Of a stretch of DNA of 64,000 nucleotides, positions 1 through 64,000 are shown one piece after another. Below the pieces are notes generated by a model that saw nothing but the letters and a program-made list of their open reading frames with translations, made no database searches and was not told the DNA's origin. Both the position numbers and the translations under genes were made by a program. This DNA comes from Macrostomum lignano (Eukaryota). The stretch is from NCBI GenBank assembly GCA_002269645.1, contig NIVC01000089.1, positions 496,001 through 560,000 on the forward strand, written 5' to 3'. Every line of letters starts with the position of its first letter. The first letter of the stretch is position 1.

Positions 1-1164
1 AATGAGAAATGAGGGTCATTGGCATTGGGTGCCATTGGCATTGGGTGCAATACTAATAGAGGGTTTAGATTCCTTCGCTTCTAGACTATAGGCTTAATAG
101 GTAGCAAGTCAATTTGCCAAAAGTTGATTTGCCAAAAGTAGGTTGTTTTGCTAAAGGTTGTTTTGCTAAAGGTTGTTTTGCTAAAGGTTGTTTTGCCAAA
201 CAAACAAACAATGAACAAATAAATAAAATGAACAAATAAAGAAATTAAATGTTAAATGCTAGATATAAAATGATAAAATCAATTGATGACCCTATCTATG
301 AATAAATAAATAAGGTAAAATGTAGAATGTTAAATATTAATATATAAAACCACTTGTTTTATAAATAAAGTGGTAAAATACATGCACATTGTGGCTTACA
401 AAACAGTAGCCTGAAATTATAGAGTTTGCTGCATAGTAAGCCAATCTCAATTCATTATTCATAATTCATAAAATATAAAGTAATAGTTTTATATTATTGT
501 ATTGCTTGTTTATCTGAAAATGTCTTTCTCAAGAAGGAAAAGTGTCTTACAATATATGTTGGCTCAACTGTTATATAGCATGCATATGTGGCAGTTGTAA
601 TACAAAAAATTATTCTCCCCATATTTCAATATATAAAAATGAAACACTGTGTATCTGTGTGTGTGTGTGTCTATGTATATATTCGCTATGGACTCTTAAA
701 TGGTAAGTCGTAAAAAGATGGGACTTAAACTAATAGACACAAATTTTTACGGGGAATGCTTTAGGCTAATAAAAATAGGGGTCCTAACTAAAGAAATGGC
801 TAAAAATGGCCTAACACCTGTTTTTTCCTCTCAGTAATGTATTTTTGCTTGCAGAGACTAAAAGCTATGTTTATAGTCGATTTCTCTCTGGCTGAGGCTA
901 AGAAAACAAGCTACACATACATAGAGTGCTAACATTAAATAGCATTTACCACTGCTTTATTAATGCACATTTTAAGTTTGAAGTTAGCTTTTTTCCTTAA
1001 GACTATACTCATAGGCCTAACAACAATTGATATGGAATAAAGTTCTTGATAGTTTAGCTTTTATGCTTCCCAAAAAGGGCACTCTTAGAAAGATATTAGC
1101 AGTTGCTAGAAGGCTTAGACAGGCAAGAGATAATGAATCAAAAGAAGCAAGAGAGCAGTGGCAA

Positions 1165-1460
1165 GCTGCTAACAGAGCTTGCTCAAATGTCAGCTACTTG
1201 AAATTTAGAAACGACAGTGCAGAGAGAACAAAGACTAGCTGCTAACAGAGCTCAAATGTTAGCTGCTCAAAATTAACAAATGATAGCATAGAGAGAACAA
1301 AGACCAACTGTTAACAGAGCTCAAATGTCAGCTGCTCAAAATGAAGAAACAACAGCATCAGAGAGAACAAAGACTAGGCCTAGCTACTAACAGAGCTCAA
1401 ATGTCAACTGCTCAAAATGAATAAATAATAGCACAGAGAGAACAAAGACAAGCTGCTAAC
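1165..1460. repeat. Degenerate tandem repeat, ~70-75 bp unit, ~4 copies
   Basis: AGAGAGAACAAAGAC...AACAGAGCTCAAATGT recurs at ~1221, 1290, 1360 and 1435. Confidence 0.8.
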
Positions 1461-3138
1461 AGTAAAAGAACATCTTAAGCATCTTAAGCAAGGGATACAG
1501 AACTACCAGAAGAATGGCTAGTAAGGCAAAAGCAAATAGAGAAAGAACTTTGGCCACAAGGCAAAATGCACCTCCTGATCAGATAGACAGGCAGTGTCTC
1601 AAAGACCATAAGAGAGAAGAAAGAGGAGAGAATAAGGAAGAGTAGAAAGGAGAGAGGAGTGATTGAAAAGTGGAGATGGTTGAGAAGAGTGAGGAGAGGA
1701 GAAAAGTTTTAAAGGCCTCAAATCTTAATTTAATACTATATTTATTCCAATTCTATTTACCTCTATCCCCACTACTTATAAGTGTTCATTTGAGTATGAC
1801 TTTAGGTATGCAAAAACAGTTCCAGGGATTGGAATTCAGTGGGTTAAAATTCACTTAAAAATCTGTGGGTTTTAACAACTCATTTTTGATAAAAATTAAA
1901 AGAATTGTGCTAGCAGGAAATTTTCTATAGTTGATAATCAAAAAAAAATTATTGGCAATGACAAAAAAATCAAACTCACAACCTTATGCACATGACCCCA
2001 AATATCACACCATGATACCAGAAAAAAATTGTTAGCACTAGGCCTAGGCCTATAGCTAATATTTCTATTTGAATTAGTATTTGGTAGATACATCAGTTTC
2101 CAAAACAGGTTTTTGGCAAATCAACTTTCAGCTAGGCCCTAAAATGTATTTGGTGAATCAACTTTTGGCAAAAAGGTTTTTGGCAAATCATCTAGTATTT
2201 GGCTTAATAGATAATAGGCAACAACATAAAATCCTAGGGGCCTACCAAAGATGTATTGAATGGTGAATACTTTAATAAATGTAACATAAAAAGGTTGGTC
2301 TAGTCTAGGCCTACATAACATGAGCCATAGTATATGAATATATACCTTTCCTTATGACTACACTAGGCCTACTCCACATTACCTAGTCTAGAATCATAGG
2401 ATTCATAGATGTAGAGGCCTAGCTATGCCCTAAATGTATAGGCGCAACGACTATTTGTCTGTGTTTCAATTCCAATGATTAGGCCTATTAATGACATGAT
2501 ATTCGATCAAAATAAAAATTTTTATTTTCCATTTAAACTAAATTTACATACACAATTTCAGGCCTATTACATCGCATCGGCGTCATTCATCGCATCGGTC
2601 GACAATCGACATGCTCCATCAATGCAAAATCGAAATCGAATGGATGATGAATTCACGCTTGGGCGATTCTCATCGTAGTAGTAGTAGTAGTAGTAAATTT
2701 GGCTTAGGCAAGGAGCCTGTTTTGCCAGTATTATACGATGTATTTAGTATTTGTTCACAAGGTTATATATTTTTACACGATCGCTGAAAACGAGTTACGA
2801 TATTTGTATAAGTTAGGTATTTGAAAGAGCGTCTGGAATTTTTTTACGGTTTTTTTTTCAGCCGACTAACCACTAACGACAGAACGACAAGATTCTTTCG
2901 AAAGAGTTTGAAATGGAAATCGAAAATTGAAATTTTCCGTAGTTTATTCGTTTAAATCGAAATAAACTCGAATGCAAGATGTAATGAGACTATAGGACTA
3001 ATAAGAAGACAAATATTGTCGCCAATCATTTGCATTTTTATTTATATACTGCGCTAGATACAATTAAAGACAGTTAAAAATAGACAGAAAAATTTTTTTC
3101 TTAGAAAAATGGTTTTGACTCGAGAGAGGATCTTGTGG

Positions 3139-3898
3139 TAGGCGAGGCCTCCCACTACCCCCCACTGAATGTAACCTTATTTTCCACGGTGTGGAGGATT
3201 TTACTCAGTGGATTCCGAACATTGACGTCACTTTCCCTGCGCGGAAAGCGTTTCACGCAAATGTAATTTTCCTTCCCACCCCCTGGCTAATTTGTTTTAC
3301 TGCGTTTTCCATAGGGTCCACCCGGTGTTTAGTCGTCACCACCCGGTGTACCCTCCCCTCTCCCCACCGTGTGTCTCTTTGGTCCCACCCGGGGTAACCC
3401 GCTTCCGCCCGGTGGTTCCTATAAGAACCTAATTTAAGAGTCTGCGCCCCGCCTTTCCAGCCAGACTCTCGTGTCCTTTGCCCGAACTCCAAGGAATCCC
3501 GCCGACCCGACTCAGACCACTACTACGAGAGGTTCCTAAGAACCTCTCTAAAGTGGTCTAAAGATACATTAGACCCCCCTATCTTGCAGTAAGCCCAGTA
3601 TCCCGACCCGACCAGCTCCTCGTCCACGGCCAATTTAAGTCTAATTTTAAGAGAATTGTTTTGTTATACTTAATCTTGCTACTTAACTTAGTGCCGCCTA
3701 ATAATAATAATTACCCAGTTTTCGGCCAAATATTTATACCGGCCCATTTAGTTCTGTGTGTGAAACGGTGTCTTAGCTTCGTGACCTCGGAAGCACTTTA
3801 TTTGACCCTTAGAGGTCTATCGAGAAGCGCTAGAGCAAACTCGAGCTAGTTTTCCAGCTTTAGAGCTTTTCCCGCGTAAAATCGCGGTGGTGGCAGCG
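3139..3898 (+). mobile_element. Possible LTR-retrotransposon relic (LTR-like segment plus primer-binding site)
   Basis: TGGTGGCAGCG at 3888-3898 is complementary to a tRNA-Leu 3' end, a common Ty3/Gypsy PBS. A TATA-like TATAAG lies at ~3420. No terminal CA, second LTR or gag-pol is seen. Confidence 0.3.
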
Positions 3899-4147
3899 AC
3901 CTACTACTATTAGTAACACACTCGTGAAATTTTAGTTTATTTTGAAGTGCCCCTCATCGGCTACAAATCTCTGCATTCGGCCTTCTGAACGTCGGCATAC
4001 TAGACCGCTCAGCCGCGACCACAGCTACTCTCCCCCAGAGCCTGAGGAACTCAGCAGCGGAGCTCCCCGTCATCTACAAGCCGAAATCTTCGTTAAGTTT
4101 GTTTGAAACGACAAAGCGCTCCGATTCGAACGGACGAGAACGAACGA

Positions 4148-4492
4148 ATTTCAAGAAGCCCAGTCAGAGAATAGTTTTCAAACCCCCCGACCTCAATCTT
4201 ATTGTGGGTCTTTTCACAGTTACCGATTCCAGAACTAAAAATACCGTAAAAATATTCTGGCGCGCTTTCAAATACTTCATCTTTTACAATAACTCGTCAA
4301 GTCGTCTTTATAAACTTCTATTTCGAAAATTCTTCCAAATACATAGCTCTATAATATATTGGCCAAACAGGCTAATTGCCTGAGCCAAATTCTTACTACT
4401 ACTATTTCAAGAAGCCCAGTCAGAGAATAGTTTTCAAACCCACCCGACCTCAATCTTATTGTGGGTCTTTTCACAGTTACCGATTCCAGAAC
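4148..4492 (+). repeat. ~88-bp direct duplication (4148-4235 and 4404-4492)
   Basis: ATTTCAAGAAGCCCAGTCAGAGAATAG...GATTCCAGAAC occurs twice, nearly identical, 256 bp apart. Confidence 0.9.
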
Positions 4493-5105
4493 CAAAATTG
4501 GTTTAGATCTTCCAAAAAAGCAGTATAACAATTTTACTTTGTTGAATGTTTGACTGCCTTAACAGCCCTACTTTGCACAATTTTTCACTTTTTCCTTGGC
4601 TATTGACTGTCATTCAATAATTAAAAGTTTATAGCATGCATGCATGTGATGTATAGGCCTACGATCCTATCCCTTTGGCTTTAGTTTAAGAGACATGAGG
4701 TTAGGCCTATACGTTAGAAAATATATATGGTTCTAGAACCAAAACAAGCAATGTATATGAAAAGGCCCCAGATTATGAATCTGAATAGAAAGGTTCAAAA
4801 TGAATTGAAATTGGGCAAAACTGCAAAATATATTGTTTGTTCTAGTTTTGGAACTGAGTAAAATCAGATCAAATTTGTCAAGTAAAACTCTTTTTTCATT
4901 CATTTTTAGTAGCAATGCCACCTATCCATTTTTGCTAAGCAACTAACGTCTAAAGCCTATCACATTACATTATAATGGCCTATTCATGATTCTTAGACAT
5001 AATCAAGAGTTTAAGTAGGCCCCATAGCTTAGTCTATACACGTAGGCCTATAAAACCTATATATAATGTATAATAGTAGAGTAGGCCTAGGATTATATAT
5101 TTCAA

Positions 5106-5758
5106 GGGAGCACGAGAAATGCCCGCAGACAAATTGCCCGCCGAGATTTGCCCGCAGGAGATTTGCCCGTGGAGATTTGCCCGCCGAGCTTTTCCCGCGG
5201 AGATTTGCCCGCAGTGCATTTTGCCCGCAAGCGAATTGCCCGCCGAGTTTTTTCCCGCCGAGGTTTGCCCGCAATGCTTTTTTCCTGCTGCGCATTTAGC
5301 GACGCGGCAGATTTTGTCTGCATTGCCTTCCCAATGCTTAATACGTGTTAATCTCAATAAAGAGATTTACACAATCAAAACGTTTTGATAGTAACTGCAT
5401 ATTAAATGCATATTTTTTTGGGGGGGGGCAATACAGACAGAATCTAGCTGCCAAATGCGCTGCAGGAAAAAAGCATTGCGGGCAAACCTCGGCGGGAAAA
5501 AACTTGGCGGGCAACTCGCTCGCAGGCAAATTAAGGGCAACTCGCTCGTTCGCTGGTGGGCACTGCGGGCAAATCTCGGCGGGCAATTTTCGGCAGGCAA
5601 ATCTCCACGGGCAATTCGCTCACGGGCAAAATGCACTGCGGGCAAATCTCCGCGGGAAAAGCTCAGCGGGCAAATCTCCACGGGCAAATCTCCACGGGCA
5701 AATCTCCTGCGGGCAAATCTCGGCGGGCAATTAGTCTGCGGGCAATTCTCATGGACCC
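5106..5758. mobile_element. Foldback-type non-autonomous element with modular TIRs (~14-bp TTGCCCGCNGAGAT subunits)
   Basis: The left arm (~5110-5340) is the reverse complement of the right arm (~5450-5755). Termini read CACGAGAAATGCCCGCAGAC and GTCTGCGGGCAATTCTCATG, around an AT-rich central spacer. Confidence 0.8.
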
Positions 5759-6438
5759 ATATTTCAATTCTTGGACACTTCATCATCTTACCACTTCGTC
5801 ATCCACATTACTAATGTGGACACTTTATCATCTACTCCCTGGACACTTTGTCATCCACTTTTTGTATGAAAAACTTTGCTATATGTAACATGTATACTTG
5901 TTTATGCAACTACATGTATAAAGATAAAGATTAAACATTATACATGTATATATAGGCCTATCTATATATAGTTGCCTTTCTCCTTATATATTCTGGGCTT
6001 GGGACCAGACAAAGGCAAAGTTACAACCCTCAAAGATAGTTGTTAAATACCATAATTTGTAGCTACAATAGGCACAAAGATCACAAAGTTCTCAAAGCAC
6101 AAAGAGAATAGCATTAATATTTATATATTTAAATTACTGCAAAATTAATAGTACTAGGCCTAGCTAGTATTAAGCAAAAATTGCACAATTGCAAGTGTGA
6201 TTTTTTCCTAACAGAATAATTCCATGGCTGATTTTAAAAATCAAGCAAGAACTTATATACATTTAATATATGCTCATCAATGGCCTTGCACTTGATTGCC
6301 AAACCGAGGGATATGACCCAGGCAAAAGCAGCTAAGCAGGAAGCTGCAGATGGAAAGTTTGCCAGCTTGATATTTAGCCCAGTTGCACTCTGCAGACTCC
6401 TGTAGCTGCTGGTAATGCAACTTGCACTGGTGCTCTTA

Positions 6439-6733
6439 CATACATGCGCAACAGTCGGCCGAGTCGGCCGATCCGGCCGACTGATTTGGCAGCCAACCAA
6501 GGAAGTCGCAAAAATGCCCACCCGAAATACCCCCGTAGTAGTACTAAGTAGCTGACGAGGCATTTTTGCCTGATAAGACAGTCATAGTTACTCCCGCCGT
6601 TTACCCAAAGTTGCGTTAATTTTGCTTTAGGGTTTTTTTACATGTAAGTCGCATTTTTAGCCAAAAACTACGTCGCATTTTTGTTAAAACTAAGTCGCAC
6701 GGCCGACCGAATTTTGGACGTTGCACATGTATG
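6439..6733. mobile_element. 295-bp MITE, hAT-like (8-bp TSD)
   Basis: TIRs CATACATGCGCAAC (6439-6452) and GTTGCACATGTATG (6720-6733) have 1 mismatch. The TSD TGCTCTTA is at 6431-6438 and 6734-6741. Confidence 0.9.
6541..6606 (-). other. Captured 28S rRNA fragment (helices 69-71 region); not a functional rRNA gene
   Basis: The reverse complement GGGTAAACGGCGGGAGTAACTATGACTGTCTTATCAGGCAAAAATGCCTCGTCAGCTACTTAGTAC compares with the conserved 28S GGGTAAACGGCGGGAGTAACTATGACTCTCTTAAGGTAGCCAAATGCCTCGTCATCTAATTAGTGAC. The first 27 nt are identical. Confidence 0.9.
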
Positions 6734-9679
6734 TGCTCTTAGGCTCCTTGCTCACACACCAGGCAGGCATAAACTGGCACAAGCTTGGCTTCCTTGTGCA
6801 GCAACTTCATCAGCAGATATAGAATCAGCTGGGTATGCTCCGCCCGCTGCTTTAGTTGCCAGTGCCAGCCTTCGCACTTGTTGTTAGTTTGAATAAACTG
6901 GGCAAACATGCTTATCTCTTGGACACTATGCATAGAGCTGTCCAGCCAGGTGCTAGTGACATACTCAGCAAGGTCGAGTTGTTCTGGAGACTAAACACCA
7001 GCAATAACCTAGGCAAGCCCACTAGCCATGTGTTTGCCTGGCAGATAAGGCAAGGCCATCAGTAAGCGGCAGAATTCTTGCATGCCAGGGTCCTTGAGAT
7101 AAGCTCGCTGGAGGCCCATGTGCTATACACAGCAAAAAATTGCTTGGGAGTAATGGAATAGGCAGCCCTGCAATTTAGCATGAGGAAAAATGGAGCATAG
7201 TGACTGCCAGACAGCAGCTTCAAAATCAAGCATGTATGACTCAGGACCTGCCTGGCCTCAATTATATTCTTAAGTAAATTAAAGATAAAATTATAATCAT
7301 GCATAGACTCTTTGACATCAAAGCAAATGCAAGCAAGCAGAACATTCTTCAAAGTAGTGCCTTGGCAATTTGAGGTGGGGGTGGAGAAAGAAAGTAAATT
7401 GGTTTGGAAATTGCGATTAGGGTTTCCTCGAAACTAGTTAGCGTTACATTTGTACAAATAAAGCTGTAAAATCGTGCAGACGAATCACAAGGAATTTCTT
7501 CTCCTTTTACTCTGACAGCTAGGTTCTCAAGTCTGGAGAGGGTAGTCGTAATTGTAGCGGAGCAGTTGTAGAGCGGCACGGTCATTCAGATATAGAAACA
7601 CTAGAGATTGCTGACACTGTAGATTAATGTGTCATTTGCTGAGCTGGTTACTTTTCAGTAGGGTAGTTGCTGCCACCACCATAATTTATATATTACGGAA
7701 TGTAAAGGGTCGTAGAGCTTTCTTTGAGTTGAGACTTTGGTTATTTTTATGCCCCATGGGCAAATGATTCAAGATATATATATATATTAATTCTAGGTGT
7801 GAGACCTGAGCTTGCCAACACCGGGGCCATGCAATGGCTATTGAGTAAAACTAACTGAAAATATGCAGAAAATGATTAAAAACAACTAATGAAATACATT
7901 GGGCCAGAAATTAAGAAAACAAATTTCAATAAATGGTCCATACTTGGGGCCAACAAAGGGAAAGATGAGGTTATTGAACTACAGTTGGCCGCACGGGTTG
8001 GCACTCACACAAGAAAATATTGGCATGCATTTGAATAAAAATTGAAATAAATTTAATTAACTGTGGCAACCCCACTGCCACAAATTCAATTAAATTTACA
8101 ATGAGCACTAGTATCTACACATACATACTCGTACATTAAAGTGTGCATATGCAAACTGTGTATAGATTGTGTACATTGGATGCCAATTATAGCGACAAAT
8201 TGAATCTTTAAATGTGTATTTAATCCTGTATTTTATAGACTAAATTGAATGAATAACAATTTATAACAATAACAATCAAAAAACAATTTATAGCTATGCT
8301 AAATCTTGAGATGATGAAGTGTCCTCAAAATTTGGTCACTTTGTTATCTAGATTTATTAACAATTTTTTGATATGATGAAGCATCCAGAACCATCAAGAT
8401 GACAAAGTGGTTAGATGATGAAGTGTCTAGAAACCATATATTTCTATATTTATAGCCTATTTACACAAAAATTCCTATAATATAGGCTTACAAACTGATA
8501 TACATGATTCAAAATTAAGGATTAATATATATATATATATATAATAAGAAAAAATGTATATATACTTATTACTTAGGCCTATAGTTATATATTACTTAGG
8601 CCTATAGTTATATAATGATTAGACTACATAATTTAGCAGATAGTAAGAGGGACTAGTTCTGTTCTCTTTGTTTCTTTGTGTAAGTACTTTTATATGGAAT
8701 ATATAGGGTATATGCCCTATAGTACAATTTGTCCTGTATAGGCCTACCCTATAATATACCCTACAATTTTGCAATATTACAACAAATTCAAACATAGCAA
8801 CGTGACCCTTGCATGTCAAAAGTTAGGCGTGGCTGTGTGCATAGTTGGTATGCATTACTCCTAAGAAAATAGTATATGTAGGCCCTACAAACCTGGTATG
8901 CACTTCATAGAATCATGAGGACAATTTAAGATTAAGTGGAAAACAGATTAGAAAGTTCATTTTTAATATATTCTTAATAGATAATAGGTAACAACAAAAA
9001 AATCCTAGCTAAGATATGTTGAAAAAAGATTAAGACCTAGATTAGAAAGTTCATTTTAAAAATAAATTTCAAGCTTTCTATTTTTTAAAGCTTATAATAA
9101 GGCATTTTAACATTGTTTCTGCATGTTAATTTTCTGCTATAAATAGTATAAGCAAGAAAAAAATAATCAACCAAATTATTAGCCAATAGGGTCCTTTACA
9201 TACTGTTGAAAAAAGAAAAGGTCATTTGTTGTCACAACACTAGCTTAGATTTGAAAGTGGGCATGCACTCAAAAATTTTTGGTGTGCATTTGTAATTATT
9301 TAATTTTTGTTTGGGTGTGCACCTAGCATGATCTGGACTATAGGAGCCTTAAAGATGACTATTATAATAGATGGCTTGCCACCAGTACCAACTAGGAAAA
9401 AGTTGAGGCAGTAGCTTAACTATTTGATAAGAATTGCCAAAGTCAAGTTGCCACAATTGTACATACTGGGCATCTTAGATGGGTCAGTGAATAGATAGTG
9501 GTTCAAAGTAAAAGTAAACAATGGCTATTTTTGCCACTGTAGGAGACCCTTGCCTTTGTTAGAGACCTGACATCCTGTTGCATCCACTGCTTAGACTAGT
9601 TCTTAATTCTGGAATCAAATGGTAGTCAGGTCAGTGATATGCTAGAGAAAGCCCAGCTTTCTTGTTGCATTGTCAAAAA

Positions 9680-10680
9680 TCAGCCTTTAGGATAATGCAA
9701 TCGTCTATGGTTAAACCATGAGCACATTTATTTATTTTTTCACTTAAACTTCAGGATAATGATTTCAAACTCGGGATAATGGACACCTATTTTTAGAACA
9801 AAACAGCAAACACCAACAACAAAAGATTAGCGCTATGGAAAGTTAATTGTGCAGTATCAATATGGCGCAATTGTCATAGTGCCGAAGACCATTACAGATT
9901 GCAATTGTTGAAAGTGCAGTTGTTCATAATAAAGATATTCCGACCGTTCATCTGACGACCATCAGACACGCTCACTGCTTCTTGCACGATGGAACTTTGT
10001 ATGCTGATATCAGCAGGCATTGTTACTTGACCGTGGGTCGCGGCGCTTTGTCCCATGTTCAACGCACGCGACACTGCATCGCTGCATTGTTGCAGGGACT
10101 TGTCCCGTTTAACTGCCAGGTAGCGCCGGACCGTGCTCTCGGACTTTTGACCCGTGATAGCCATGATCTCGCTCATCGAATGCCCAGCCGATTCCAGGTC
10201 TCAAGAAAGTGCAAGAAGTTCAAAAAATCTTCGTTATCCTTCATGTCCTTCTGAGATGTGGAAAGTCTTGAGATCCAATTGAGTTCGCTGCTAGATACGT
10301 TGGCTAAACTTTCGACAGGCAGATTGCCCCAGTTGATCGGATATGACGTCTGGTTCTCCATGGCCAAGCGAATGTAGCTATTTACGTTTTATTCTCTCTT
10401 TCTCTCCACATCTCCTTCCTTTCCACCCTCTTAACCCCCAGCCTGTTTGCAACTTCGTTGTCTATGGCCCAAACTCCAGTAAACCACCTCAGTCTTTATG
10501 TCTCTCTCTCCTCGGTAACCCCTCTCTCCTTTCGATGCCCTTTTTGTCTATGGCCCCACTGAAATTCGACAATGCGGTTATTCGTAAGTGAGACTTTAGG
10601 ATAATAGTCCTATACTCACTCGTGCGCTGCGCGCACTCATGAGCCGGACTATTATCCTAAAGTCTCACTTACGAATAACC
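9680..10680 (-). mobile_element. Internally deleted Crypton-like (tyrosine recombinase) element
   Basis: The minus strand at 10200-9892 reads DLESAGHSMSEIMAITGQKSESTVRRY...MNNCTFNNC, matching the YR box II (IM..TGH.S...Y) and the Crypton-like NCTF tail. GGATAAT and GTCTATGG motifs occur at both ends; the central catalytic region is absent. Confidence 0.7.
10576..10680. repeat. Perfect 35-bp inverted repeat with 35-bp spacer (cruciform)
   Basis: GGTTATTCGTAAGTGAGACTTTAGGATAATAGTCC (10576-10610) and its exact reverse complement (10646-10680). The spacer holds an inner GTGCGC-TGC-GCGCAC hairpin. Confidence 0.95.
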
Positions 10681-11036
10681 AACCATTATCTGATAGAACT
10701 CATGAGCAGACATATTCTATGTGGTTCTTATTAGTAAGAAAGTGAGACCCACCTGGCTGCGACATGCTTGAGCTAGAGGTCATAGACAAAGATGTCATGA
10801 ATTGATAGTGGTCCTGGGGGTGGTCATTTCCTCAGACTCAGACAGCTTGCAGATGGTCAGTTTTCCTCATATGTAGGCTTGTGTCTTTTTAAGCTAGCTA
10901 ATATTGCTACTCGTTTCTAGCCAATGTATGATCTGCTATTGATACATAAATAAATACAATTAAAAGAAATATTCTTGCTCAATGACAATTCTACTAGAAA
11001 CTCAATACTATGAAACAATTTCAGCAATATTGAACA

Positions 11037-14000
11037 ATGGAATTTCTCGGAAAGATCTACAACACCGTTAGTCAGAATCTGCCTGGCAACCCCATCACAA
11101 GAGAATACGATATTCACAAGCAGACTGGCTCGGCTGGCCCCGGCCTGTTCTGGAAAGTCTTCCTGGCAACTAAAAAGTCCACAAAGCAGGTTGGTTTTGA
11201 ATAATTCTTCTTTCTAAAAATTACACAGGTGCTCTTTAGTCAGCCAAGTTTGATCTACCTTGCTTAACAGGAAGCCTCCGTGTGGATGTTTGACAAGAAG
11301 TCGCTGGAGCGGTTCAGCAAGCGGGATCGGGAGCTCCTACTGGAAACGGTCAAGCGTGGCGTCTCCAATTTGACCCGGCTGCGGCATCCCAAGATTCTGT
11401 CGGTGCGTTTTGGGCGCCGAGGTTCCTGCGGAAACTTATTTACATTCCGTTTTATTTCGAACATAATCATCTGAGTTTCTAAAGTGACCTACCATCCTAA
11501 CCACATGGAACCTTCATTTCATTTCAACATTTCAATTGAAATCTCTCAAGCGACAACCATCACTCTCATTGAAATCCCTGAAGCGGCAATCATCACTCCC
11601 TTTGAAATCCCTGAAGCGGCAATCATCACTCTTGTTGAAATCCCTGAAGCGGCAATCATCACTCCCTTTGAAATCCCTGAAGCAGCAATCATCACTCCTG
11701 TTGAAATCCCTGAAGCGGCAATCATCACTCTTGTTGAAATCCCTGAAGCGGCAATCATCACTCTTGTTGAAATCCCTGAAGCGGCAATCATCACTCTTGT
11801 TGAAATCCCTGAAGCGGCAATCATCACTCCCATTGAAATCCCTGAAGCGGCAATCATCACTCCCATTGAAATCCCTGAAGCAGCAATCATCACTCCCATT
11901 GAAATCCCTGAAGCGGCAATCATCACTCTTGTTGAAATCCCTGAAGCGGCAATCATCACTCCCATTGAAATCCCTGAAGCGGCAATCATCACTCCCATTG
12001 AAATCCCTGAAGCGGCAATCATCACTCCCATTGAAATCCCTGAAGCGGCAATCATCACTCCCATTGAAATCCCTGAAGCGGCAATCATCACTCCCATTGA
12101 AATCCCTGAAGCGGCAATCATCACTCCCATTGAAATCCCTGAAACGGCAATCATCACTCCCATTGAAATCCCTGAAACGGCAATCATCACTCCCTTTGAA
12201 ATCCCTGAAGCGGCAATCATCACGCTGCCCCTCTCCCCGAACCCGCAGGTGGTTGCCTCACTGGAGGAGTCGCGGGAGAGCCTGGCGTTCGCCACCGAGC
12301 CGGCCATTGGCTCTCTGGCAAATCTGCTCGGTTGCCATGACAACCTGACTAGCGAAGCGGCGTCCAGCCTTGGCGGCTTCGAGCTATTCGACGTAGAAAT
12401 CAAATACGGCCTGCTGCAGCTGACTGAGGCGCTGGCGTTTCTGCACCAGTCCGGCAAGCAGCTGCACGGCAACTTCTGCCCTGAGAGCATCGTGGTTAAC
12501 CGGTGCGGCTCCTGGAAGCTGGCCGGCATGGACTTTTGCCAGTCCAACACGGGCAGCGAGCAGTGCCCGATGTTCGCCTGCCACACCTGGGTGGAGTCCC
12601 TGCCGCCGCAGGCCCAGCCTCGGTATGTTTTTTTATTTGAAGCTTGATTTTTCCAATGGTCACAAGCGCGCATTTGATAGAATCGCGCCCAGGGTCACAA
12701 GCGCGCATTTGATAGAATCGCGCCCAGGGTCACAAACGCGCATTTGATAGAACAGGATCACAAACGCCCAGGGTCACAAACGCCCAGGGTCACAAACGCG
12801 CATTTGATAGAATCGCGCTCAGGGTCACAAACGCGCATTTGATAGAATCGCGCCCAGGGTCGCAAGCGCGCATTTGATAGAATCGCGCCCAGGGTCACAA
12901 ACGCGCATTTGATAGAAGAGGATCACAAACGCCCAGGGTCACAAACGCGCATTTGATAGAATCGCGCTCAGGGTCACAAACGCGCATTTGATAGAATCGC
13001 GCCCAGGGTCGCAAGCGCGCATTTGATAGAATCGCGCCCAGGGTCACAAACGCGCATTTGATAGAAGAGGATCACAAACGCCTAGGGTCACAAACGCGCA
13101 TTTGATAGAATCGCGCTCAGGGTCACAAACGCGCATTTGATAGAATCGCGCCCAGGGTCGCAAGCGCGGATTTGATAGAATCGCGCCCAGGGTCACAAAC
13201 GCGCATTTGATAGAATCGCGCCCAGGGTCGCAAGCGCGCATTTGATAGAATCGCGCCCAGGGTCGCAAGCGCGCATTGCATTGGTAGAATTGCTCGCAGT
13301 CGCAAGCGCGCACATAGCCTTTTGATCAAGGCAAGCTTAACATTCAGTCCCATCCATTTATCCCCTGACCTGTTCAGCCTGAACTACCTGGCGCCTGAGG
13401 CGGCTCTCAGCCACGAGTGCACCTCGGCCGCGGACATTTTCTCCCTCGGCCAGCTGTTCTACACCATCTACAACCGGGGCCGGCCGCTCATCGAGTCAGT
13501 GGCAGACCTGTCCGGCTACAAGCGCAGCGTAGCCGCTCTGAAAGGCCTCCGGGTTAGCGCGCTGAGCTGCGTGCCCGAGACAGCGCGCGACGATGTTAAA
13601 CTGGCGCTGAACTGCGACCCGACCGTCCGGCCGGACGCCAGCCAGTTCGGACGGATTGTGTTTTTCGAGGACTCCGGCGTCTCGGCGCTGCAGTTCATGG
13701 ACAACTTGTTCCAGCTGGACAACCTGGCCAAGTCGCAGTTCTACAAGGGCCTGGCCCAGATCTCCGCTAACCTGCCTATGGTGGGTTTGGGTCGCTGATT
13801 TGATTGGCTGGGGGTCATCAAAGTTGTTAGCGCCTAAACTAACTGGCTAGCGGATGATGTTCATTGCATCAGACCATTAATTATTATGGGAAATTCCATG
13901 ATAATGTAGATAGGTCTCGCCCATGATGTACAGCGGCGTGACTTACCTTTTTCGATGTCCTTAGACTTCGAGATCTTAATATTTTTTTTACATTTAAAGT

Positions 14001-17000
14001 ATCACAAACAGTATATCCAAGTGAGTATTGATTTCTAGTTATTGCAGTAGGTATGTTGCCATTGGACTCAACTAAGGGTCGACAATCTCCGGCACGCTCA
14101 AGGTCTCTTCTGGGCTCTCTTGCCTCCTCTTTTTCCTCTCCTCTCATCTCTTTCATATCTCATCTTATCTATCTTCTCATCTCCCATTCTCTCTCCCTCC
14201 TCTATCAGTATCGCATTTTAACAACCCGCAGAGGGTGAACCTGCTTCGAATAATTCCGCAAATATCGGAGGAGTTCGCTAATCCCAACATGATCCCGTTC
14301 GTTCTGCCGACTATCCTGCAAATCTCGGAGTCCGCCTCCGAGGCTGAGTTCAAGGAGCTCATCCTGCCTAAGCTGCTGCCAGTGTTTAAGCTCAGGGAGC
14401 CCGTGCAGGTAAGCGTGAGGCTCGGCTGAAATTATGAAATTATTTTAATAACACCACTATTTTTAATCACTTGGTATAAATGCTTTCTTATCAAACCGAG
14501 AAAACCTATTATGTGCATTCTAGCCCAACCTCCTATGTACATTCTAGCCCAACCTCTTATGTACATTCTAGCCCAACCTTCTCCATACATTCTAGCCCAA
14601 ACTCCTATGTACATTCTAGCGCAACCTCCTATGTACATTCTAGCGCAACCTCCTATGTACATTCTAGCTCAACCTCATATGTACATTCTAGCCCAACCTC
14701 CTATGTACATTCTAGCGCAACCTCCTATGTACATTCTAGCTCAACCTCATATGTACATTCTAGCCCAACCTCCTATGTACATTCTAGCTCAACCTCCTAT
14801 GCACATTCTAGCCCAACCTCATATGTATATTCTAGCCCAACCTTCTATGTACATTCTAGCCCAGCCTCCTATGTACATTCTAGCCCAACCTCCTATGTAC
14901 ATTCTAGCCCATTCTCCTATGTACATTCTAGCCCACCTCTTAAGTACATTCTAGCCCAACCTCCTATTTACATTCTAGCCCAACCTCTTATGTACATTCT
15001 AGCCCAACCTTCTCCGTACATTCTAGCTCAACCTCCTATGTACATTCTAGCCCAACCTCCTATGTACATTCTAGCGCAACCTCCTATGTACATTCTAGCT
15101 CAACCTCATATGTACATTCTAGCCCAACCTCCTATGTACATTCTAGCGCAACCTCCTATGTACATTCTAGCTCAACCTCATATGTACATTCTAGCCCAAC
15201 CTCCTATGTACATTCTAGCTCAACCTCCTATGCACATTCTAGCCCAACCTCATATGTATATTCTAGCCCAACCTTCTATGTACATTCTAGCCCAGCCTCC
15301 TATGTACATTCTAGCCCAACCTCCTATGTACATTCTAGCCCATTCTCCTATGTACATTCTAGCCCACCTCTTAAGTACATTCTAGCCCAACCTCCTATTT
15401 ACATTCTAGCCCAACCTCTTATGTACATTCTAGCCCAACCTTCTCCGTACATTCTAGCCCAACCTCCTATGTACATTCTAGCCCAACCTCCTATGTACAT
15501 TCTAGCCCAACCTCCTATGTACATTCTTGCCCAGCCTCTTAAGTAAACTCTAGCCCAACCTATGTGCATTCTTGCCCAACCTCTTAAGTAAATTCTAGCC
15601 CAACCTATGTACATTCTAGCCCAACCTCCTATGTACATTCTAGCCAAACTTCTTTGTACATTTAAATCAACCTCTTACATATGCATGTACATATAAATAG
15701 ACTTTTGAAGTCCAACAGTAATATACTTTATCAGCTGTTCATCGGAAATGTCAGTCAGTGCATTGTTAATAATGGAGCAGATTTTTTAAATACATAGCAT
15801 TTAATCATTACAAATTAAAAATGAAAACGGATGTGTTAATTTTTACTTAAAATCGGCCCTTTCAGCCATGTCGCGTTGTAAGATATGCTAATTAATTGTT
15901 ACTAAGCCTTGATTAATATTGCTTTATTGTTTCTCTTTTGACAGGATTTTTACATTTTGGGAAGTTACGTTAACTTTGAAAATTACATTTTCATATGTTT
16001 AACTTAAAAATGAAGTTTTCGTTTTCCACATACTACTTACAGTATGCAGCCATGTGTAACTCAGCTTTATCTTGCCTGTTTGTTTACAGATCAGCATGAT
16101 CTGCGTCCAGAACATCAAAATCCTCATCGAGAAATGTCCCACGGATGATACTAAAAATCACATCTTGCCAATACTGTTTCGCTCGTTAGATCAGGACTTT
16201 GTTGAGCTTCAGGTGAGCAAAATAGCTTTTCATAATTTAATCTCATTTCATAGTTTTTTTAGTGATTAGTAAATATTTTTCTATCAATTTGCTGTCCTTG
16301 CTACTTACAAGCTTAAAGTAGTCTGTAACGCGAAGGTCGTTCAGAGCGACTAAAATTATTTTCCATAACAATACTAATGGGATTTTTACACGAATGTGCA
16401 GGAGCTCTGCCTGGAGACTCTGCCCACGGTGGCTCACATGCTGGACTACAATACTGTGAAGAACTCGGTTGTTAGCAAGCTGAAGACCCTTATCACTGGC
16501 CAGTGTTCGCTCAAGGTAATTTGATTTGCTACATCATAAGGAATCGTTTGCCAGACGCGAATTTTTTAACGAATGTATTAACAATCTCCCCAGATCAAGG
16601 TGTCAGCCTTCATGTGCCTGGGCAAGCTGCTGGAGAACATGGACAAGTGGTTCGTGCTAGACGAAGTGCTGCCGATGCTGCAGAAAGTGCAAAGCCGCGA
16701 GCCGGCCATCCTCATGAGCGTGCTGGGCATCTACAAGGTGGCCTTCTCGCATCCCAAGCTCGGCATCACCAAGGACATCCTGGCGTCGCGAGTGCTGCCC
16801 CACCTGGTGCCACTAACCGTTGAGGCGTCGCTTAACCTGACTCAGTTCAGCGCCTACATGTCGCTGGTGCAGGAGATGCTCCGCCAGGTTGAGTCAGAGC
16901 AACGGGCCCGGCTGCAGCAGCTCCACGATCTGCAGCAGGAGCAGAAGACTCTGCAGACTAGGGCCGGCGGGCAGAGTCAGGTGATTTTATGTGACCCTGT

Positions 17001-18612
17001 CAGTGGAATTCAGTGACCCTGTCAGTGGAATTCAGTGACCCTTTTAGTGACACATTCAGTGACCCTTTTAGTGACACATTCAGTGACCCTTTTAGTGACA
17101 CATTCAGTGACCCTGTAAGTGGCATTCAGTGACACTTTAGTGACACATTTAGTGACCCTGTCAGTGGCATTCAGTGACCTTTTTAGTGACACATTCAGTG
17201 ACCCTGTTAGTGGCATTCAGTGACCCTGTCAGTGGCATTCAGTGACCCTGTCAGTGGCATTCAGTGACCCTTTTAGTGACACATTCAGTGACCCTGTTAG
17301 TGGCATTCAGTGACCCTGTCAGTGGCATTCAGTGACCCTGTTAGTAGCATTCAGTGGCCCTGTCGGGCATTCAGTGACGCTGTTAGTGGCATTCAGTGGC
17401 CCTGTCAGGGGCATTCAGTGACCCTTTAGTGACACCTTCAGTGACCCTGTTAGTGGCATTCAGTGACCCTGTCAGGGGCATTCAGTGACCCTGTAAGTGG
17501 CATTCAGTGACCCTGTCAGTGGAATTCAGTGACCCTTTTAGTGACACATTCAGTGACCCTTTTAGTGACACATTCAGTGACCCTTTTAGTGACACATTCA
17601 GTGACCCTTTTAGTGACACATTCAGTGACCCTCTTAGTGACACATTCAGTGACCCTTTTAGTGGCATTCAGTGACCCTGTAAGTGGCATTCCGTGACCCT
17701 GTAAGTGGCATTCAGTGACACTTTAGTGACACATTTAGTGACCTTGTCAGTGGCATTCAGTGACCTTTTTAGTGACACATTCAGTGACCCTGTTAGTGGC
17801 ATTCAGTGACCCTGTCAGTGGCATTCAGTGACCCTTTAGTGACCCTGTCAGTGACATTCAGTGACCCTGTTAGTGACATTCAGTGACCCTGTTAGTGACA
17901 CATTCGGTGACCTCTTAGTGATGCACTCAGTGAACCTCTTAGTGATGCACTCAGTGAACCTGTTAGTGACACTCAGTGACCCTTTCATCTACGCACTCAG
18001 TGACCCTGTTAGCAGGCCAACCGCAATGCCGAAACCCGCTCCGCAGGCCCTGGTGCCGGCCACCGGCTCAGGCCAGCCCAGCATCATGGACTCGTTCATG
18101 TCCGGCCTGGGCCCGATGCAGCAGCAGCGAGCAACTAATGGCAGCAGCGGTGGTGGTGGCGGCGGCAGCGGCCGGTTGGCTCTGCCGTCAAATGTCCCGA
18201 CGACGGCGGCGACTCCGGCGACACCGCTGAGCCTGGAGGACAAGCGTCGGCTGGCTCGCGAGCAGGAGGCGGTGGACACGATGCGGTCCCACGGGCCGCT
18301 GAGGCCGCAGGCCAACCAGCAGCAGCAGCAGATGCGAGCAATCGAAGCGCCAAAGGACCTGACTCGGTCATTAATGGAGCGCAACGCCAACTCGCTGATG
18401 AGCAGCAGCTCCCAGCAGCAGCCGCAGCAGCAGCAGCGGGCAATCGGCTGGCACGGCCAGCAGACCGTGGCGCCGCCTTCCGGTCCAGCAGCCGCTCCTC
18501 CGTCCTTTCACATTGGCGGCGCCACTGCTGGCAATCCGTTTTCTTTCCCGGCACCCCAGCAGCAGCAGCAGCAGCAGCAGTCGCTAAACATGGCTCCCCT
18601 TGACAACCTGTT

Positions 18613-18643
<31 letters not shown>

Positions 18644-18811
18644 TTCGTCGGCGGAGCTGCCAGGCCTTCGCTGAACCAGCTGGCATCGTCGTCGTCGACA
18701 GCGCCGCCGGGCTTTGGCGGCGTCCGGCCTCAGTCAGCAATGATGCAGCAGCAGCAGCAGCCTCCGCCTAAGCCGCTGTCCAATCAGGACTTGGCAGACT
18801 TGCTAGGCTAG
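11037..18811 (+). CDS. SCYL2: SCY1-like pseudokinase 2 (CVAK104), ~875 aa; join(11037-11189,11271-11402,12249-12622,13378-13780,14232-14408,16090-16212,16402-16515,16594-16980,18047-18811)
   Basis: All junctions are GT-AG and phase-consistent. Motifs include GNPITREY, TKKSTKQE, LTRLRHP, LEESRESLAFATEP, YGLLQ, YLAPE, DNLAKSQFYKGL, CLGKLLENMDKWFVLD and C-terminal DLADLLG. The last acceptor (18046) was chosen as the in-phase CAG and is the least certain. Confidence 0.93.
11538..12223. repeat. 33-bp minisatellite (~21 copies), SCYL2 intron 2
   Basis: Unit GAAATCCCTGAAGCGGCAATCATCACTCCCATT. Confidence 0.95.
12657..13310. repeat. 35-bp minisatellite, SCYL2 intron 3
   Basis: Unit CAGGGTCACAAACGCGCATTTGATAGAATCGCGCC, with truncated variants. 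Confidence 0.95.
14508..15655. repeat. 24-bp minisatellite with ~431-bp higher-order duplication, SCYL2 intron 5
   Basis: Unit TATGTACATTCTAGCCCAACCTCC. The variant ATTCTCCTATG...CCCACCTCTTAAG recurs at 14911 and 15342. Confidence 0.95.
16990..18012. repeat. ~22-bp minisatellite (11-bp subunits), SCYL2 intron 8
   Basis: Units CAGTGACCCTGTCAGTGGCATT and CAGTGACCCTTTTAGTGACACATT. Confidence 0.95.
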
Positions 18812-19529
18812 CAACCAACTGTACGAATAAGTATGCGCTAAAGCTGCCGATGTTCTTTTAAATGGGGACCCGTTTTTATTAAACTGCTAATAGGAATCAC
18901 AAGGGGCAAGTTAAGCAGAGTTGACTGCGGTTAGCAGCTACACCTTGATAATCCCCAGTGCCAGTCAGTCAATAATCAGTATCTGTGTTTCCTACTATAT
19001 TCAATATTATTAATTGAGTAAATTATTAATAGCTCGTAAAATCGAAATTAATGATTCGAAATTTTATGGATAATTGTTTTTTTTGCTTTGACTATCGCTC
19101 CAGCCTATATAGAATAATTAATAATCGATATGTTTTTATTGTTTTTTCTGCTTTTCCTTTTTTATCTGTGAACACTATATTTTTAATTGCGCTTTGTTTA
19201 TATTTATTCGGTTTTACGGGATGTAAAAGTAAATTCTAAAAGTGAAATTGCTTTTGTCCTATTTAGTGAGTGCGAGTGAGTGTGTAAAATGGTAAAATTT
19301 AAAAGGGATTTCTGTCAATCTCTGGATACAGCCACTCCACTGGTCAGAGATTTCTGTTTTTACCATAGACAGTGGGCCGTGAAAGCACTAATATGAATAA
19401 ATGTAGGCTGCTCAGGCAGAATCCTGAGTCTCTGCTCCTTTCAGCCCATCAGCGTTGACACAATTTCCCAATAGACCCAATATAATTCCAATTTATCCAA
19501 GAAAACTGACAATTCGTTAATAGATTGAG

Positions 19530-19836
19530 TAATAATAAATTAATAATTGATTGCACCTGTCCTAACGGAGCAGATGTGCAACCGACAGTTCAGCCGCAGC
19601 TATTTGCGCGGCGCATCTGAAGGCTGCGTACGGCTGTTCAATCCAGGGACTGGGGGGTCGCCACACACAGCCTCATTTACCCGAGCTAATGCTGGCGCCC
19701 ATTTTACAGCTGGGTGAACTGAAGCAATGCAGAGTTAAGTGTCTTGCTCAAGGACACAAGTTGTTCCGACTGGATCGGGAATCGAACCCCCGACCTTTTA
19801 GTCACGAGTCCGACGCTCTGGCCACTAGGCTACAAC
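19530..19836 (-). mobile_element. tRNA-derived SINE with CORE-like central domain (family A)
   Basis: On the minus strand: A box TAGCCTAGTGG, B box GGTTCGATTCC, then TGTGTCCTTGAGCAAGACACTTAACTC...CAGCTGTAAAATGGG (resembles the CORE of MIR-type SINEs) and a TAA-rich tail. Confidence 0.85.
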
Positions 19837-21097
19837 AGATGAGCAAAGTATTTTAATCGAATCGCTAGGGTGATGAAGCTTAGTACAAACTATTATATCA
19901 CATGTTTAGTCTGTTATGTCATGTTGTTACCATACTACTCATAGGTTAACAAAATTGTTCGATTAACACTCAAATATGTAGTTTTTTAGCATTATTAATA
20001 GCTATTCTATTTATTTTGTTGTCAAAAGTGCATGTACTTCCGTTTTTAATATAAGCATCAGCTAAATATGAGTCTGATGAAAACTGTGCGCATAATTGAA
20101 TAGAGTTACCATTTATCACACCTGTATTACATGCTAGAGTTTGTTTGCGATTGCACGCCAGATAAATTTTATGAGCTAGCAAAGACATTCCACCCGTGGG
20201 TTCCGCATGGTGCACTGGGCCTGGTACAGCACTTGGTGGTGGAGCTTTATATTTTGAAGGTTTTGCTGCTAAAGATTTGGATAGAGTTAATTATTTGCAT
20301 GTTTTAGCTTGGGATTTGTGCTCTTTGGTCCCTAGTTGTTGTTGAGACTTGCCCTGCATTTTGTGTACCTGTGTTGTGTATCCGCTGTTTCCTTATTAGT
20401 ACATGCGACTGCTTAAAAATATATATACAGAGTATGAGAGCTCGCGTCTGCCTTTCTATCGTACTCATAATTCCTAATTGTGAAATTAATTCGCTTAATT
20501 CGCAGGCTTCGAGTTTTTGTTAATTGATAAGGACGCCACACTCATAAAATCATTGAAAATTTCGCGTCATTTCAATATCGAATTTGGCAATTAAATTGAC
20601 TTCAATTTTGGCAATCCCATAGGCATTACGTTATGTCTATGACCAACTGTGGCAGAATCAGTTAAGGTGTGCATTTAACTTTAGCTAAAGTGAGAACATT
20701 TTGGCAACACGGTCATCTTAGCGGCAAACTTTAACAAATAAGAAAGAGAAGTATAGAGCAGCTCCTGATTCAGTGATCCAAATGTCACTGAAAACCATTT
20801 GTGATCAAATGTCACTTAGAGGTTGAATGCTCGTTTTAACTGATTCTGCATTATAGCCCTCCGGAGCGAAAGTGTTAATATTCACGACCCTTTACCGTGA
20901 AGATCGGCCCCTTTTGTGATGCTCAAATGGCAACTCTAGTGCTTGATGAATAACGAAGCTCGTATATCTTGCTTTGCTTGTTTATTTGGCTTTAGGACTA
21001 CAATATATTAATATAGACTGGCTGTTGAGGACTGAAATGAACTGCAACGCGCCGAGGCTTTTCAGTTCATTTCAGTCCGAACAGCCAGTCCATATTA

Positions 21098-22320
21098 GTG
21101 TTATGGGTAGGCTGAAGCGCGGACGCACAACGCGGTTTCACGTCCACAGAAACTGTCTATGGTTGAAAAAGCTTTAGCTATATGCTTCGTGGCGGTTTCG
21201 CAGTCCGCGGAGACTGTCTATGGTTGAAACCCAATAGAGTTTGAAGCATTCTTCTCCTGGTGGGTGGGAGAGAAAATAAGATTTAAACAGCTTTAAGGTT
21301 CGGAATTAGCCATGTTTCACTGGGAATCAATATTGCTTTTGTCAGCCTAACTGAGAATTTTTAGCCTAGCAAAGTGATAAAAAGCCATCCAATGTGAGAA
21401 TCGATTGGTCTATGCGTCGTATTCTTTTATTTTTATACCTTCTGAGCCATATGACTAGCCAATAGCTTGAACGGAATAACGGAAACAGGAACACACTGGA
21501 TGATGTCTTTTTAAAACTTTGCTTGTCCTTTATAGTCTATGGCTCATAGACTAGGCTGGACGCAGCTAGGCCCTTCGTATTCAGCGTAGGCAGGATTCTC
21601 ACATTAAATGGCTTTTTATCACTTTGCTTATCCTTTATAGTCTATGGCCCATAGACTAAGGCTGCACGCAGCCAGGCCCTTCGCAGTCAGCGTAGGCAGG
21701 ATTCTCACTTTGGATGGCTTTATTCTCAGTTAGGCTGACAAAACCTATACTAGACGAAGATATTAGCGGTTTAGAAATGAATGATATTGAGTTTCTGCAG
21801 CAACTTGGACATCGTGATCCTGGTGAAGAAGTTAGTCAGTGGACCGGTGTGACCGTAAGACAGCAGGAGTTGATTGACGCAGAATTGTCCAATCCAAGCA
21901 TTCTGAATAATGCAGAGCTTCTGCGGGAACTGACGGAAGAAGAGGAAGCTGCTGTGCAAGACGTCGAAGAGGCTGCCAAAGGCAAATCGACCACGGATCA
22001 AACCGCTCTCCATGTGAAGCGCTTCAAAAAATATCTGGTATTGAGATTCAAAAAACTATTGAGGTAACTATTGATGAACTCTCCAGCCACATATCATTTT
22101 GAGCTTCCAAGCGTTATTTACTGAATTATTTCGTTTACTTCGTGTTTCATTCCTGTTGTGTTTGGTCTTGTGTTTGTTGGCAGTGAAATATACAGTGGCT
22201 TTAAGTGATGAATTGAATATAATTGAAATATGCTTCAACCATAGACAGTGACGGCGGACAAATGTAGAGCGTTTCAATCGCGTTTCAACCCAGGCAGCCT
22301 ACCCATAATTAGTGATAGCG
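21098..22320 (+). mobile_element. Non-autonomous element with long imperfect TIRs and a Crypton-like N-terminal ORF fragment (21714-22067)
   Basis: Inverted TTATGGGTAGGCTG...ACTGTCTATGGTTGAA at both ends. ORF segment ELTEEEEAAVQDVEEAAKGKSTTDQTALHVKRFKKYL resembles the Crypton/KCTD1-type N-terminal helix. Confidence 0.6.
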
Positions 22321-22398
22321 GGGCTTGTAACAAGATAATAAAGCTAGGACACTTATATATTAGGAGGGATGAGGGAGGCGGCATTTGGGCGCAGCAGC

Positions 22399-23413
22399 CA
22401 TAGACTAATGCACGAGCGTATGTCATGTCTCCCTCCAGAAGGAAAGAGTTTAACTGTCTCCGAACAATGTAAACTTTATGTTAGGAACTCAACAGATTAC
22501 TTGATAACTATTTCATTTTGGTCACTCGTAATGTGTAGCTAATGCATTTGGGCGCAGCGGCCATAGACTAATGCACGAGCGTATGTCATGTCTCCCTCCA
22601 GAAGGAAAGAGTTTAACTATGTCTCCGAACAATGTAAACTTTATGTTAGGAACTCAACAGATTACTTGATAACTATTTCATTTTGGTCACTCGTAATGTG
22701 TAGCTAATGCATTTGGGCGCAGCGGCCATAGACTAATGCACGAGCGTATGTCATGTCTCCCTCCAGAAGGAAAGAGTTTAACTATGTCTCCGAACAATGT
22801 AAACTTTATGTTAGGAACTCAACAGATTACTTGATAACTATTTCATTTTGGTCACTCGTAATGTGTAGCTAATGCATTTGGGCGCAGCGGCCATAGACTA
22901 ATGCACGAGCGTATGTCATGTCTCCCTCCAGAAGGAAAGAGTTTAACTATGTCTCCGAACAATGTAAACTTTATGTTAGGAACTCAACAGATTACTTGAT
23001 AACTATTTCATTTTGGTCACTCGTAATGTGTAGCTAATGCATTTGGGCGCAGCGGCCATAGACTAATGCACGAGCGTATGTCATGTCTCCCTCCAGAAGG
23101 AAAGAGTTTAACTATGTCTCCGAACAATGTAAACTTTATGTTAGGAACTCAACAGATTACTTGATAACTATTTCATTTTGGTCACTCGTAATGTGTAGCT
23201 AATGCATTTGGGCGCAGCGGCCATAGACTAATGCACGAGCGTATGTCATGTCTCCCTCCAGAAGGAAAGAGTTTAACTATGTCTCCGAAAAATGTAAACT
23301 TTATGTTAGGAACTCAACAGATTACTTGATAACTATTTCATTTTGGTCACTCGTAATGTGTAGCTAATGCATTTGGGCGCAGCGGCCATAGACTAATGCA
23401 CGAGCGTATGTCA
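22399..23413. repeat. 165-bp satellite, 6 units plus a partial (repeated at ~25153-26167 and ~27906-28920)
   Basis: CATAGACTAATGCACGAG starts at 22399, 22562, 22727, 22892, 23057, 23222 and 23387. Confidence 0.97.
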
Positions 23414-23419
23414 CCTTTC

Positions 23420-24765
23420 AAAGGGGGCAATTGCGGTATCGCAAACGAACACAGACGTCGGCTGTACTCCCAAGAAGAGTTCTCTTTTCCTGCTTGTGTG
23501 GAGATATACCCTGGTCGATAGGTGGGATAAGCTGCTTGAAATCGAGATAACAGTATAAATATATAATATGGTTACGTAAAGTTTGCTCTTCATGGCCAGA
23601 TTAATCAAGATTTTGTGCCCCTTGCGTCGCCAATATTTTGAGCGTGCAGTGTGCTTAGCCACGCAGAATTACCGATCGCAGCATCTGCTGCTAGCAGCTC
23701 GATATCTTTGGCCAGCAGCTGCCCCAGTGCGTAGCCTAAGTCTATTAGCGTCGCATATTAAATGAAGTTACACGCGGACGTCTGCGAGAACTCCAGGCGA
23801 TATCTGGACTCACTGAACAGTGGGGCACTTGTAAAAGTATATTAGAGCTTTCATGTGGAGTGGGACTCTTACAGTATCCTGTCAAGTCGCTCTTATTGCC
23901 ATTTTTGCTGCTTTCAGTACTCCATCTTTTCTTCTTTTAGACGGTCCCTCTCGCCTGCAGTCTCAATATCTCGCAAGTTGGAGAAGCCATCGATCAGCCT
24001 TGCCCAGAATTTAGATGTGGCCCAGCAAGCTGAATGGTTGGTAGCGGATAAGCGAAGTCAACTAAAGCAGCAATTCTGTATTGGCAATTTCAGCCTGTAA
24101 GAGAAAACAGCTTCGAAACGTCGGATACACTCTGTCCGTTGCGAGCAAAGGCAACCTGTAGTAAAAATGCTAATGCTCCCTCTAACTGATTATTTATTGC
24201 CTCCCAGTCAGGACGCAACAATCTTGCGAATCGAGCATTTAAATTTGCATATTTAGAAGATAATCTTCGGAGGCAGCTGGTGGCTCTGCCTATCATTTCC
24301 GTCCTTAATACGAGGGGTGTCCCAAAAATAGTGGGAAAAAATGATCCACAGACTGACTACAAAATCAGAATTTAAGTAGAAGATATTGAAGTTGTATTTA
24401 ACCACTTGAGCTCCGCTTGAAATCCAAAGCACACTGAAAAAACCCACTGGCTGCAGAGCGGCCATAGACAATTCTAACCCCAGATTCACTCACCCCGAGC
24501 CTACCCGATAGAACCATGTAGACAAAGTCGAAGACTGATAAAATCTGTGTTCTTGACTCTTTGGTACCAGTAGCTTCGTTTGTTTGTACCTGTTCTGTTT
24601 TTCTATCTACAGCAAAATAATTGTTTGACATACTTAATACTTGGTATGCAAGAAATTTTTCTTAGGACCCAGTCAAAAATGTTCAGCTTTTCTATTTCAA
24701 CGACTCTGATCGTCCTGAGTCGACGACTCTTTTCCTCCTCTGATGGCTGCTCTGCAGCCATATCG
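23420..24765 (-). pseudogene. Heavily degenerate Crypton-like tyrosine recombinase (also in copies 2 and 3)
   Basis: Frame-broken minus-strand pieces appear in family order: MAAEQPSEEE..; SIKYVKQLF; ILSVF..VYGRSAASGFFQCALD; YNFNI..SDF; DWEAINNQLEGALAFLLQVAFARNGQ; DGFSNLRD..EEKM; LLQVP..SPDIAWSSRR; ILAT/GHK. Matched by eye only. Confidence 0.5.
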
Positions 24766-27700
24766 GGGATTCTCAGGGTGACTTAAAATCGGGCCATAGA
24801 CGGCAGAATTCGAGCAAATGTCAATGGGAATATCGGAGGTTAGAAAATGGCTGCTCTGCAGCCACTGGGTTCGATAGGGTTAAGATCCTGGGGATGCACC
24901 ACAGAGTCGCCGCACTTTTGTGTGCGAGGGGATCCCACACGCGTTATTAAGCATCGCGATTCTAACTGCAATTTGCGTGAAAAATAAACTGTTATGATTT
25001 TGTGCGACTGACGTTTACTATTGATTCAATCAAATTTGCCTTCCTCACGGCGGCTTAGTTGCGTAACTGGAGGGTTGAATTGTGGGTGAGAAGTTGCCGC
25101 AATAAGTGAGAAAATTTTCATAGCCATAGACTAATCATAGCCATAGACTAGCCATAGACTAATGCACGAGCGTATGTCATGTCTCCCTCCAGAAGGAAAG
25201 AGTTTAACTGTCTCCGAACAATGTAAACTTTATGTTAGGAACTCAACAGATTACTTGATAACTATTTCATTTTGGTCACTCGTAATGTGTAGCTAATGCA
25301 TTTGGGCGCAGCGGCCATAGACTAATGCACGAGCGTATGTCATGTCTCCCTCCAGAAGGAAAGAGTTTAACTATGTCTCCGAACAATGTAAACTTTATGT
25401 TAGGAACTCAACAGATTACTTGATAACTATTTCATTTTGGTCACTCGTAATGTGTAGCTAATGCATTTGGGCGCAGCGGCCATAGACTAATGCACGAGCG
25501 TATGTCATGTCTCCCTCCAGAAGGAAAGAGTTTAACTATGTCTCCGAACAATGTAAACTTTATGTTAGGAACTCAACAGATTACTTGATAACTATTTCAT
25601 TTTGGTCACTCGTAATGTGTAGCTAATGCATTTGGGCGCAGCGGCCATAGACTAATGCACGAGCGTATGTCATGTCTCCCTCCAGAAGGAAAGAGTTTAA
25701 CTATGTCTCCGAACAATGTAAACTTTATGTTAGGAACTCAACAGATTACTTGATAACTATTTCATTTTGGTCACTCGTAATGTGTAGCTAATGCATTTGG
25801 GCGCAGCGGCCATAGACTAATGCACGAGCGTATGTCATGTCTCCCTCCAGAAGGAAAGAGTTTAACTATGTCTCCGAACAATGTAAACTTTATGTTAGGA
25901 ACTCAACAGATTACTTGATAACTATTTCATTTTGGTCACTCGTAATGTGTAGCTAATGCATTTGGGCGCAGCGGCCATAGACTAATGCACGAGCGTATGT
26001 CATGTCTCCCTCCAGAAGGAAAGAGTTTAACTATGTCTCCGAAAAATGTAAACTTTATGTTAGGAACTCAACAGATTACTTGATAACTATTTCATTTTGG
26101 TCACTCGTAATGTGTAGCTAATGCATTTGGGCGCAGCGGCCATAGACTAATGCACGAGCGTATGTCACCTTTCAAAGGGGGCAATTGCGGTATCGCAAAC
26201 GAACACAGACGTCGGCTGTACTCCCAAGAAGAGTTCTCTTTTCCTGCTTGTGTGGAGATATACCCTGGTCGATAGGTGGGATAAGCTGCTTGAAATCGAG
26301 ATAACAGTATAAATATATAATATGGTTACGTAAAGTTTGCTCTTCATGGCCAGATTAATCAAGATTTTGTGCCCCTTGCGTCGCCAATATTTTGAGCGTG
26401 CAGTGTGCTTAGCCACGCAGAATTACCGATCGCAGCATCTGCTGCTAGCAGCTCGATATCTTTGGCCAGCAGCTGCCCCAGTGCGTAGCCTAAGTCTATT
26501 AGCGTCGCATATTAAATGAAGTTACACGCGGACGTCTGCGAGAACTCCAGGCGATATCTGGACTCACTGAACAGTGGGGCACTTGTAAAAGTATATTAGA
26601 GCTTTCATGTGGAGTGGGACTCTTACAGTATCCTGTCAAGTCGCTCTTATTGCCATTTTTGCTGCTTTCAGTACTCCATCTTTTCTTCTTTTAGACGGTC
26701 CCTCTCGCCTGCAGTCTCAATATCTCGCAAGTTGGAGAAGCCATCGATCAGCCTTGCCCAGAATTTAGATGTGGCCCAGCAAGCTGAATGGTTGGTAGCG
26801 GATAAGCGAAGTCAACTAAAGCAGCAATTCTGTATTGGCAATTTCAGCCTGTAAGAGAAAACAGCTTCGAAACGTCGGATACACTCTGTCCGTTGCGAGC
26901 AAAGGCAACCTGTAGTAAAAATGCTAATGCTCCCTCTAACTGATTATTTATTGCCTCCCAGTCAGGACGCAACAATCTTGCGAATCGAGCATTTAAATTT
27001 GCATATTTAGAAGATAATCTTCGGAGGCAGCTGGTGGCTCTGCCTATCATTTCCGTCCTTAATACGAGGGGTGTCCCAAAAATAGTGGGAAAAAATGATC
27101 CACAGACTGACTACAAAATCAGAATTTAAGTAGAAGATATTGAAGTTGTATTTAACCACTTGAGCTCCGCTTGAAATCCAAAGCACACTGAAAAAACCCA
27201 CTGGCTGCAGAGCGGCCATAGACAATTCTAACCCCAGATTCACTCACCCGAGCCTACCCGATAGAACCATGTAGACAAAGTCGAAGACTGATAAAATCTG
27301 TGTTCTTGACTCTTTGGTACCAGTAGCTTCGTTTGTTTGTACCTGTTCTGTTTTTCTATCTACAGCAAAATAATTGTTTGACATACTTAATACTTGGTAT
27401 GCAAGAAATTTTTCTTAGGACCCAGTCAAAAATGTTCAGCTTTTCTATTTCAACGACTCTGATCGTCCTGAGTCGACGACTCTTTTCCTCCTCTGATGGC
27501 TGCTCTGCAGCCATATCGGGGATTCTCAGGGTGACTTAAAATCGGGCCATAGACGGCAGAATTCGAGCAAATGTCAATGGGAATATCGGAGGTTAGAAAA
27601 TGGCTGCTCTGCAGCCACTGGGTTCGATAGGGTTAAGATCCTGGGGATGCACCACAGAGTCGCCGCACTTTTGTGTGCGAGGGGATCCCACACGCGTTAT

Positions 27701-30700
27701 TAAGCATCGCGATTCTAACTGCAATTTGCGTGAAAAATAAACTGTTATGATTTTGTGCGACTGACGTTTACTATTGATTCAATCAAATTTGCCTTCCTCA
27801 CGGCGGCTTAGTTGCGTAACTGGAGGGTTGAATTGTGGGTGAGAAGTTGCCGCAATAAGTGAGAAAATTTTCATAGCCATAGACTAATCATAGCCATAGA
27901 CTAGCCATAGACTAATGCACGAGCGTATGTCATGTCTCCCTCCAGAAGGAAAGAGTTTAACTGTCTCCGAACAATGTAAACTTTATGTTAGGAACTCAAC
28001 AGATTACTTGATAACTATTTCATTTTGGTCACTCGTAATGTGTAGCTAATGCATTTGGGCGCAGCGGCCATAGACTAATGCACGAGCGTATGTCATGTCT
28101 CCCTCCAGAAGGAAAGAGTTTAACTATGTCTCCGAACAATGTAAACTTTATGTTAGGAACTCAACAGATTACTTGATAACTATTTCATTTTGGTCACTCG
28201 TAATGTGTAGCTAATGCATTTGGGCGCAGCGGCCATAGACTAATGCACGAGCGTATGTCATGTCTCCCTCCAGAAGGAAAGAGTTTAACTATGTCTCCGA
28301 ACAATGTAAACTTTATGTTAGGAACTCAACAGATTACTTGATAACTATTTCATTTTGGTCACTCGTAATGTGTAGCTAATGCATTTGGGCGCAGCGGCCA
28401 TAGACTAATGCACGAGCGTATGTCATGTCTCCCTCCAGAAGGAAAGAGTTTAACTATGTCTCCGAACAATGTAAACTTTATGTTAGGAACTCAACAGATT
28501 ACTTGATAACTATTTCATTTTGGTCACTCGTAATGTGTAGCTAATGCATTTGGGCGCAGCGGCCATAGACTAATGCACGAGCGTATGTCATGTCTCCCTC
28601 CAGAAGGAAAGAGTTTAACTATGTCTCCGAACAATGTAAACTTTATGTTAGGAACTCAACAGATTACTTGATAACTATTTCATTTTGGTCACTCGTAATG
28701 TGTAGCTAATGCATTTGGGCGCAGCGGCCATAGACTAATGCACGAGCGTATGTCATGTCTCCCTCCAGAAGGAAAGAGTTTAACTATGTCTCCGAAAAAT
28801 GTAAACTTTATGTTAGGAACTCAACAGATTACTTGATAACTATTTCATTTTGGTCACTCGTAATGTGTAGCTAATGCATTTGGGCGCAGCGGCCATAGAC
28901 TAATGCACGAGCGTATGTCACCTTTCAAAGGGGGCAATTGCGGTATCGCAAACGAACACAGACGTCGGCTGTACTCCCAAGAAGAGTTCTCTTTTCCTGC
29001 TTGTGTGGAGATATACCCTGGTCGATAGGTGGGATAAGCTGCTTGAAATCGAGATAACAGTATAAATATATAATATGGTTACGTAAAGTTTGCTCTTCAT
29101 GGCCAGATTAATCAAGATTTTGTGCCCCTTGCGTCGCCAATATTTTGAGCGTGCAGTGTGCTTAGCCACGCAGAATTACCGATCGCAGCATCTGCTGCTA
29201 GCAGCTCGATATCTTTGGCCAGCAGCTGCCCCAGTGCGTAGCCTAAGTCTATTAGCGTCGCATATTAAATGAAGTTACACGCGGACGTCTGCGAGAACTC
29301 CAGGCGATATCTGGACTCACTGAACAGTGGGGCACTTGTAAAAGTATATTAGAGCTTTCATGTGGAGTGGGACTCTTACAGTATCCTGTCAAGTCGCTCT
29401 TATTGCCATTTTTGCTGCTTTCAGTACTCCATCTTTTCTTCTTTTAGACGGTCCCTCTCGCCTGCAGTCTCAATATCTCGCAAGTTGGAGAAGCCATCGA
29501 TCAGCCTTGCCCAGAATTTAGATGTGGCCCAGCAAGCTGAATGGTTGGTAGCGGATAAGCGAAGTCAACTAAAGCAGCAATTCTGTATTGGCAATTTCAG
29601 CCTGTAAGAGAAAACAGCTTCGAAACGTCGGATACACTCTGTCCGTTGCGAGCAAAGGCAACCTGTAGTAAAAATGCTAATGCTCCCTCTAACTGATTAT
29701 TTATTGCCTCCCAGTCAGGACGCAACAATCTTGCGAATCGAGCATTTAAATTTGCATATTTAGAAGATAATCTTCGGAGGCAGCTGGTGGCTCTGCCTAT
29801 CATTTCCGTCCTTAATACGAGGGGTGTCCCAAAAATAGTGGGAAAAAATGATCCACAGACTGACTACAAAATCAGAATTTAAGTAGAAGATATTGAAGTT
29901 GTATTTAACCACTTGAGCTCCGCTTGAAATCCAAAGCACACTGAAAAAACCCACTGGCTGCAGAGCGGCCATAGACAATTCTAACCCCAGATTCACTCAC
30001 CCCGAGCCTACCCGATAGAACCATGTAGACAAAGTCGAAGACTGATAAAATCTGTGTTCTTGACTCTTTGGTACCAGTAGCTTCGTTTGTTTGTACCTGT
30101 TCTGTTTTTCTATCTACAGCAAAATAATTGTTTGACATACTTAATACTTGGTATGCAAGAAATTTTTCTTAGGACCCAGTCAAAAATGTTCAGCTTTTCT
30201 ATTTCAACGACTCTGATCGTCCTGAGTCGACGACTCTTTTCCTCCTCTGATGGCTGCTCTGCAGCCATATCGGGGATTCTCAGGGTGACTTAAAATCGGG
30301 CCATAGACGGCAGAATTCGAGCAAATGTCAATGGGAATATCGGAGGTTAGAAAATGGCTGCTCTGCAGCCACTGGGTTCGATAGGGTTAAGATCCTGGGG
30401 ATGCACCACAGAGTCGCCGCACTTTTGTGTGCGAGGGGATCCCACACGCGTTATTAAGCATCGCGATTCTAACTGCAATTTGCGTGAAAAATAAACTGTT
30501 ATGATTTTGTGCGACTGACGTTTACTATTGATTCAATCAAATTTGCCTTCCTCACGGCGGCTTAGTTGCGTAACTGGAGGGTTGAATTGTGGGTGAGAAG
30601 TTGCCGCAATAAGTGAGAAAATTTTCATTTTGCTTGGAGGGTGCGACTTTTGACTGTTGCTGAGTATAGTTGCTTGTAAACAGACTACAGATTCATTATG

Positions 30701-33552
30701 CAAGAAGATCCATGCAGATGTCAATTAAGTTTAGACTTTGATTTCGATACCATCAATTATTTTATGGTTCCCGAATTGAGGACCAACAAATAAATAATGG
30801 TCCTCCGATATATCTAGATAGAACCAGCAAATGTATCAATCAACAATGACAGTAAAAGAATCAATGGCGTAACGAAACAGTTGAGATTAACTGACAACAC
30901 TGTTTCTGGTAGCTCTGTCACTCAGTCCGTCATCTAGCTATAGTGTACAATCGCTTGAACTGGATTTCCCTGTCAACTGTAATAGACTTCAGCGTGTTCC
31001 GAGGCGAGGATTTCTCAGCTGCCGAAGGTCCAGCACAGTCAGGAGTCACCTGATTCTCGCGAGTCTCCCCAGATGTATTCTGCAAGAGCGCCCGATGCCA
31101 TCCCGCATGGTCACCGTCGCAGGTGGGCCTGTGAATCGTAGCATGTGTCCATTCGTTCTCCCGATCAGTCACGGTCCATTGTCAAAACTTCCTAGTCATG
31201 GAAAACTTGAGTAGTAGCATCTGCACAATTACATCCTAAATGTAGTTGTCCGTGATTTGATTGTAATTAATTTTGTTATCTATTAATTTTATACTGGGCG
31301 AACATCAGTGTGCTGGAGAAAAGTCCCAAAGCATTTGCTTTAACCAAGCAAACGCTCAGGACATCCCACTGTACTCCAGCCTCTCGTTAAGCTTTTTTGA
31401 GCAATCATAGTTGTCTGAGCAAGAGAGTAGAGCAATAAATGTCTATATAATCTGGTATTTGCCCGGCTTTAGTTTGTACCCAAAAAGATTTACGCCCCGC
31501 TCTCGCATCGATCAAGTCCGGCCGGAGTGACTGCAATGACGCTCCCGAATCCTGGCCATAAAAACTATTGCGCCGCTAACAAGGTGGCCCGCGGGATAAG
31601 AAAACGACAGTTATGCACGCTCGTAGTTTCTTTAGGTTTAGGGCGATCAAAGCAGATTTATAGTTCAGTAATCTAAGCAAACTCTTCGAGCAAACCTACT
31701 CGCCCCTCCTCATCTGGGCCCGTCTTCTCCGAGCGGAAACCCAAAACCCCTTGCCCTGTGTCCCTGAGCAGAAGACACATGTGTCGGCAGTACGACAGAC
31801 AGCGGCAGTATTTCTCCTGCGCAGATTGCTGGCAGGCGGCAGTGGGGGAGCGAGGAGAGAGAGACAACCCGGGGGTGTTGTTGACATCGGAGGCGAGTCC
31901 CACAACGGCGCGGCTTCCACCAGCTGCAAAACTCTCCGATTACAGCATTAGCAAAATTGCCCATCTCTACTTGGACCTACCAAACCAGGCTACAAAACCA
32001 AATTCAACCAACCTGCCCGAAGCTCAGGGTTTTGAGAATGGAGGCTCCTCAGGAGAGCACGGGGCATCATTCAAGCTGAATGCATGCAATATCGAATATA
32101 TGTAATTCTGCGAATGCTCCATGGGGAATAATGTGAGTTTTAGAGTGGCGAGCCAGAGCTCTTATTGTTGATCTAATCAACCCATCATAAGTATTGGACG
32201 TAACGACATGGACTGTTTTTAATAAGAGGACGCACATTGAGCACTTCGAAACTACTGAAGCATTTAAAGGACCGAATTTCGCTCGCTTCCAAACGCATCA
32301 GTCATATTGGAATTTTGCCGTGCTAATTTTGATTTACCACCTTCAGATGCTGCTGGGCAGGATTGTCTTAGAAGATTTAAAGACTTCAAGATTTTCACAA
32401 GTCTTTGTAGAATGCATCGCATCAAAGAGTGTTTACCGCAGACAGTCTCGGGACAAAAATCCGTTTAAACAAATCACATCGGAGATCAGATCGGACTGGC
32501 TTGTCTGGCAGTCTCCGGTAGTTTCCCTGAGTTTTCCTGAAGAATCTTATTAATTATCTCTAACCAAACATTCCAGTTGCTTTGTACAGGTGAGCTCAAA
32601 GAGCGAGAAAAGTACCAACTAGCTAATGGATATTATCAGCGGTTGCAGCACGTGACAACGATTTGTCTATGGCTCGCGCCTACCGGCGCTCGCCAGAGAA
32701 TTGTCACGCACTGGGACCGCTGATTATTTATCCATTCCGTGCCCGCTAGTTTCGTCTATGCTTAATGCTTAGTGCAGGTGCCCTCGAAATGATGAGACAA
32801 ACAACACAACTCTGCCTATGGATTTGAGCGAAAGTCCATCGACAGAACCATTAATTGCGTCTCTGCGTTAAGATGGCCGTTAGTTGAGCTTGATAGAGTC
32901 AGATAGAGTCAGCGTTAATAGAGTCAGAAACTATTTTGTGACACAGACAAATAAACTAAAGCTGGGGCAACGACTGAGAATCAAAGTGCATTGGGTTCGG
33001 ATCGGTATTCAATATGGTGTTTAAAAACCAAACAGTTCCTATCTCTCGAATTCGCCTTTATAAACCTGATTGCTTAAATTTATATCGATGATCTGACAGT
33101 CTCCGTACAGGATTAAGAGAATAAGTCTCAGCTAGTTCAACACTGAGCTATCAGATATTTTTGCCTAAACTGATAACAGCACAGAATTTCTAGCGCTTTA
33201 GCAAGCATTCATGAAAAATTGTAATAGTAAGTTTTTTAGCTGACAAAAGTAGCAATAGGATTTGACATTTCACTCTAGTAAATATTTATTTTAACCCACG
33301 GGTCCACGAGTAAAAAACTGTCAGCGATTACTTCAATCGTTTTTTACTGCAGTGCAATAAGTGTTGAAAAAAATACAAAACTTTAAGTCCAAATCCAGGT
33401 TAGGAAAGGAGTTGCACTTTTGTAAGACGCGGCTATTTTTATGGATTATCCCATATTACTGTACATACACTTACACCCGCACTATAGAAACAATTTTTGG
33501 TCATTATTCCACAGTGGCAAGACGCACGCGAAATCAGCATTCATAACAGTGT

Positions 33553-33872
33553 TGTCTATGGTCAAACTAGGAAACACATCACAGTTGTCTATGGTCAAAC
33601 TATAGGACACACATCTAAGTTGTCTATGGTCAAACTATAGGACACACATCACAGTTGTCTATGGTCAAACTAGGAAACACATCACAGTTGTCTATGGTCA
33701 AACTATAGGACACACATCACAGTTGTCTATGGTCAAACTATAGGACACACATCACAGTCGTCTATGGTCAAACTAGGACACACATCACAGTTGTCTATGG
33801 TCAAACTATAGGACACATCACAGTTGTCTATGATCAAACTATGGGATACACATCACAACTTTGTCTATGGAA
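33553..33872. repeat. 33-35-bp minisatellite, ~10 units, each with one GTCTATGG (one unit GTCTATGA)
   Basis: Unit GTTGTCTATGGTCAAACTATAGGACACACATCACA. Confidence 0.95.
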
Positions 33873-33914
33873 TACTAACTCTCAAAACAGCCAATCTAAA
33901 GCTTGACTGCGGGC

Positions 33915-34200
33915 CAGGGAGAGAAGAGGGAATCGAGGGAATAGAAGAGAAATAGGTAGGAAGAGGGGATAAGAGGGGATAAAAGGGGAGAAGAGGGGAG
34001 AAGAGAGAAGAGAGAGGAGAGAAGGGAGATAAGAGATAAGAGGGGAAAGATGGGAGAGAGGAAAGAGAAATCGAGAGGAGGGAGGAGGGGAGAGGAGAGA
34101 TGGAAAGGGAGAGGGGAGAGGGGAAATGAGATAGAAAGAGGTGAGAGGAGACAGGAGAGAGTAGAGGAGATAAGAGTGAGAGAGAGCTGAGAAGAGACAC
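33915..34200. repeat. GA-rich polypurine low-complexity tract
   Basis: Almost exclusively A/G on the + strand. Confidence 0.9.
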
Positions 34201-35413
34201 AAGCATTGAGCAGGTCAAAGTGCCATTGTGAAGTCTCAAAGGACCCGAGGGCCGGATAGAGAGGCTTCGCGGGCCGCACGTGGATAACATCACGACCCCT
34301 GCTTTAGGGTCTCCGGGGTTTCCAGTCTCCCCCACCCCCTGAGACTTGAAGAGCTTTACCATCTCTGGGGGAGACCCCATAGCTGCAATGCGTTCTTGTG
34401 CTCGTTATTCGGCCAATATTCGCTAACTCAGTTACATACTCTAGGTAATCTACCATTGTAACACGTTTTAAATACATTAAACGTACTTAGCGGCTCGTGA
34501 GCTCGTTCTTTTTGTCGTTTTTCTTGTCTACCACAGCGCGCAATCCGACACTCAAGCAAGTACTCAAAACCAACGATTGAACACCTTTATTAAACTTGTT
34601 CAAGCAATGCAACGATAGAGTGTTTTTTAATCAACTTTATACGAGCGTATTAATAAAGTTATTTGCTATAGTTTCAATTGTCATCAAAGCTGGCGTATCT
34701 CGCCTTTAAATAAATTCACAACTAATTATGTTATTATACTCATTAAAACTCGAAGCGTATTATGATTTCTACAGCGGGCATAAATATATAACCAGTAGCA
34801 AACATGCCGTTTCTAAGCACAAAAATATGTTGTCTGACTTGTATGATTGCATGTATGGCAATATCGAAACTGCATCAAACAGTTTAAAAATTGCTGCAAC
34901 ATGATGGGCAAGAGGTGGGACAATGTATTAAAATCTCACAATTCTCACAGTAGCAAGCAAAGGCAACTTGATTATTCTTTTGATGCTAAAATTCTTTGTT
35001 TATAGTATGCTGCTTCAATGTTGAAGTTTTGTATCTGACTACAAAGCGATAAAGCAAAATCCAAACTGGTTCTGTGCCGAGAATTGAAGTTTTTGCATTT
35101 TGACATTCATTGATTTTATTCTATTTTTTGCTAACATAAGAATAAATTTCATGAAAACCAACTGGCTATCGTTATAAAGTGAAAGTAGTTTTTATAAATT
35201 TTGTAGCTCAATGATATTGTTTTCACCTTTCTAAATTCGATATTCACCAAGATGACCATACTCTTGTTGTGAGATGTAGATAAGCCTATCAAAATATTAT
35301 GTTTAAAACAAATGAGACAACCTTAGGTTGAGTTTGATCCAACAATTTTAGCACCAAAAGTTCACCTACTGCGCAGCATAAATTGATGCAGTTCGCTGAC
35401 TTTTAAGCAAGCC

Positions 35414-38400
35414 TCAATCGTCCATAAATTCGGTCAAACTGCCAAACTGGTTCATCGGGTGCATCTCCACGTCCAGCTCGCCTTCTGTCAGGTTGGCGAA
35501 CATCTCGGCTGGCACAGGCGACGCCGATGCTGCTGCGCGCGCTGCCCCGGCATCCGGGTCGTCCAACAGCTCTTCGCCTCGACGATGCTGAATTTTACGA
35601 TTGCCGCAGGCCGCGCGTCGACCGCCGTCAGGAGCTGCTGTCGAGGGCGAGACGCCGCCATTGTTAAACGCTGGCTCCGGTCGGAGCACCGGCTGCTGCT
35701 GCCGACCCCGACGGTCGCGACGAAGTCGGCGGCGCATGCAGACGAAGCGGCACAGAGTAGCCACCATCGCCTGCACGATCTCCACCACCTCGAACAGGCC
35801 GACGATGCTCACACCCAAGTAGAGTCCCAGCTGGCCGCCAATGTCCGACATCAACTGTGAGAAGGGAAACTCGATTGACTCCACCACCTGTTTGGTTGTG
35901 TTTTGGATGAATGATTCAAGTATGTCTATTGTTTTTCATTGCTAGAAATCACATTGAAGTACTTTAATTGGAAAACTACAACAGGAACAGGTTCAATCGA
36001 TAAAGTGGCGTATAAGGTCTCTTTTTCATTCGTGTGCAAAAAACTAATAAATTCAGAATAGATACGGGATGACTTCTCAACTCACCTTATCCGAGTACAC
36101 GCTGCGAGCTTTAATGTGCGCATCGGAGCAGTCGGTGCGCAAAAGCTGGCTCAGCTCCTTAATGCTCATGTTGTTCTGTACAAATTCCAGCAGTTCGTCG
36201 AAAGTCCAGTCCGGGTACTTGCGGGACACGATATTTGTGGCCACCGTCTGCGGAGGCAGTATAAAGTTTAGATGAATTTTAGTTAACAGTTTAACAGTCA
36301 TTCGACTCCGAAAAACACCGCAAATTGTCTGGGTATCCAGTTCACTGATATGCTGTTTCGTTTTCACTGGGGTCGTGTAACTGAGCATAATTCAATTTAC
36401 ATTTATGGATTACAAGACTTTTTTGAAGTCACGAACACTTGATAAATTGAATTAGGTATAGCTCAGACACTTACGTCCATCATGACCAGTTTACTGAGGT
36501 GGAATTCGGAACGCTACGCGTGAGGTGAACACAAAAAGGTTGAATTTCATCGAAAATGTTCACAAGACTGGAATTTCTTTCAAATATGCGATATGGATGA
36601 AGCTTAGTTAGCTCACCAACTCTTTTCTGAGCTGTTTGTAAACTGGCACAGAAGCGCTTGAAGACATTTTTGTTCGGCATTGAATGCTCTTTGTATATTT
36701 ATATTTGTTGTATATTTGTATATTTATTTGATAACGATCTTGAAATAAATCCTACAGAAAACTTCAGTCGTAATTTTGATTTCGGCACACATTCTCTTTG
36801 GTCATTACAAATCACAAAATCAATCACAAATTTTGCAAGCACTGGCTCTGACGGCTAGAAAAAACGAAGATGAATGGAACATTAATTTTGGAGTCAATCG
36901 GCGTATTTGTATCCGGGGAGTAAAGCAAAATAATTTATAACAAACTCTATTTGCGATTTGAAGTCACTCGAGTCCAATGAAGTCTGCCACTGGCCAAAAT
37001 CCATACATCTTTTGCAGTACCAGCACGCAATCTTCACTTACCATTACGAGGCATTTGTCTTTCATTGCACGCTTGTCTCATGCATCTGCTACGAGCGTAT
37101 ATGAAGATAGAAGAGAACAGCTACCCAGCTAATCAGCCAGAAAGCCTTAGAGCTTATGCGAGATGAAGGCAAGGGATAGGAAAAATTAATGACCTGGATT
37201 TTGCTGTATCGGCCGTAATGCAAAGGCAATGCGTAGCAGATGGATTTTCTTTTCTAAAAAAATTCCGCACACAAAAACTGCCCCAACCCACACTGAAAAC
37301 GCCTTCAGTGGAGTATTTTTGCTTCAGCTTAAGCTGAAATCAGCTTAAGGCACACGAATCGCCCAGATAGTACCGATGGCAGATAAAGCTGGCGGTCCTG
37401 AACCAACAGCACACAAATTTTGCGCTGATTCTGTGTAGACAGAAACGATATCTGTCTGTTTGAATAATAAACTATCTGCATAGCTTAATCTATTCATACT
37501 AACTAATGATACTGCTTCGGTTAGACTTGCACAAAATATTTCGTGGATTTGCCACGGCACATAACAAAGGTGCTGTCTTCTAGGTAAATAATTTCACCAT
37601 ACACTGCTACAACAAAAAATATACTAGCAGCGCCTCGGGACTAGAGTAGAGCGTGAAAAAAGGCGACAAAACGCTGGCATGAGTGGCGTTCCAATGCTTG
37701 AAAGCGTCAGTGCCTGCAGCGTCGCACTGCAAGTACTAAATCTCTCAATCCAATGATACGAGCTATCTACAATATCAATAATTTTACCGCGAACACTGGT
37801 GCAGTACATATTTAGTAGCTATCGCTACATTCACCGGCAGATACCTATACTACGATCCGTATATTGCCAACTATGATGGCAATATTGGTATAGGTGCTAC
37901 GGTAGCATAAATGTTGAGAAGAATCGGTCACAGATTTAATTTGAGTTGGTGGGAGCCTAACAGGTGTCTGAGTGGCTTGTTGGCCAATAGATTGCACTCT
38001 TAAGTGTCGGCTTTATGACCAGGAAATATAGATTGAGTTGGACTAAAAATTTAATGAAGACTTCTTAGCATATTGTCTTAAATTAAAGGGGGACACTAAA
38101 TTCGGTCAAAGTTTCAGTCTACTCGGTTCGAAGGCAATAATGATTTTCTGAGGATAAAATAGTAAAAAGGTACTTCTAATTTCAGCATTAAATTATCTAA
38201 TCAAAAGGAAGTGGGAATTAGCCTTTAAATTAGCCAGTCTGCACTTTAGTAGCATAGGTAGAGCGCCAATCTCTAGGTCATCATCGGCAAGCCAAGGGCG
38301 CTGAAGCTTAGGCCGCAGCGCTCTCGAGCGTGCTGAACGAGGTTCCGCCTTCGTTGCCTGCCTGAGCGAACTATAGGAGCACGACACAAATGCAGTTAAG

Positions 38401-41400
38401 CCTTTGGATGGTTGAACGGATGTATCGCTATGAGTAACAAGGCTGCTGGCCAGATTTCAATAGAGAAGCGCCAGAAGCTGGTTTGGCCAACTTTTGACGG
38501 GAATGCAGACTTTTTACGACATGATTTAAGACTGGCGAGGCCTGGAGAGCCACACTAACGATGGCCAGCAGCATTTATTTGTTTTGTCCTAACAGCAGAC
38601 AATCAAACGGGATGAGTGGTGAAGCCATTCGCTCAACCAACATTACCAGTACCAGTCAGATAGGAGTCACTTGGCAGAGGCTGATCAATAAGAAGGTGAT
38701 GTGGCAGCTAACGGCACCTAGGTTGTACACTACACCAGGTTGAGCCTTGGTCAAGGAACCCAGATTTAATCTGCTTCTGAAAGCGAATGTCTGCAACTAT
38801 CTGACAAAAGTGCAGGCGATTTTACAGTTCACCCCCATCTACTACACACTAGCAAAGCCAGGCGATAAGCATCACCAGGTACAACTTGCTACAGTCTGAC
38901 TAGGATTGACAGCATAAAGGCGCTGTCTCATGTACCGCAGCTGTCAGTCTGGTACAAATTCCGGACACTACGCGCTCCGCTAGCATAATAGTCAATACTT
39001 GGAATCATCTGCCCTAGCCAGAAGCCAGAGACTGCTGATGAAATCAGGCGCGAAACTTCGATGCAGTCTGCAGCAAGGTGTGATTAAATTATAGGAGCTG
39101 CATTCGCCTGTCAAATTAGTTACTGAGAGCCGTGCAGTGAGAGGCCCAGGAGGGCTAGGGGCTATCACCGATAGAAGGGATCTCTAGTCCACGAGCTCCT
39201 GGCGCCCCTTGCATTAGCCTTGTTATTGATTCTGGATTGGCACGGGGTCACATTCTTACCAATCTGCACTATATAGTCAGCTTCAATTTATATTCGGCTT
39301 AGCTATTCAACACTTGAACTATTTAGTGTCCGAATAAAGGTGCGATCAGAACCACTGCTTTGCGACTCTTTCAATTCTGCAGTTACGAGGCGTATAAGGC
39401 ACTCGAGGAATGAATGGAATCCCGCAGCAGCCCTCCATAACCTGACATTTTTCCGCAGTCCCCGCAGCCTCATGAAAAATTTGCGTGCCTTACGCCTGCC
39501 TGTCGTACACGGAACTGAGCTGAGGGAGGCGGTCGATTTTAAAATGGGTGCGTTTGCAGCATGGAGACCAACAAGGATCGATTATTCGAATAAATACATT
39601 CGAACTCCTCGTAACTGGCTTGCGGAGACTGCCCATCTTTCGCATAGGAAAAACAAAACAATGCGCATCAAATTTACTGCACCGATTGGGGGCATAAAGG
39701 AACTTTGCTTAGCCTAACCGAATCTGCAATTTTTGAGGCATTCCGGGACATGATAGCGTTCTGTGACAGAACACGCAGCATCCTAGGTGTGTCTTTATAG
39801 CAACCTTTATGCAACCTTTTTCGGTTTTACGAGCATTTTGCCTGAAAGCTCTGGTTCGTGGCTCTGCTGGACAACACTTATCGTAACCTGATGCGATGGA
39901 TTATGCATCGGGTTTAGACTTTACTATCGGCTCACTCGCAATCGCTTGTGGATTAAATAATAACCATGCGCAGCAAAGTCGAATCTGGTAGCCCTTTATA
40001 TTGGATGGGATCGTGCCATGCTAACTGGATGTCCTTTATCCGTTGTGAACTTTATCCAGGTATTGAAAATCTGAAAATCTGACTTTTGTTGTATTTTGCG
40101 CGCATTGAATTTCAAATCTACCCCGTGTCACGTCTTTAGCATTCGAGTGTCATCGAACTTCTTGCCGCTTCTTAGCTAAAGCATTCCTTTATGCATCCCA
40201 TTTCGCCTACTCTATCTTTTCCAAGCGGAAAGCCTGAGTTATTAATCTCCACTGCAATGGAAATATTTCACTGGGAGCGGTGAATACTCGGAAGCTCGAC
40301 AAATTAGCTTAATATTCTGAACTCTCTGCATGCGTGATATGCAGACAAATGTGGGGCTGAAACGAGGCAAAGTGATTAGACATTGGGGAGAAAGTTTACT
40401 TAATTTCTGTTTCGTCATAAAAAAGAAAGCTCAACGAAGTAAGGTATGCATAGCGCAGTTAAAACTGCTTGGACTTCTATAAGCTTTTATAAAACTCCAT
40501 CGGGTTCATTACGTTATGCCAGACTTCAATTACAGGCTGAATAAGGTACAGAAAAAATTCTTTACTCAGCTGTTCCTGTCTACTTTCGCGTATGACTTGC
40601 TTAAAACCCTATACCTCCTAGGTAATTTAATGAAAAATTCTTCTAGTCCTCAGTAACGAATGTCTGGAAAGAAACTCACCTGCATTAGTTGCTTTCGAGC
40701 TGAGTTCATTTTTTCGGACCACAGCTCGGGCCACATGTAGTCCGAGCTCTCAATATTGTACTCAGTCCTCACGCACAGCACTTCCTTCACGTGAGCGCAT
40801 TCCCGATCTATAGTTGCTTTAAACAGCTCCTCATTCGAGTATTCTTTATGCACCTCGGCCAGGCAGAGCGCATTCTGTATTAGCTGGGAGCTGTTAAACA
40901 CAGACATATTGAAGCAGAGCTGCGGCTTTGAGTCGTCGAACTTAAAAGCGGGCAGGAATGGAGTATAGCAGCGGCATCTGCTGTGGTATTTCCTTGCTGA
41001 CACCAGCACTTTGCAGAGGCTATAATCGAGCTTGATTCGCCTGGTCTCCTGTAGCGAGGTGTCGTACATGTATTCGTAGAACTCTTGCTCGCGACAGTTG
41101 CGCTTCTGCTTAAGGAGATGCGTGACCACCGCTTTGAAGTTGATTCGTTGAGAGTGGCCTGGCACAATGAGTATTCCGTCGTCCGTTGGCAGTGTCTCAG
41201 GATCATGCAAATACAGTCGGGTGCCCTGATGAAAGTAGGCTGAATTAAAATGCATGTACGAGTCAAAGTCGTTAAGAAGAAAGAAAAATAGGGCCTGGAG
41301 ACTGCGATGTGCGTCTCTCTCGAAGATGCGGCTCGTGCGGAGCGTCATGCAAGGTGTACGATAGCGCCCAAAGTAAGTGCTAGCTGTTAGCACTCCTGTC

Positions 41401-41960
41401 TGATTGCTAGAGTCGATCTGCAAGCTCTCTATGTTGGCGTCAATCTGCATGTTGAGGGAGATCGCCCGCTGACCCGTGTTATATCCTATCTGAATAATAT
41501 TTTTCTTCAGCTCCTCTACCGTGCCAAGATGCAGTGTAGACAATGCAAGAGTCAAATTGACCAGAACCTGATCTTCGAGGCCGATTTCTGAATCATTGAA
41601 ATTCTTGTCCCGAAACAGCTTAAAGAAGGTAAAAAGATCTTCCGACGTCTCATACTGGGAAGCATTATCCAGTGCTTTCTGCCATTTGTCTAGCGTATCC
41701 TGAGATGAGAGCGTCACCGGCACCTGGTTGCATAGTGTCACGTCGGGCCATTCCATCAACTCCGAGTTAGAGAAGTACGAAGTCAGCAGCGGAAGTGAAT
41801 AGAAATGGTCCAGCGTGAAAGACACATTGTAGACGAAGGCCAGTAGGCCGCCAACGCACAGTGTCGCCCAGAACAGCTGGCCGAGACGGCTGTGTGAGTT
41901 GGCCGCGTGCGCCAGGCCATGCACAGTTGATCGCTGGAAGACTTCGTTCAGCTGCTGCAT
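35414..41960 (-). CDS. DEG/ENaC-family sodium channel subunit, ~638 aa; join of 41960-40680, 36247-36086 and 35887-35414
   Basis: Pre-TM1 STVHG motif, TM1 FWATLCVGGLL, WPDVTLCN, Cys-rich thumb, and SDIGGQLGLYLGVS (TM2, GxS filter). Junctions are phase-0 GT-AG. An extra small exon in the 4.4-kb intron cannot be excluded. Confidence 0.88.
36480..39750 (-). pseudogene. Fragmented ISL2EU/Harbinger-like (DDE_Tnp_4) transposase relic in the ENaC intron
   Basis: In order on the minus strand: RIIDPC..KIDRLP (~39600), KNVRLWRAAAGFHSFL (~39450), WLADDDLEI..LKCRL (~38280), ASLQTAQKRV..YRIF..SLVNIFDEI..CVHLT (~36600). Degenerate; matched by eye. Confidence 0.4.
39029..39069 (+). ncRNA. Degenerate minimal type-I hammerhead ribozyme-like motif
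   Basis: AGACTG-CTGATGA-AATCAGGCGC-GAAAC-TTCGATG-CAGTCT has a 6-bp helix I and both core boxes, but helix II does not pair and the cleavage triplet is not NUH. Confidence 0.35.
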
Positions 41961-44759
41961 TGTTCTGCTGTTTGATCTGTTGTTGTTGTTGTTATTAATG
42001 GCGCTGCCGTTGCAGACGCCTCAGACATACAGGCACGTCAAATATGCTATGCTTTCTCTAGTTCTACTGGTTGTACTGCTGCAATTCTCGGAAATTTACT
42101 TCAAGGACTTCTGCTGCTGCTTTCAGAATTTAAATTCGAATGCCGCGTCAAAAATATACATCCTGTTTAGTTAATACGCTCGCCTCTCAGTGGGCGGCGG
42201 AAACTGAACAAAAAGAACGAGGCGAGAAGGAAGGAAGGAATAGGGGAGGGAGGATAAAAAACGGCGGTCCAATCGGGACCTGATTTTTTGACGATCGCAA
42301 AGCACAGAAGGCCAGTCTTTTTCAGAGTCGCCTCCAAACCATTTTGAGCCCTCTGACAGCGTGTTTTGTTGTTAAAGTATGAAAGTATGAAAGTATATTG
42401 AAGTAAAGTAAAGTAAAGTACAGAATTAAAGTATAAAAATTCTGTCTTGAGCAAGCTGGCTGGCAATCGCTACATCTAAATGTTAAGGGGAATTGGCTTG
42501 GATAAAATGCGCGCGATCCAAGCATTTTTTCAGGAACTAATAAGGGAATCATATGTTACGTTCTCTTTTCTCTCTGCTCCATGAAAGTTCTTCTGTGCAC
42601 AGCGCTAGACTAACACATCACCGGATCGCAGGGCTTCTTGCTGTTTACTATATACAGGATCCCTAGAGACATTGGGCAGTTGAGAATGCACTGATTTGTC
42701 CATTGCCCTGCTGGCCGATGCCGGAGGACGAACAATGGGCCCTGAGATTTCAGTGCCCTGCTGTGTAACCTCTTCTCCTTCGCGTGTACTAACTGATATT
42801 TTACTTCGCAGCTACAAGAACACGTTCTAATTGCCCACTCCCAGGGTTCATGGAGTACTCAAATAATTTTGGGTAGAATTTGGTCAAAATATTTTGTCTA
42901 TTTTTGATTTGTACAAGTATACGTGGCCGTGCTAATAACTTACATATCTTGTAGCCTGCCACATACTAGCTAATGCACGATTTTTTATTCATTTTATTGC
43001 CCATGCCCGTTGAACTGCACCGCCCTTCAACAACGCCAGCCGCTCCTGTCCATGCGCTCCTCTGCCTTCGCTGCGTCGTTCATGCTGGCGCCCAGAGTGA
43101 AGACCGTGAATGATGACCAAGAAAATATGCACTGTCCTGTCGACTAGGCCTTTTTTATTGTCATTTTCGATGAAGCCTGCCGCTGCAGCGGTATAGGTTC
43201 GGCGTAGGTCATGAGGTTGAAGCTGAGGTTACGAGCTAGAAGCCGTATGCGAAATGGCTTACCCACTTCAAGGCTTTCTCTGCAGCTGTAAAAACTTCAT
43301 TTTTTGCTGCAAGACATGTTTATTGTGTGCGACGTGGCCCGCCCTTTACAAAATAACTTTCCCTAGTTGGTTGCCTGGCTGATAACAGCTAGGACCTTCA
43401 AAGGAACGGCATCGGGCCTTGAACACGGTGCTCTTCCATAGTTTTTTTCAGGGAATTCGTTGAATTCGTTTGCTACGCAGAGGGACCAGTGGTATGGACC
43501 CAGCTTAAATTCAAATAAATTTGGTAAGTCAATTTTCAACGCGTCCAAAATAAAGCTGTCAAATTACAGTTGCATAAACAAACTGTACAGTCTAATGGTG
43601 CTTCAGAGTGCACAATCAACTCTTCTAAATGTTTCGTGAAAATTTAAAAGACCGAAACAAAAATGCAATGCGTTTAATGTGCTGAATTTTAAGGATGTCA
43701 TTCTTTTTATATGTTTTACATGTTTGTGTAAAAGCCCCCCCCCCCCCACAAAAACAACCGTAAAAGTGGCCAGCAAAGGCAAATACACCCCTGTCAGGGG
43801 TCTTAAATTGGAGCCGCGGTCAAACAAATTTTGGGACTGGACAGAGCCATTTCGAAAGCATTTTGATCACAAAAGCCATTATAAGAAACTGCCATTATAC
43901 TGCCTCATATTTTGTCAAGCTCGTGTTTCTTGCCCTTTTTCGTTGCATCGTTGCAAAGACTTAATCTGTGCTTTTCTCTGCGGTAAAAGGCACCATTCTC
44001 CCATCGTATTAACTTCTACATCGCAAAGCGCTGACAATAGAAGATTTCTGAATTCACGAATTCCGACAGTTTGCAAGCATCTCATTTTGGTTCGAAACAG
44101 GTATTGAGAATTTTCATTCGACCGTACTGGGTTCGCAATAATTTATTGATGCAAGAGGTATAGAAATTCAAAAACCACCACAAGCCAGCAATCATATAGC
44201 TCTCAAATAGTACAGGCTCCTGATAAGGTGATTTGAGCCTTATCGAGTGATATTTTTGGATAAGGAATATCGCAGAAATCTTGCGTTTTTCGTAGCTATG
44301 CGCTCAATGATATTTAGTATAGTGTACACTCATATACTTCAATAACGTTGATCAATACTTCACGCGTCATCTGGCGGCTGTGACTCTCTAATTAGTAATG
44401 TGAATGATGGATTCATGCGTCTACATATAAACTTTATTTTCTGCACGTTTTGACGAATAAAGCATTTTAAAGTCTCAAAACTCTGAATAAAATGGTTATC
44501 AGGTTATTTACTTAAATCTATAATCCTATTAAGCACAACTTAAACCTCTCAAACACTCGCTTTTTGTAGGGGTTTGTTCAACACCACGGTGCAAAGAACC
44601 GCGCCTCTAAATTCGTAGCTATATCGTGCAAAATCCTGTCCTAATGGAGGAGTAAGCAAAGCAGTACATCAAGTACTTGTGCATATAAACTACTACAGAG
44701 TACTATCCATGTCGTAGCACTCTCTGTAGCGCGCAATATATTTACGACTTACATGTATC

Positions 44760-45067
44760 CAGGCGCGTCGCCACCGGGGGGGGGACCAGTAAAAGCTATT
44801 GGGGGGACATGCTAATGCGTTGTCCCCCACCCCTCCTTGTGACCCGTTGTGGTAATCAATAATTTTTCTTCAGGGCGCCAAAATATAGCGCCTTTGGCGC
44901 CAAAAGGAGTGCCTGCGGCGCCAAAATAAGTGCCTGCGGCTCTAAAATGAGTACCTGCGGCGATTCTCAAAATAATGGAAATGTAGTAATTCACTCATGT
45001 ACATGTACATGTTCAATTCTTGGCTTTGCCTCCCCTTCCCACCATAAAATCCATGGCGACGCCCCTG
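44760..45067. mobile_element. hAT-like MITE
   Basis: TIRs CAGGCGCGTCGCCA and TGGCGACGCCCCTG. The flanks CATGTATC and CATGTGCA give only a partial TSD. Confidence 0.6.
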
Positions 45068-46507
45068 CATGTGCATGTATGCATATATCTACGATTGCGT
45101 TTATTGCTTCTTAGGAGTATAGGTGCATTTTTTACTTTTTAGAACAAGAAGTGAAAATGGATCGTAGGAATAAAATTAATGTAAGAGTTTAGAATTTATG
45201 TTTACATGCATGTATGGGTTTTTCTGCGCATCCGCTGCAATAAAGGTACAATGTACATGTTTAATTGTGTGGTTAACATATACCAACAGTATTTTTAAAA
45301 ACTGGTGATCCGCAGTCCGAGGCCCCTACCTGACGTCAGGTGGCGCTGTAGCAAGTCTATCCTGCTTTACAACGCCAGTATTGAAGGCTGATGGACTCGC
45401 TCGAACGCAGGTTGCCGCGGTGCACACTGGCCTGCCTCCAACGCTTCAATGTATTCGCCGCGCTGGCTCTGTCCGTCCAAGGGACCTGTTACGAGTCCAG
45501 CTGGCAGGCTGAGTCGTACGTATTGCTCACAACCTGTTCAACAAGTGCTACTGCTCAGGCTGCAGGCATGCACTTACCAACAAGAACAGACGCGCACTCG
45601 AGGATTCGTTGACTGCAATCTAGCTGACTGACGCCGGCTACCCGGATTCGGTTCGCGCTGTAGCCCGGAGGCGTCTTGCAACACTGCTCTTGTTTTCCTA
45701 AGACCTATACTCGTATTTAAGCAGCAGACAGCGTAGTATTTTGTAAGTTGTTAAAGACATCATCACACATAGCAAAAACTATCAAAACAAACATCCACTG
45801 GTATCTCTAAGTTGTATAAATCAATTTATACATGTGCCTGTACCGCCTGAATTCATTTACAGAAATTGACAAATGGGTTGGGCAAAGTTCCGGCACTTCC
45901 GGCTCTTTTAGTACCGGAATTTACTTTTTTAAAGCGGCACTTTTTCCGGTTCTTTTTTAAGAATGCCGGACTTCGGTAACGGAAGTTACTTTTTGATAAG
46001 TCCGGTCCTCCGGTACTTGAACATGAAATTTTAGGTGCCAAACAGCCAATTTAGCACTAAATATTTCTCAACAGCGCAAAAATTTCACCAAAATACTCGT
46101 AGTGCAATTATAAAAAGGTAAAAATATGATCCTAGATCATGTGGTTTTTAGTCGTACTTTTTAAGTTAAAGCACCTGTTTTTAGCTTGGGGTTGCGATAG
46201 GGGCCTCGCGGCCTATTCGCGGCGCTCTGCCCCCCGTCGGTAGTAAGTTAAAGCACGTTTTAAGCATCATAGAATCATAAAATGAAATAATTATTGGCAA
46301 CTACGATTGCTGTAACAAGACATTCAAAACAATAAACATCCTTGTTTAACAGCTCCTTGCAAGTTTTCTAACAAGCATAACTAGCAGTACATCTTCTTGA
46401 CTTACTTGACTTAGCTGCAGGGTGGTCCGTAGACACAGCGGGGAGGTGAGGGTCGCCAATTCCGCTAGCCCCTGAAGGCCCGCAGACAGGCAGAGGCGTG
46501 GGGCCGG

Positions 46508-49500
46508 TCAGGGTGGTCCGCCGGTCCGTCCTGCAGCGTGATCTTCCGTTGGGAAGAAACTGGCTCGTGAGATGCTGTCGGGCTGGCAAACCTCGTCAAT
46601 GGACGGGTTCGGCCCGAGGTAGCGTAGCCGGTCTCTGTTAAAGAAAGAGCAGTGACAAACAAAGTGCTGAGCATCTTCATTGTCGTACTCGCAAAAGGGG
46701 CAAAGTTCGCTCTCGAGGTCACCTCGGAGGAAGCAGTGCCTGGCGAGGTAGCCAAGGGTCATGACAAGGGCTCGAATATCCTTCCGATTCTGGTTCAGAA
46801 GGATGTTTCTGAGCCTGCGAGACGGGCAAGGAACCGCGGCACGAGATTGCCGGCAGTTTTGGGTGCCCGCCCATCTGTCCCTGTGGAGGGAGTCAGCCCA
46901 GTCGTCGATCTGACGATTGATGACTGTCAAGGGCATAGGGACCAGGGGGGCAGGGCCAAAGAAAGAGCCAGAGCCGCCCCTCTTGGCGAGGGTGTCTGCC
47001 AGCTCGTTCCCCGGAAACCCTGCGTGCCCTGGGATCCACTTCAGCCTGACAGTATTGCTACTGGCCAGGAGGTTGAGCTGCCGGGCGCAGTCGGCGACTG
47101 TCCGGGAGTTCGTTGTAGTGTGGCAAAGGGCCTGTAAGGCCGCTTGGCTGTCGGAGTGGATGACAATAGTCTTTCCTCTCGTACCCTTGGCGTTCAGCTC
47201 TGCAGAGCAAGAGCTGATGGCAAGGACTTCGTTCTGGAAGACTGTGGGGAGTCTACCAGTGTGCTGGGCATGCGTGGCAATTACGCGGCCGTTGATGATG
47301 ATGCAGACCCCAAAGCCGGCGCGACCGTCTTTGATGGATCCGTCCGTGTAGCAATGGACCTCCTGGAAATTCCAGTGGTCATTGGCAGCATCCCTAGAGG
47401 GGATGGTGACCTTGTAACGCTGAAAGAGGTTGAGAGTGCGGGGTTCGCCGTCAGATAGGACGTGGAGCCCACCGCTGTCTCTCAAGTCCTTGAGGCAGAG
47501 GTCGGCGTGGGGCAGAAGCTTGCGCTTAGCCATGGCCCTATGGAGCTGGATTCGAATGCCAGCGTCAGCTAGACGGCGGGCAGTCTTAGCCGCTTCCCTG
47601 CGGACAAAGATGTCCAGCGGAGGAATGTTGAGGAAGGCGTTGAGGCCATCGTAAGGAGCAGACGGAGGGGCGCTCATGATCATGCGACAGGCGCGCCCTT
47701 GCGCTCTCCTGAGAGCCTCTAGACAGGTCTTTATCTGCAGGGCGCTAGCCCAGATCAGGCCGCCATACGAGATAGCGGGCCTAACCATTGCAGTGTAGAT
47801 CCACCAGAGGCGCTTGGGGGTGAGCCCCCAGGTGGTGCCGACAGCCCTGCGCAATTGCGCGAGGACTGCGAAGGCATTTTTGGCTTTTGTTTGAACGTGG
47901 GGTGACCAGTTCAGCCTGTGGTCCAGGGTAATACCCAGACATTTAGTCTGCTTGCAGAAGGGGATTTCCCTTCCGTAAAGCGTGAGCGGCCGAATCTGCC
48001 ACTTGGTCCTGCTGGTGAACATGATCGCTGCGGTCTTAGTCTCAGAGAGCCTTAAACCACAGCGGTCCGCCCATTGCTCAGCGGCGTAGATAAAGTTCTG
48101 AAGAAGGTCCCTAAGGGTATCAGGGGACGGACCAGATGCCACCGCGGTGACATCGTCCGCATATCCAACTTTCAGAATGGGGTCAGGCCGAACATCCCGG
48201 AGGAGCTCATCGATGACCATATTCCAGAGAACTGGAGACAGCACCCCACCTTGCGGGCTACCTTTGCAGACGGGGACCGTCCTCTGGTAGCCCAGCAGAC
48301 TGGCGGTGGCCGTGCGATGGCTGATCATGTACATGATCCATCTGGTGAGATGTGAGTGCGTTTGCCTCTCACAAAGAGCTCTTCGGAACGCCTCAAAGAG
48401 GACGTTATCGAAGGCGCCAATGATGTCCAGGAAGATCCCCAGAGCAAAGCCATTACCAAGCACGGCCTTCTCGAGTTTATCGACCAGGACGTGCAGCACG
48501 CTTTCAGTGGAGCGACCCGCCCGAAAAGCGTGCTGGTTCTCGCTGAGAGGTTTGTTCTTCAGCTCAACAGAGAGAAGGCGCCAAAGCACCAGTCTCTCCA
48601 TCAGCTTGACCAGGGAGGAGGTCAAGCTGATCGGTCTGAAGGATTTGATAGAATGGTAGTCCGGGCGGCCTGGCTTAGGGATAAAGATCACCTTTGCCTC
48701 GGTCCATGCCTGCGGGACATAACCAAGCGTGATGCATGCCCGAAGAAGGCTGCAAAGTTTGCGCAGGAAGCCTGGGCATTTAACCGCCTCTCTTAGGAGG
48801 GCCAGTACAATGCCGTCGGGTCCTGGGGCTTTGAAAGGCTTGAAGGAATTAGCCGCTCTCACGATGCGGTCCTCCGTGATGATAGAGGCAGCCAGCGCGT
48901 GACCTCCCTCCGAGTGATCCGGAGTGGTCGGGTTAGCTGGCTCGTTGGGGAAAAACGCAGTGAGCATTACATCAAGCGTTTCCCCTGGGTTGTCCGTGGA
49001 TGTACCGTCGGTGCGTTTGACCGAGGAGAGCTTAGGCATTTTGTCCAGCGTGAGCGCTTTCACAACTCTGGAGGTGGGGCGTGAGCCCTCTAGCTCCTCA
49101 CAGTATTGTCGCCATTTTTGAGCGTTTGCATTCCTAACCTGCCTTTTAAACTCATGAATTGCTTCATGATAGGCGGCTTGGTCCGCTGGGCTTTTAGTTT
49201 TAGTTGCTCTGCGGTGGAGTCTCTTAGCCCTGCGACGGAGGTTGCCGAGCTCGGGATTCCACCACGGCGCCGATTTTTTCCCTTTATAGGCTTTTAAAGG
49301 GCAGGACGCCTCAAAGGCGGCGGTTAGCGTCTCTGTCAAAACAGTCGCGCACTCATCCGCCTCTCGGCACAACGTGATCGTGGATGGTTGGCCAGGAGAC
49401 CGATGGAATTCCTTCAGGGCGAGCCCGAAGGTTTCCCAATCAGTATTTCTGGCGTTCCGTCTCCACGTAACACGAGTTGCGCTACGCGCGGCCATCAGGT

Positions 49501-50179
49501 TGAAGGAGATGAACTTGTGATCCGAGAGTGAGGACACTGGAAGCACCCGCCACGCCCCAATACTCTGGTAGAGTCTGGGCGTTGCGAGCGTAGCGTCGAT
49601 CACCTCCGACCACCGTCCGTTGTCAAAGGTAGGGGTGGACCCAGAGTTGCAGAACTCGAGGGTCGTAGAGGCAACGTGGGCTAGGAGGTCTTCGCCTCTC
49701 TGATTAATGCCAGTGCTGCCCCAGTGAGTGTGGTGGGCGTTGATGTCGCCGGCAACCATGAGCTCGTAGTTTTTGGCAGAGCAGAGCTCTACCAGCGTAG
49801 CGAGGGCTCTGGGGACGACCGCAGCATCACCTGGTAGGTAAACCGAGGCAATGAGGGTGGTCTTCCCAGGAAGAAGGTCCTCGGATTGGATGACGCAGAT
49901 GTCCCTGTTGGACAGGTCCGATCTGAGCCACACACTGAGCGTTTTGCTCGCAAAGATGCAAGCTCTGGGAGGCTGGTTGGCCTCGCGAGGGTAAGTATAA
50001 AAACAATTGTAGCCGTCAGGAGCGTTTTGAGGCTTACCTCTGAGAGTCCAGGGTTCCTGGACGAGGATGAGCCCCGGCTTGTCGAGCTCGGCGTAACGCA
50101 TAAGATTGACCGAGGCTGCGACGCAGTGTTGCAGATTAATCTGCAGGCAATGGATTCCCTGGTTGCTGATCATTATCAC
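46508..50179 (-). CDS. LINE ORF2: APE endonuclease, reverse transcriptase, RNase H, CCHC finger
   Basis: QINLQH..LVQEPW, GDINAHH, SDH, PWWN, KAPGPDG, GSPQGGVLSP, YADD, YTDGS, SDSQAAL, WIPGHAG..GNELAD, CPFC..H...C. Confidence 0.97.
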   Translation of the reverse strand: MIMISNQGIHCLQINLQHCVAASVNLMRYAELDKPGLILVQEPWTLRGKPQNAPDGYNCFYTYPREANQPPRACIFASKTLSVWLRSDLSNRDICVIQSEDLLPGKTTLIASVYLPGDAAVVPRALATLVELCSAKNYELMVAGDINAHHTHWGSTGINQRGEDLLAHVASTTLEFCNSGSTPTFDNGRWSEVIDATLATPRLYQSIGAWRVLPVSSLSDHKFISFNLMAARSATRVTWRRNARNTDWETFGLALKEFHRSPGQPSTITLCREADECATVLTETLTAAFEASCPLKAYKGKKSAPWWNPELGNLRRRAKRLHRRATKTKSPADQAAYHEAIHEFKRQVRNANAQKWRQYCEELEGSRPTSRVVKALTLDKMPKLSSVKRTDGTSTDNPGETLDVMLTAFFPNEPANPTTPDHSEGGHALAASIITEDRIVRAANSFKPFKAPGPDGIVLALLREAVKCPGFLRKLCSLLRACITLGYVPQAWTEAKVIFIPKPGRPDYHSIKSFRPISLTSSLVKLMERLVLWRLLSVELKNKPLSENQHAFRAGRSTESVLHVLVDKLEKAVLGNGFALGIFLDIIGAFDNVLFEAFRRALCERQTHSHLTRWIMYMISHRTATASLLGYQRTVPVCKGSPQGGVLSPVLWNMVIDELLRDVRPDPILKVGYADDVTAVASGPSPDTLRDLLQNFIYAAEQWADRCGLRLSETKTAAIMFTSRTKWQIRPLTLYGREIPFCKQTKCLGITLDHRLNWSPHVQTKAKNAFAVLAQLRRAVGTTWGLTPKRLWWIYTAMVRPAISYGGLIWASALQIKTCLEALRRAQGRACRMIMSAPPSAPYDGLNAFLNIPPLDIFVRREAAKTARRLADAGIRIQLHRAMAKRKLLPHADLCLKDLRDSGGLHVLSDGEPRTLNLFQRYKVTIPSRDAANDHWNFQEVHCYTDGSIKDGRAGFGVCIIINGRVIATHAQHTGRLPTVFQNEVLAISSCSAELNAKGTRGKTIVIHSDSQAALQALCHTTTNSRTVADCARQLNLLASSNTVRLKWIPGHAGFPGNELADTLAKRGGSGSFFGPAPLVPMPLTVINRQIDDWADSLHRDRWAGTQNCRQSRAAVPCPSRRLRNILLNQNRKDIRALVMTLGYLARHCFLRGDLESELCPFCEYDNEDAQHFVCHCSFFNRDRLRYLGPNPSIDEVCQPDSISRASFFPTEDHAAGRTGGPP

Positions 50180-51642
50180 GCAGTTGGGGAATCGTTGAGC
50201 AGGTCATCCTCCTCCTTTTCAGTGGTGGGTGACCCGCAGACCTCCATGGGAGTTTCAGCGTCCTCAGCAGTTAGGGTGGCTGTGGAGTCCTCCGCGGACG
50301 TGAGCCCAGCGTTGACGTTACCGTCGCCTCCCCTGCGTGCTTCGGTGCTGTCACTGCCCGTCCCCTCTGCCTCGTCGGTCAGGTCGATGCGGGTGGCGCC
50401 AGCCTCCTGGTGAGTCACAGACTCGAACCAGTCGGTCGGAGCCTCCCCGCTTAGAGCCTGGCCTTCTGGCTGTTGGGGTGGAGCGCGAGAGGCGCGGGCC
50501 CGCTCACGATGCGCCCGAAGGCTCTTGGCCTGGTCCAGCGCGCGCTGGATCAGGCCGGACCTCCGGGTGCTCCTGGCGGGTCTGCGATTGCAATTTCCGG
50601 TTTCAGCAGCGCGAACTGCCTTACCGGGCATAGGATCGGCCGTTTGCCTCGGCTTCTTTGCCGGAGGAGCCTGGGCCCCAGTTCCGGTTTCGGAAGCCTT
50701 GGCATTCTTGGCTTCATCAGCTTTCCGCTCCTCGCATTGGAGGATGGTCAGCTGAGTCAGACCAATATGAATTGTGGACTTAGGCGGCAAGCGCTTAGCC
50801 CAGTCATCAGAGAGCCCTAGGATCACCGTAGCCCCCTTCTCCTTGCGGGAAGTGGTGTGGTGTAGGAGCCCGTTGACCTCAAGGTCAGGGTGCAGCTTTA
50901 GCAATATTTGCCTAAGATGATCTCCGGACTTAATGGCACTGCCGGCCGGGATCCAGACGCGAAAGCGCTGGGTCTTTTGTCGCTCGCCCTCGCTGGCGAA
51001 GACGAGCTTGCCGAGCTTCTTGGGCCAGTTCAGCTTTGGCAGAAGCTCGCGTAGACTGCGGCTGCTCTCCTCCGAGCTGCACCAGATGAAGATGCAGCCG
51101 TCGGTCTTGGCAGACTTGACCACGCTCACAGGGCGGCCCGCCAGGAGCTGGTCGATGAGCGCAGCATCAATGGTGCACCAGGCACTGCCGAGCTCGTCGG
51201 CCGTGAGGTCCTGCTCTTCCCCGAAGACGATGACCGCCGGTTGGAGCTTGACCTTTGAGGCGTAGTTGGTGACGGCGGTTCCCGAAGGCCCGGCCGCGCT
51301 TGTAGCAGGTTTACTGGGTGGCTCACCAGCGGGGGTTGTATCCTGGGGGGCAGGGGTTGCTGTGGTTCCTTTCGGCCCAACAGCAGCCTCGCCCTCCCTA
51401 GGTTCCCCCTCCGCCGGTGGCCGGCCCGCAGTACCCCGTAGTCGCCGTCGCCGCTCGTTGCGGCGTTGGTTGCGGGCGCGTCGGGCTTCAGCGGAGGGCC
51501 CGGTTGCGCGTGCGGGCATGTCACCGGCCGAGCCGGCGGCAAGCCCATCTGCCCCCGGTGGGGCGGCGCTGGTGCCAGAGTCACCGGCCGGAGTTGCCGG
51601 GGCCCCGGCTTCAGCGGGGTTGAAAGATGCGGATGACGCCAT
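50176..51642 (-). CDS. LINE ORF1 (gag-like, DUF4780-like core)
   Basis: Open from ATG 51642 (MASSASF..). Core RFRVWIP..LRQILLKLHPDL..ATVILGL..IHIG resembles LOA-clade ORF1; no CCHC knuckle. Confidence 0.85.
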   Translation of the reverse strand: MASSASFNPAEAGAPATPAGDSGTSAAPPGADGLAAGSAGDMPARATGPSAEARRARNQRRNERRRRLRGTAGRPPAEGEPREGEAAVGPKGTTATPAPQDTTPAGEPPSKPATSAAGPSGTAVTNYASKVKLQPAVIVFGEEQDLTADELGSAWCTIDAALIDQLLAGRPVSVVKSAKTDGCIFIWCSSEESSRSLRELLPKLNWPKKLGKLVFASEGERQKTQRFRVWIPAGSAIKSGDHLRQILLKLHPDLEVNGLLHHTTSRKEKGATVILGLSDDWAKRLPPKSTIHIGLTQLTILQCEERKADEAKNAKASETGTGAQAPPAKKPRQTADPMPGKAVRAAETGNCNRRPARSTRRSGLIQRALDQAKSLRAHRERARASRAPPQQPEGQALSGEAPTDWFESVTHQEAGATRIDLTDEAEGTGSDSTEARRGGDGNVNAGLTSAEDSTATLTAEDAETPMEVCGSPTTEKEEDDLLNDSPTA

Positions 51643-53051
51643 AGCTGAAAGCGGGAAGGAGTGAGCTGAGTCACAAAAGAAAGAGGAAAGAAGAAAAAGA
51701 AAAGGACCGCTAGCGACCGGACAACCCACCGGCCTTCCAGCCCATCGGCACGGTCAAACACCTTAGGCATTAGGGGGTACGTTAAGCAGTACCACGGCCT
51801 GCAGGCTGGCAAGCCAGACCCGCATACCCAAGTTCGGCCGAAGCCACTGGATGGGTCGCCAGCGTCGGAGCCCAGTCTGTCCAGCAGCTTTAGGGTCTGC
51901 CTTGAACACACGCGGGGACGAGTACCTGGGTCAACTTGCGAAACAGCGTAAGGGGGGTTCTACGGCTGCCAGCGGCAAATAGCGGGTGCAGACCTCCCTC
52001 TAGCCTTGACCTGCTGAAGATAGGGGCAGGCGTGAAGCATCGCAGACCGTAGCTCATAGGCCTGGTCTGTCTCATACTTCACTGGCGTGCTGAATACACC
52101 TTCGCGTGCTGCAGTACATCAGTACGCTACACTCGTGATTCGTGGAACATTTTTTGAAGGCCGATTTCTTCATTTCGATGTTCGTGCAGGACGACACGAG
52201 TGATGCATTATAAGAGTTGATAGGTTTCGACCTTCCCGCCCCCTTGTGGGGAAGCCTTCGGGCCTCAGGTCTCAGAAATAAATCAATTAGAGTCCTGGCC
52301 CCCCACTCCTGTCAGATGGTCAGCCCCATGGTAGCTTGATCGTGTGGCGAGCAGTCTAGGTCCTATAGCCAAGAGAGGGACAGCGAGAGACAAGCAGGGA
52401 GAATTTTGAAGGTAGAAATTAGTTAACCCGCAGGTTAGCTAACTCGCTGCCACCAGCCCGTACGTCCTGGCTCACCAGACCGGGACTCTCGAAATCGGGC
52501 TTCCGACTAGAAGGGGCTTTGCACTTACCTGCCAACTAGTGTCTTTTTGCTGTCAATCTCGAAGTCATAGCCGATGAAAAGGGACACTGCTGGGACTAGA
52601 TCGCATTGGCCATGCAGGTACAGAGGGGACTTGTGCAGGGGATTCTTGCAGTGGCGAGACTATGGGGTAGCTACATGTACTATTACATTGCTAAATACGA
52701 GGAATTGTACTTTTGGCCTTCAACGCGCCAACTAGCCTCTCATAGCGCTGATGATAGATTAACTCGAACTTCAGAGACCGCATGATTCATTACCCGAGCC
52801 GCTTGGCGAACCTAGAGTGCACAAAGTACATCTCTAGCGCCGATTTTGCACTATTGGCAATTTTGCTCACTGATTTGATAGATTGATCGACTGAGAACTG
52901 CCTTGCCATTGGTCCACTGTGACCGGCGCCTACTAGCTTAGCTACTCATCTGAGCCATCGGCGAACAAAGAAATAAAGCCGATAAAAATAACTGTCAGAT
53001 TTAACCTTCTCCTTAAATCACTTCACACTTCAGATTGAATTGGAGTTTCAG

Positions 53052-53578
53052 GGGGGTGTTTCTCGAAACTCACGTAAGTTCTATGGTAAGTTAGATCGTA
53101 AGAAAGAAATTTACGTGTAGCGTAAGTTTGCTCGTAAGACGCTTTCTCAAAACTCACTTAGACTTTGCGTGGCTTACACTGTTCGTAAGTCGTATCTGAA
53201 ACGAAAAGTTGCATGTCTATGGTCATAAATCTGTAAATATCTTTACTTTGTCTATCGTAAGTTGCTTTCGAGAAAGACCCACCTTCGATAAAGTTTAACT
53301 TGACTTGGCTTAACTAAAGCTTCACGTACTATGCGATTAGTGCTTAAGTGCGTCTTACGACTGATACCGAGCAGTCGTAGGGTTAAGATCAACCTTACGA
53401 AAGACCATAGACATACGAACGTTTCGAGAAACAGTCTTTTGCGCAAAGTTACGAACTCGTAAAGTTGCGATCAATCTTACGCATAGCTAACTTGCGAGCC
53501 CTTCGAGCAACCCGTAAGTGTAGCTTACCCAACTTACGTCTATGGTCGATCGTAAGTTGCCTTCGAGAAAGACCCCCC
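53052..53578. mobile_element. PIF/Harbinger-like MITE
   Basis: TIRs GGGGGTGTTTCTCGAA and TTCGAGAAAGACCCCC, CAG on both flanks (3-bp CWG TSD), and an internal copy of the right end at ~53257-53280. Confidence 0.7.
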
Positions 53579-53949
53579 CAGACTACTAGCAGTATTGTTG
53601 AATGACTTCTGCCTCAGCAACAGCACTACTGAACAAAATGAGCAAAAGTGTGCGCCTAATTAAGCTACTGAAACAGGGGACAGATAGGGAATCACCCAAT
53701 CATGCAAGTCTAGGTAGCCTCTCACCCAACCAATCGGAAACTCAACAGCCGGAGATCAGGTAATCCAAAGTTCCAAGGAAGTTACTTTCCTTGGAACCGG
53801 AAGTTACTTAACCGAAAGCTCGTAACCAATCTGCTCGTAATCCATGATGAGCTCTGGGTGTAGCTAAGTCTTCCTTGTTTTTTGGGAGTATTGGGGGTAT
53901 AAGGCCGGGGCCGTTATAAAAAAGGGATTGACACTAGTTATTAAATGAT

Positions 53950-54352
53950 AATTATTATTTATAATAGTAATAATAATAATCATCATCATCATCATCTTCA
54001 ATATCATAAGTATATAAAGTATAGTAATGTATGTCTTAATATTGATAATAATAGTAATAGCAATGATAATTAATTTAACCTCCCCTAATGGCAGATTTGC
54101 AAACAAACAGTTCAGCCGCATGCAGCTATTGCACGGCGCAACTGAAAGCTGCGTACGCTGTTCATTCCAATAGCTAGAGGGCCGGGGCGCTGCACGAATG
54201 CACATACTGTACACCCTCATGCAATTACTCCAGCTGTTGCTGGTACCCACTTTACAGCTGGGTAAGCTGAAGCAATACAGAGTTAAGGGCCTTACTCAAG
54301 CTCAGGTCACAAATTAGTTCGAGTGGGTCGAAAATCGAATCCGCGACCTCTA
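53950..54352 (-). mobile_element. SINE family A, second and more degraded copy
   Basis: Shares ACAGTTCAGCCGCA, GCTGCGTACG and TTACAGCTGGGT..GAAGCAAT.CAGAGTTAAG with 19530-19836; (TAA/CAT)n tail. Confidence 0.8.
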
Positions 54353-55189
54353 TTATATGTCTCCAACTTACAAGTTTCTAAAACTGAAATCCAGCACTAA
54401 TATGCTATATTTATTTGAACTGTTCGACTTAAGGTCAAGGATGTCTCGCCTTGACTGCAGTTTTTAACTTAGGTTTAATTTTTTATCTTTTTTTTGTCGG
54501 CTGCCGGATTTTTTAATTTTCGATAACTTCTACAGAAATAGCAATCGCGCGAAATTGAAATTGTATTTGTAGTTCCGACATTAAATTTATAACACTGCGC
54601 GGCGCAACCTTGGGTGGCTTTTCACATTGCCAGAATCAGAAGCGGTTAGGATCTTCCAAAAAAACAGTAAACCTATTTAACTTTGTTGAATGTTTTACTG
54701 CCTTAATAGCCCCACTTTGCACAATTTTCACTTTCTTCTTGGCTGTTGCCATTCAATAATTACAACTTTAGTAGTTCATAGCACACGTCCATCTATTTTA
54801 GGAGACACATAAATTATACTTTACAAATTGGATCTGGTTCTAAAACAAGAACAAGCAATATGAAAAGGCCTTTTCTAGATAGACTTTATTATCAGATAAC
54901 TAGGCCTAGCTAGCTGGTTATTGTACAATAATTGTAATTGTTATTAGCTAGCCTGCCTGCCTTTTAGATTTCTAGAAGAACTAGAAAACCCTTATCTATG
55001 GTAATTTGTAGTTTCTTGCAGTCAATTAAAATCTTAAAATGTTATGTAATTATCTTCATGCTGAGGCTCAGGGCTGAGACTGCTAACTATAACCCAAGGC
55101 ATAAAAAACAGAAAGATAGAATTTTCAATTTTCAAAGTTTTCTAGTATCCAAAAGTCTTTGCCAATGAATTAGTATGGTAGCCTTTTTT

Positions 55190-55545
55190 ATTAGAGGCAG
55201 GGGGGGGGTTGTGTGTACCCTGGTGCACTTTAAGCGACATAGGAACACAACTGGCAAGAGGCATTATTGCCCATTCCACTTAGCGCCGACTCCCCTGAGT
55301 AGGCATACAAGCACATGGATATGTACACAGACACATACTTACACAGGAGTCTATAGTGGCCCTAACTTTATATTATCGTTAGGCATGTACACTTCACTGC
55401 GCCTTGGGGGGTTGGCTCTCAAGGCCATTAATTGCATAAGCAGAGCCAATCTGAGATTCCAATTCAGCTCCAAATTAATGTGAATTGAGCCTGGGTTGTT
55501 GGCACACTAGAGCAGCTGTGCTACTGCTGGGCTAGGCCCCTCAGT
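55190..55545 (-). mobile_element. tRNA-SINE family B, CpG-decayed copy
   Basis: Colinear with 61910-62280. Confidence 0.85.
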
Positions 55546-56755
55546 ATGGTAGCCTAGTTGTGTACAATTTTTAAATATCTATAGATTTGCTCTAGCTAAT
55601 ATATAGTATATATTTGATTATTTGCTATTTAGTTTAGCTTTTTAAAATATATAATTATATCTTCCTATATTTTTTGTGTTAGGCCCCTAACTTATATGGA
55701 TTAATGCTTATTTATAATTACCAGTTAACTTTTAGTTAACTTAACAAAATCAAGAGTTAATAAATTAAGATTTTTTGTTTTAATACTAATGCTTTTGGCA
55801 TTAATAGAAGTTAAAGATTTTTATTATTGGTGCCTAACACTGCTTACTTTATAAATAACAATAATTAACTAGGCAGATAACATGGCAATATTTACATAGT
55901 ATCATGTGCAAATAATGAGTGCCTAAACCTATGCTCTGTCTTATAGATCTAATGGTATATATATATAAATAAAAAATATATATATAATGTATATAGAGGC
56001 CCTAACAATAAAACATTACTATTGGCATTATTTATTTTTTACTAGAATACAAATGAATCTGATTTAAATTTTAAGAAGAATATTTAATTTTTAACTTAAA
56101 TCTAGCTTTTTTTTTGTTTTTTTACTTCTATTATTTCATTGTGTTAAAATAGTTTTTATACTTAAAATATATTCTTTTATATAAGACATGATCTTGACTA
56201 TAAAAAAAGTTTAATTATTCTTAGAATCCTAAATTATAGAAGTATGAATGCTTCATATTTTATATGAAGCTGAAAGGTTATATAAGATAGGATCAAATTT
56301 TTAAATTAGGCAAGACTATGATTGGGGACCCTAATTTTTTTAAGATTCTGAAATTAATGTAATAAATAAAAAGGGTCTATCTAAAAGGTATAGCAATTGG
56401 CTGATTGCAAAAAGGGCCTACTTTCTAATAGGCAATTATATCATTTATACCAAAAAATGAATACATGTTTAAACTAGGGATTTGGGGTCAATATATGCTG
56501 GAATGAATTCTCTATCAATATTTTATATATTGTTAGTATTTTGTATCATACTGGAAGGGAGGATTTCACAGCAAAACTGCCACTCTGATAACCCACTTCT
56601 ATTTTTAGACCAAGTTGGCAACAGGGCTGTTTTTCATGCTGCATTTGCAATAATAGCTTTACTGTTTTTTACTAGGCATGCTGTCTTACCCATGACACTT
56701 TTTATCTTGTTTTTGCATGTGCTGAAGCTCCTTTGCTAATCAAAGATCAGCAAGA

Positions 56756-58378
56756 ATGTCTTACAATCCCGATCCAAAGCAGCAGCAGCCTGCAAACTCT
56801 GCTCCTTATCCAGCGCCTCCGCCCTCCTACCAGCAGGCCATGCATACGGGTGATCAGGTGGCTGTTGTCATGCCACCAGCAACTGGCCAGCAGTCTCAGC
56901 CTGAGCAGCATCAGGACGGCGGTGGCTTCGCCTTCAATGACAAATCTATTAGACGAGGCTTCATCCGCAAAGTCTACCTGATCCTGAGCGCCCAGTTAGC
57001 CTTCACCTTTGGCATAGTGCTGCTAGTTAGTCTGGTGCCGGCTTTGCGTCAATTTGCTCGTGACCACAGGTGGATTGCCTACATTGCCTACGCTGTGTTC
57101 ATCGTTGTGTACATCATGCTGGTCTGCATGATGTCGCTTAGGCGCAAATATCCATGGAATATGGTGGCTCTGACTGTGTTCACCGTGGCTCTCACCTTTG
57201 TGGCTGCCGTGATTGCCGCTCAGTACAGCACCAATTCGGTGCGTGTTGCAATTCGGACTGGAATCGTGGCTCAGTCTCGGGGGGGGGGGGTTGCTAAGAT
57301 TTAAGGCTTATGGGGGGATTGCTGAAATTCTGTGGCTCATAGATACCTAAATACCTGGCTTTCAGGATGGATGATTTTTCTTTATAATCTTCCTTAGGAA
57401 ATTAGCAATAGTGACGACTGTACAAGTACGCGATCAAAACCTACATGTATTCACTTTTTTCTTTCTAATCCTGCTTAATTTCTTAGGTCGCAGAAGCTAC
57501 CCAAATCGAAAGTCATGCTTCAAATTCTAAATCAAACCTTATCACCCGGAACCCAACCCAAACATTCTACACAGAACCCAACCCGGACACACGGAACCCA
57601 ACCCAAACATTCTACACGAACCCAACCCGAACACCATACATTGAACCCAACCCTAACACCATACATGGAACACAACCGTAACACCATAACACCATTGAAC
57701 ACCAACCTGAACCCAACCAACACCATACATTGAACCCAACCCGAACACCATACATTGAACCCAACCCGAACACCATACATGGAACCCAACCCGAACACCT
57801 AGAACCTAACCGAACACCCAGAACCGAACACCGAACACAATCGAACACAATACATGGAACCTTGAACCCAACCAGAGCACCGTAACCCGAACACAGAACC
57901 CGAACCCAAAGCCGGTACCAAAACTTGACCCAAAAGTACGCAACAGAACCTATGAGTCAATCAAGATCTGCAATCAATTCACACCTGGCAGGTGCTAATC
58001 TGCCTGGGCGTCACCGTTCTGGTCTGCGTGGGCGTGACGCTGTTCGCCGTGCAGACCCGCATCGACTTCACGCTGTGCTCCGGGCTGCTGTTCGGCCTCT
58101 GCCTTGTCGTGCTGCTGTTTGGCCTGGCCTGCGGCATCACCTTCGCTGCCTACCGAGGCCAACCGGGCGACTACCTTAAACTGCGCATCCTGGACTGCGT
58201 CTACGGCGGCCTGGTGGCCCTGCTGCTCACTCTGTTTCTCATCTTCGACACGCAGAGAGTTATCGGCGGTCGTAAATACAACCTGTCCGAGGAGGAGTAC
58301 GTTTTCGGAGCTCTGCAGCTGTACATGGATGTGGTGTTCATTTTCCTTATTATCCTCGGCCTGGGTGGGGACCGCTGA
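56756..58378 (+). CDS. TMBIM/Lifeguard (FAIM2/GRINA-like) Bax-inhibitor-1 family protein, ~289 aa; join(56756-57238,57992-58378)
   Basis: Pro-rich N-terminus (PPPSY), FNDKSIRRGFIRKVYLILSAQL, RRKYPWN, QTRIDFT, FDTQ..GG, EEYVFGALQLYMDV; phase-0 GT-AG junction. Confidence 0.93.
57548..57925. repeat. ~25-bp degenerate minisatellite in the TMBIM intron
   Basis: Unit approximately ACCCAACCCGAACACCATACATTGA. Confidence 0.85.
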
Positions 58379-58959
58379 GCTATTGAGTTGGAGCTTTGCG
58401 GCTGAACTGAGACTGAGTAATTCATTTATTACTCTAAACAACTAATTATTACTAAGGGAAATTCAAGACTTTTCAAAGCAGGCACCTCGAGACAGAGTGG
58501 GTAGCTGCCCTATGGAATTAGGATTTATTGCTTAACTTTGCTGAGCTGCAACTGTGGAGCCATCTAGCGGAGGTCAAGGGTTCAGTTGCCTTCCAAAGGG
58601 CAGGTATCTTTTCCAGAAATTGCTTGAGAGTTTTCGACAAAGCGACTAATCAAGATTCAAAATTTATTAGAACTTGTTGGTCGTTTCTTTTCATAAAATC
58701 AGGGGGTTCCTAGGAATGGACTGAACTTTTTGCAGACAGGAATGGCCTTGCTTGATTATCTTGACTATGAGCTTGATTATTAAAGTTTTCAAAAAGAAGA
58801 CCGTCTACTCTTTTTTGAGTAGTTTGTCTGCGCATTATAACTTATATTTAATGTGGCAGCTAAACTTTCCGTTCCTTTCTTGGGGTTTGCGGCCTCAGGA
58901 GTATATATGGGGTTAAGAATAAACAACTAGCATTTAACTCAATTGTACACAAGTGAACG

Positions 58960-59360
58960 CAAGACGGACGAAATTCAGTCTGGGGGACAGGCCCAATCTG
59001 GCTCAGCCAATGAGAGAGCAGTAAGGAGAGAGGTCAAAGTCAGATGGACGATGAACGAAACTAAGTCTGGGGGCAGGCCCAATCTGGCTCAGCCAATGAG
59101 AGAGCAGTAAGGAGAGGTCAAAGTCAGATGGACGAAACTAAGTCTGGGGGGGGGGCAGGCCCAATCTGGCTCAGCTAATGAGAGAGCAGTAAGGAGAGAG
59201 GTCAAAGTCAGATGGACGAAACTAAGTCTGGGGGGCAGGCCCAATCTGGCTCAGCCAATGAGAGAGCAGTAAGGAGAGAGGTCAAAGTCAGATGGACGAA
59301 ACTCAGTCTGGGGCGCAGGCCCAATCTGGTTCAGCCAATGGGAGAGCAGTAAGAAGGGCA
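58960..59360. repeat. ~80-bp tandem repeat, 5 units
   Basis: GGCCCAATCTGG at ~58990, 59076, 59159, 59237 and 59318. Confidence 0.92.
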
Positions 59361-60895
59361 GAGGAAAGCCAAGCTGTTTTTCGACCTGACTGGGGGCTCG
59401 GGCGCCACCCCTTTTCTCTCATGCTCGCTATGCACGCACTGGATTTGTGGTTTTTATTTTTTCCGGCAATTTTCAGACTTTAATTGATTTTTTATTACAT
59501 AAGTGAAGTATCTAATAATTATTCTAATATCTGTGATTGTCTCTAAGACATGGTTAGTTTCCTAAACTGGACTCGTTCTTTTAAGATTAATTTGTTGTTT
59601 CCAGGATTTCCTCAGTTGGATCTTCTAGAAATCAGTTAGATGGTTCTTAGAAATGCTGATGTGTTTCTATGAATCTGGGATAGCGGATTATCTAAGAATT
59701 TTCTATCCTTGTTTAAACATTCGGAAATACTTAAAAAGTGCGATTTTTAAATCATATATTAATTTGTGTTGTAACCTGTGAATCAAATGTCGGATGTTTC
59801 AATGCATGTTGATTATTGTAGAATTTTTATATTTATTAACTAATTATATCTGTTATCCCCCAACCTGCCAGCACACCAAAGTATAATTAATGCCCATCAA
59901 ACTGTTACATAAAAGCCATGTTTTTTACAATTTACAAACCTGTTATATAAATCAGATGCTTTCGCCTATATAGTTAAACATTCCCCTTTGCTATGCACAA
60001 TTTGCATGGTCATCAAAGTCATGAATATTGCAATCTGCTCAGAAATTTATAAAAAAATTCGTGTCAACCTATTTTTTTACTAAAACAGTTTTCGTTTTAA
60101 AAATAAAAACTTGTTAACCGGAAAATTATTTATAAATTTAGTATTATTAAAATTCATATTGATTCATTTTAAGAAGTATCTCTCGGCTGTTGGTAATAAT
60201 TTAAATACACGCATTTTGTTGTCGTTGTGTATCGGCTTTATCCAGTGAACCTTTGACCCCTACTGCCAGTAGTATGTGTCCAATCGCGTGCAGCACGGCT
60301 CCATCGTATTATCCAGGCCAGCCGTTTTGGCTCTATTTTAATAATTATTTTATTGCTTTGTTTGCACCAGCTAGTAATCTTGACCGTTACTCTTTTAACC
60401 CCTGTCATTGTTTAATAGTTAAAAAAGACAATAAAGGAAAAATATTTGCTTTTGTGCTTCTTTAATATCGTTACACCGTCATTTAAGTAGTTTCTATGCT
60501 ACTTTTACTAGTACGATTAAGTAAATAGTATAAAGACACAAACTTAAAATCAGCATACAAGTCTCTATTGTTTTATCAGACAGTTAGCCAGCTTACAATA
60601 GTTACTTAAAAATATTAGTTTATAATTGAGCTATCCCAGAGATGTGATGGCGCAGTTAGTTGATGATATTTGCAATGAACTATTAATCGGGCGATAATTA
60701 GTGGACCACTGATTTCGCGATAAAATTGGTAAATAGCCAATCAGATATAAATGCGAGATAAGGAGAATATTTTATTAGTTCTTTATTTGGTATTGACGAA
60801 GCTACTTATTAAAGTAGGCAAGCATCGAATATTTCTTTCTAAATTTGTTTAACTACTCAAAAATTCTTTCAGCTAAAAACGATTATATTTTGATA

Positions 60896-62656
60896 ATGTC
60901 AGAAGCCGTCACCTGCAAAACCGGCGGCGCGCCCGACGCCGTCCGCCAGGTGGTGCTCGTTAGCGCGGTTCGAACTCCGGTCGGAAAGTTCATGGGCGCG
61001 CTGGCCGAAGTGCCGGCCCACGTCCTTGGCGCCCAGTGCATCCGAGAGGTCCTACGCCGGGCCAACGACCTGTCGCCGGCCGACGTTGACGAGGTGGTGC
61101 TGGGCCAGGTGCTCACCTCTGGGGCCGGGCAGAACCCGGCGAGACAGGCCGCCAAGCTGGCTGGAATACCTGTTGAGGTAACAGACTCACTTTTTCAGTT
61201 TTTAACCCACGATGGTTTGCTGCATCGAGGAATTGAACTTTAGGAAACAACACTTGGCATGATTTTTGCAGCAGTAATAGAGGCGCGCTACCAAGGTCAA
61301 GGACCTCTAAGATCGGGTATCTGGAATGCAACTACATGTAGATGTAGGTTTTTTCGCTTACAGAGATCTCTAGTCTAGTCTGATGCTCCGCCCCCTCTGC
61401 AGCTGGTCCTACACACCTGCCCCCTCTGCAGCTGGTGCCACACACCTGCCCCCTCTGCAGCTGGTGCCGCACACCTGCCCCCTCTGCAGCTGGTGCTGCA
61501 CACCTGCCCCCTCTGCAGCTGGTGCTGCACACCTGCCCCCTCTGCAGCTGGTGCTGCACACCTGCCCCCTCTGCAGCTGGTGCTGCACACCTGCCCCCTC
61601 TGCAGCTGGTGCCACACACCTGCCCCCTCTGCAGCTGGTGCCGCACACCTGCCCCCTCTGCAGCTGGTGCCACACACCTGCCCCCTCTGCAGCTGGTGCC
61701 GCACACCTGCCCCCTCTGCAGCTGGTGCCACAACACCTGCCCCCTCTGCAGCTGGTGCCACACACCTGCCCCCTCTGCAGCTGGTGCCACACACCTGCCC
61801 CCTCTGCAGCTGGTGCCGCACACCTGCCCCCTCTGCAGCTGGTGCCGCACACCTGCCCCCTCTGCAGCTGGTCCCGCACACCTGCCGATTCTGCATCGTC
61901 CCATATAACCATTATGCCTTTTTTATTATAGGCAGGGGGGTTGTGTGCACCATGGCGCACTTTAAGCGACATAGGCACACAACCGGCGAGGGGCATTACT
62001 GCCCATTCCGCCGACTCCCCTGAGCAGGCATACAAGCGCGCGGATACGTACGCAGGCACACACTCACACAGGAGTGTACAGCGGCCCTAACTTTATTTTA
62101 TCGTTAGGCATGTACACTTCACTGTGCCTTGGGGGGTTGGCTCTCAAGGCCGTTAATTGCACGAGCAGAGCCAAGCCGAGATTCCAATTCAGCCCCAAAT
62201 TAATGTGACTGCATTTGGAATCGAGCCTGGGTCGCTGGCACACCAGAGCCTGCGCTAGACCGCTGGGCTACGGCCGCACCATTATGCCATGGAGCTCGAT
62301 AATTAGCATCTGGACTTGAATTCCGTCCAGTTCTGAGTTGGTCAGCAAAAAAACTGTCCCGCTTACAGGTGCCAGCCCACCTGGTCAACATGCTGTGCGG
62401 CTCGGGCCTGCGCGCCGTTGTGACCGCCTGCCAGGCCATCCAGTGCGGCTCCTCCGATCTGGTTGTAGCCGGTGGCCAGGAGTCCATGAGCTTGGCGCCT
62501 CACCTGTTGCACATGCGTAGGCCGGTGAAATTCGGCGATCGGACTGCTCAGGATTCGCTTATGTGCGACGGCTTGACTGACGCATTCAGCTCCAAGCACA
62601 TGGGCGTCACGGCCGAGAATGTGGCCCGGCGATACGGAGTGAGCCGGCAGGACCAG
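60896..62656 (+). CDS. ACAT2: Acetyl-CoA acetyltransferase (thiolase), exons 1-2 only; join(60896-61177,62369-62656...), continues beyond the window
   Basis: VSAVRTPVGKF, GQVLTSGAGQNPARQA, VNMLCGSGL (catalytic Cys), AGGQESMS, DGLTDAF..HMGVTAE. No mitochondrial presequence, hence the cytosolic type (orthology is inferred). Confidence 0.88.
61390..61887. repeat. 29-bp minisatellite (~17 copies), thiolase intron 1
   Basis: Unit GCACACCTGCCCCCTCTGCAGCTGGTGCC. Confidence 0.95.
61910..62280 (-). mobile_element. tRNA-SINE family B, CpG-rich copy
   Basis: Minus-strand head GGTGCGGCCGTAGCCCAGCGG (A box)...GCTCGATTCC (B-box-like), followed by the body and an A-rich tail. Confidence 0.85.
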
Positions 62657-62734
62657 GTAGACTTTTGCTAATTATGTACTGATCCCAATGCCACATCCTT
62701 GATCCCATGCCACTCCTAGCTCGGGTGGTATCCT

Positions 62735-64000
62735 GTCCTGAATGACTGATCCTATCCCCCACCTGTCTCATCCTGAATGACTGATCCTATGCCCCACCTG
62801 TCTCATCCTGAATGACTGATCCTATGCCCCACCTGTCTCATCCTGAATGACTGATCCTATGCCCCACCTGTCTCATCCTGCATCCTTGATCCTATGCCCC
62901 ACCTGTCTCATCCTGGATACTTGATCCTATCCCCCACCTGTCTCATCCTGCATCCTTGATCCTATCCCCCACCTGTCTCATCCTGGATCCTTGATCCTAT
63001 CCCCACCTGTCTCATCCTGCATCCTTGATCCTATGCCCCACCTGTCTCATCCTGGATCCTTGATCCTATCCCCCACCTGTCTCATCCTGGATCCTTGATC
63101 CTATCCCCCACCTGTCTCATCCTGGATCCTTGATCCTATCCCCCACCTGTCTCATCCTGGATCCTTGATCCTATGCCCCACCTGTCTCATCCTGGATCCT
63201 TGATCCTATCCCCCACCTGTCTCATCCTGGATACTTGATCCTATGCCCCACCTGTCTCATCCTGGATCCTTGATCCTATCCCCCACCTGTCTCATCCTGG
63301 ATCCTTGATCCTATCCCCCACCTGTCTCATCCTGCATCCTTGATCCTATGCCCCACCTGTCTCATCCTGGATCCTTGATCCTATGCCCCACCTGTCTCAT
63401 CCTGGATCCTTGATCCTATCCCCCACCTGTCTCATCCTGGATCCTTGATCCTATCCCCCACCTGTCTCATCCTGCATCCTTGATCCTATGCCCCACCTGT
63501 CTCATCCTGGATCCTTGATCCTATCCCCCACCTGTCTCATCCTGAATCCTTGATCCTATGCCCCACCTGTCTCATCCTGGATCCTTGATCCTATCCCCCA
63601 CCTGTCTCATCCTGGATCCTTGATCCTATGCCCCACCTGTCTCATCCTGGATCCTTGATCCTATGCCCCACCTGTCTCATCCTGGATCCTTGATCCTATC
63701 CCCCACCTGTCTCATCCTGCATCCTTGATCCTATGCCCCACCTGTCTCATCCTGGATCCTTGATCCTATCCCCCACCTGTCTCATCCTGCATCCTTGATC
63801 CTATGCCCCACCTGTCTCATCCTGGATCCTTGATCCTATCCCCCACCTGTCTCATCCTGGATCCTTGATCCTATGCCCCACCTGTCTCATCCTGGATCCT
63901 TGATCCTATCCCCCACCTGTCTCATCCTGGATCCTTGATCCTATCCCCACCTGTCTCATCCTGGATCCTTGATCCTATGCCCCACCTGTCTCATCCTGAA
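62735..64000. repeat. 35-bp minisatellite, thiolase intron 2, runs off the window
   Basis: Unit CCTTGATCCTATCCCCCACCTGTCTCATCCTGGAT. Confidence 0.97.

What the first reader, a model, noticed from the sequence alone, without database searches (positions are those of the whole stretch)
21098..33872. Candidate system: a self-targeting Crypton nest whose GTCTATGG site punctuates satellites at four scales
Seen: GTCTATGG/CCATAGAC occurs about 18 times outside array units (e.g. 9703, 10460, 10546, 21155, 21216, 21535, 22239, 24462, 24794, 32665), against ~2 expected for an 8-mer at uniform composition. It clusters around the YR-like relics. It occurs once per unit in the 165-bp and 35-bp arrays, as a palindrome in the 105-bp repeat, and piled up at the 2.75-kb junctions. 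Established: tyrosine recombinases excise and integrate circles at short core sites without TSDs; I recall TATGG termini for some Crypton groups (to be verified). Inference: the recombinase repeatedly integrates site-bearing circles of various sizes into existing sites, building satellites and a landing pad of nested elements, rather than slippage doing so.
Basis: partly seen in the sequence, partly recalled or inferred. Interest (0 to 1): 0.85.

Follow-up and report, generated by a model that had tools for sequence, protein, structure and literature searches.

The report
Flatworm transposon motif seeding tandem repeats
An exact 8-base word, GTCTATGG, really is scattered far above chance through this stretch of Macrostomum flatworm DNA and is tied to small Crypton-type (tyrosine recombinase) mobile elements, but the tandem repeats that carry it look like ordinary duplications of motif-rich transposon debris, not arrays built by the recombinase.

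Summary
GTCTATGG/CCATAGAC occurs 54 times against 1.5 expected. After repeats are masked it still occurs 16 times against 1.46, in unrelated flanks, with no excess of one-mismatch variants. It sits once per unit in the 165-bp and 35-bp arrays, forms a palindrome in the 106-bp repeat, and is stacked three times at the 2.75-kb junctions.

The window is from Macrostomum lignano or a close relative. The only recombinase homology is an internally deleted Crypton relic at 9.9-10.4 kb. There is none inside 21-34 kb.

The motif does track this Crypton lineage. Two other Macrostomum-type Crypton loci carry exact copies 93-99 bp upstream of the start codon, and five distant Crypton loci carry none. It also lies 30-63 bp inside the ends of non-coding inverted-repeat elements.

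Circle integration is not supported. The right edge of the 2.75-kb repeat has no motif. The junction carries 17- and 11-base stutters. Most minisatellites here lack the motif.

Best reading: the motif is a lineage-specific subterminal cis-element, probably a recombinase-binding site, amplified by ordinary duplication.

The parts
9892..10367 (-). Internally deleted Crypton-type tyrosine recombinase relic. It keeps the N-terminal ~50 codons (10191-10367) joined to the C-terminal ~100 codons (9892-10200), which include ...ITGQKSESTVRRYL with the catalytic Tyr. It lacks the Arg, Lys and HxxR boxes.
   Evidence: phmmer hits, of which P0002 is 100% identical over 57 aa. P0002 is named 'Tyr recombinase domain-containing protein, Macrostomum lignano'. 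tblastn of 16 YR proteins hits only 9895-10337 on the minus strand. Relatives carry PF12012 and PF00589.
9664..10683 (-). Likely extent of the non-autonomous Crypton copy plus neighbouring end fragments. It holds four copies of the 12-mer ATTATCCTAAAG (9685, 9749 with one mismatch, 10594, 10651), the 105-bp foldback at 10576-10680, and motifs at 9703, 10460 and 10546, all in the same orientation.
19363..19370 (-). Isolated motif copy that shares the 12-mer ACTGTCTATGGT with the arms of element B.
21009..21097 (.). 89-bp foldback (84% self-complementary) directly abutting element B.
21101..22308 (+). Element B, a 1,208-bp non-coding inverted-repeat element. Its 14-nt perfect terminal inverted repeat is TTATGGGTAGGCTG / CAGCCTACCCATAA. 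It is flanked by the 6-bp direct repeat TTAGTG (21095-21100 and 22309-22314). The motif lies 54 bp (21155, plus a 61-bp duplicate at 21216) and 62 bp (22239) from the ends, in inverted orientation. Inside are 2 x 106-bp repeats with the palindromic motif pair (21503-21721) and an orphan ORF (21714-22067).
   Evidence: Sequence read directly. The ORF has no homologue, no Pfam hit and no similarity to the Crypton proteins P0007 and P0016.
22398..30628 (-). Triplicated 2,724-bp unit in the layout U-J-U-J-U. U occupies 22398-25121, 25152-27874 and 27905-30628. J is the 30-bp junction AGCCATAGACTAATCATAGCCATAGACTAG. Each U holds a 165-bp x 6 array (22381-23413, 25151-26167, 27904-28920) and single motifs at 24462 and 24794, with equivalents in the other copies. 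The copies are identical apart from one homopolymer indel.
32632..32727 (+). 27-nt inverted repeat (81% complementary) with a motif copy in its 42-nt spacer (32665).
33551..33870 (+). 33/35-bp minisatellite of ~9.3 units with one motif per unit. The array ends exactly at the last motif (33863-33870).
53051..53578 (.). Element C, a small inverted-repeat element (arms GGGGGGTSTTTCTCGAA) rich in CGTAAG. It has motif copies at 53215, 53405 and 53538 and near-copies at 53079 and 53250. Those nearest the outer ends lie 28-33 bp in (53079 on the left, 53538 on the right); 53250 lies ~27 bp from an internal right-arm copy at 53284.

Best explanation
The window comes from the flatworm Macrostomum lignano or a very close relative.

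GTCTATGG is a lineage-specific cis-element carried in the subterminal regions of a group of small mobile elements in this flatworm. The group includes Crypton-type elements of ~1.85 kb that encode a single tyrosine recombinase, their internally deleted derivatives (the relic at 9.9-10.4 kb), and non-coding elements bounded by inverted repeats (B at 21.1-22.3 kb, C at 53.05-53.58 kb).

Most likely it is a protein-binding site used in transposition. It would act as an accessory or 'arm-type' site for the element-encoded recombinase, placed a few tens of bases inside the ends and just upstream of the recombinase gene. This step is inferred, not shown.

The 19-34 kb intergenic stretch is an accumulation of such non-coding, motif-bearing pieces. 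Within it, ordinary tandem duplication (replication slippage, template switching, unequal exchange) has amplified segments that happened to contain a motif. These processes are pervasive in this genome. That explains one motif per unit in the 35-, 106- and 165-bp repeats.

The very young 2.75-kb triplication started from a break or template switch at a motif copy. It was sealed with short templated re-copies of the unit's start, which is why the motifs pile up at the junction.
For: - Organism and family: the relic is 100% identical over 57 aa to a M. lignano 'Tyr recombinase domain-containing protein'. Relatives carry DUF3504 and Phage_integrase. R, K, HxxR and Y are invariant across 8 family members.
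- Link to Cryptons: L001 is a M. lignano contig with an intact 449-aa YR ORF. It has 6 motifs against 0.44 expected, three of them within 380 bp upstream of the ATG. L002 encodes a 53%-identical YR and has two motifs, 93 and 183 bp upstream of the ATG. The window relic has them 98 and 184 bp upstream. These loci share no nucleotide similarity.
- Lineage specificity: five more distant Crypton loci (L003-L007) have no copy.
- Subterminal position: about 48-63 bp from an inverted-repeat end at five ends, namely B 54 and 62, relic 52, L002 ~48 and L001 63 (the last a one-mismatch copy). It is about 30 bp in C. These distances were read.
- Exactness: there is no one-mismatch halo.
- Arrays are ordinary: about 30 other minisatellites in the window and L001 lack the motif. 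Tandem repeats are reported as 15% of this genome (PMC5730564).
- The 2.75-kb repeat: its right edge has no motif, and the junction is ...TTTTCAT|AGCCATAGACTAATCAT|AGCCATAGACT|AGCCATAGAC.... The copies are identical.
Against: - No binding or cleavage data exist, so the role of the motif is inferred from position alone.
- Its orientation relative to the gene and to the element ends differs between families: relic direct, B and L001 inverted, L002 sense.
- B and C have end sequences unrelated to the Crypton ends. B is flanked by a 6-bp direct repeat, which could be a DDE-type target-site duplication. A different enzyme may therefore move them.
- The constant distance of ~95 bp to the ATG, in either orientation, also fits a promoter element.
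- Element boundaries rest on single copies, because no second copy of any family could be fetched.
- The left edge of the 2.75-kb repeat falls exactly at a motif, which hints at motif-directed breakage rather than a purely random duplication.
Confidence: 0.45

Rival explanations
1. The motif is the crossover core of the Crypton recombinase. The enzyme repeatedly integrates site-bearing circles (35 bp, 165 bp, 2.75 kb) into existing sites and so builds the arrays and the nest.
For: - One motif per unit, and arrays that end at or near a motif.
- The left edge of the 2.75-kb repeat lies exactly at a motif.
- TATGG is the terminal/target pentanucleotide of CryptonS (PMC3212892).
- An active Crypton in Chlamydomonas recombines at a 5-bp site and causes inversions and translocations at such sites (PMC9977147).
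- The motif is associated with Crypton loci.
Against: - The right edge of the 2.75-kb repeat has no motif or TATGG, and the junctions carry non-conservative 17- and 11-nt stutters.
- The 165-bp arrays extend 17-20 nt beyond the outermost motifs on both sides. They are not integer units bounded by cores.
- 35-bp double-stranded circles cannot be formed or synapsed (general knowledge of DNA stiffness).
- Most arrays in this genome lack the motif.
- There is no YR homology in 19-34 kb.
Confidence: 0.1
2. The motif is the binding site of a host (or transposon-borne) transcription factor. It would be a promoter or enhancer element that several transposon families have adopted. The arrays would then be enhancer-like multimers.
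For: - It sits 93-99 bp upstream of the ATG in three divergent Crypton families, in either orientation, and 58-74 bp upstream of the orphan ORF in element B.
- Second copies lie 84-106 bp further upstream.
- It occurs in elements with unrelated termini.
Against: - It is absent from the regions upstream of the host genes whose 5' parts lie in the window, though this sample is small.
- It is present at the 3' side of the relic (9703) and at the ORF-less right end of B, at a distance from the end similar to that on the left.
- The absence of degenerate copies is unusual for a transcription-factor site.
Confidence: 0.2
3. The motif is the subterminal binding site of an unrelated cut-and-paste (DDE) transposase that moves B-type inverted-repeat elements. 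Cryptons carry it only because they nest with, or insert into, such elements.
For: Element B has a perfect 14-nt terminal inverted repeat and an adjacent 6-bp direct repeat TTAGTG on both sides, the classic signature of a target-site duplication. The motif lies symmetrically 54 and 62 bp from its ends, in inverted orientation.
Against: - No transposase homology was found. Neither Pfam nor the homology searches hit the ORF in B.
- Fungal Cryptons also have 6-bp terminal direct repeats (PMC3212892), so the flanking repeat is not diagnostic.
- Three Crypton families without nucleotide similarity keep the motif at the same distance from their ATG. Chance nesting is unlikely to produce that.
Confidence: 0.15
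4. Artefact: the enrichment is compositional, or the 2.75-kb triplication is an assembly error.
For: The three 2.75-kb copies differ only by one homopolymer indel. Over-expansion by a long-read assembler could produce this.
Against: None of 100 dinucleotide shuffles comes close to the observed count. The enrichment survives repeat masking. It recurs in two independent loci from other assemblies.
Confidence: 0.03

Closest known systems
CryptonA / DUF3504-type Cryptons of animals (Kojima & Jurka 2011, PMC3212892)
   Same: A single ORF encodes a tyrosine recombinase with DUF3504/Phage_integrase homology and a QRICH1-like N-terminal region. No reverse transcriptase is present. Non-autonomous, internally deleted derivatives exist.
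   Different: That paper found no terminal repeats, direct or inverted, in animal Cryptons. Here inverted repeats flank the ORF 1.63-1.87 kb apart in four of eight loci at p<1/300, are marginal in three and absent in one. The Macrostomum lineage also carries an exact 8-mer repeated subterminally.
CryptonS of oomycetes and diatoms, with TATGG termini (PMC3212892, Additional file 1)
   Same: The flatworm motif contains TATGG, and element B begins T-TATGG-G at both ends.
   Different: CryptonS is a different Crypton group in a different kingdom and has no DUF3504-type architecture. There TATGG is a 5-bp direct repeat at the exact termini. Here the 8-mer sits tens of bases inside the ends, in variable orientation. 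Whether any flatworm element ends at TATGG could not be tested.
CryptonF-1_cRei, the active Crypton of Chlamydomonas (PMC9977147)
   Same: Its short element-end motif (CACCG) matches the target (CAYCG). Target sites are found at the breakpoints of inversions and translocations. By analogy, a motif copy at the left breakpoint of the 2.75-kb duplication could be a recombinase-induced event.
   Different: The events reported there had the site at each breakpoint and were not tandem arrays. Here only one of the two breakpoints carries the motif, and the junction is not clean.
Heterobivalent integrases (lambda Int, Tn916 Int) with arm-type sites separate from core sites
   Same: This is a works-like comparison only. 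Repeated short binding sites lie tens of bases from the crossover region in mixed orientations and are bound by a separate N-terminal domain.
   Different: No homology of the N-terminal domain was tested and no binding data exist. This is an analogy from general knowledge.
Transposon-borne tandem repeats that grow into satellites (for example, satellite-like repeats carried by non-autonomous Helentrons in oysters; recalled from memory)
   Same: The tandem arrays sit inside or next to mobile-element fragments, and the repeat unit carries a motif of the element.
   Different: No Rep/helicase or Helitron-type ends were found here. The associated enzyme family is a tyrosine recombinase.

Membership tests
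Crypton (tyrosine-recombinase DNA transposon) | Encodes a tyrosine recombinase with the catalytic R...K...HxxR...[H/W]...Y residues | tested here: met
   This holds for the family. R229, K263, H350, R353 and Y385 (P0016 numbering) are invariant in 8 aligned members; the [H/W] position is Q in the Macrostomum members. The window copy itself keeps only the Tyr-bearing C-terminus, so it is non-autonomous.
Crypton (tyrosine-recombinase DNA transposon) | Profile match to Phage_integrase (PF00589) and/or DUF3504 (PF12012) | tested here: inconclusive
   The window ORFs give no Pfam hit. Close relatives score below the curated cut-off (P0011 25.2 bits and P0002 18.6 bits against 27.1). More distant homologues P0020-P0024 carry PF12012, with PF00589 as well in P0021-P0024 and PF25561 in P0020, as precomputed hits.
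Crypton (tyrosine-recombinase DNA transposon) | No reverse transcriptase or RNase H in the element (this separates Cryptons from DIRS and Ngaro) | tested here: met
   In L001 the 449-aa YR ORF is the only ORF of at least 80 aa between the flanking inverted repeats at 9725-11569, apart from an antisense overlap. The window's only RT belongs to a separate non-LTR element at 46.5-51.7 kb.
Crypton (tyrosine-recombinase DNA transposon) | Short (4-6 bp) direct repeats at the two termini, no target-site duplication and no terminal inverted repeats | tested here: inconclusive
   No flanking duplication was found at L001 or L005. However, inverted repeats flank the ORF in most loci. True termini cannot be fixed from single copies.
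Crypton (tyrosine-recombinase DNA transposon) | Multiple dispersed copies (mobility) | tested here: met
   Copies of the relic's C-terminal exon at 96-100% identity are embedded in at least three other predicted proteins (P0001, P0002, P0003). Their DNA could not be fetched.
CryptonS-type TATGG-terminated elements | The element starts and ends at TATGG, one copy being the target | not testable with these tools
   This needs several copies with flanks, or empty sites. No second copy of any family in the window could be retrieved.
Tandem arrays made by site-specific integration of circles | A core site at both outer boundaries and at every junction, with precise (conservative) junctions and integer units | tested here: not met
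   The right boundary of the 2.75-kb repeat has no motif, and its junctions carry 17- and 11-nt stutters. The 165-bp arrays run 17-20 nt past the outer motifs.
Cut-and-paste (DDE) inverted-repeat transposon, considered for element B only | Terminal inverted repeats plus a target-site duplication | tested here: met
   14-nt perfect inverted repeat at 21101-21114 / 22295-22308, with TTAGTG on both sides.
Cut-and-paste (DDE) inverted-repeat transposon, considered for element B only | Transposase homology in the element or in a related autonomous copy | tested here: not met
   The ORF at 21714-22067 has no Pfam hit and no homologue in 5.8 billion proteins.

The most novel reading that the evidence does not exclude
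GTCTATGG is the cleavage or crossover site of an active Macrostomum Crypton recombinase. Recombinase-made breaks or exchanges at dispersed motif copies seed tandem duplications. On this reading a mobile-element enzyme would be a direct cause of part of the unusually large tandem-repeat load of this flatworm genome, and animal Cryptons would have defined ends (inverted repeats plus a shared core) after all.
Probability: 0.15. Interest if true: 0.8.

Novelty: new variant of a known kind. Interest (0 to 1): 0.45.

Why it matters
Cryptons are the least understood class of eukaryotic DNA transposon. Their ends in animals are described as featureless, and their mechanism has never been reconstituted. 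This lineage offers three things:
- an exact, easily searched 8-base cis-element;
- flanking inverted repeats;
- an intact recombinase gene in a flatworm where transgenesis already works.

Together these give a concrete substrate for binding, cleavage and excision assays. The finding also bears on why about 15% of the M. lignano genome is tandem repeat. The data here indicate that the motif marks where some arrays arose, not that the recombinase builds them.

Tried and rejected
- Pfam scan of all stop-to-stop ORFs of at least 35 aa in 19.0-25.2 kb and 30.2-33.4 kb: nothing found.
- The ORF at 21714-22067 looked to me like a Crypton N-terminus by eye. It has no homologue and no BLASTP similarity to the Crypton proteins P0007 and P0016, so I dropped that claim.
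- Pfam on three-frame translations of the minus strand of 8.8-11.3 kb and one minus-strand frame of 6.0-8.3 kb: only a weak MULE hit. The YR relic is too short for Pfam and was found by phmmer instead.
- Fetching other copies: P0001, P0003 and two window ORFs are not on record. The host SCY1-like gene has no close match in the protein collection, so homeologous empty sites could not be compared.
- A single large element spanning 22.3-33.9 kb with inverted subterminal arrays: no terminal inverted repeat was found.
- The two 331-bp intervals between motifs inside the 2.75-kb unit are not diverged tandem copies.
- RNA genes: no Rfam family and no tRNA in the window.
- Helitron-style rolling circle for the head-to-tail units: no Pfam hit of any kind (so no Rep/helicase) in the ORFs scanned, and the ends do not resemble TC...CTRR. 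This was considered from memory only.
- Alignment of the three Crypton upstream regions: no conservation beyond the motif.
- Literature: no paper links Macrostomum Cryptons or this motif.

Full report
**Observation**

GTCTATGG/CCATAGAC occurs 54 times in the 64-kb window against 1.49 expected from dinucleotide shuffles, whose maximum was 6. Much of this excess comes from tandem repeats. But after masking every 14-mer already seen, 16 copies remain against 1.46 expected, and the word is the top non-low-complexity 8-mer in the window.

The flanks of about 21 independent copies share nothing beyond a weak W-T-[T/A] before the motif and Y-Y-n-A-A-A after it. A self-BLAST finds no similarity between the segments that carry it. 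One-mismatch variants are not enriched (32 against 40.7 expected), so the copies are exact rather than a decaying family.

All copies fall in three places: 9.7-10.55 kb, 19.36-33.87 kb and 53.2-53.55 kb. The remaining ~48 kb has none.
- one motif per 165-bp and per 35-bp unit;
- a palindromic pair in the 106-bp repeat;
- three copies at each 2.75-kb junction.

**Organism and recombinase**

Pfam found nothing in the ORFs of 19-33 kb. An ORF at 9892-10200 on the minus strand reads ...AGHSMSEIMAITGQKSESTVRRYL... A full HMMER search with it returned proteins up to 100% identical.

A word-indexed search with the best of these (P0002) named them 'Tyr recombinase domain-containing protein, Macrostomum lignano'. 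It also reached more distant homologues carrying DUF3504 and Phage_integrase (Pfam checks). Eight aligned members keep R, K, HxxR and Y invariant, so the family looks catalytically competent.

tblastn with 16 family proteins hits the window only at 9895-10337 on the minus strand. The hits cover the first ~50 and the last ~100 residues, joined directly. The window copy is therefore an internally deleted, non-autonomous Crypton. It lies ~350 bp upstream of a SCY1-like kinase gene. Neither 19-34 kb nor 53 kb shows any recombinase homology.

**Is the motif linked to Cryptons?**

I fetched the loci of related recombinases.
- L001 is a 21-kb piece of M. lignano contig NIVC01002014.1 with an intact 449-aa ORF. 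It has six motif copies against 0.44 expected. Three lie within 380 bp upstream of the ATG, the nearest 99 bp away.
- L002 is a Logan contig whose recombinase is 53% identical to P0002. It has two copies, 93 and 183 bp upstream.
- The window relic has copies 98 and 184 bp upstream of its ATG and one 185 bp downstream of its stop.

L001 shows no nucleotide similarity to the window, and an alignment of the three upstream regions shows no conservation beyond the motif. The repeated presence of an exact 8-mer at the same distance is therefore not inherited background.

Five loci of more distant Cryptons from other organisms (L003-L007) have no copy. The motif is thus specific to the Macrostomum lineage of these elements, or to their host.

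**Element anatomy**

In four of eight recombinase loci an inverted repeat flanks the ORF at p<1/300, with the arms 1.67-1.87 kb apart. Three loci are marginal and one shows none. The L001 arm ATTATCATATAGACTA and a 12-mer that occurs four times around the window relic (ATTATCCTAAAG) share ATTATC-MTAWAG. The literature states that animal Cryptons have neither direct nor inverted terminal repeats (PMC3212892; repeated in PMC13465315).

The motif lies 54 and 62 bp from its ends in inverted orientation. Element C (53051-53578) has 17-nt inverted ends, with motif copies or near-copies about 30 bp inside.

At five ends the motif lies 48-63 bp from an inverted-repeat end: B 54 and 62, relic 52, L002 ~48 and L001 63 (the last a one-mismatch copy). 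This points to a subterminal cis-element used in transposition. However, its orientation is not consistent between families. B and C also have ends unrelated to the Crypton ends. B's orphan ORF has no homologue.

**The arrays**

The 2.75-kb repeat has the layout U-J-U-J-U. U is 2,724 bp (22398-25121, 25152-27874, 27905-30628) and J is 30 bp. The three copies are identical except for one homopolymer indel.

The left edge falls exactly at a motif. The right edge is ...GAAAATTTTCAT|TTTGCTTGG, with no motif or TATGG. The junction reads ...TTTTCAT|AGCCATAGACTAATCAT|AGCCATAGACT|AGCCATAGACTAATGCACG... This is the end of U followed by two abortive re-copies of the start of U (17 and 11 nt) before the full copy.

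A conservative exchange between two core sites would require a core at both edges and would leave a clean joint. Short templated re-copies at a duplication junction are, from general knowledge, what replication template switching or polymerase-theta end joining leaves behind.

The 165-bp arrays extend 17-20 nt beyond their outermost motifs. The 35-bp array ends at a motif on the right but fades through a degenerate unit on the left.

About 30 other minisatellites with 15-35-bp units in the window and in L001 contain no motif. Tandem repeats are reported as 15% of this genome (PMC5730564). Array formation is therefore a general property of the genome, and motif-rich DNA simply yields motif-bearing arrays. 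Double-stranded circles of 35 bp are not physically credible recombination substrates (general knowledge).

**Mechanism and alternatives**

My best reading (confidence about 0.45) has three parts:
- The motif is a subterminal binding site, probably for the element-encoded recombinase, shared by autonomous Crypton-type elements and their non-coding derivatives.
- The 19-34 kb stretch is a pile-up of such derivatives.
- The arrays are ordinary duplications. One of them may have been seeded by a break at a motif.

The link between the motif and Crypton loci is shown. The binding role and the origin of the break are inferred.

The rivals are:
- a promoter or enhancer site adopted by several transposons (0.2). 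The constant distance of ~95 bp to the ATG in either orientation favours it. The copies at 3' ends and at ORF-less ends count against it.
- the binding site of an unrelated DDE transposase that moves B-type elements (0.15);
- artefact (0.03).

**Comparison and novelty**

The recombinase belongs with the DUF3504-type animal Cryptons. The TATGG recollection is right for CryptonS of oomycetes and diatoms only (PMC3212892, Additional file 1). The Chlamydomonas work shows that an active Crypton recombines at a 5-bp site and rearranges chromosomes at such sites (PMC9977147). A motif at one duplication breakpoint is therefore suggestive but not diagnostic.

I found no paper on Macrostomum Cryptons or on this motif. 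I rate this as a new variant of a known kind and of moderate interest.

**Limits**

No second DNA copy of any family in the window could be retrieved. The host gene gave no close match for comparison with a homeologous locus. All element boundaries therefore rest on single copies.

Noticed in passing
window 1012-8746 (16 sites) and 54901: A second exact 8-mer, the perfect palindrome TAGGCCTA, occurs 17 times against 1.0 expected, in unrelated AT-rich flanks. Sixteen of the copies lie in the first 8.75 kb. Its form TA-GG-CC-TA resembles a Tc1/mariner-type excision footprint. That is my inference and is untested.
   Followed up: partly
L001 9725-9747 / 11547-11569; L002 102-119 / 1945-1963; L003 ~345-385 / ~2025-2064; L005 ~5653-5677 / ~7505-7530: Inverted repeats flank the Crypton-type recombinase ORF in four of eight loci at p<1/300, with arms 1.67-1.87 kb apart. 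Three further loci are marginal and one shows none. The literature says animal Cryptons have no terminal repeats. L003 and L004 also carry family-specific palindromes near their ends.
   Followed up: partly
window 5113-5282 and 5560-5750; ~7.0-7.2 kb minus strand: Two 14-bp minisatellites in inverted orientation to each other (TTGCCCGCCGAGAT and GCGGGCAAATCTCC) lie next to a weak MULE transposase relic (PF10551, E=0.0018). They may be subterminal repeat arrays of a Mutator-like element.
   Followed up: no
window 46508-51729, minus strand: A non-LTR retrotransposon that looks intact, with a 517-aa ORF1 and a 1,223-aa ORF2. Its G+C is 55-63% against ~42% in the surrounding DNA.
   Followed up: no
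window 9664-10683 versus 11034 onward: The Crypton relic sits ~350 bp upstream of the first coding exon of a SCY1-like kinase gene (+ strand, exons to 18811). Several introns of that gene are filled with 22-35-bp minisatellites.
   Followed up: no
window 21009-21097 and 10576-10680; L001 9623-9714: Foldbacks of 89-105 bp lie directly beside motif-bearing element ends. The one in L001 has the motif at both of its outer tips.
   Followed up: partly
window 24441-24465 / 24847-24871 (and equivalents in the other two copies): A 25-nt inverted repeat (92% complementary) lies inside the 2.75-kb unit. Its left arm overlaps the motif at 24462. A related 18-mer, ATGGCTGCTCTGCAGCCA, occurs three times per unit, and GGCTGCAG is itself enriched (11 against 3.0 expected).
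   Followed up: partly
L001 13310-13999, minus strand: ORFs that look to me like a THAP domain and a P-element-type transposase tail lie next to the isolated motif copy at 14059. This was judged by eye only.
   Followed up: no
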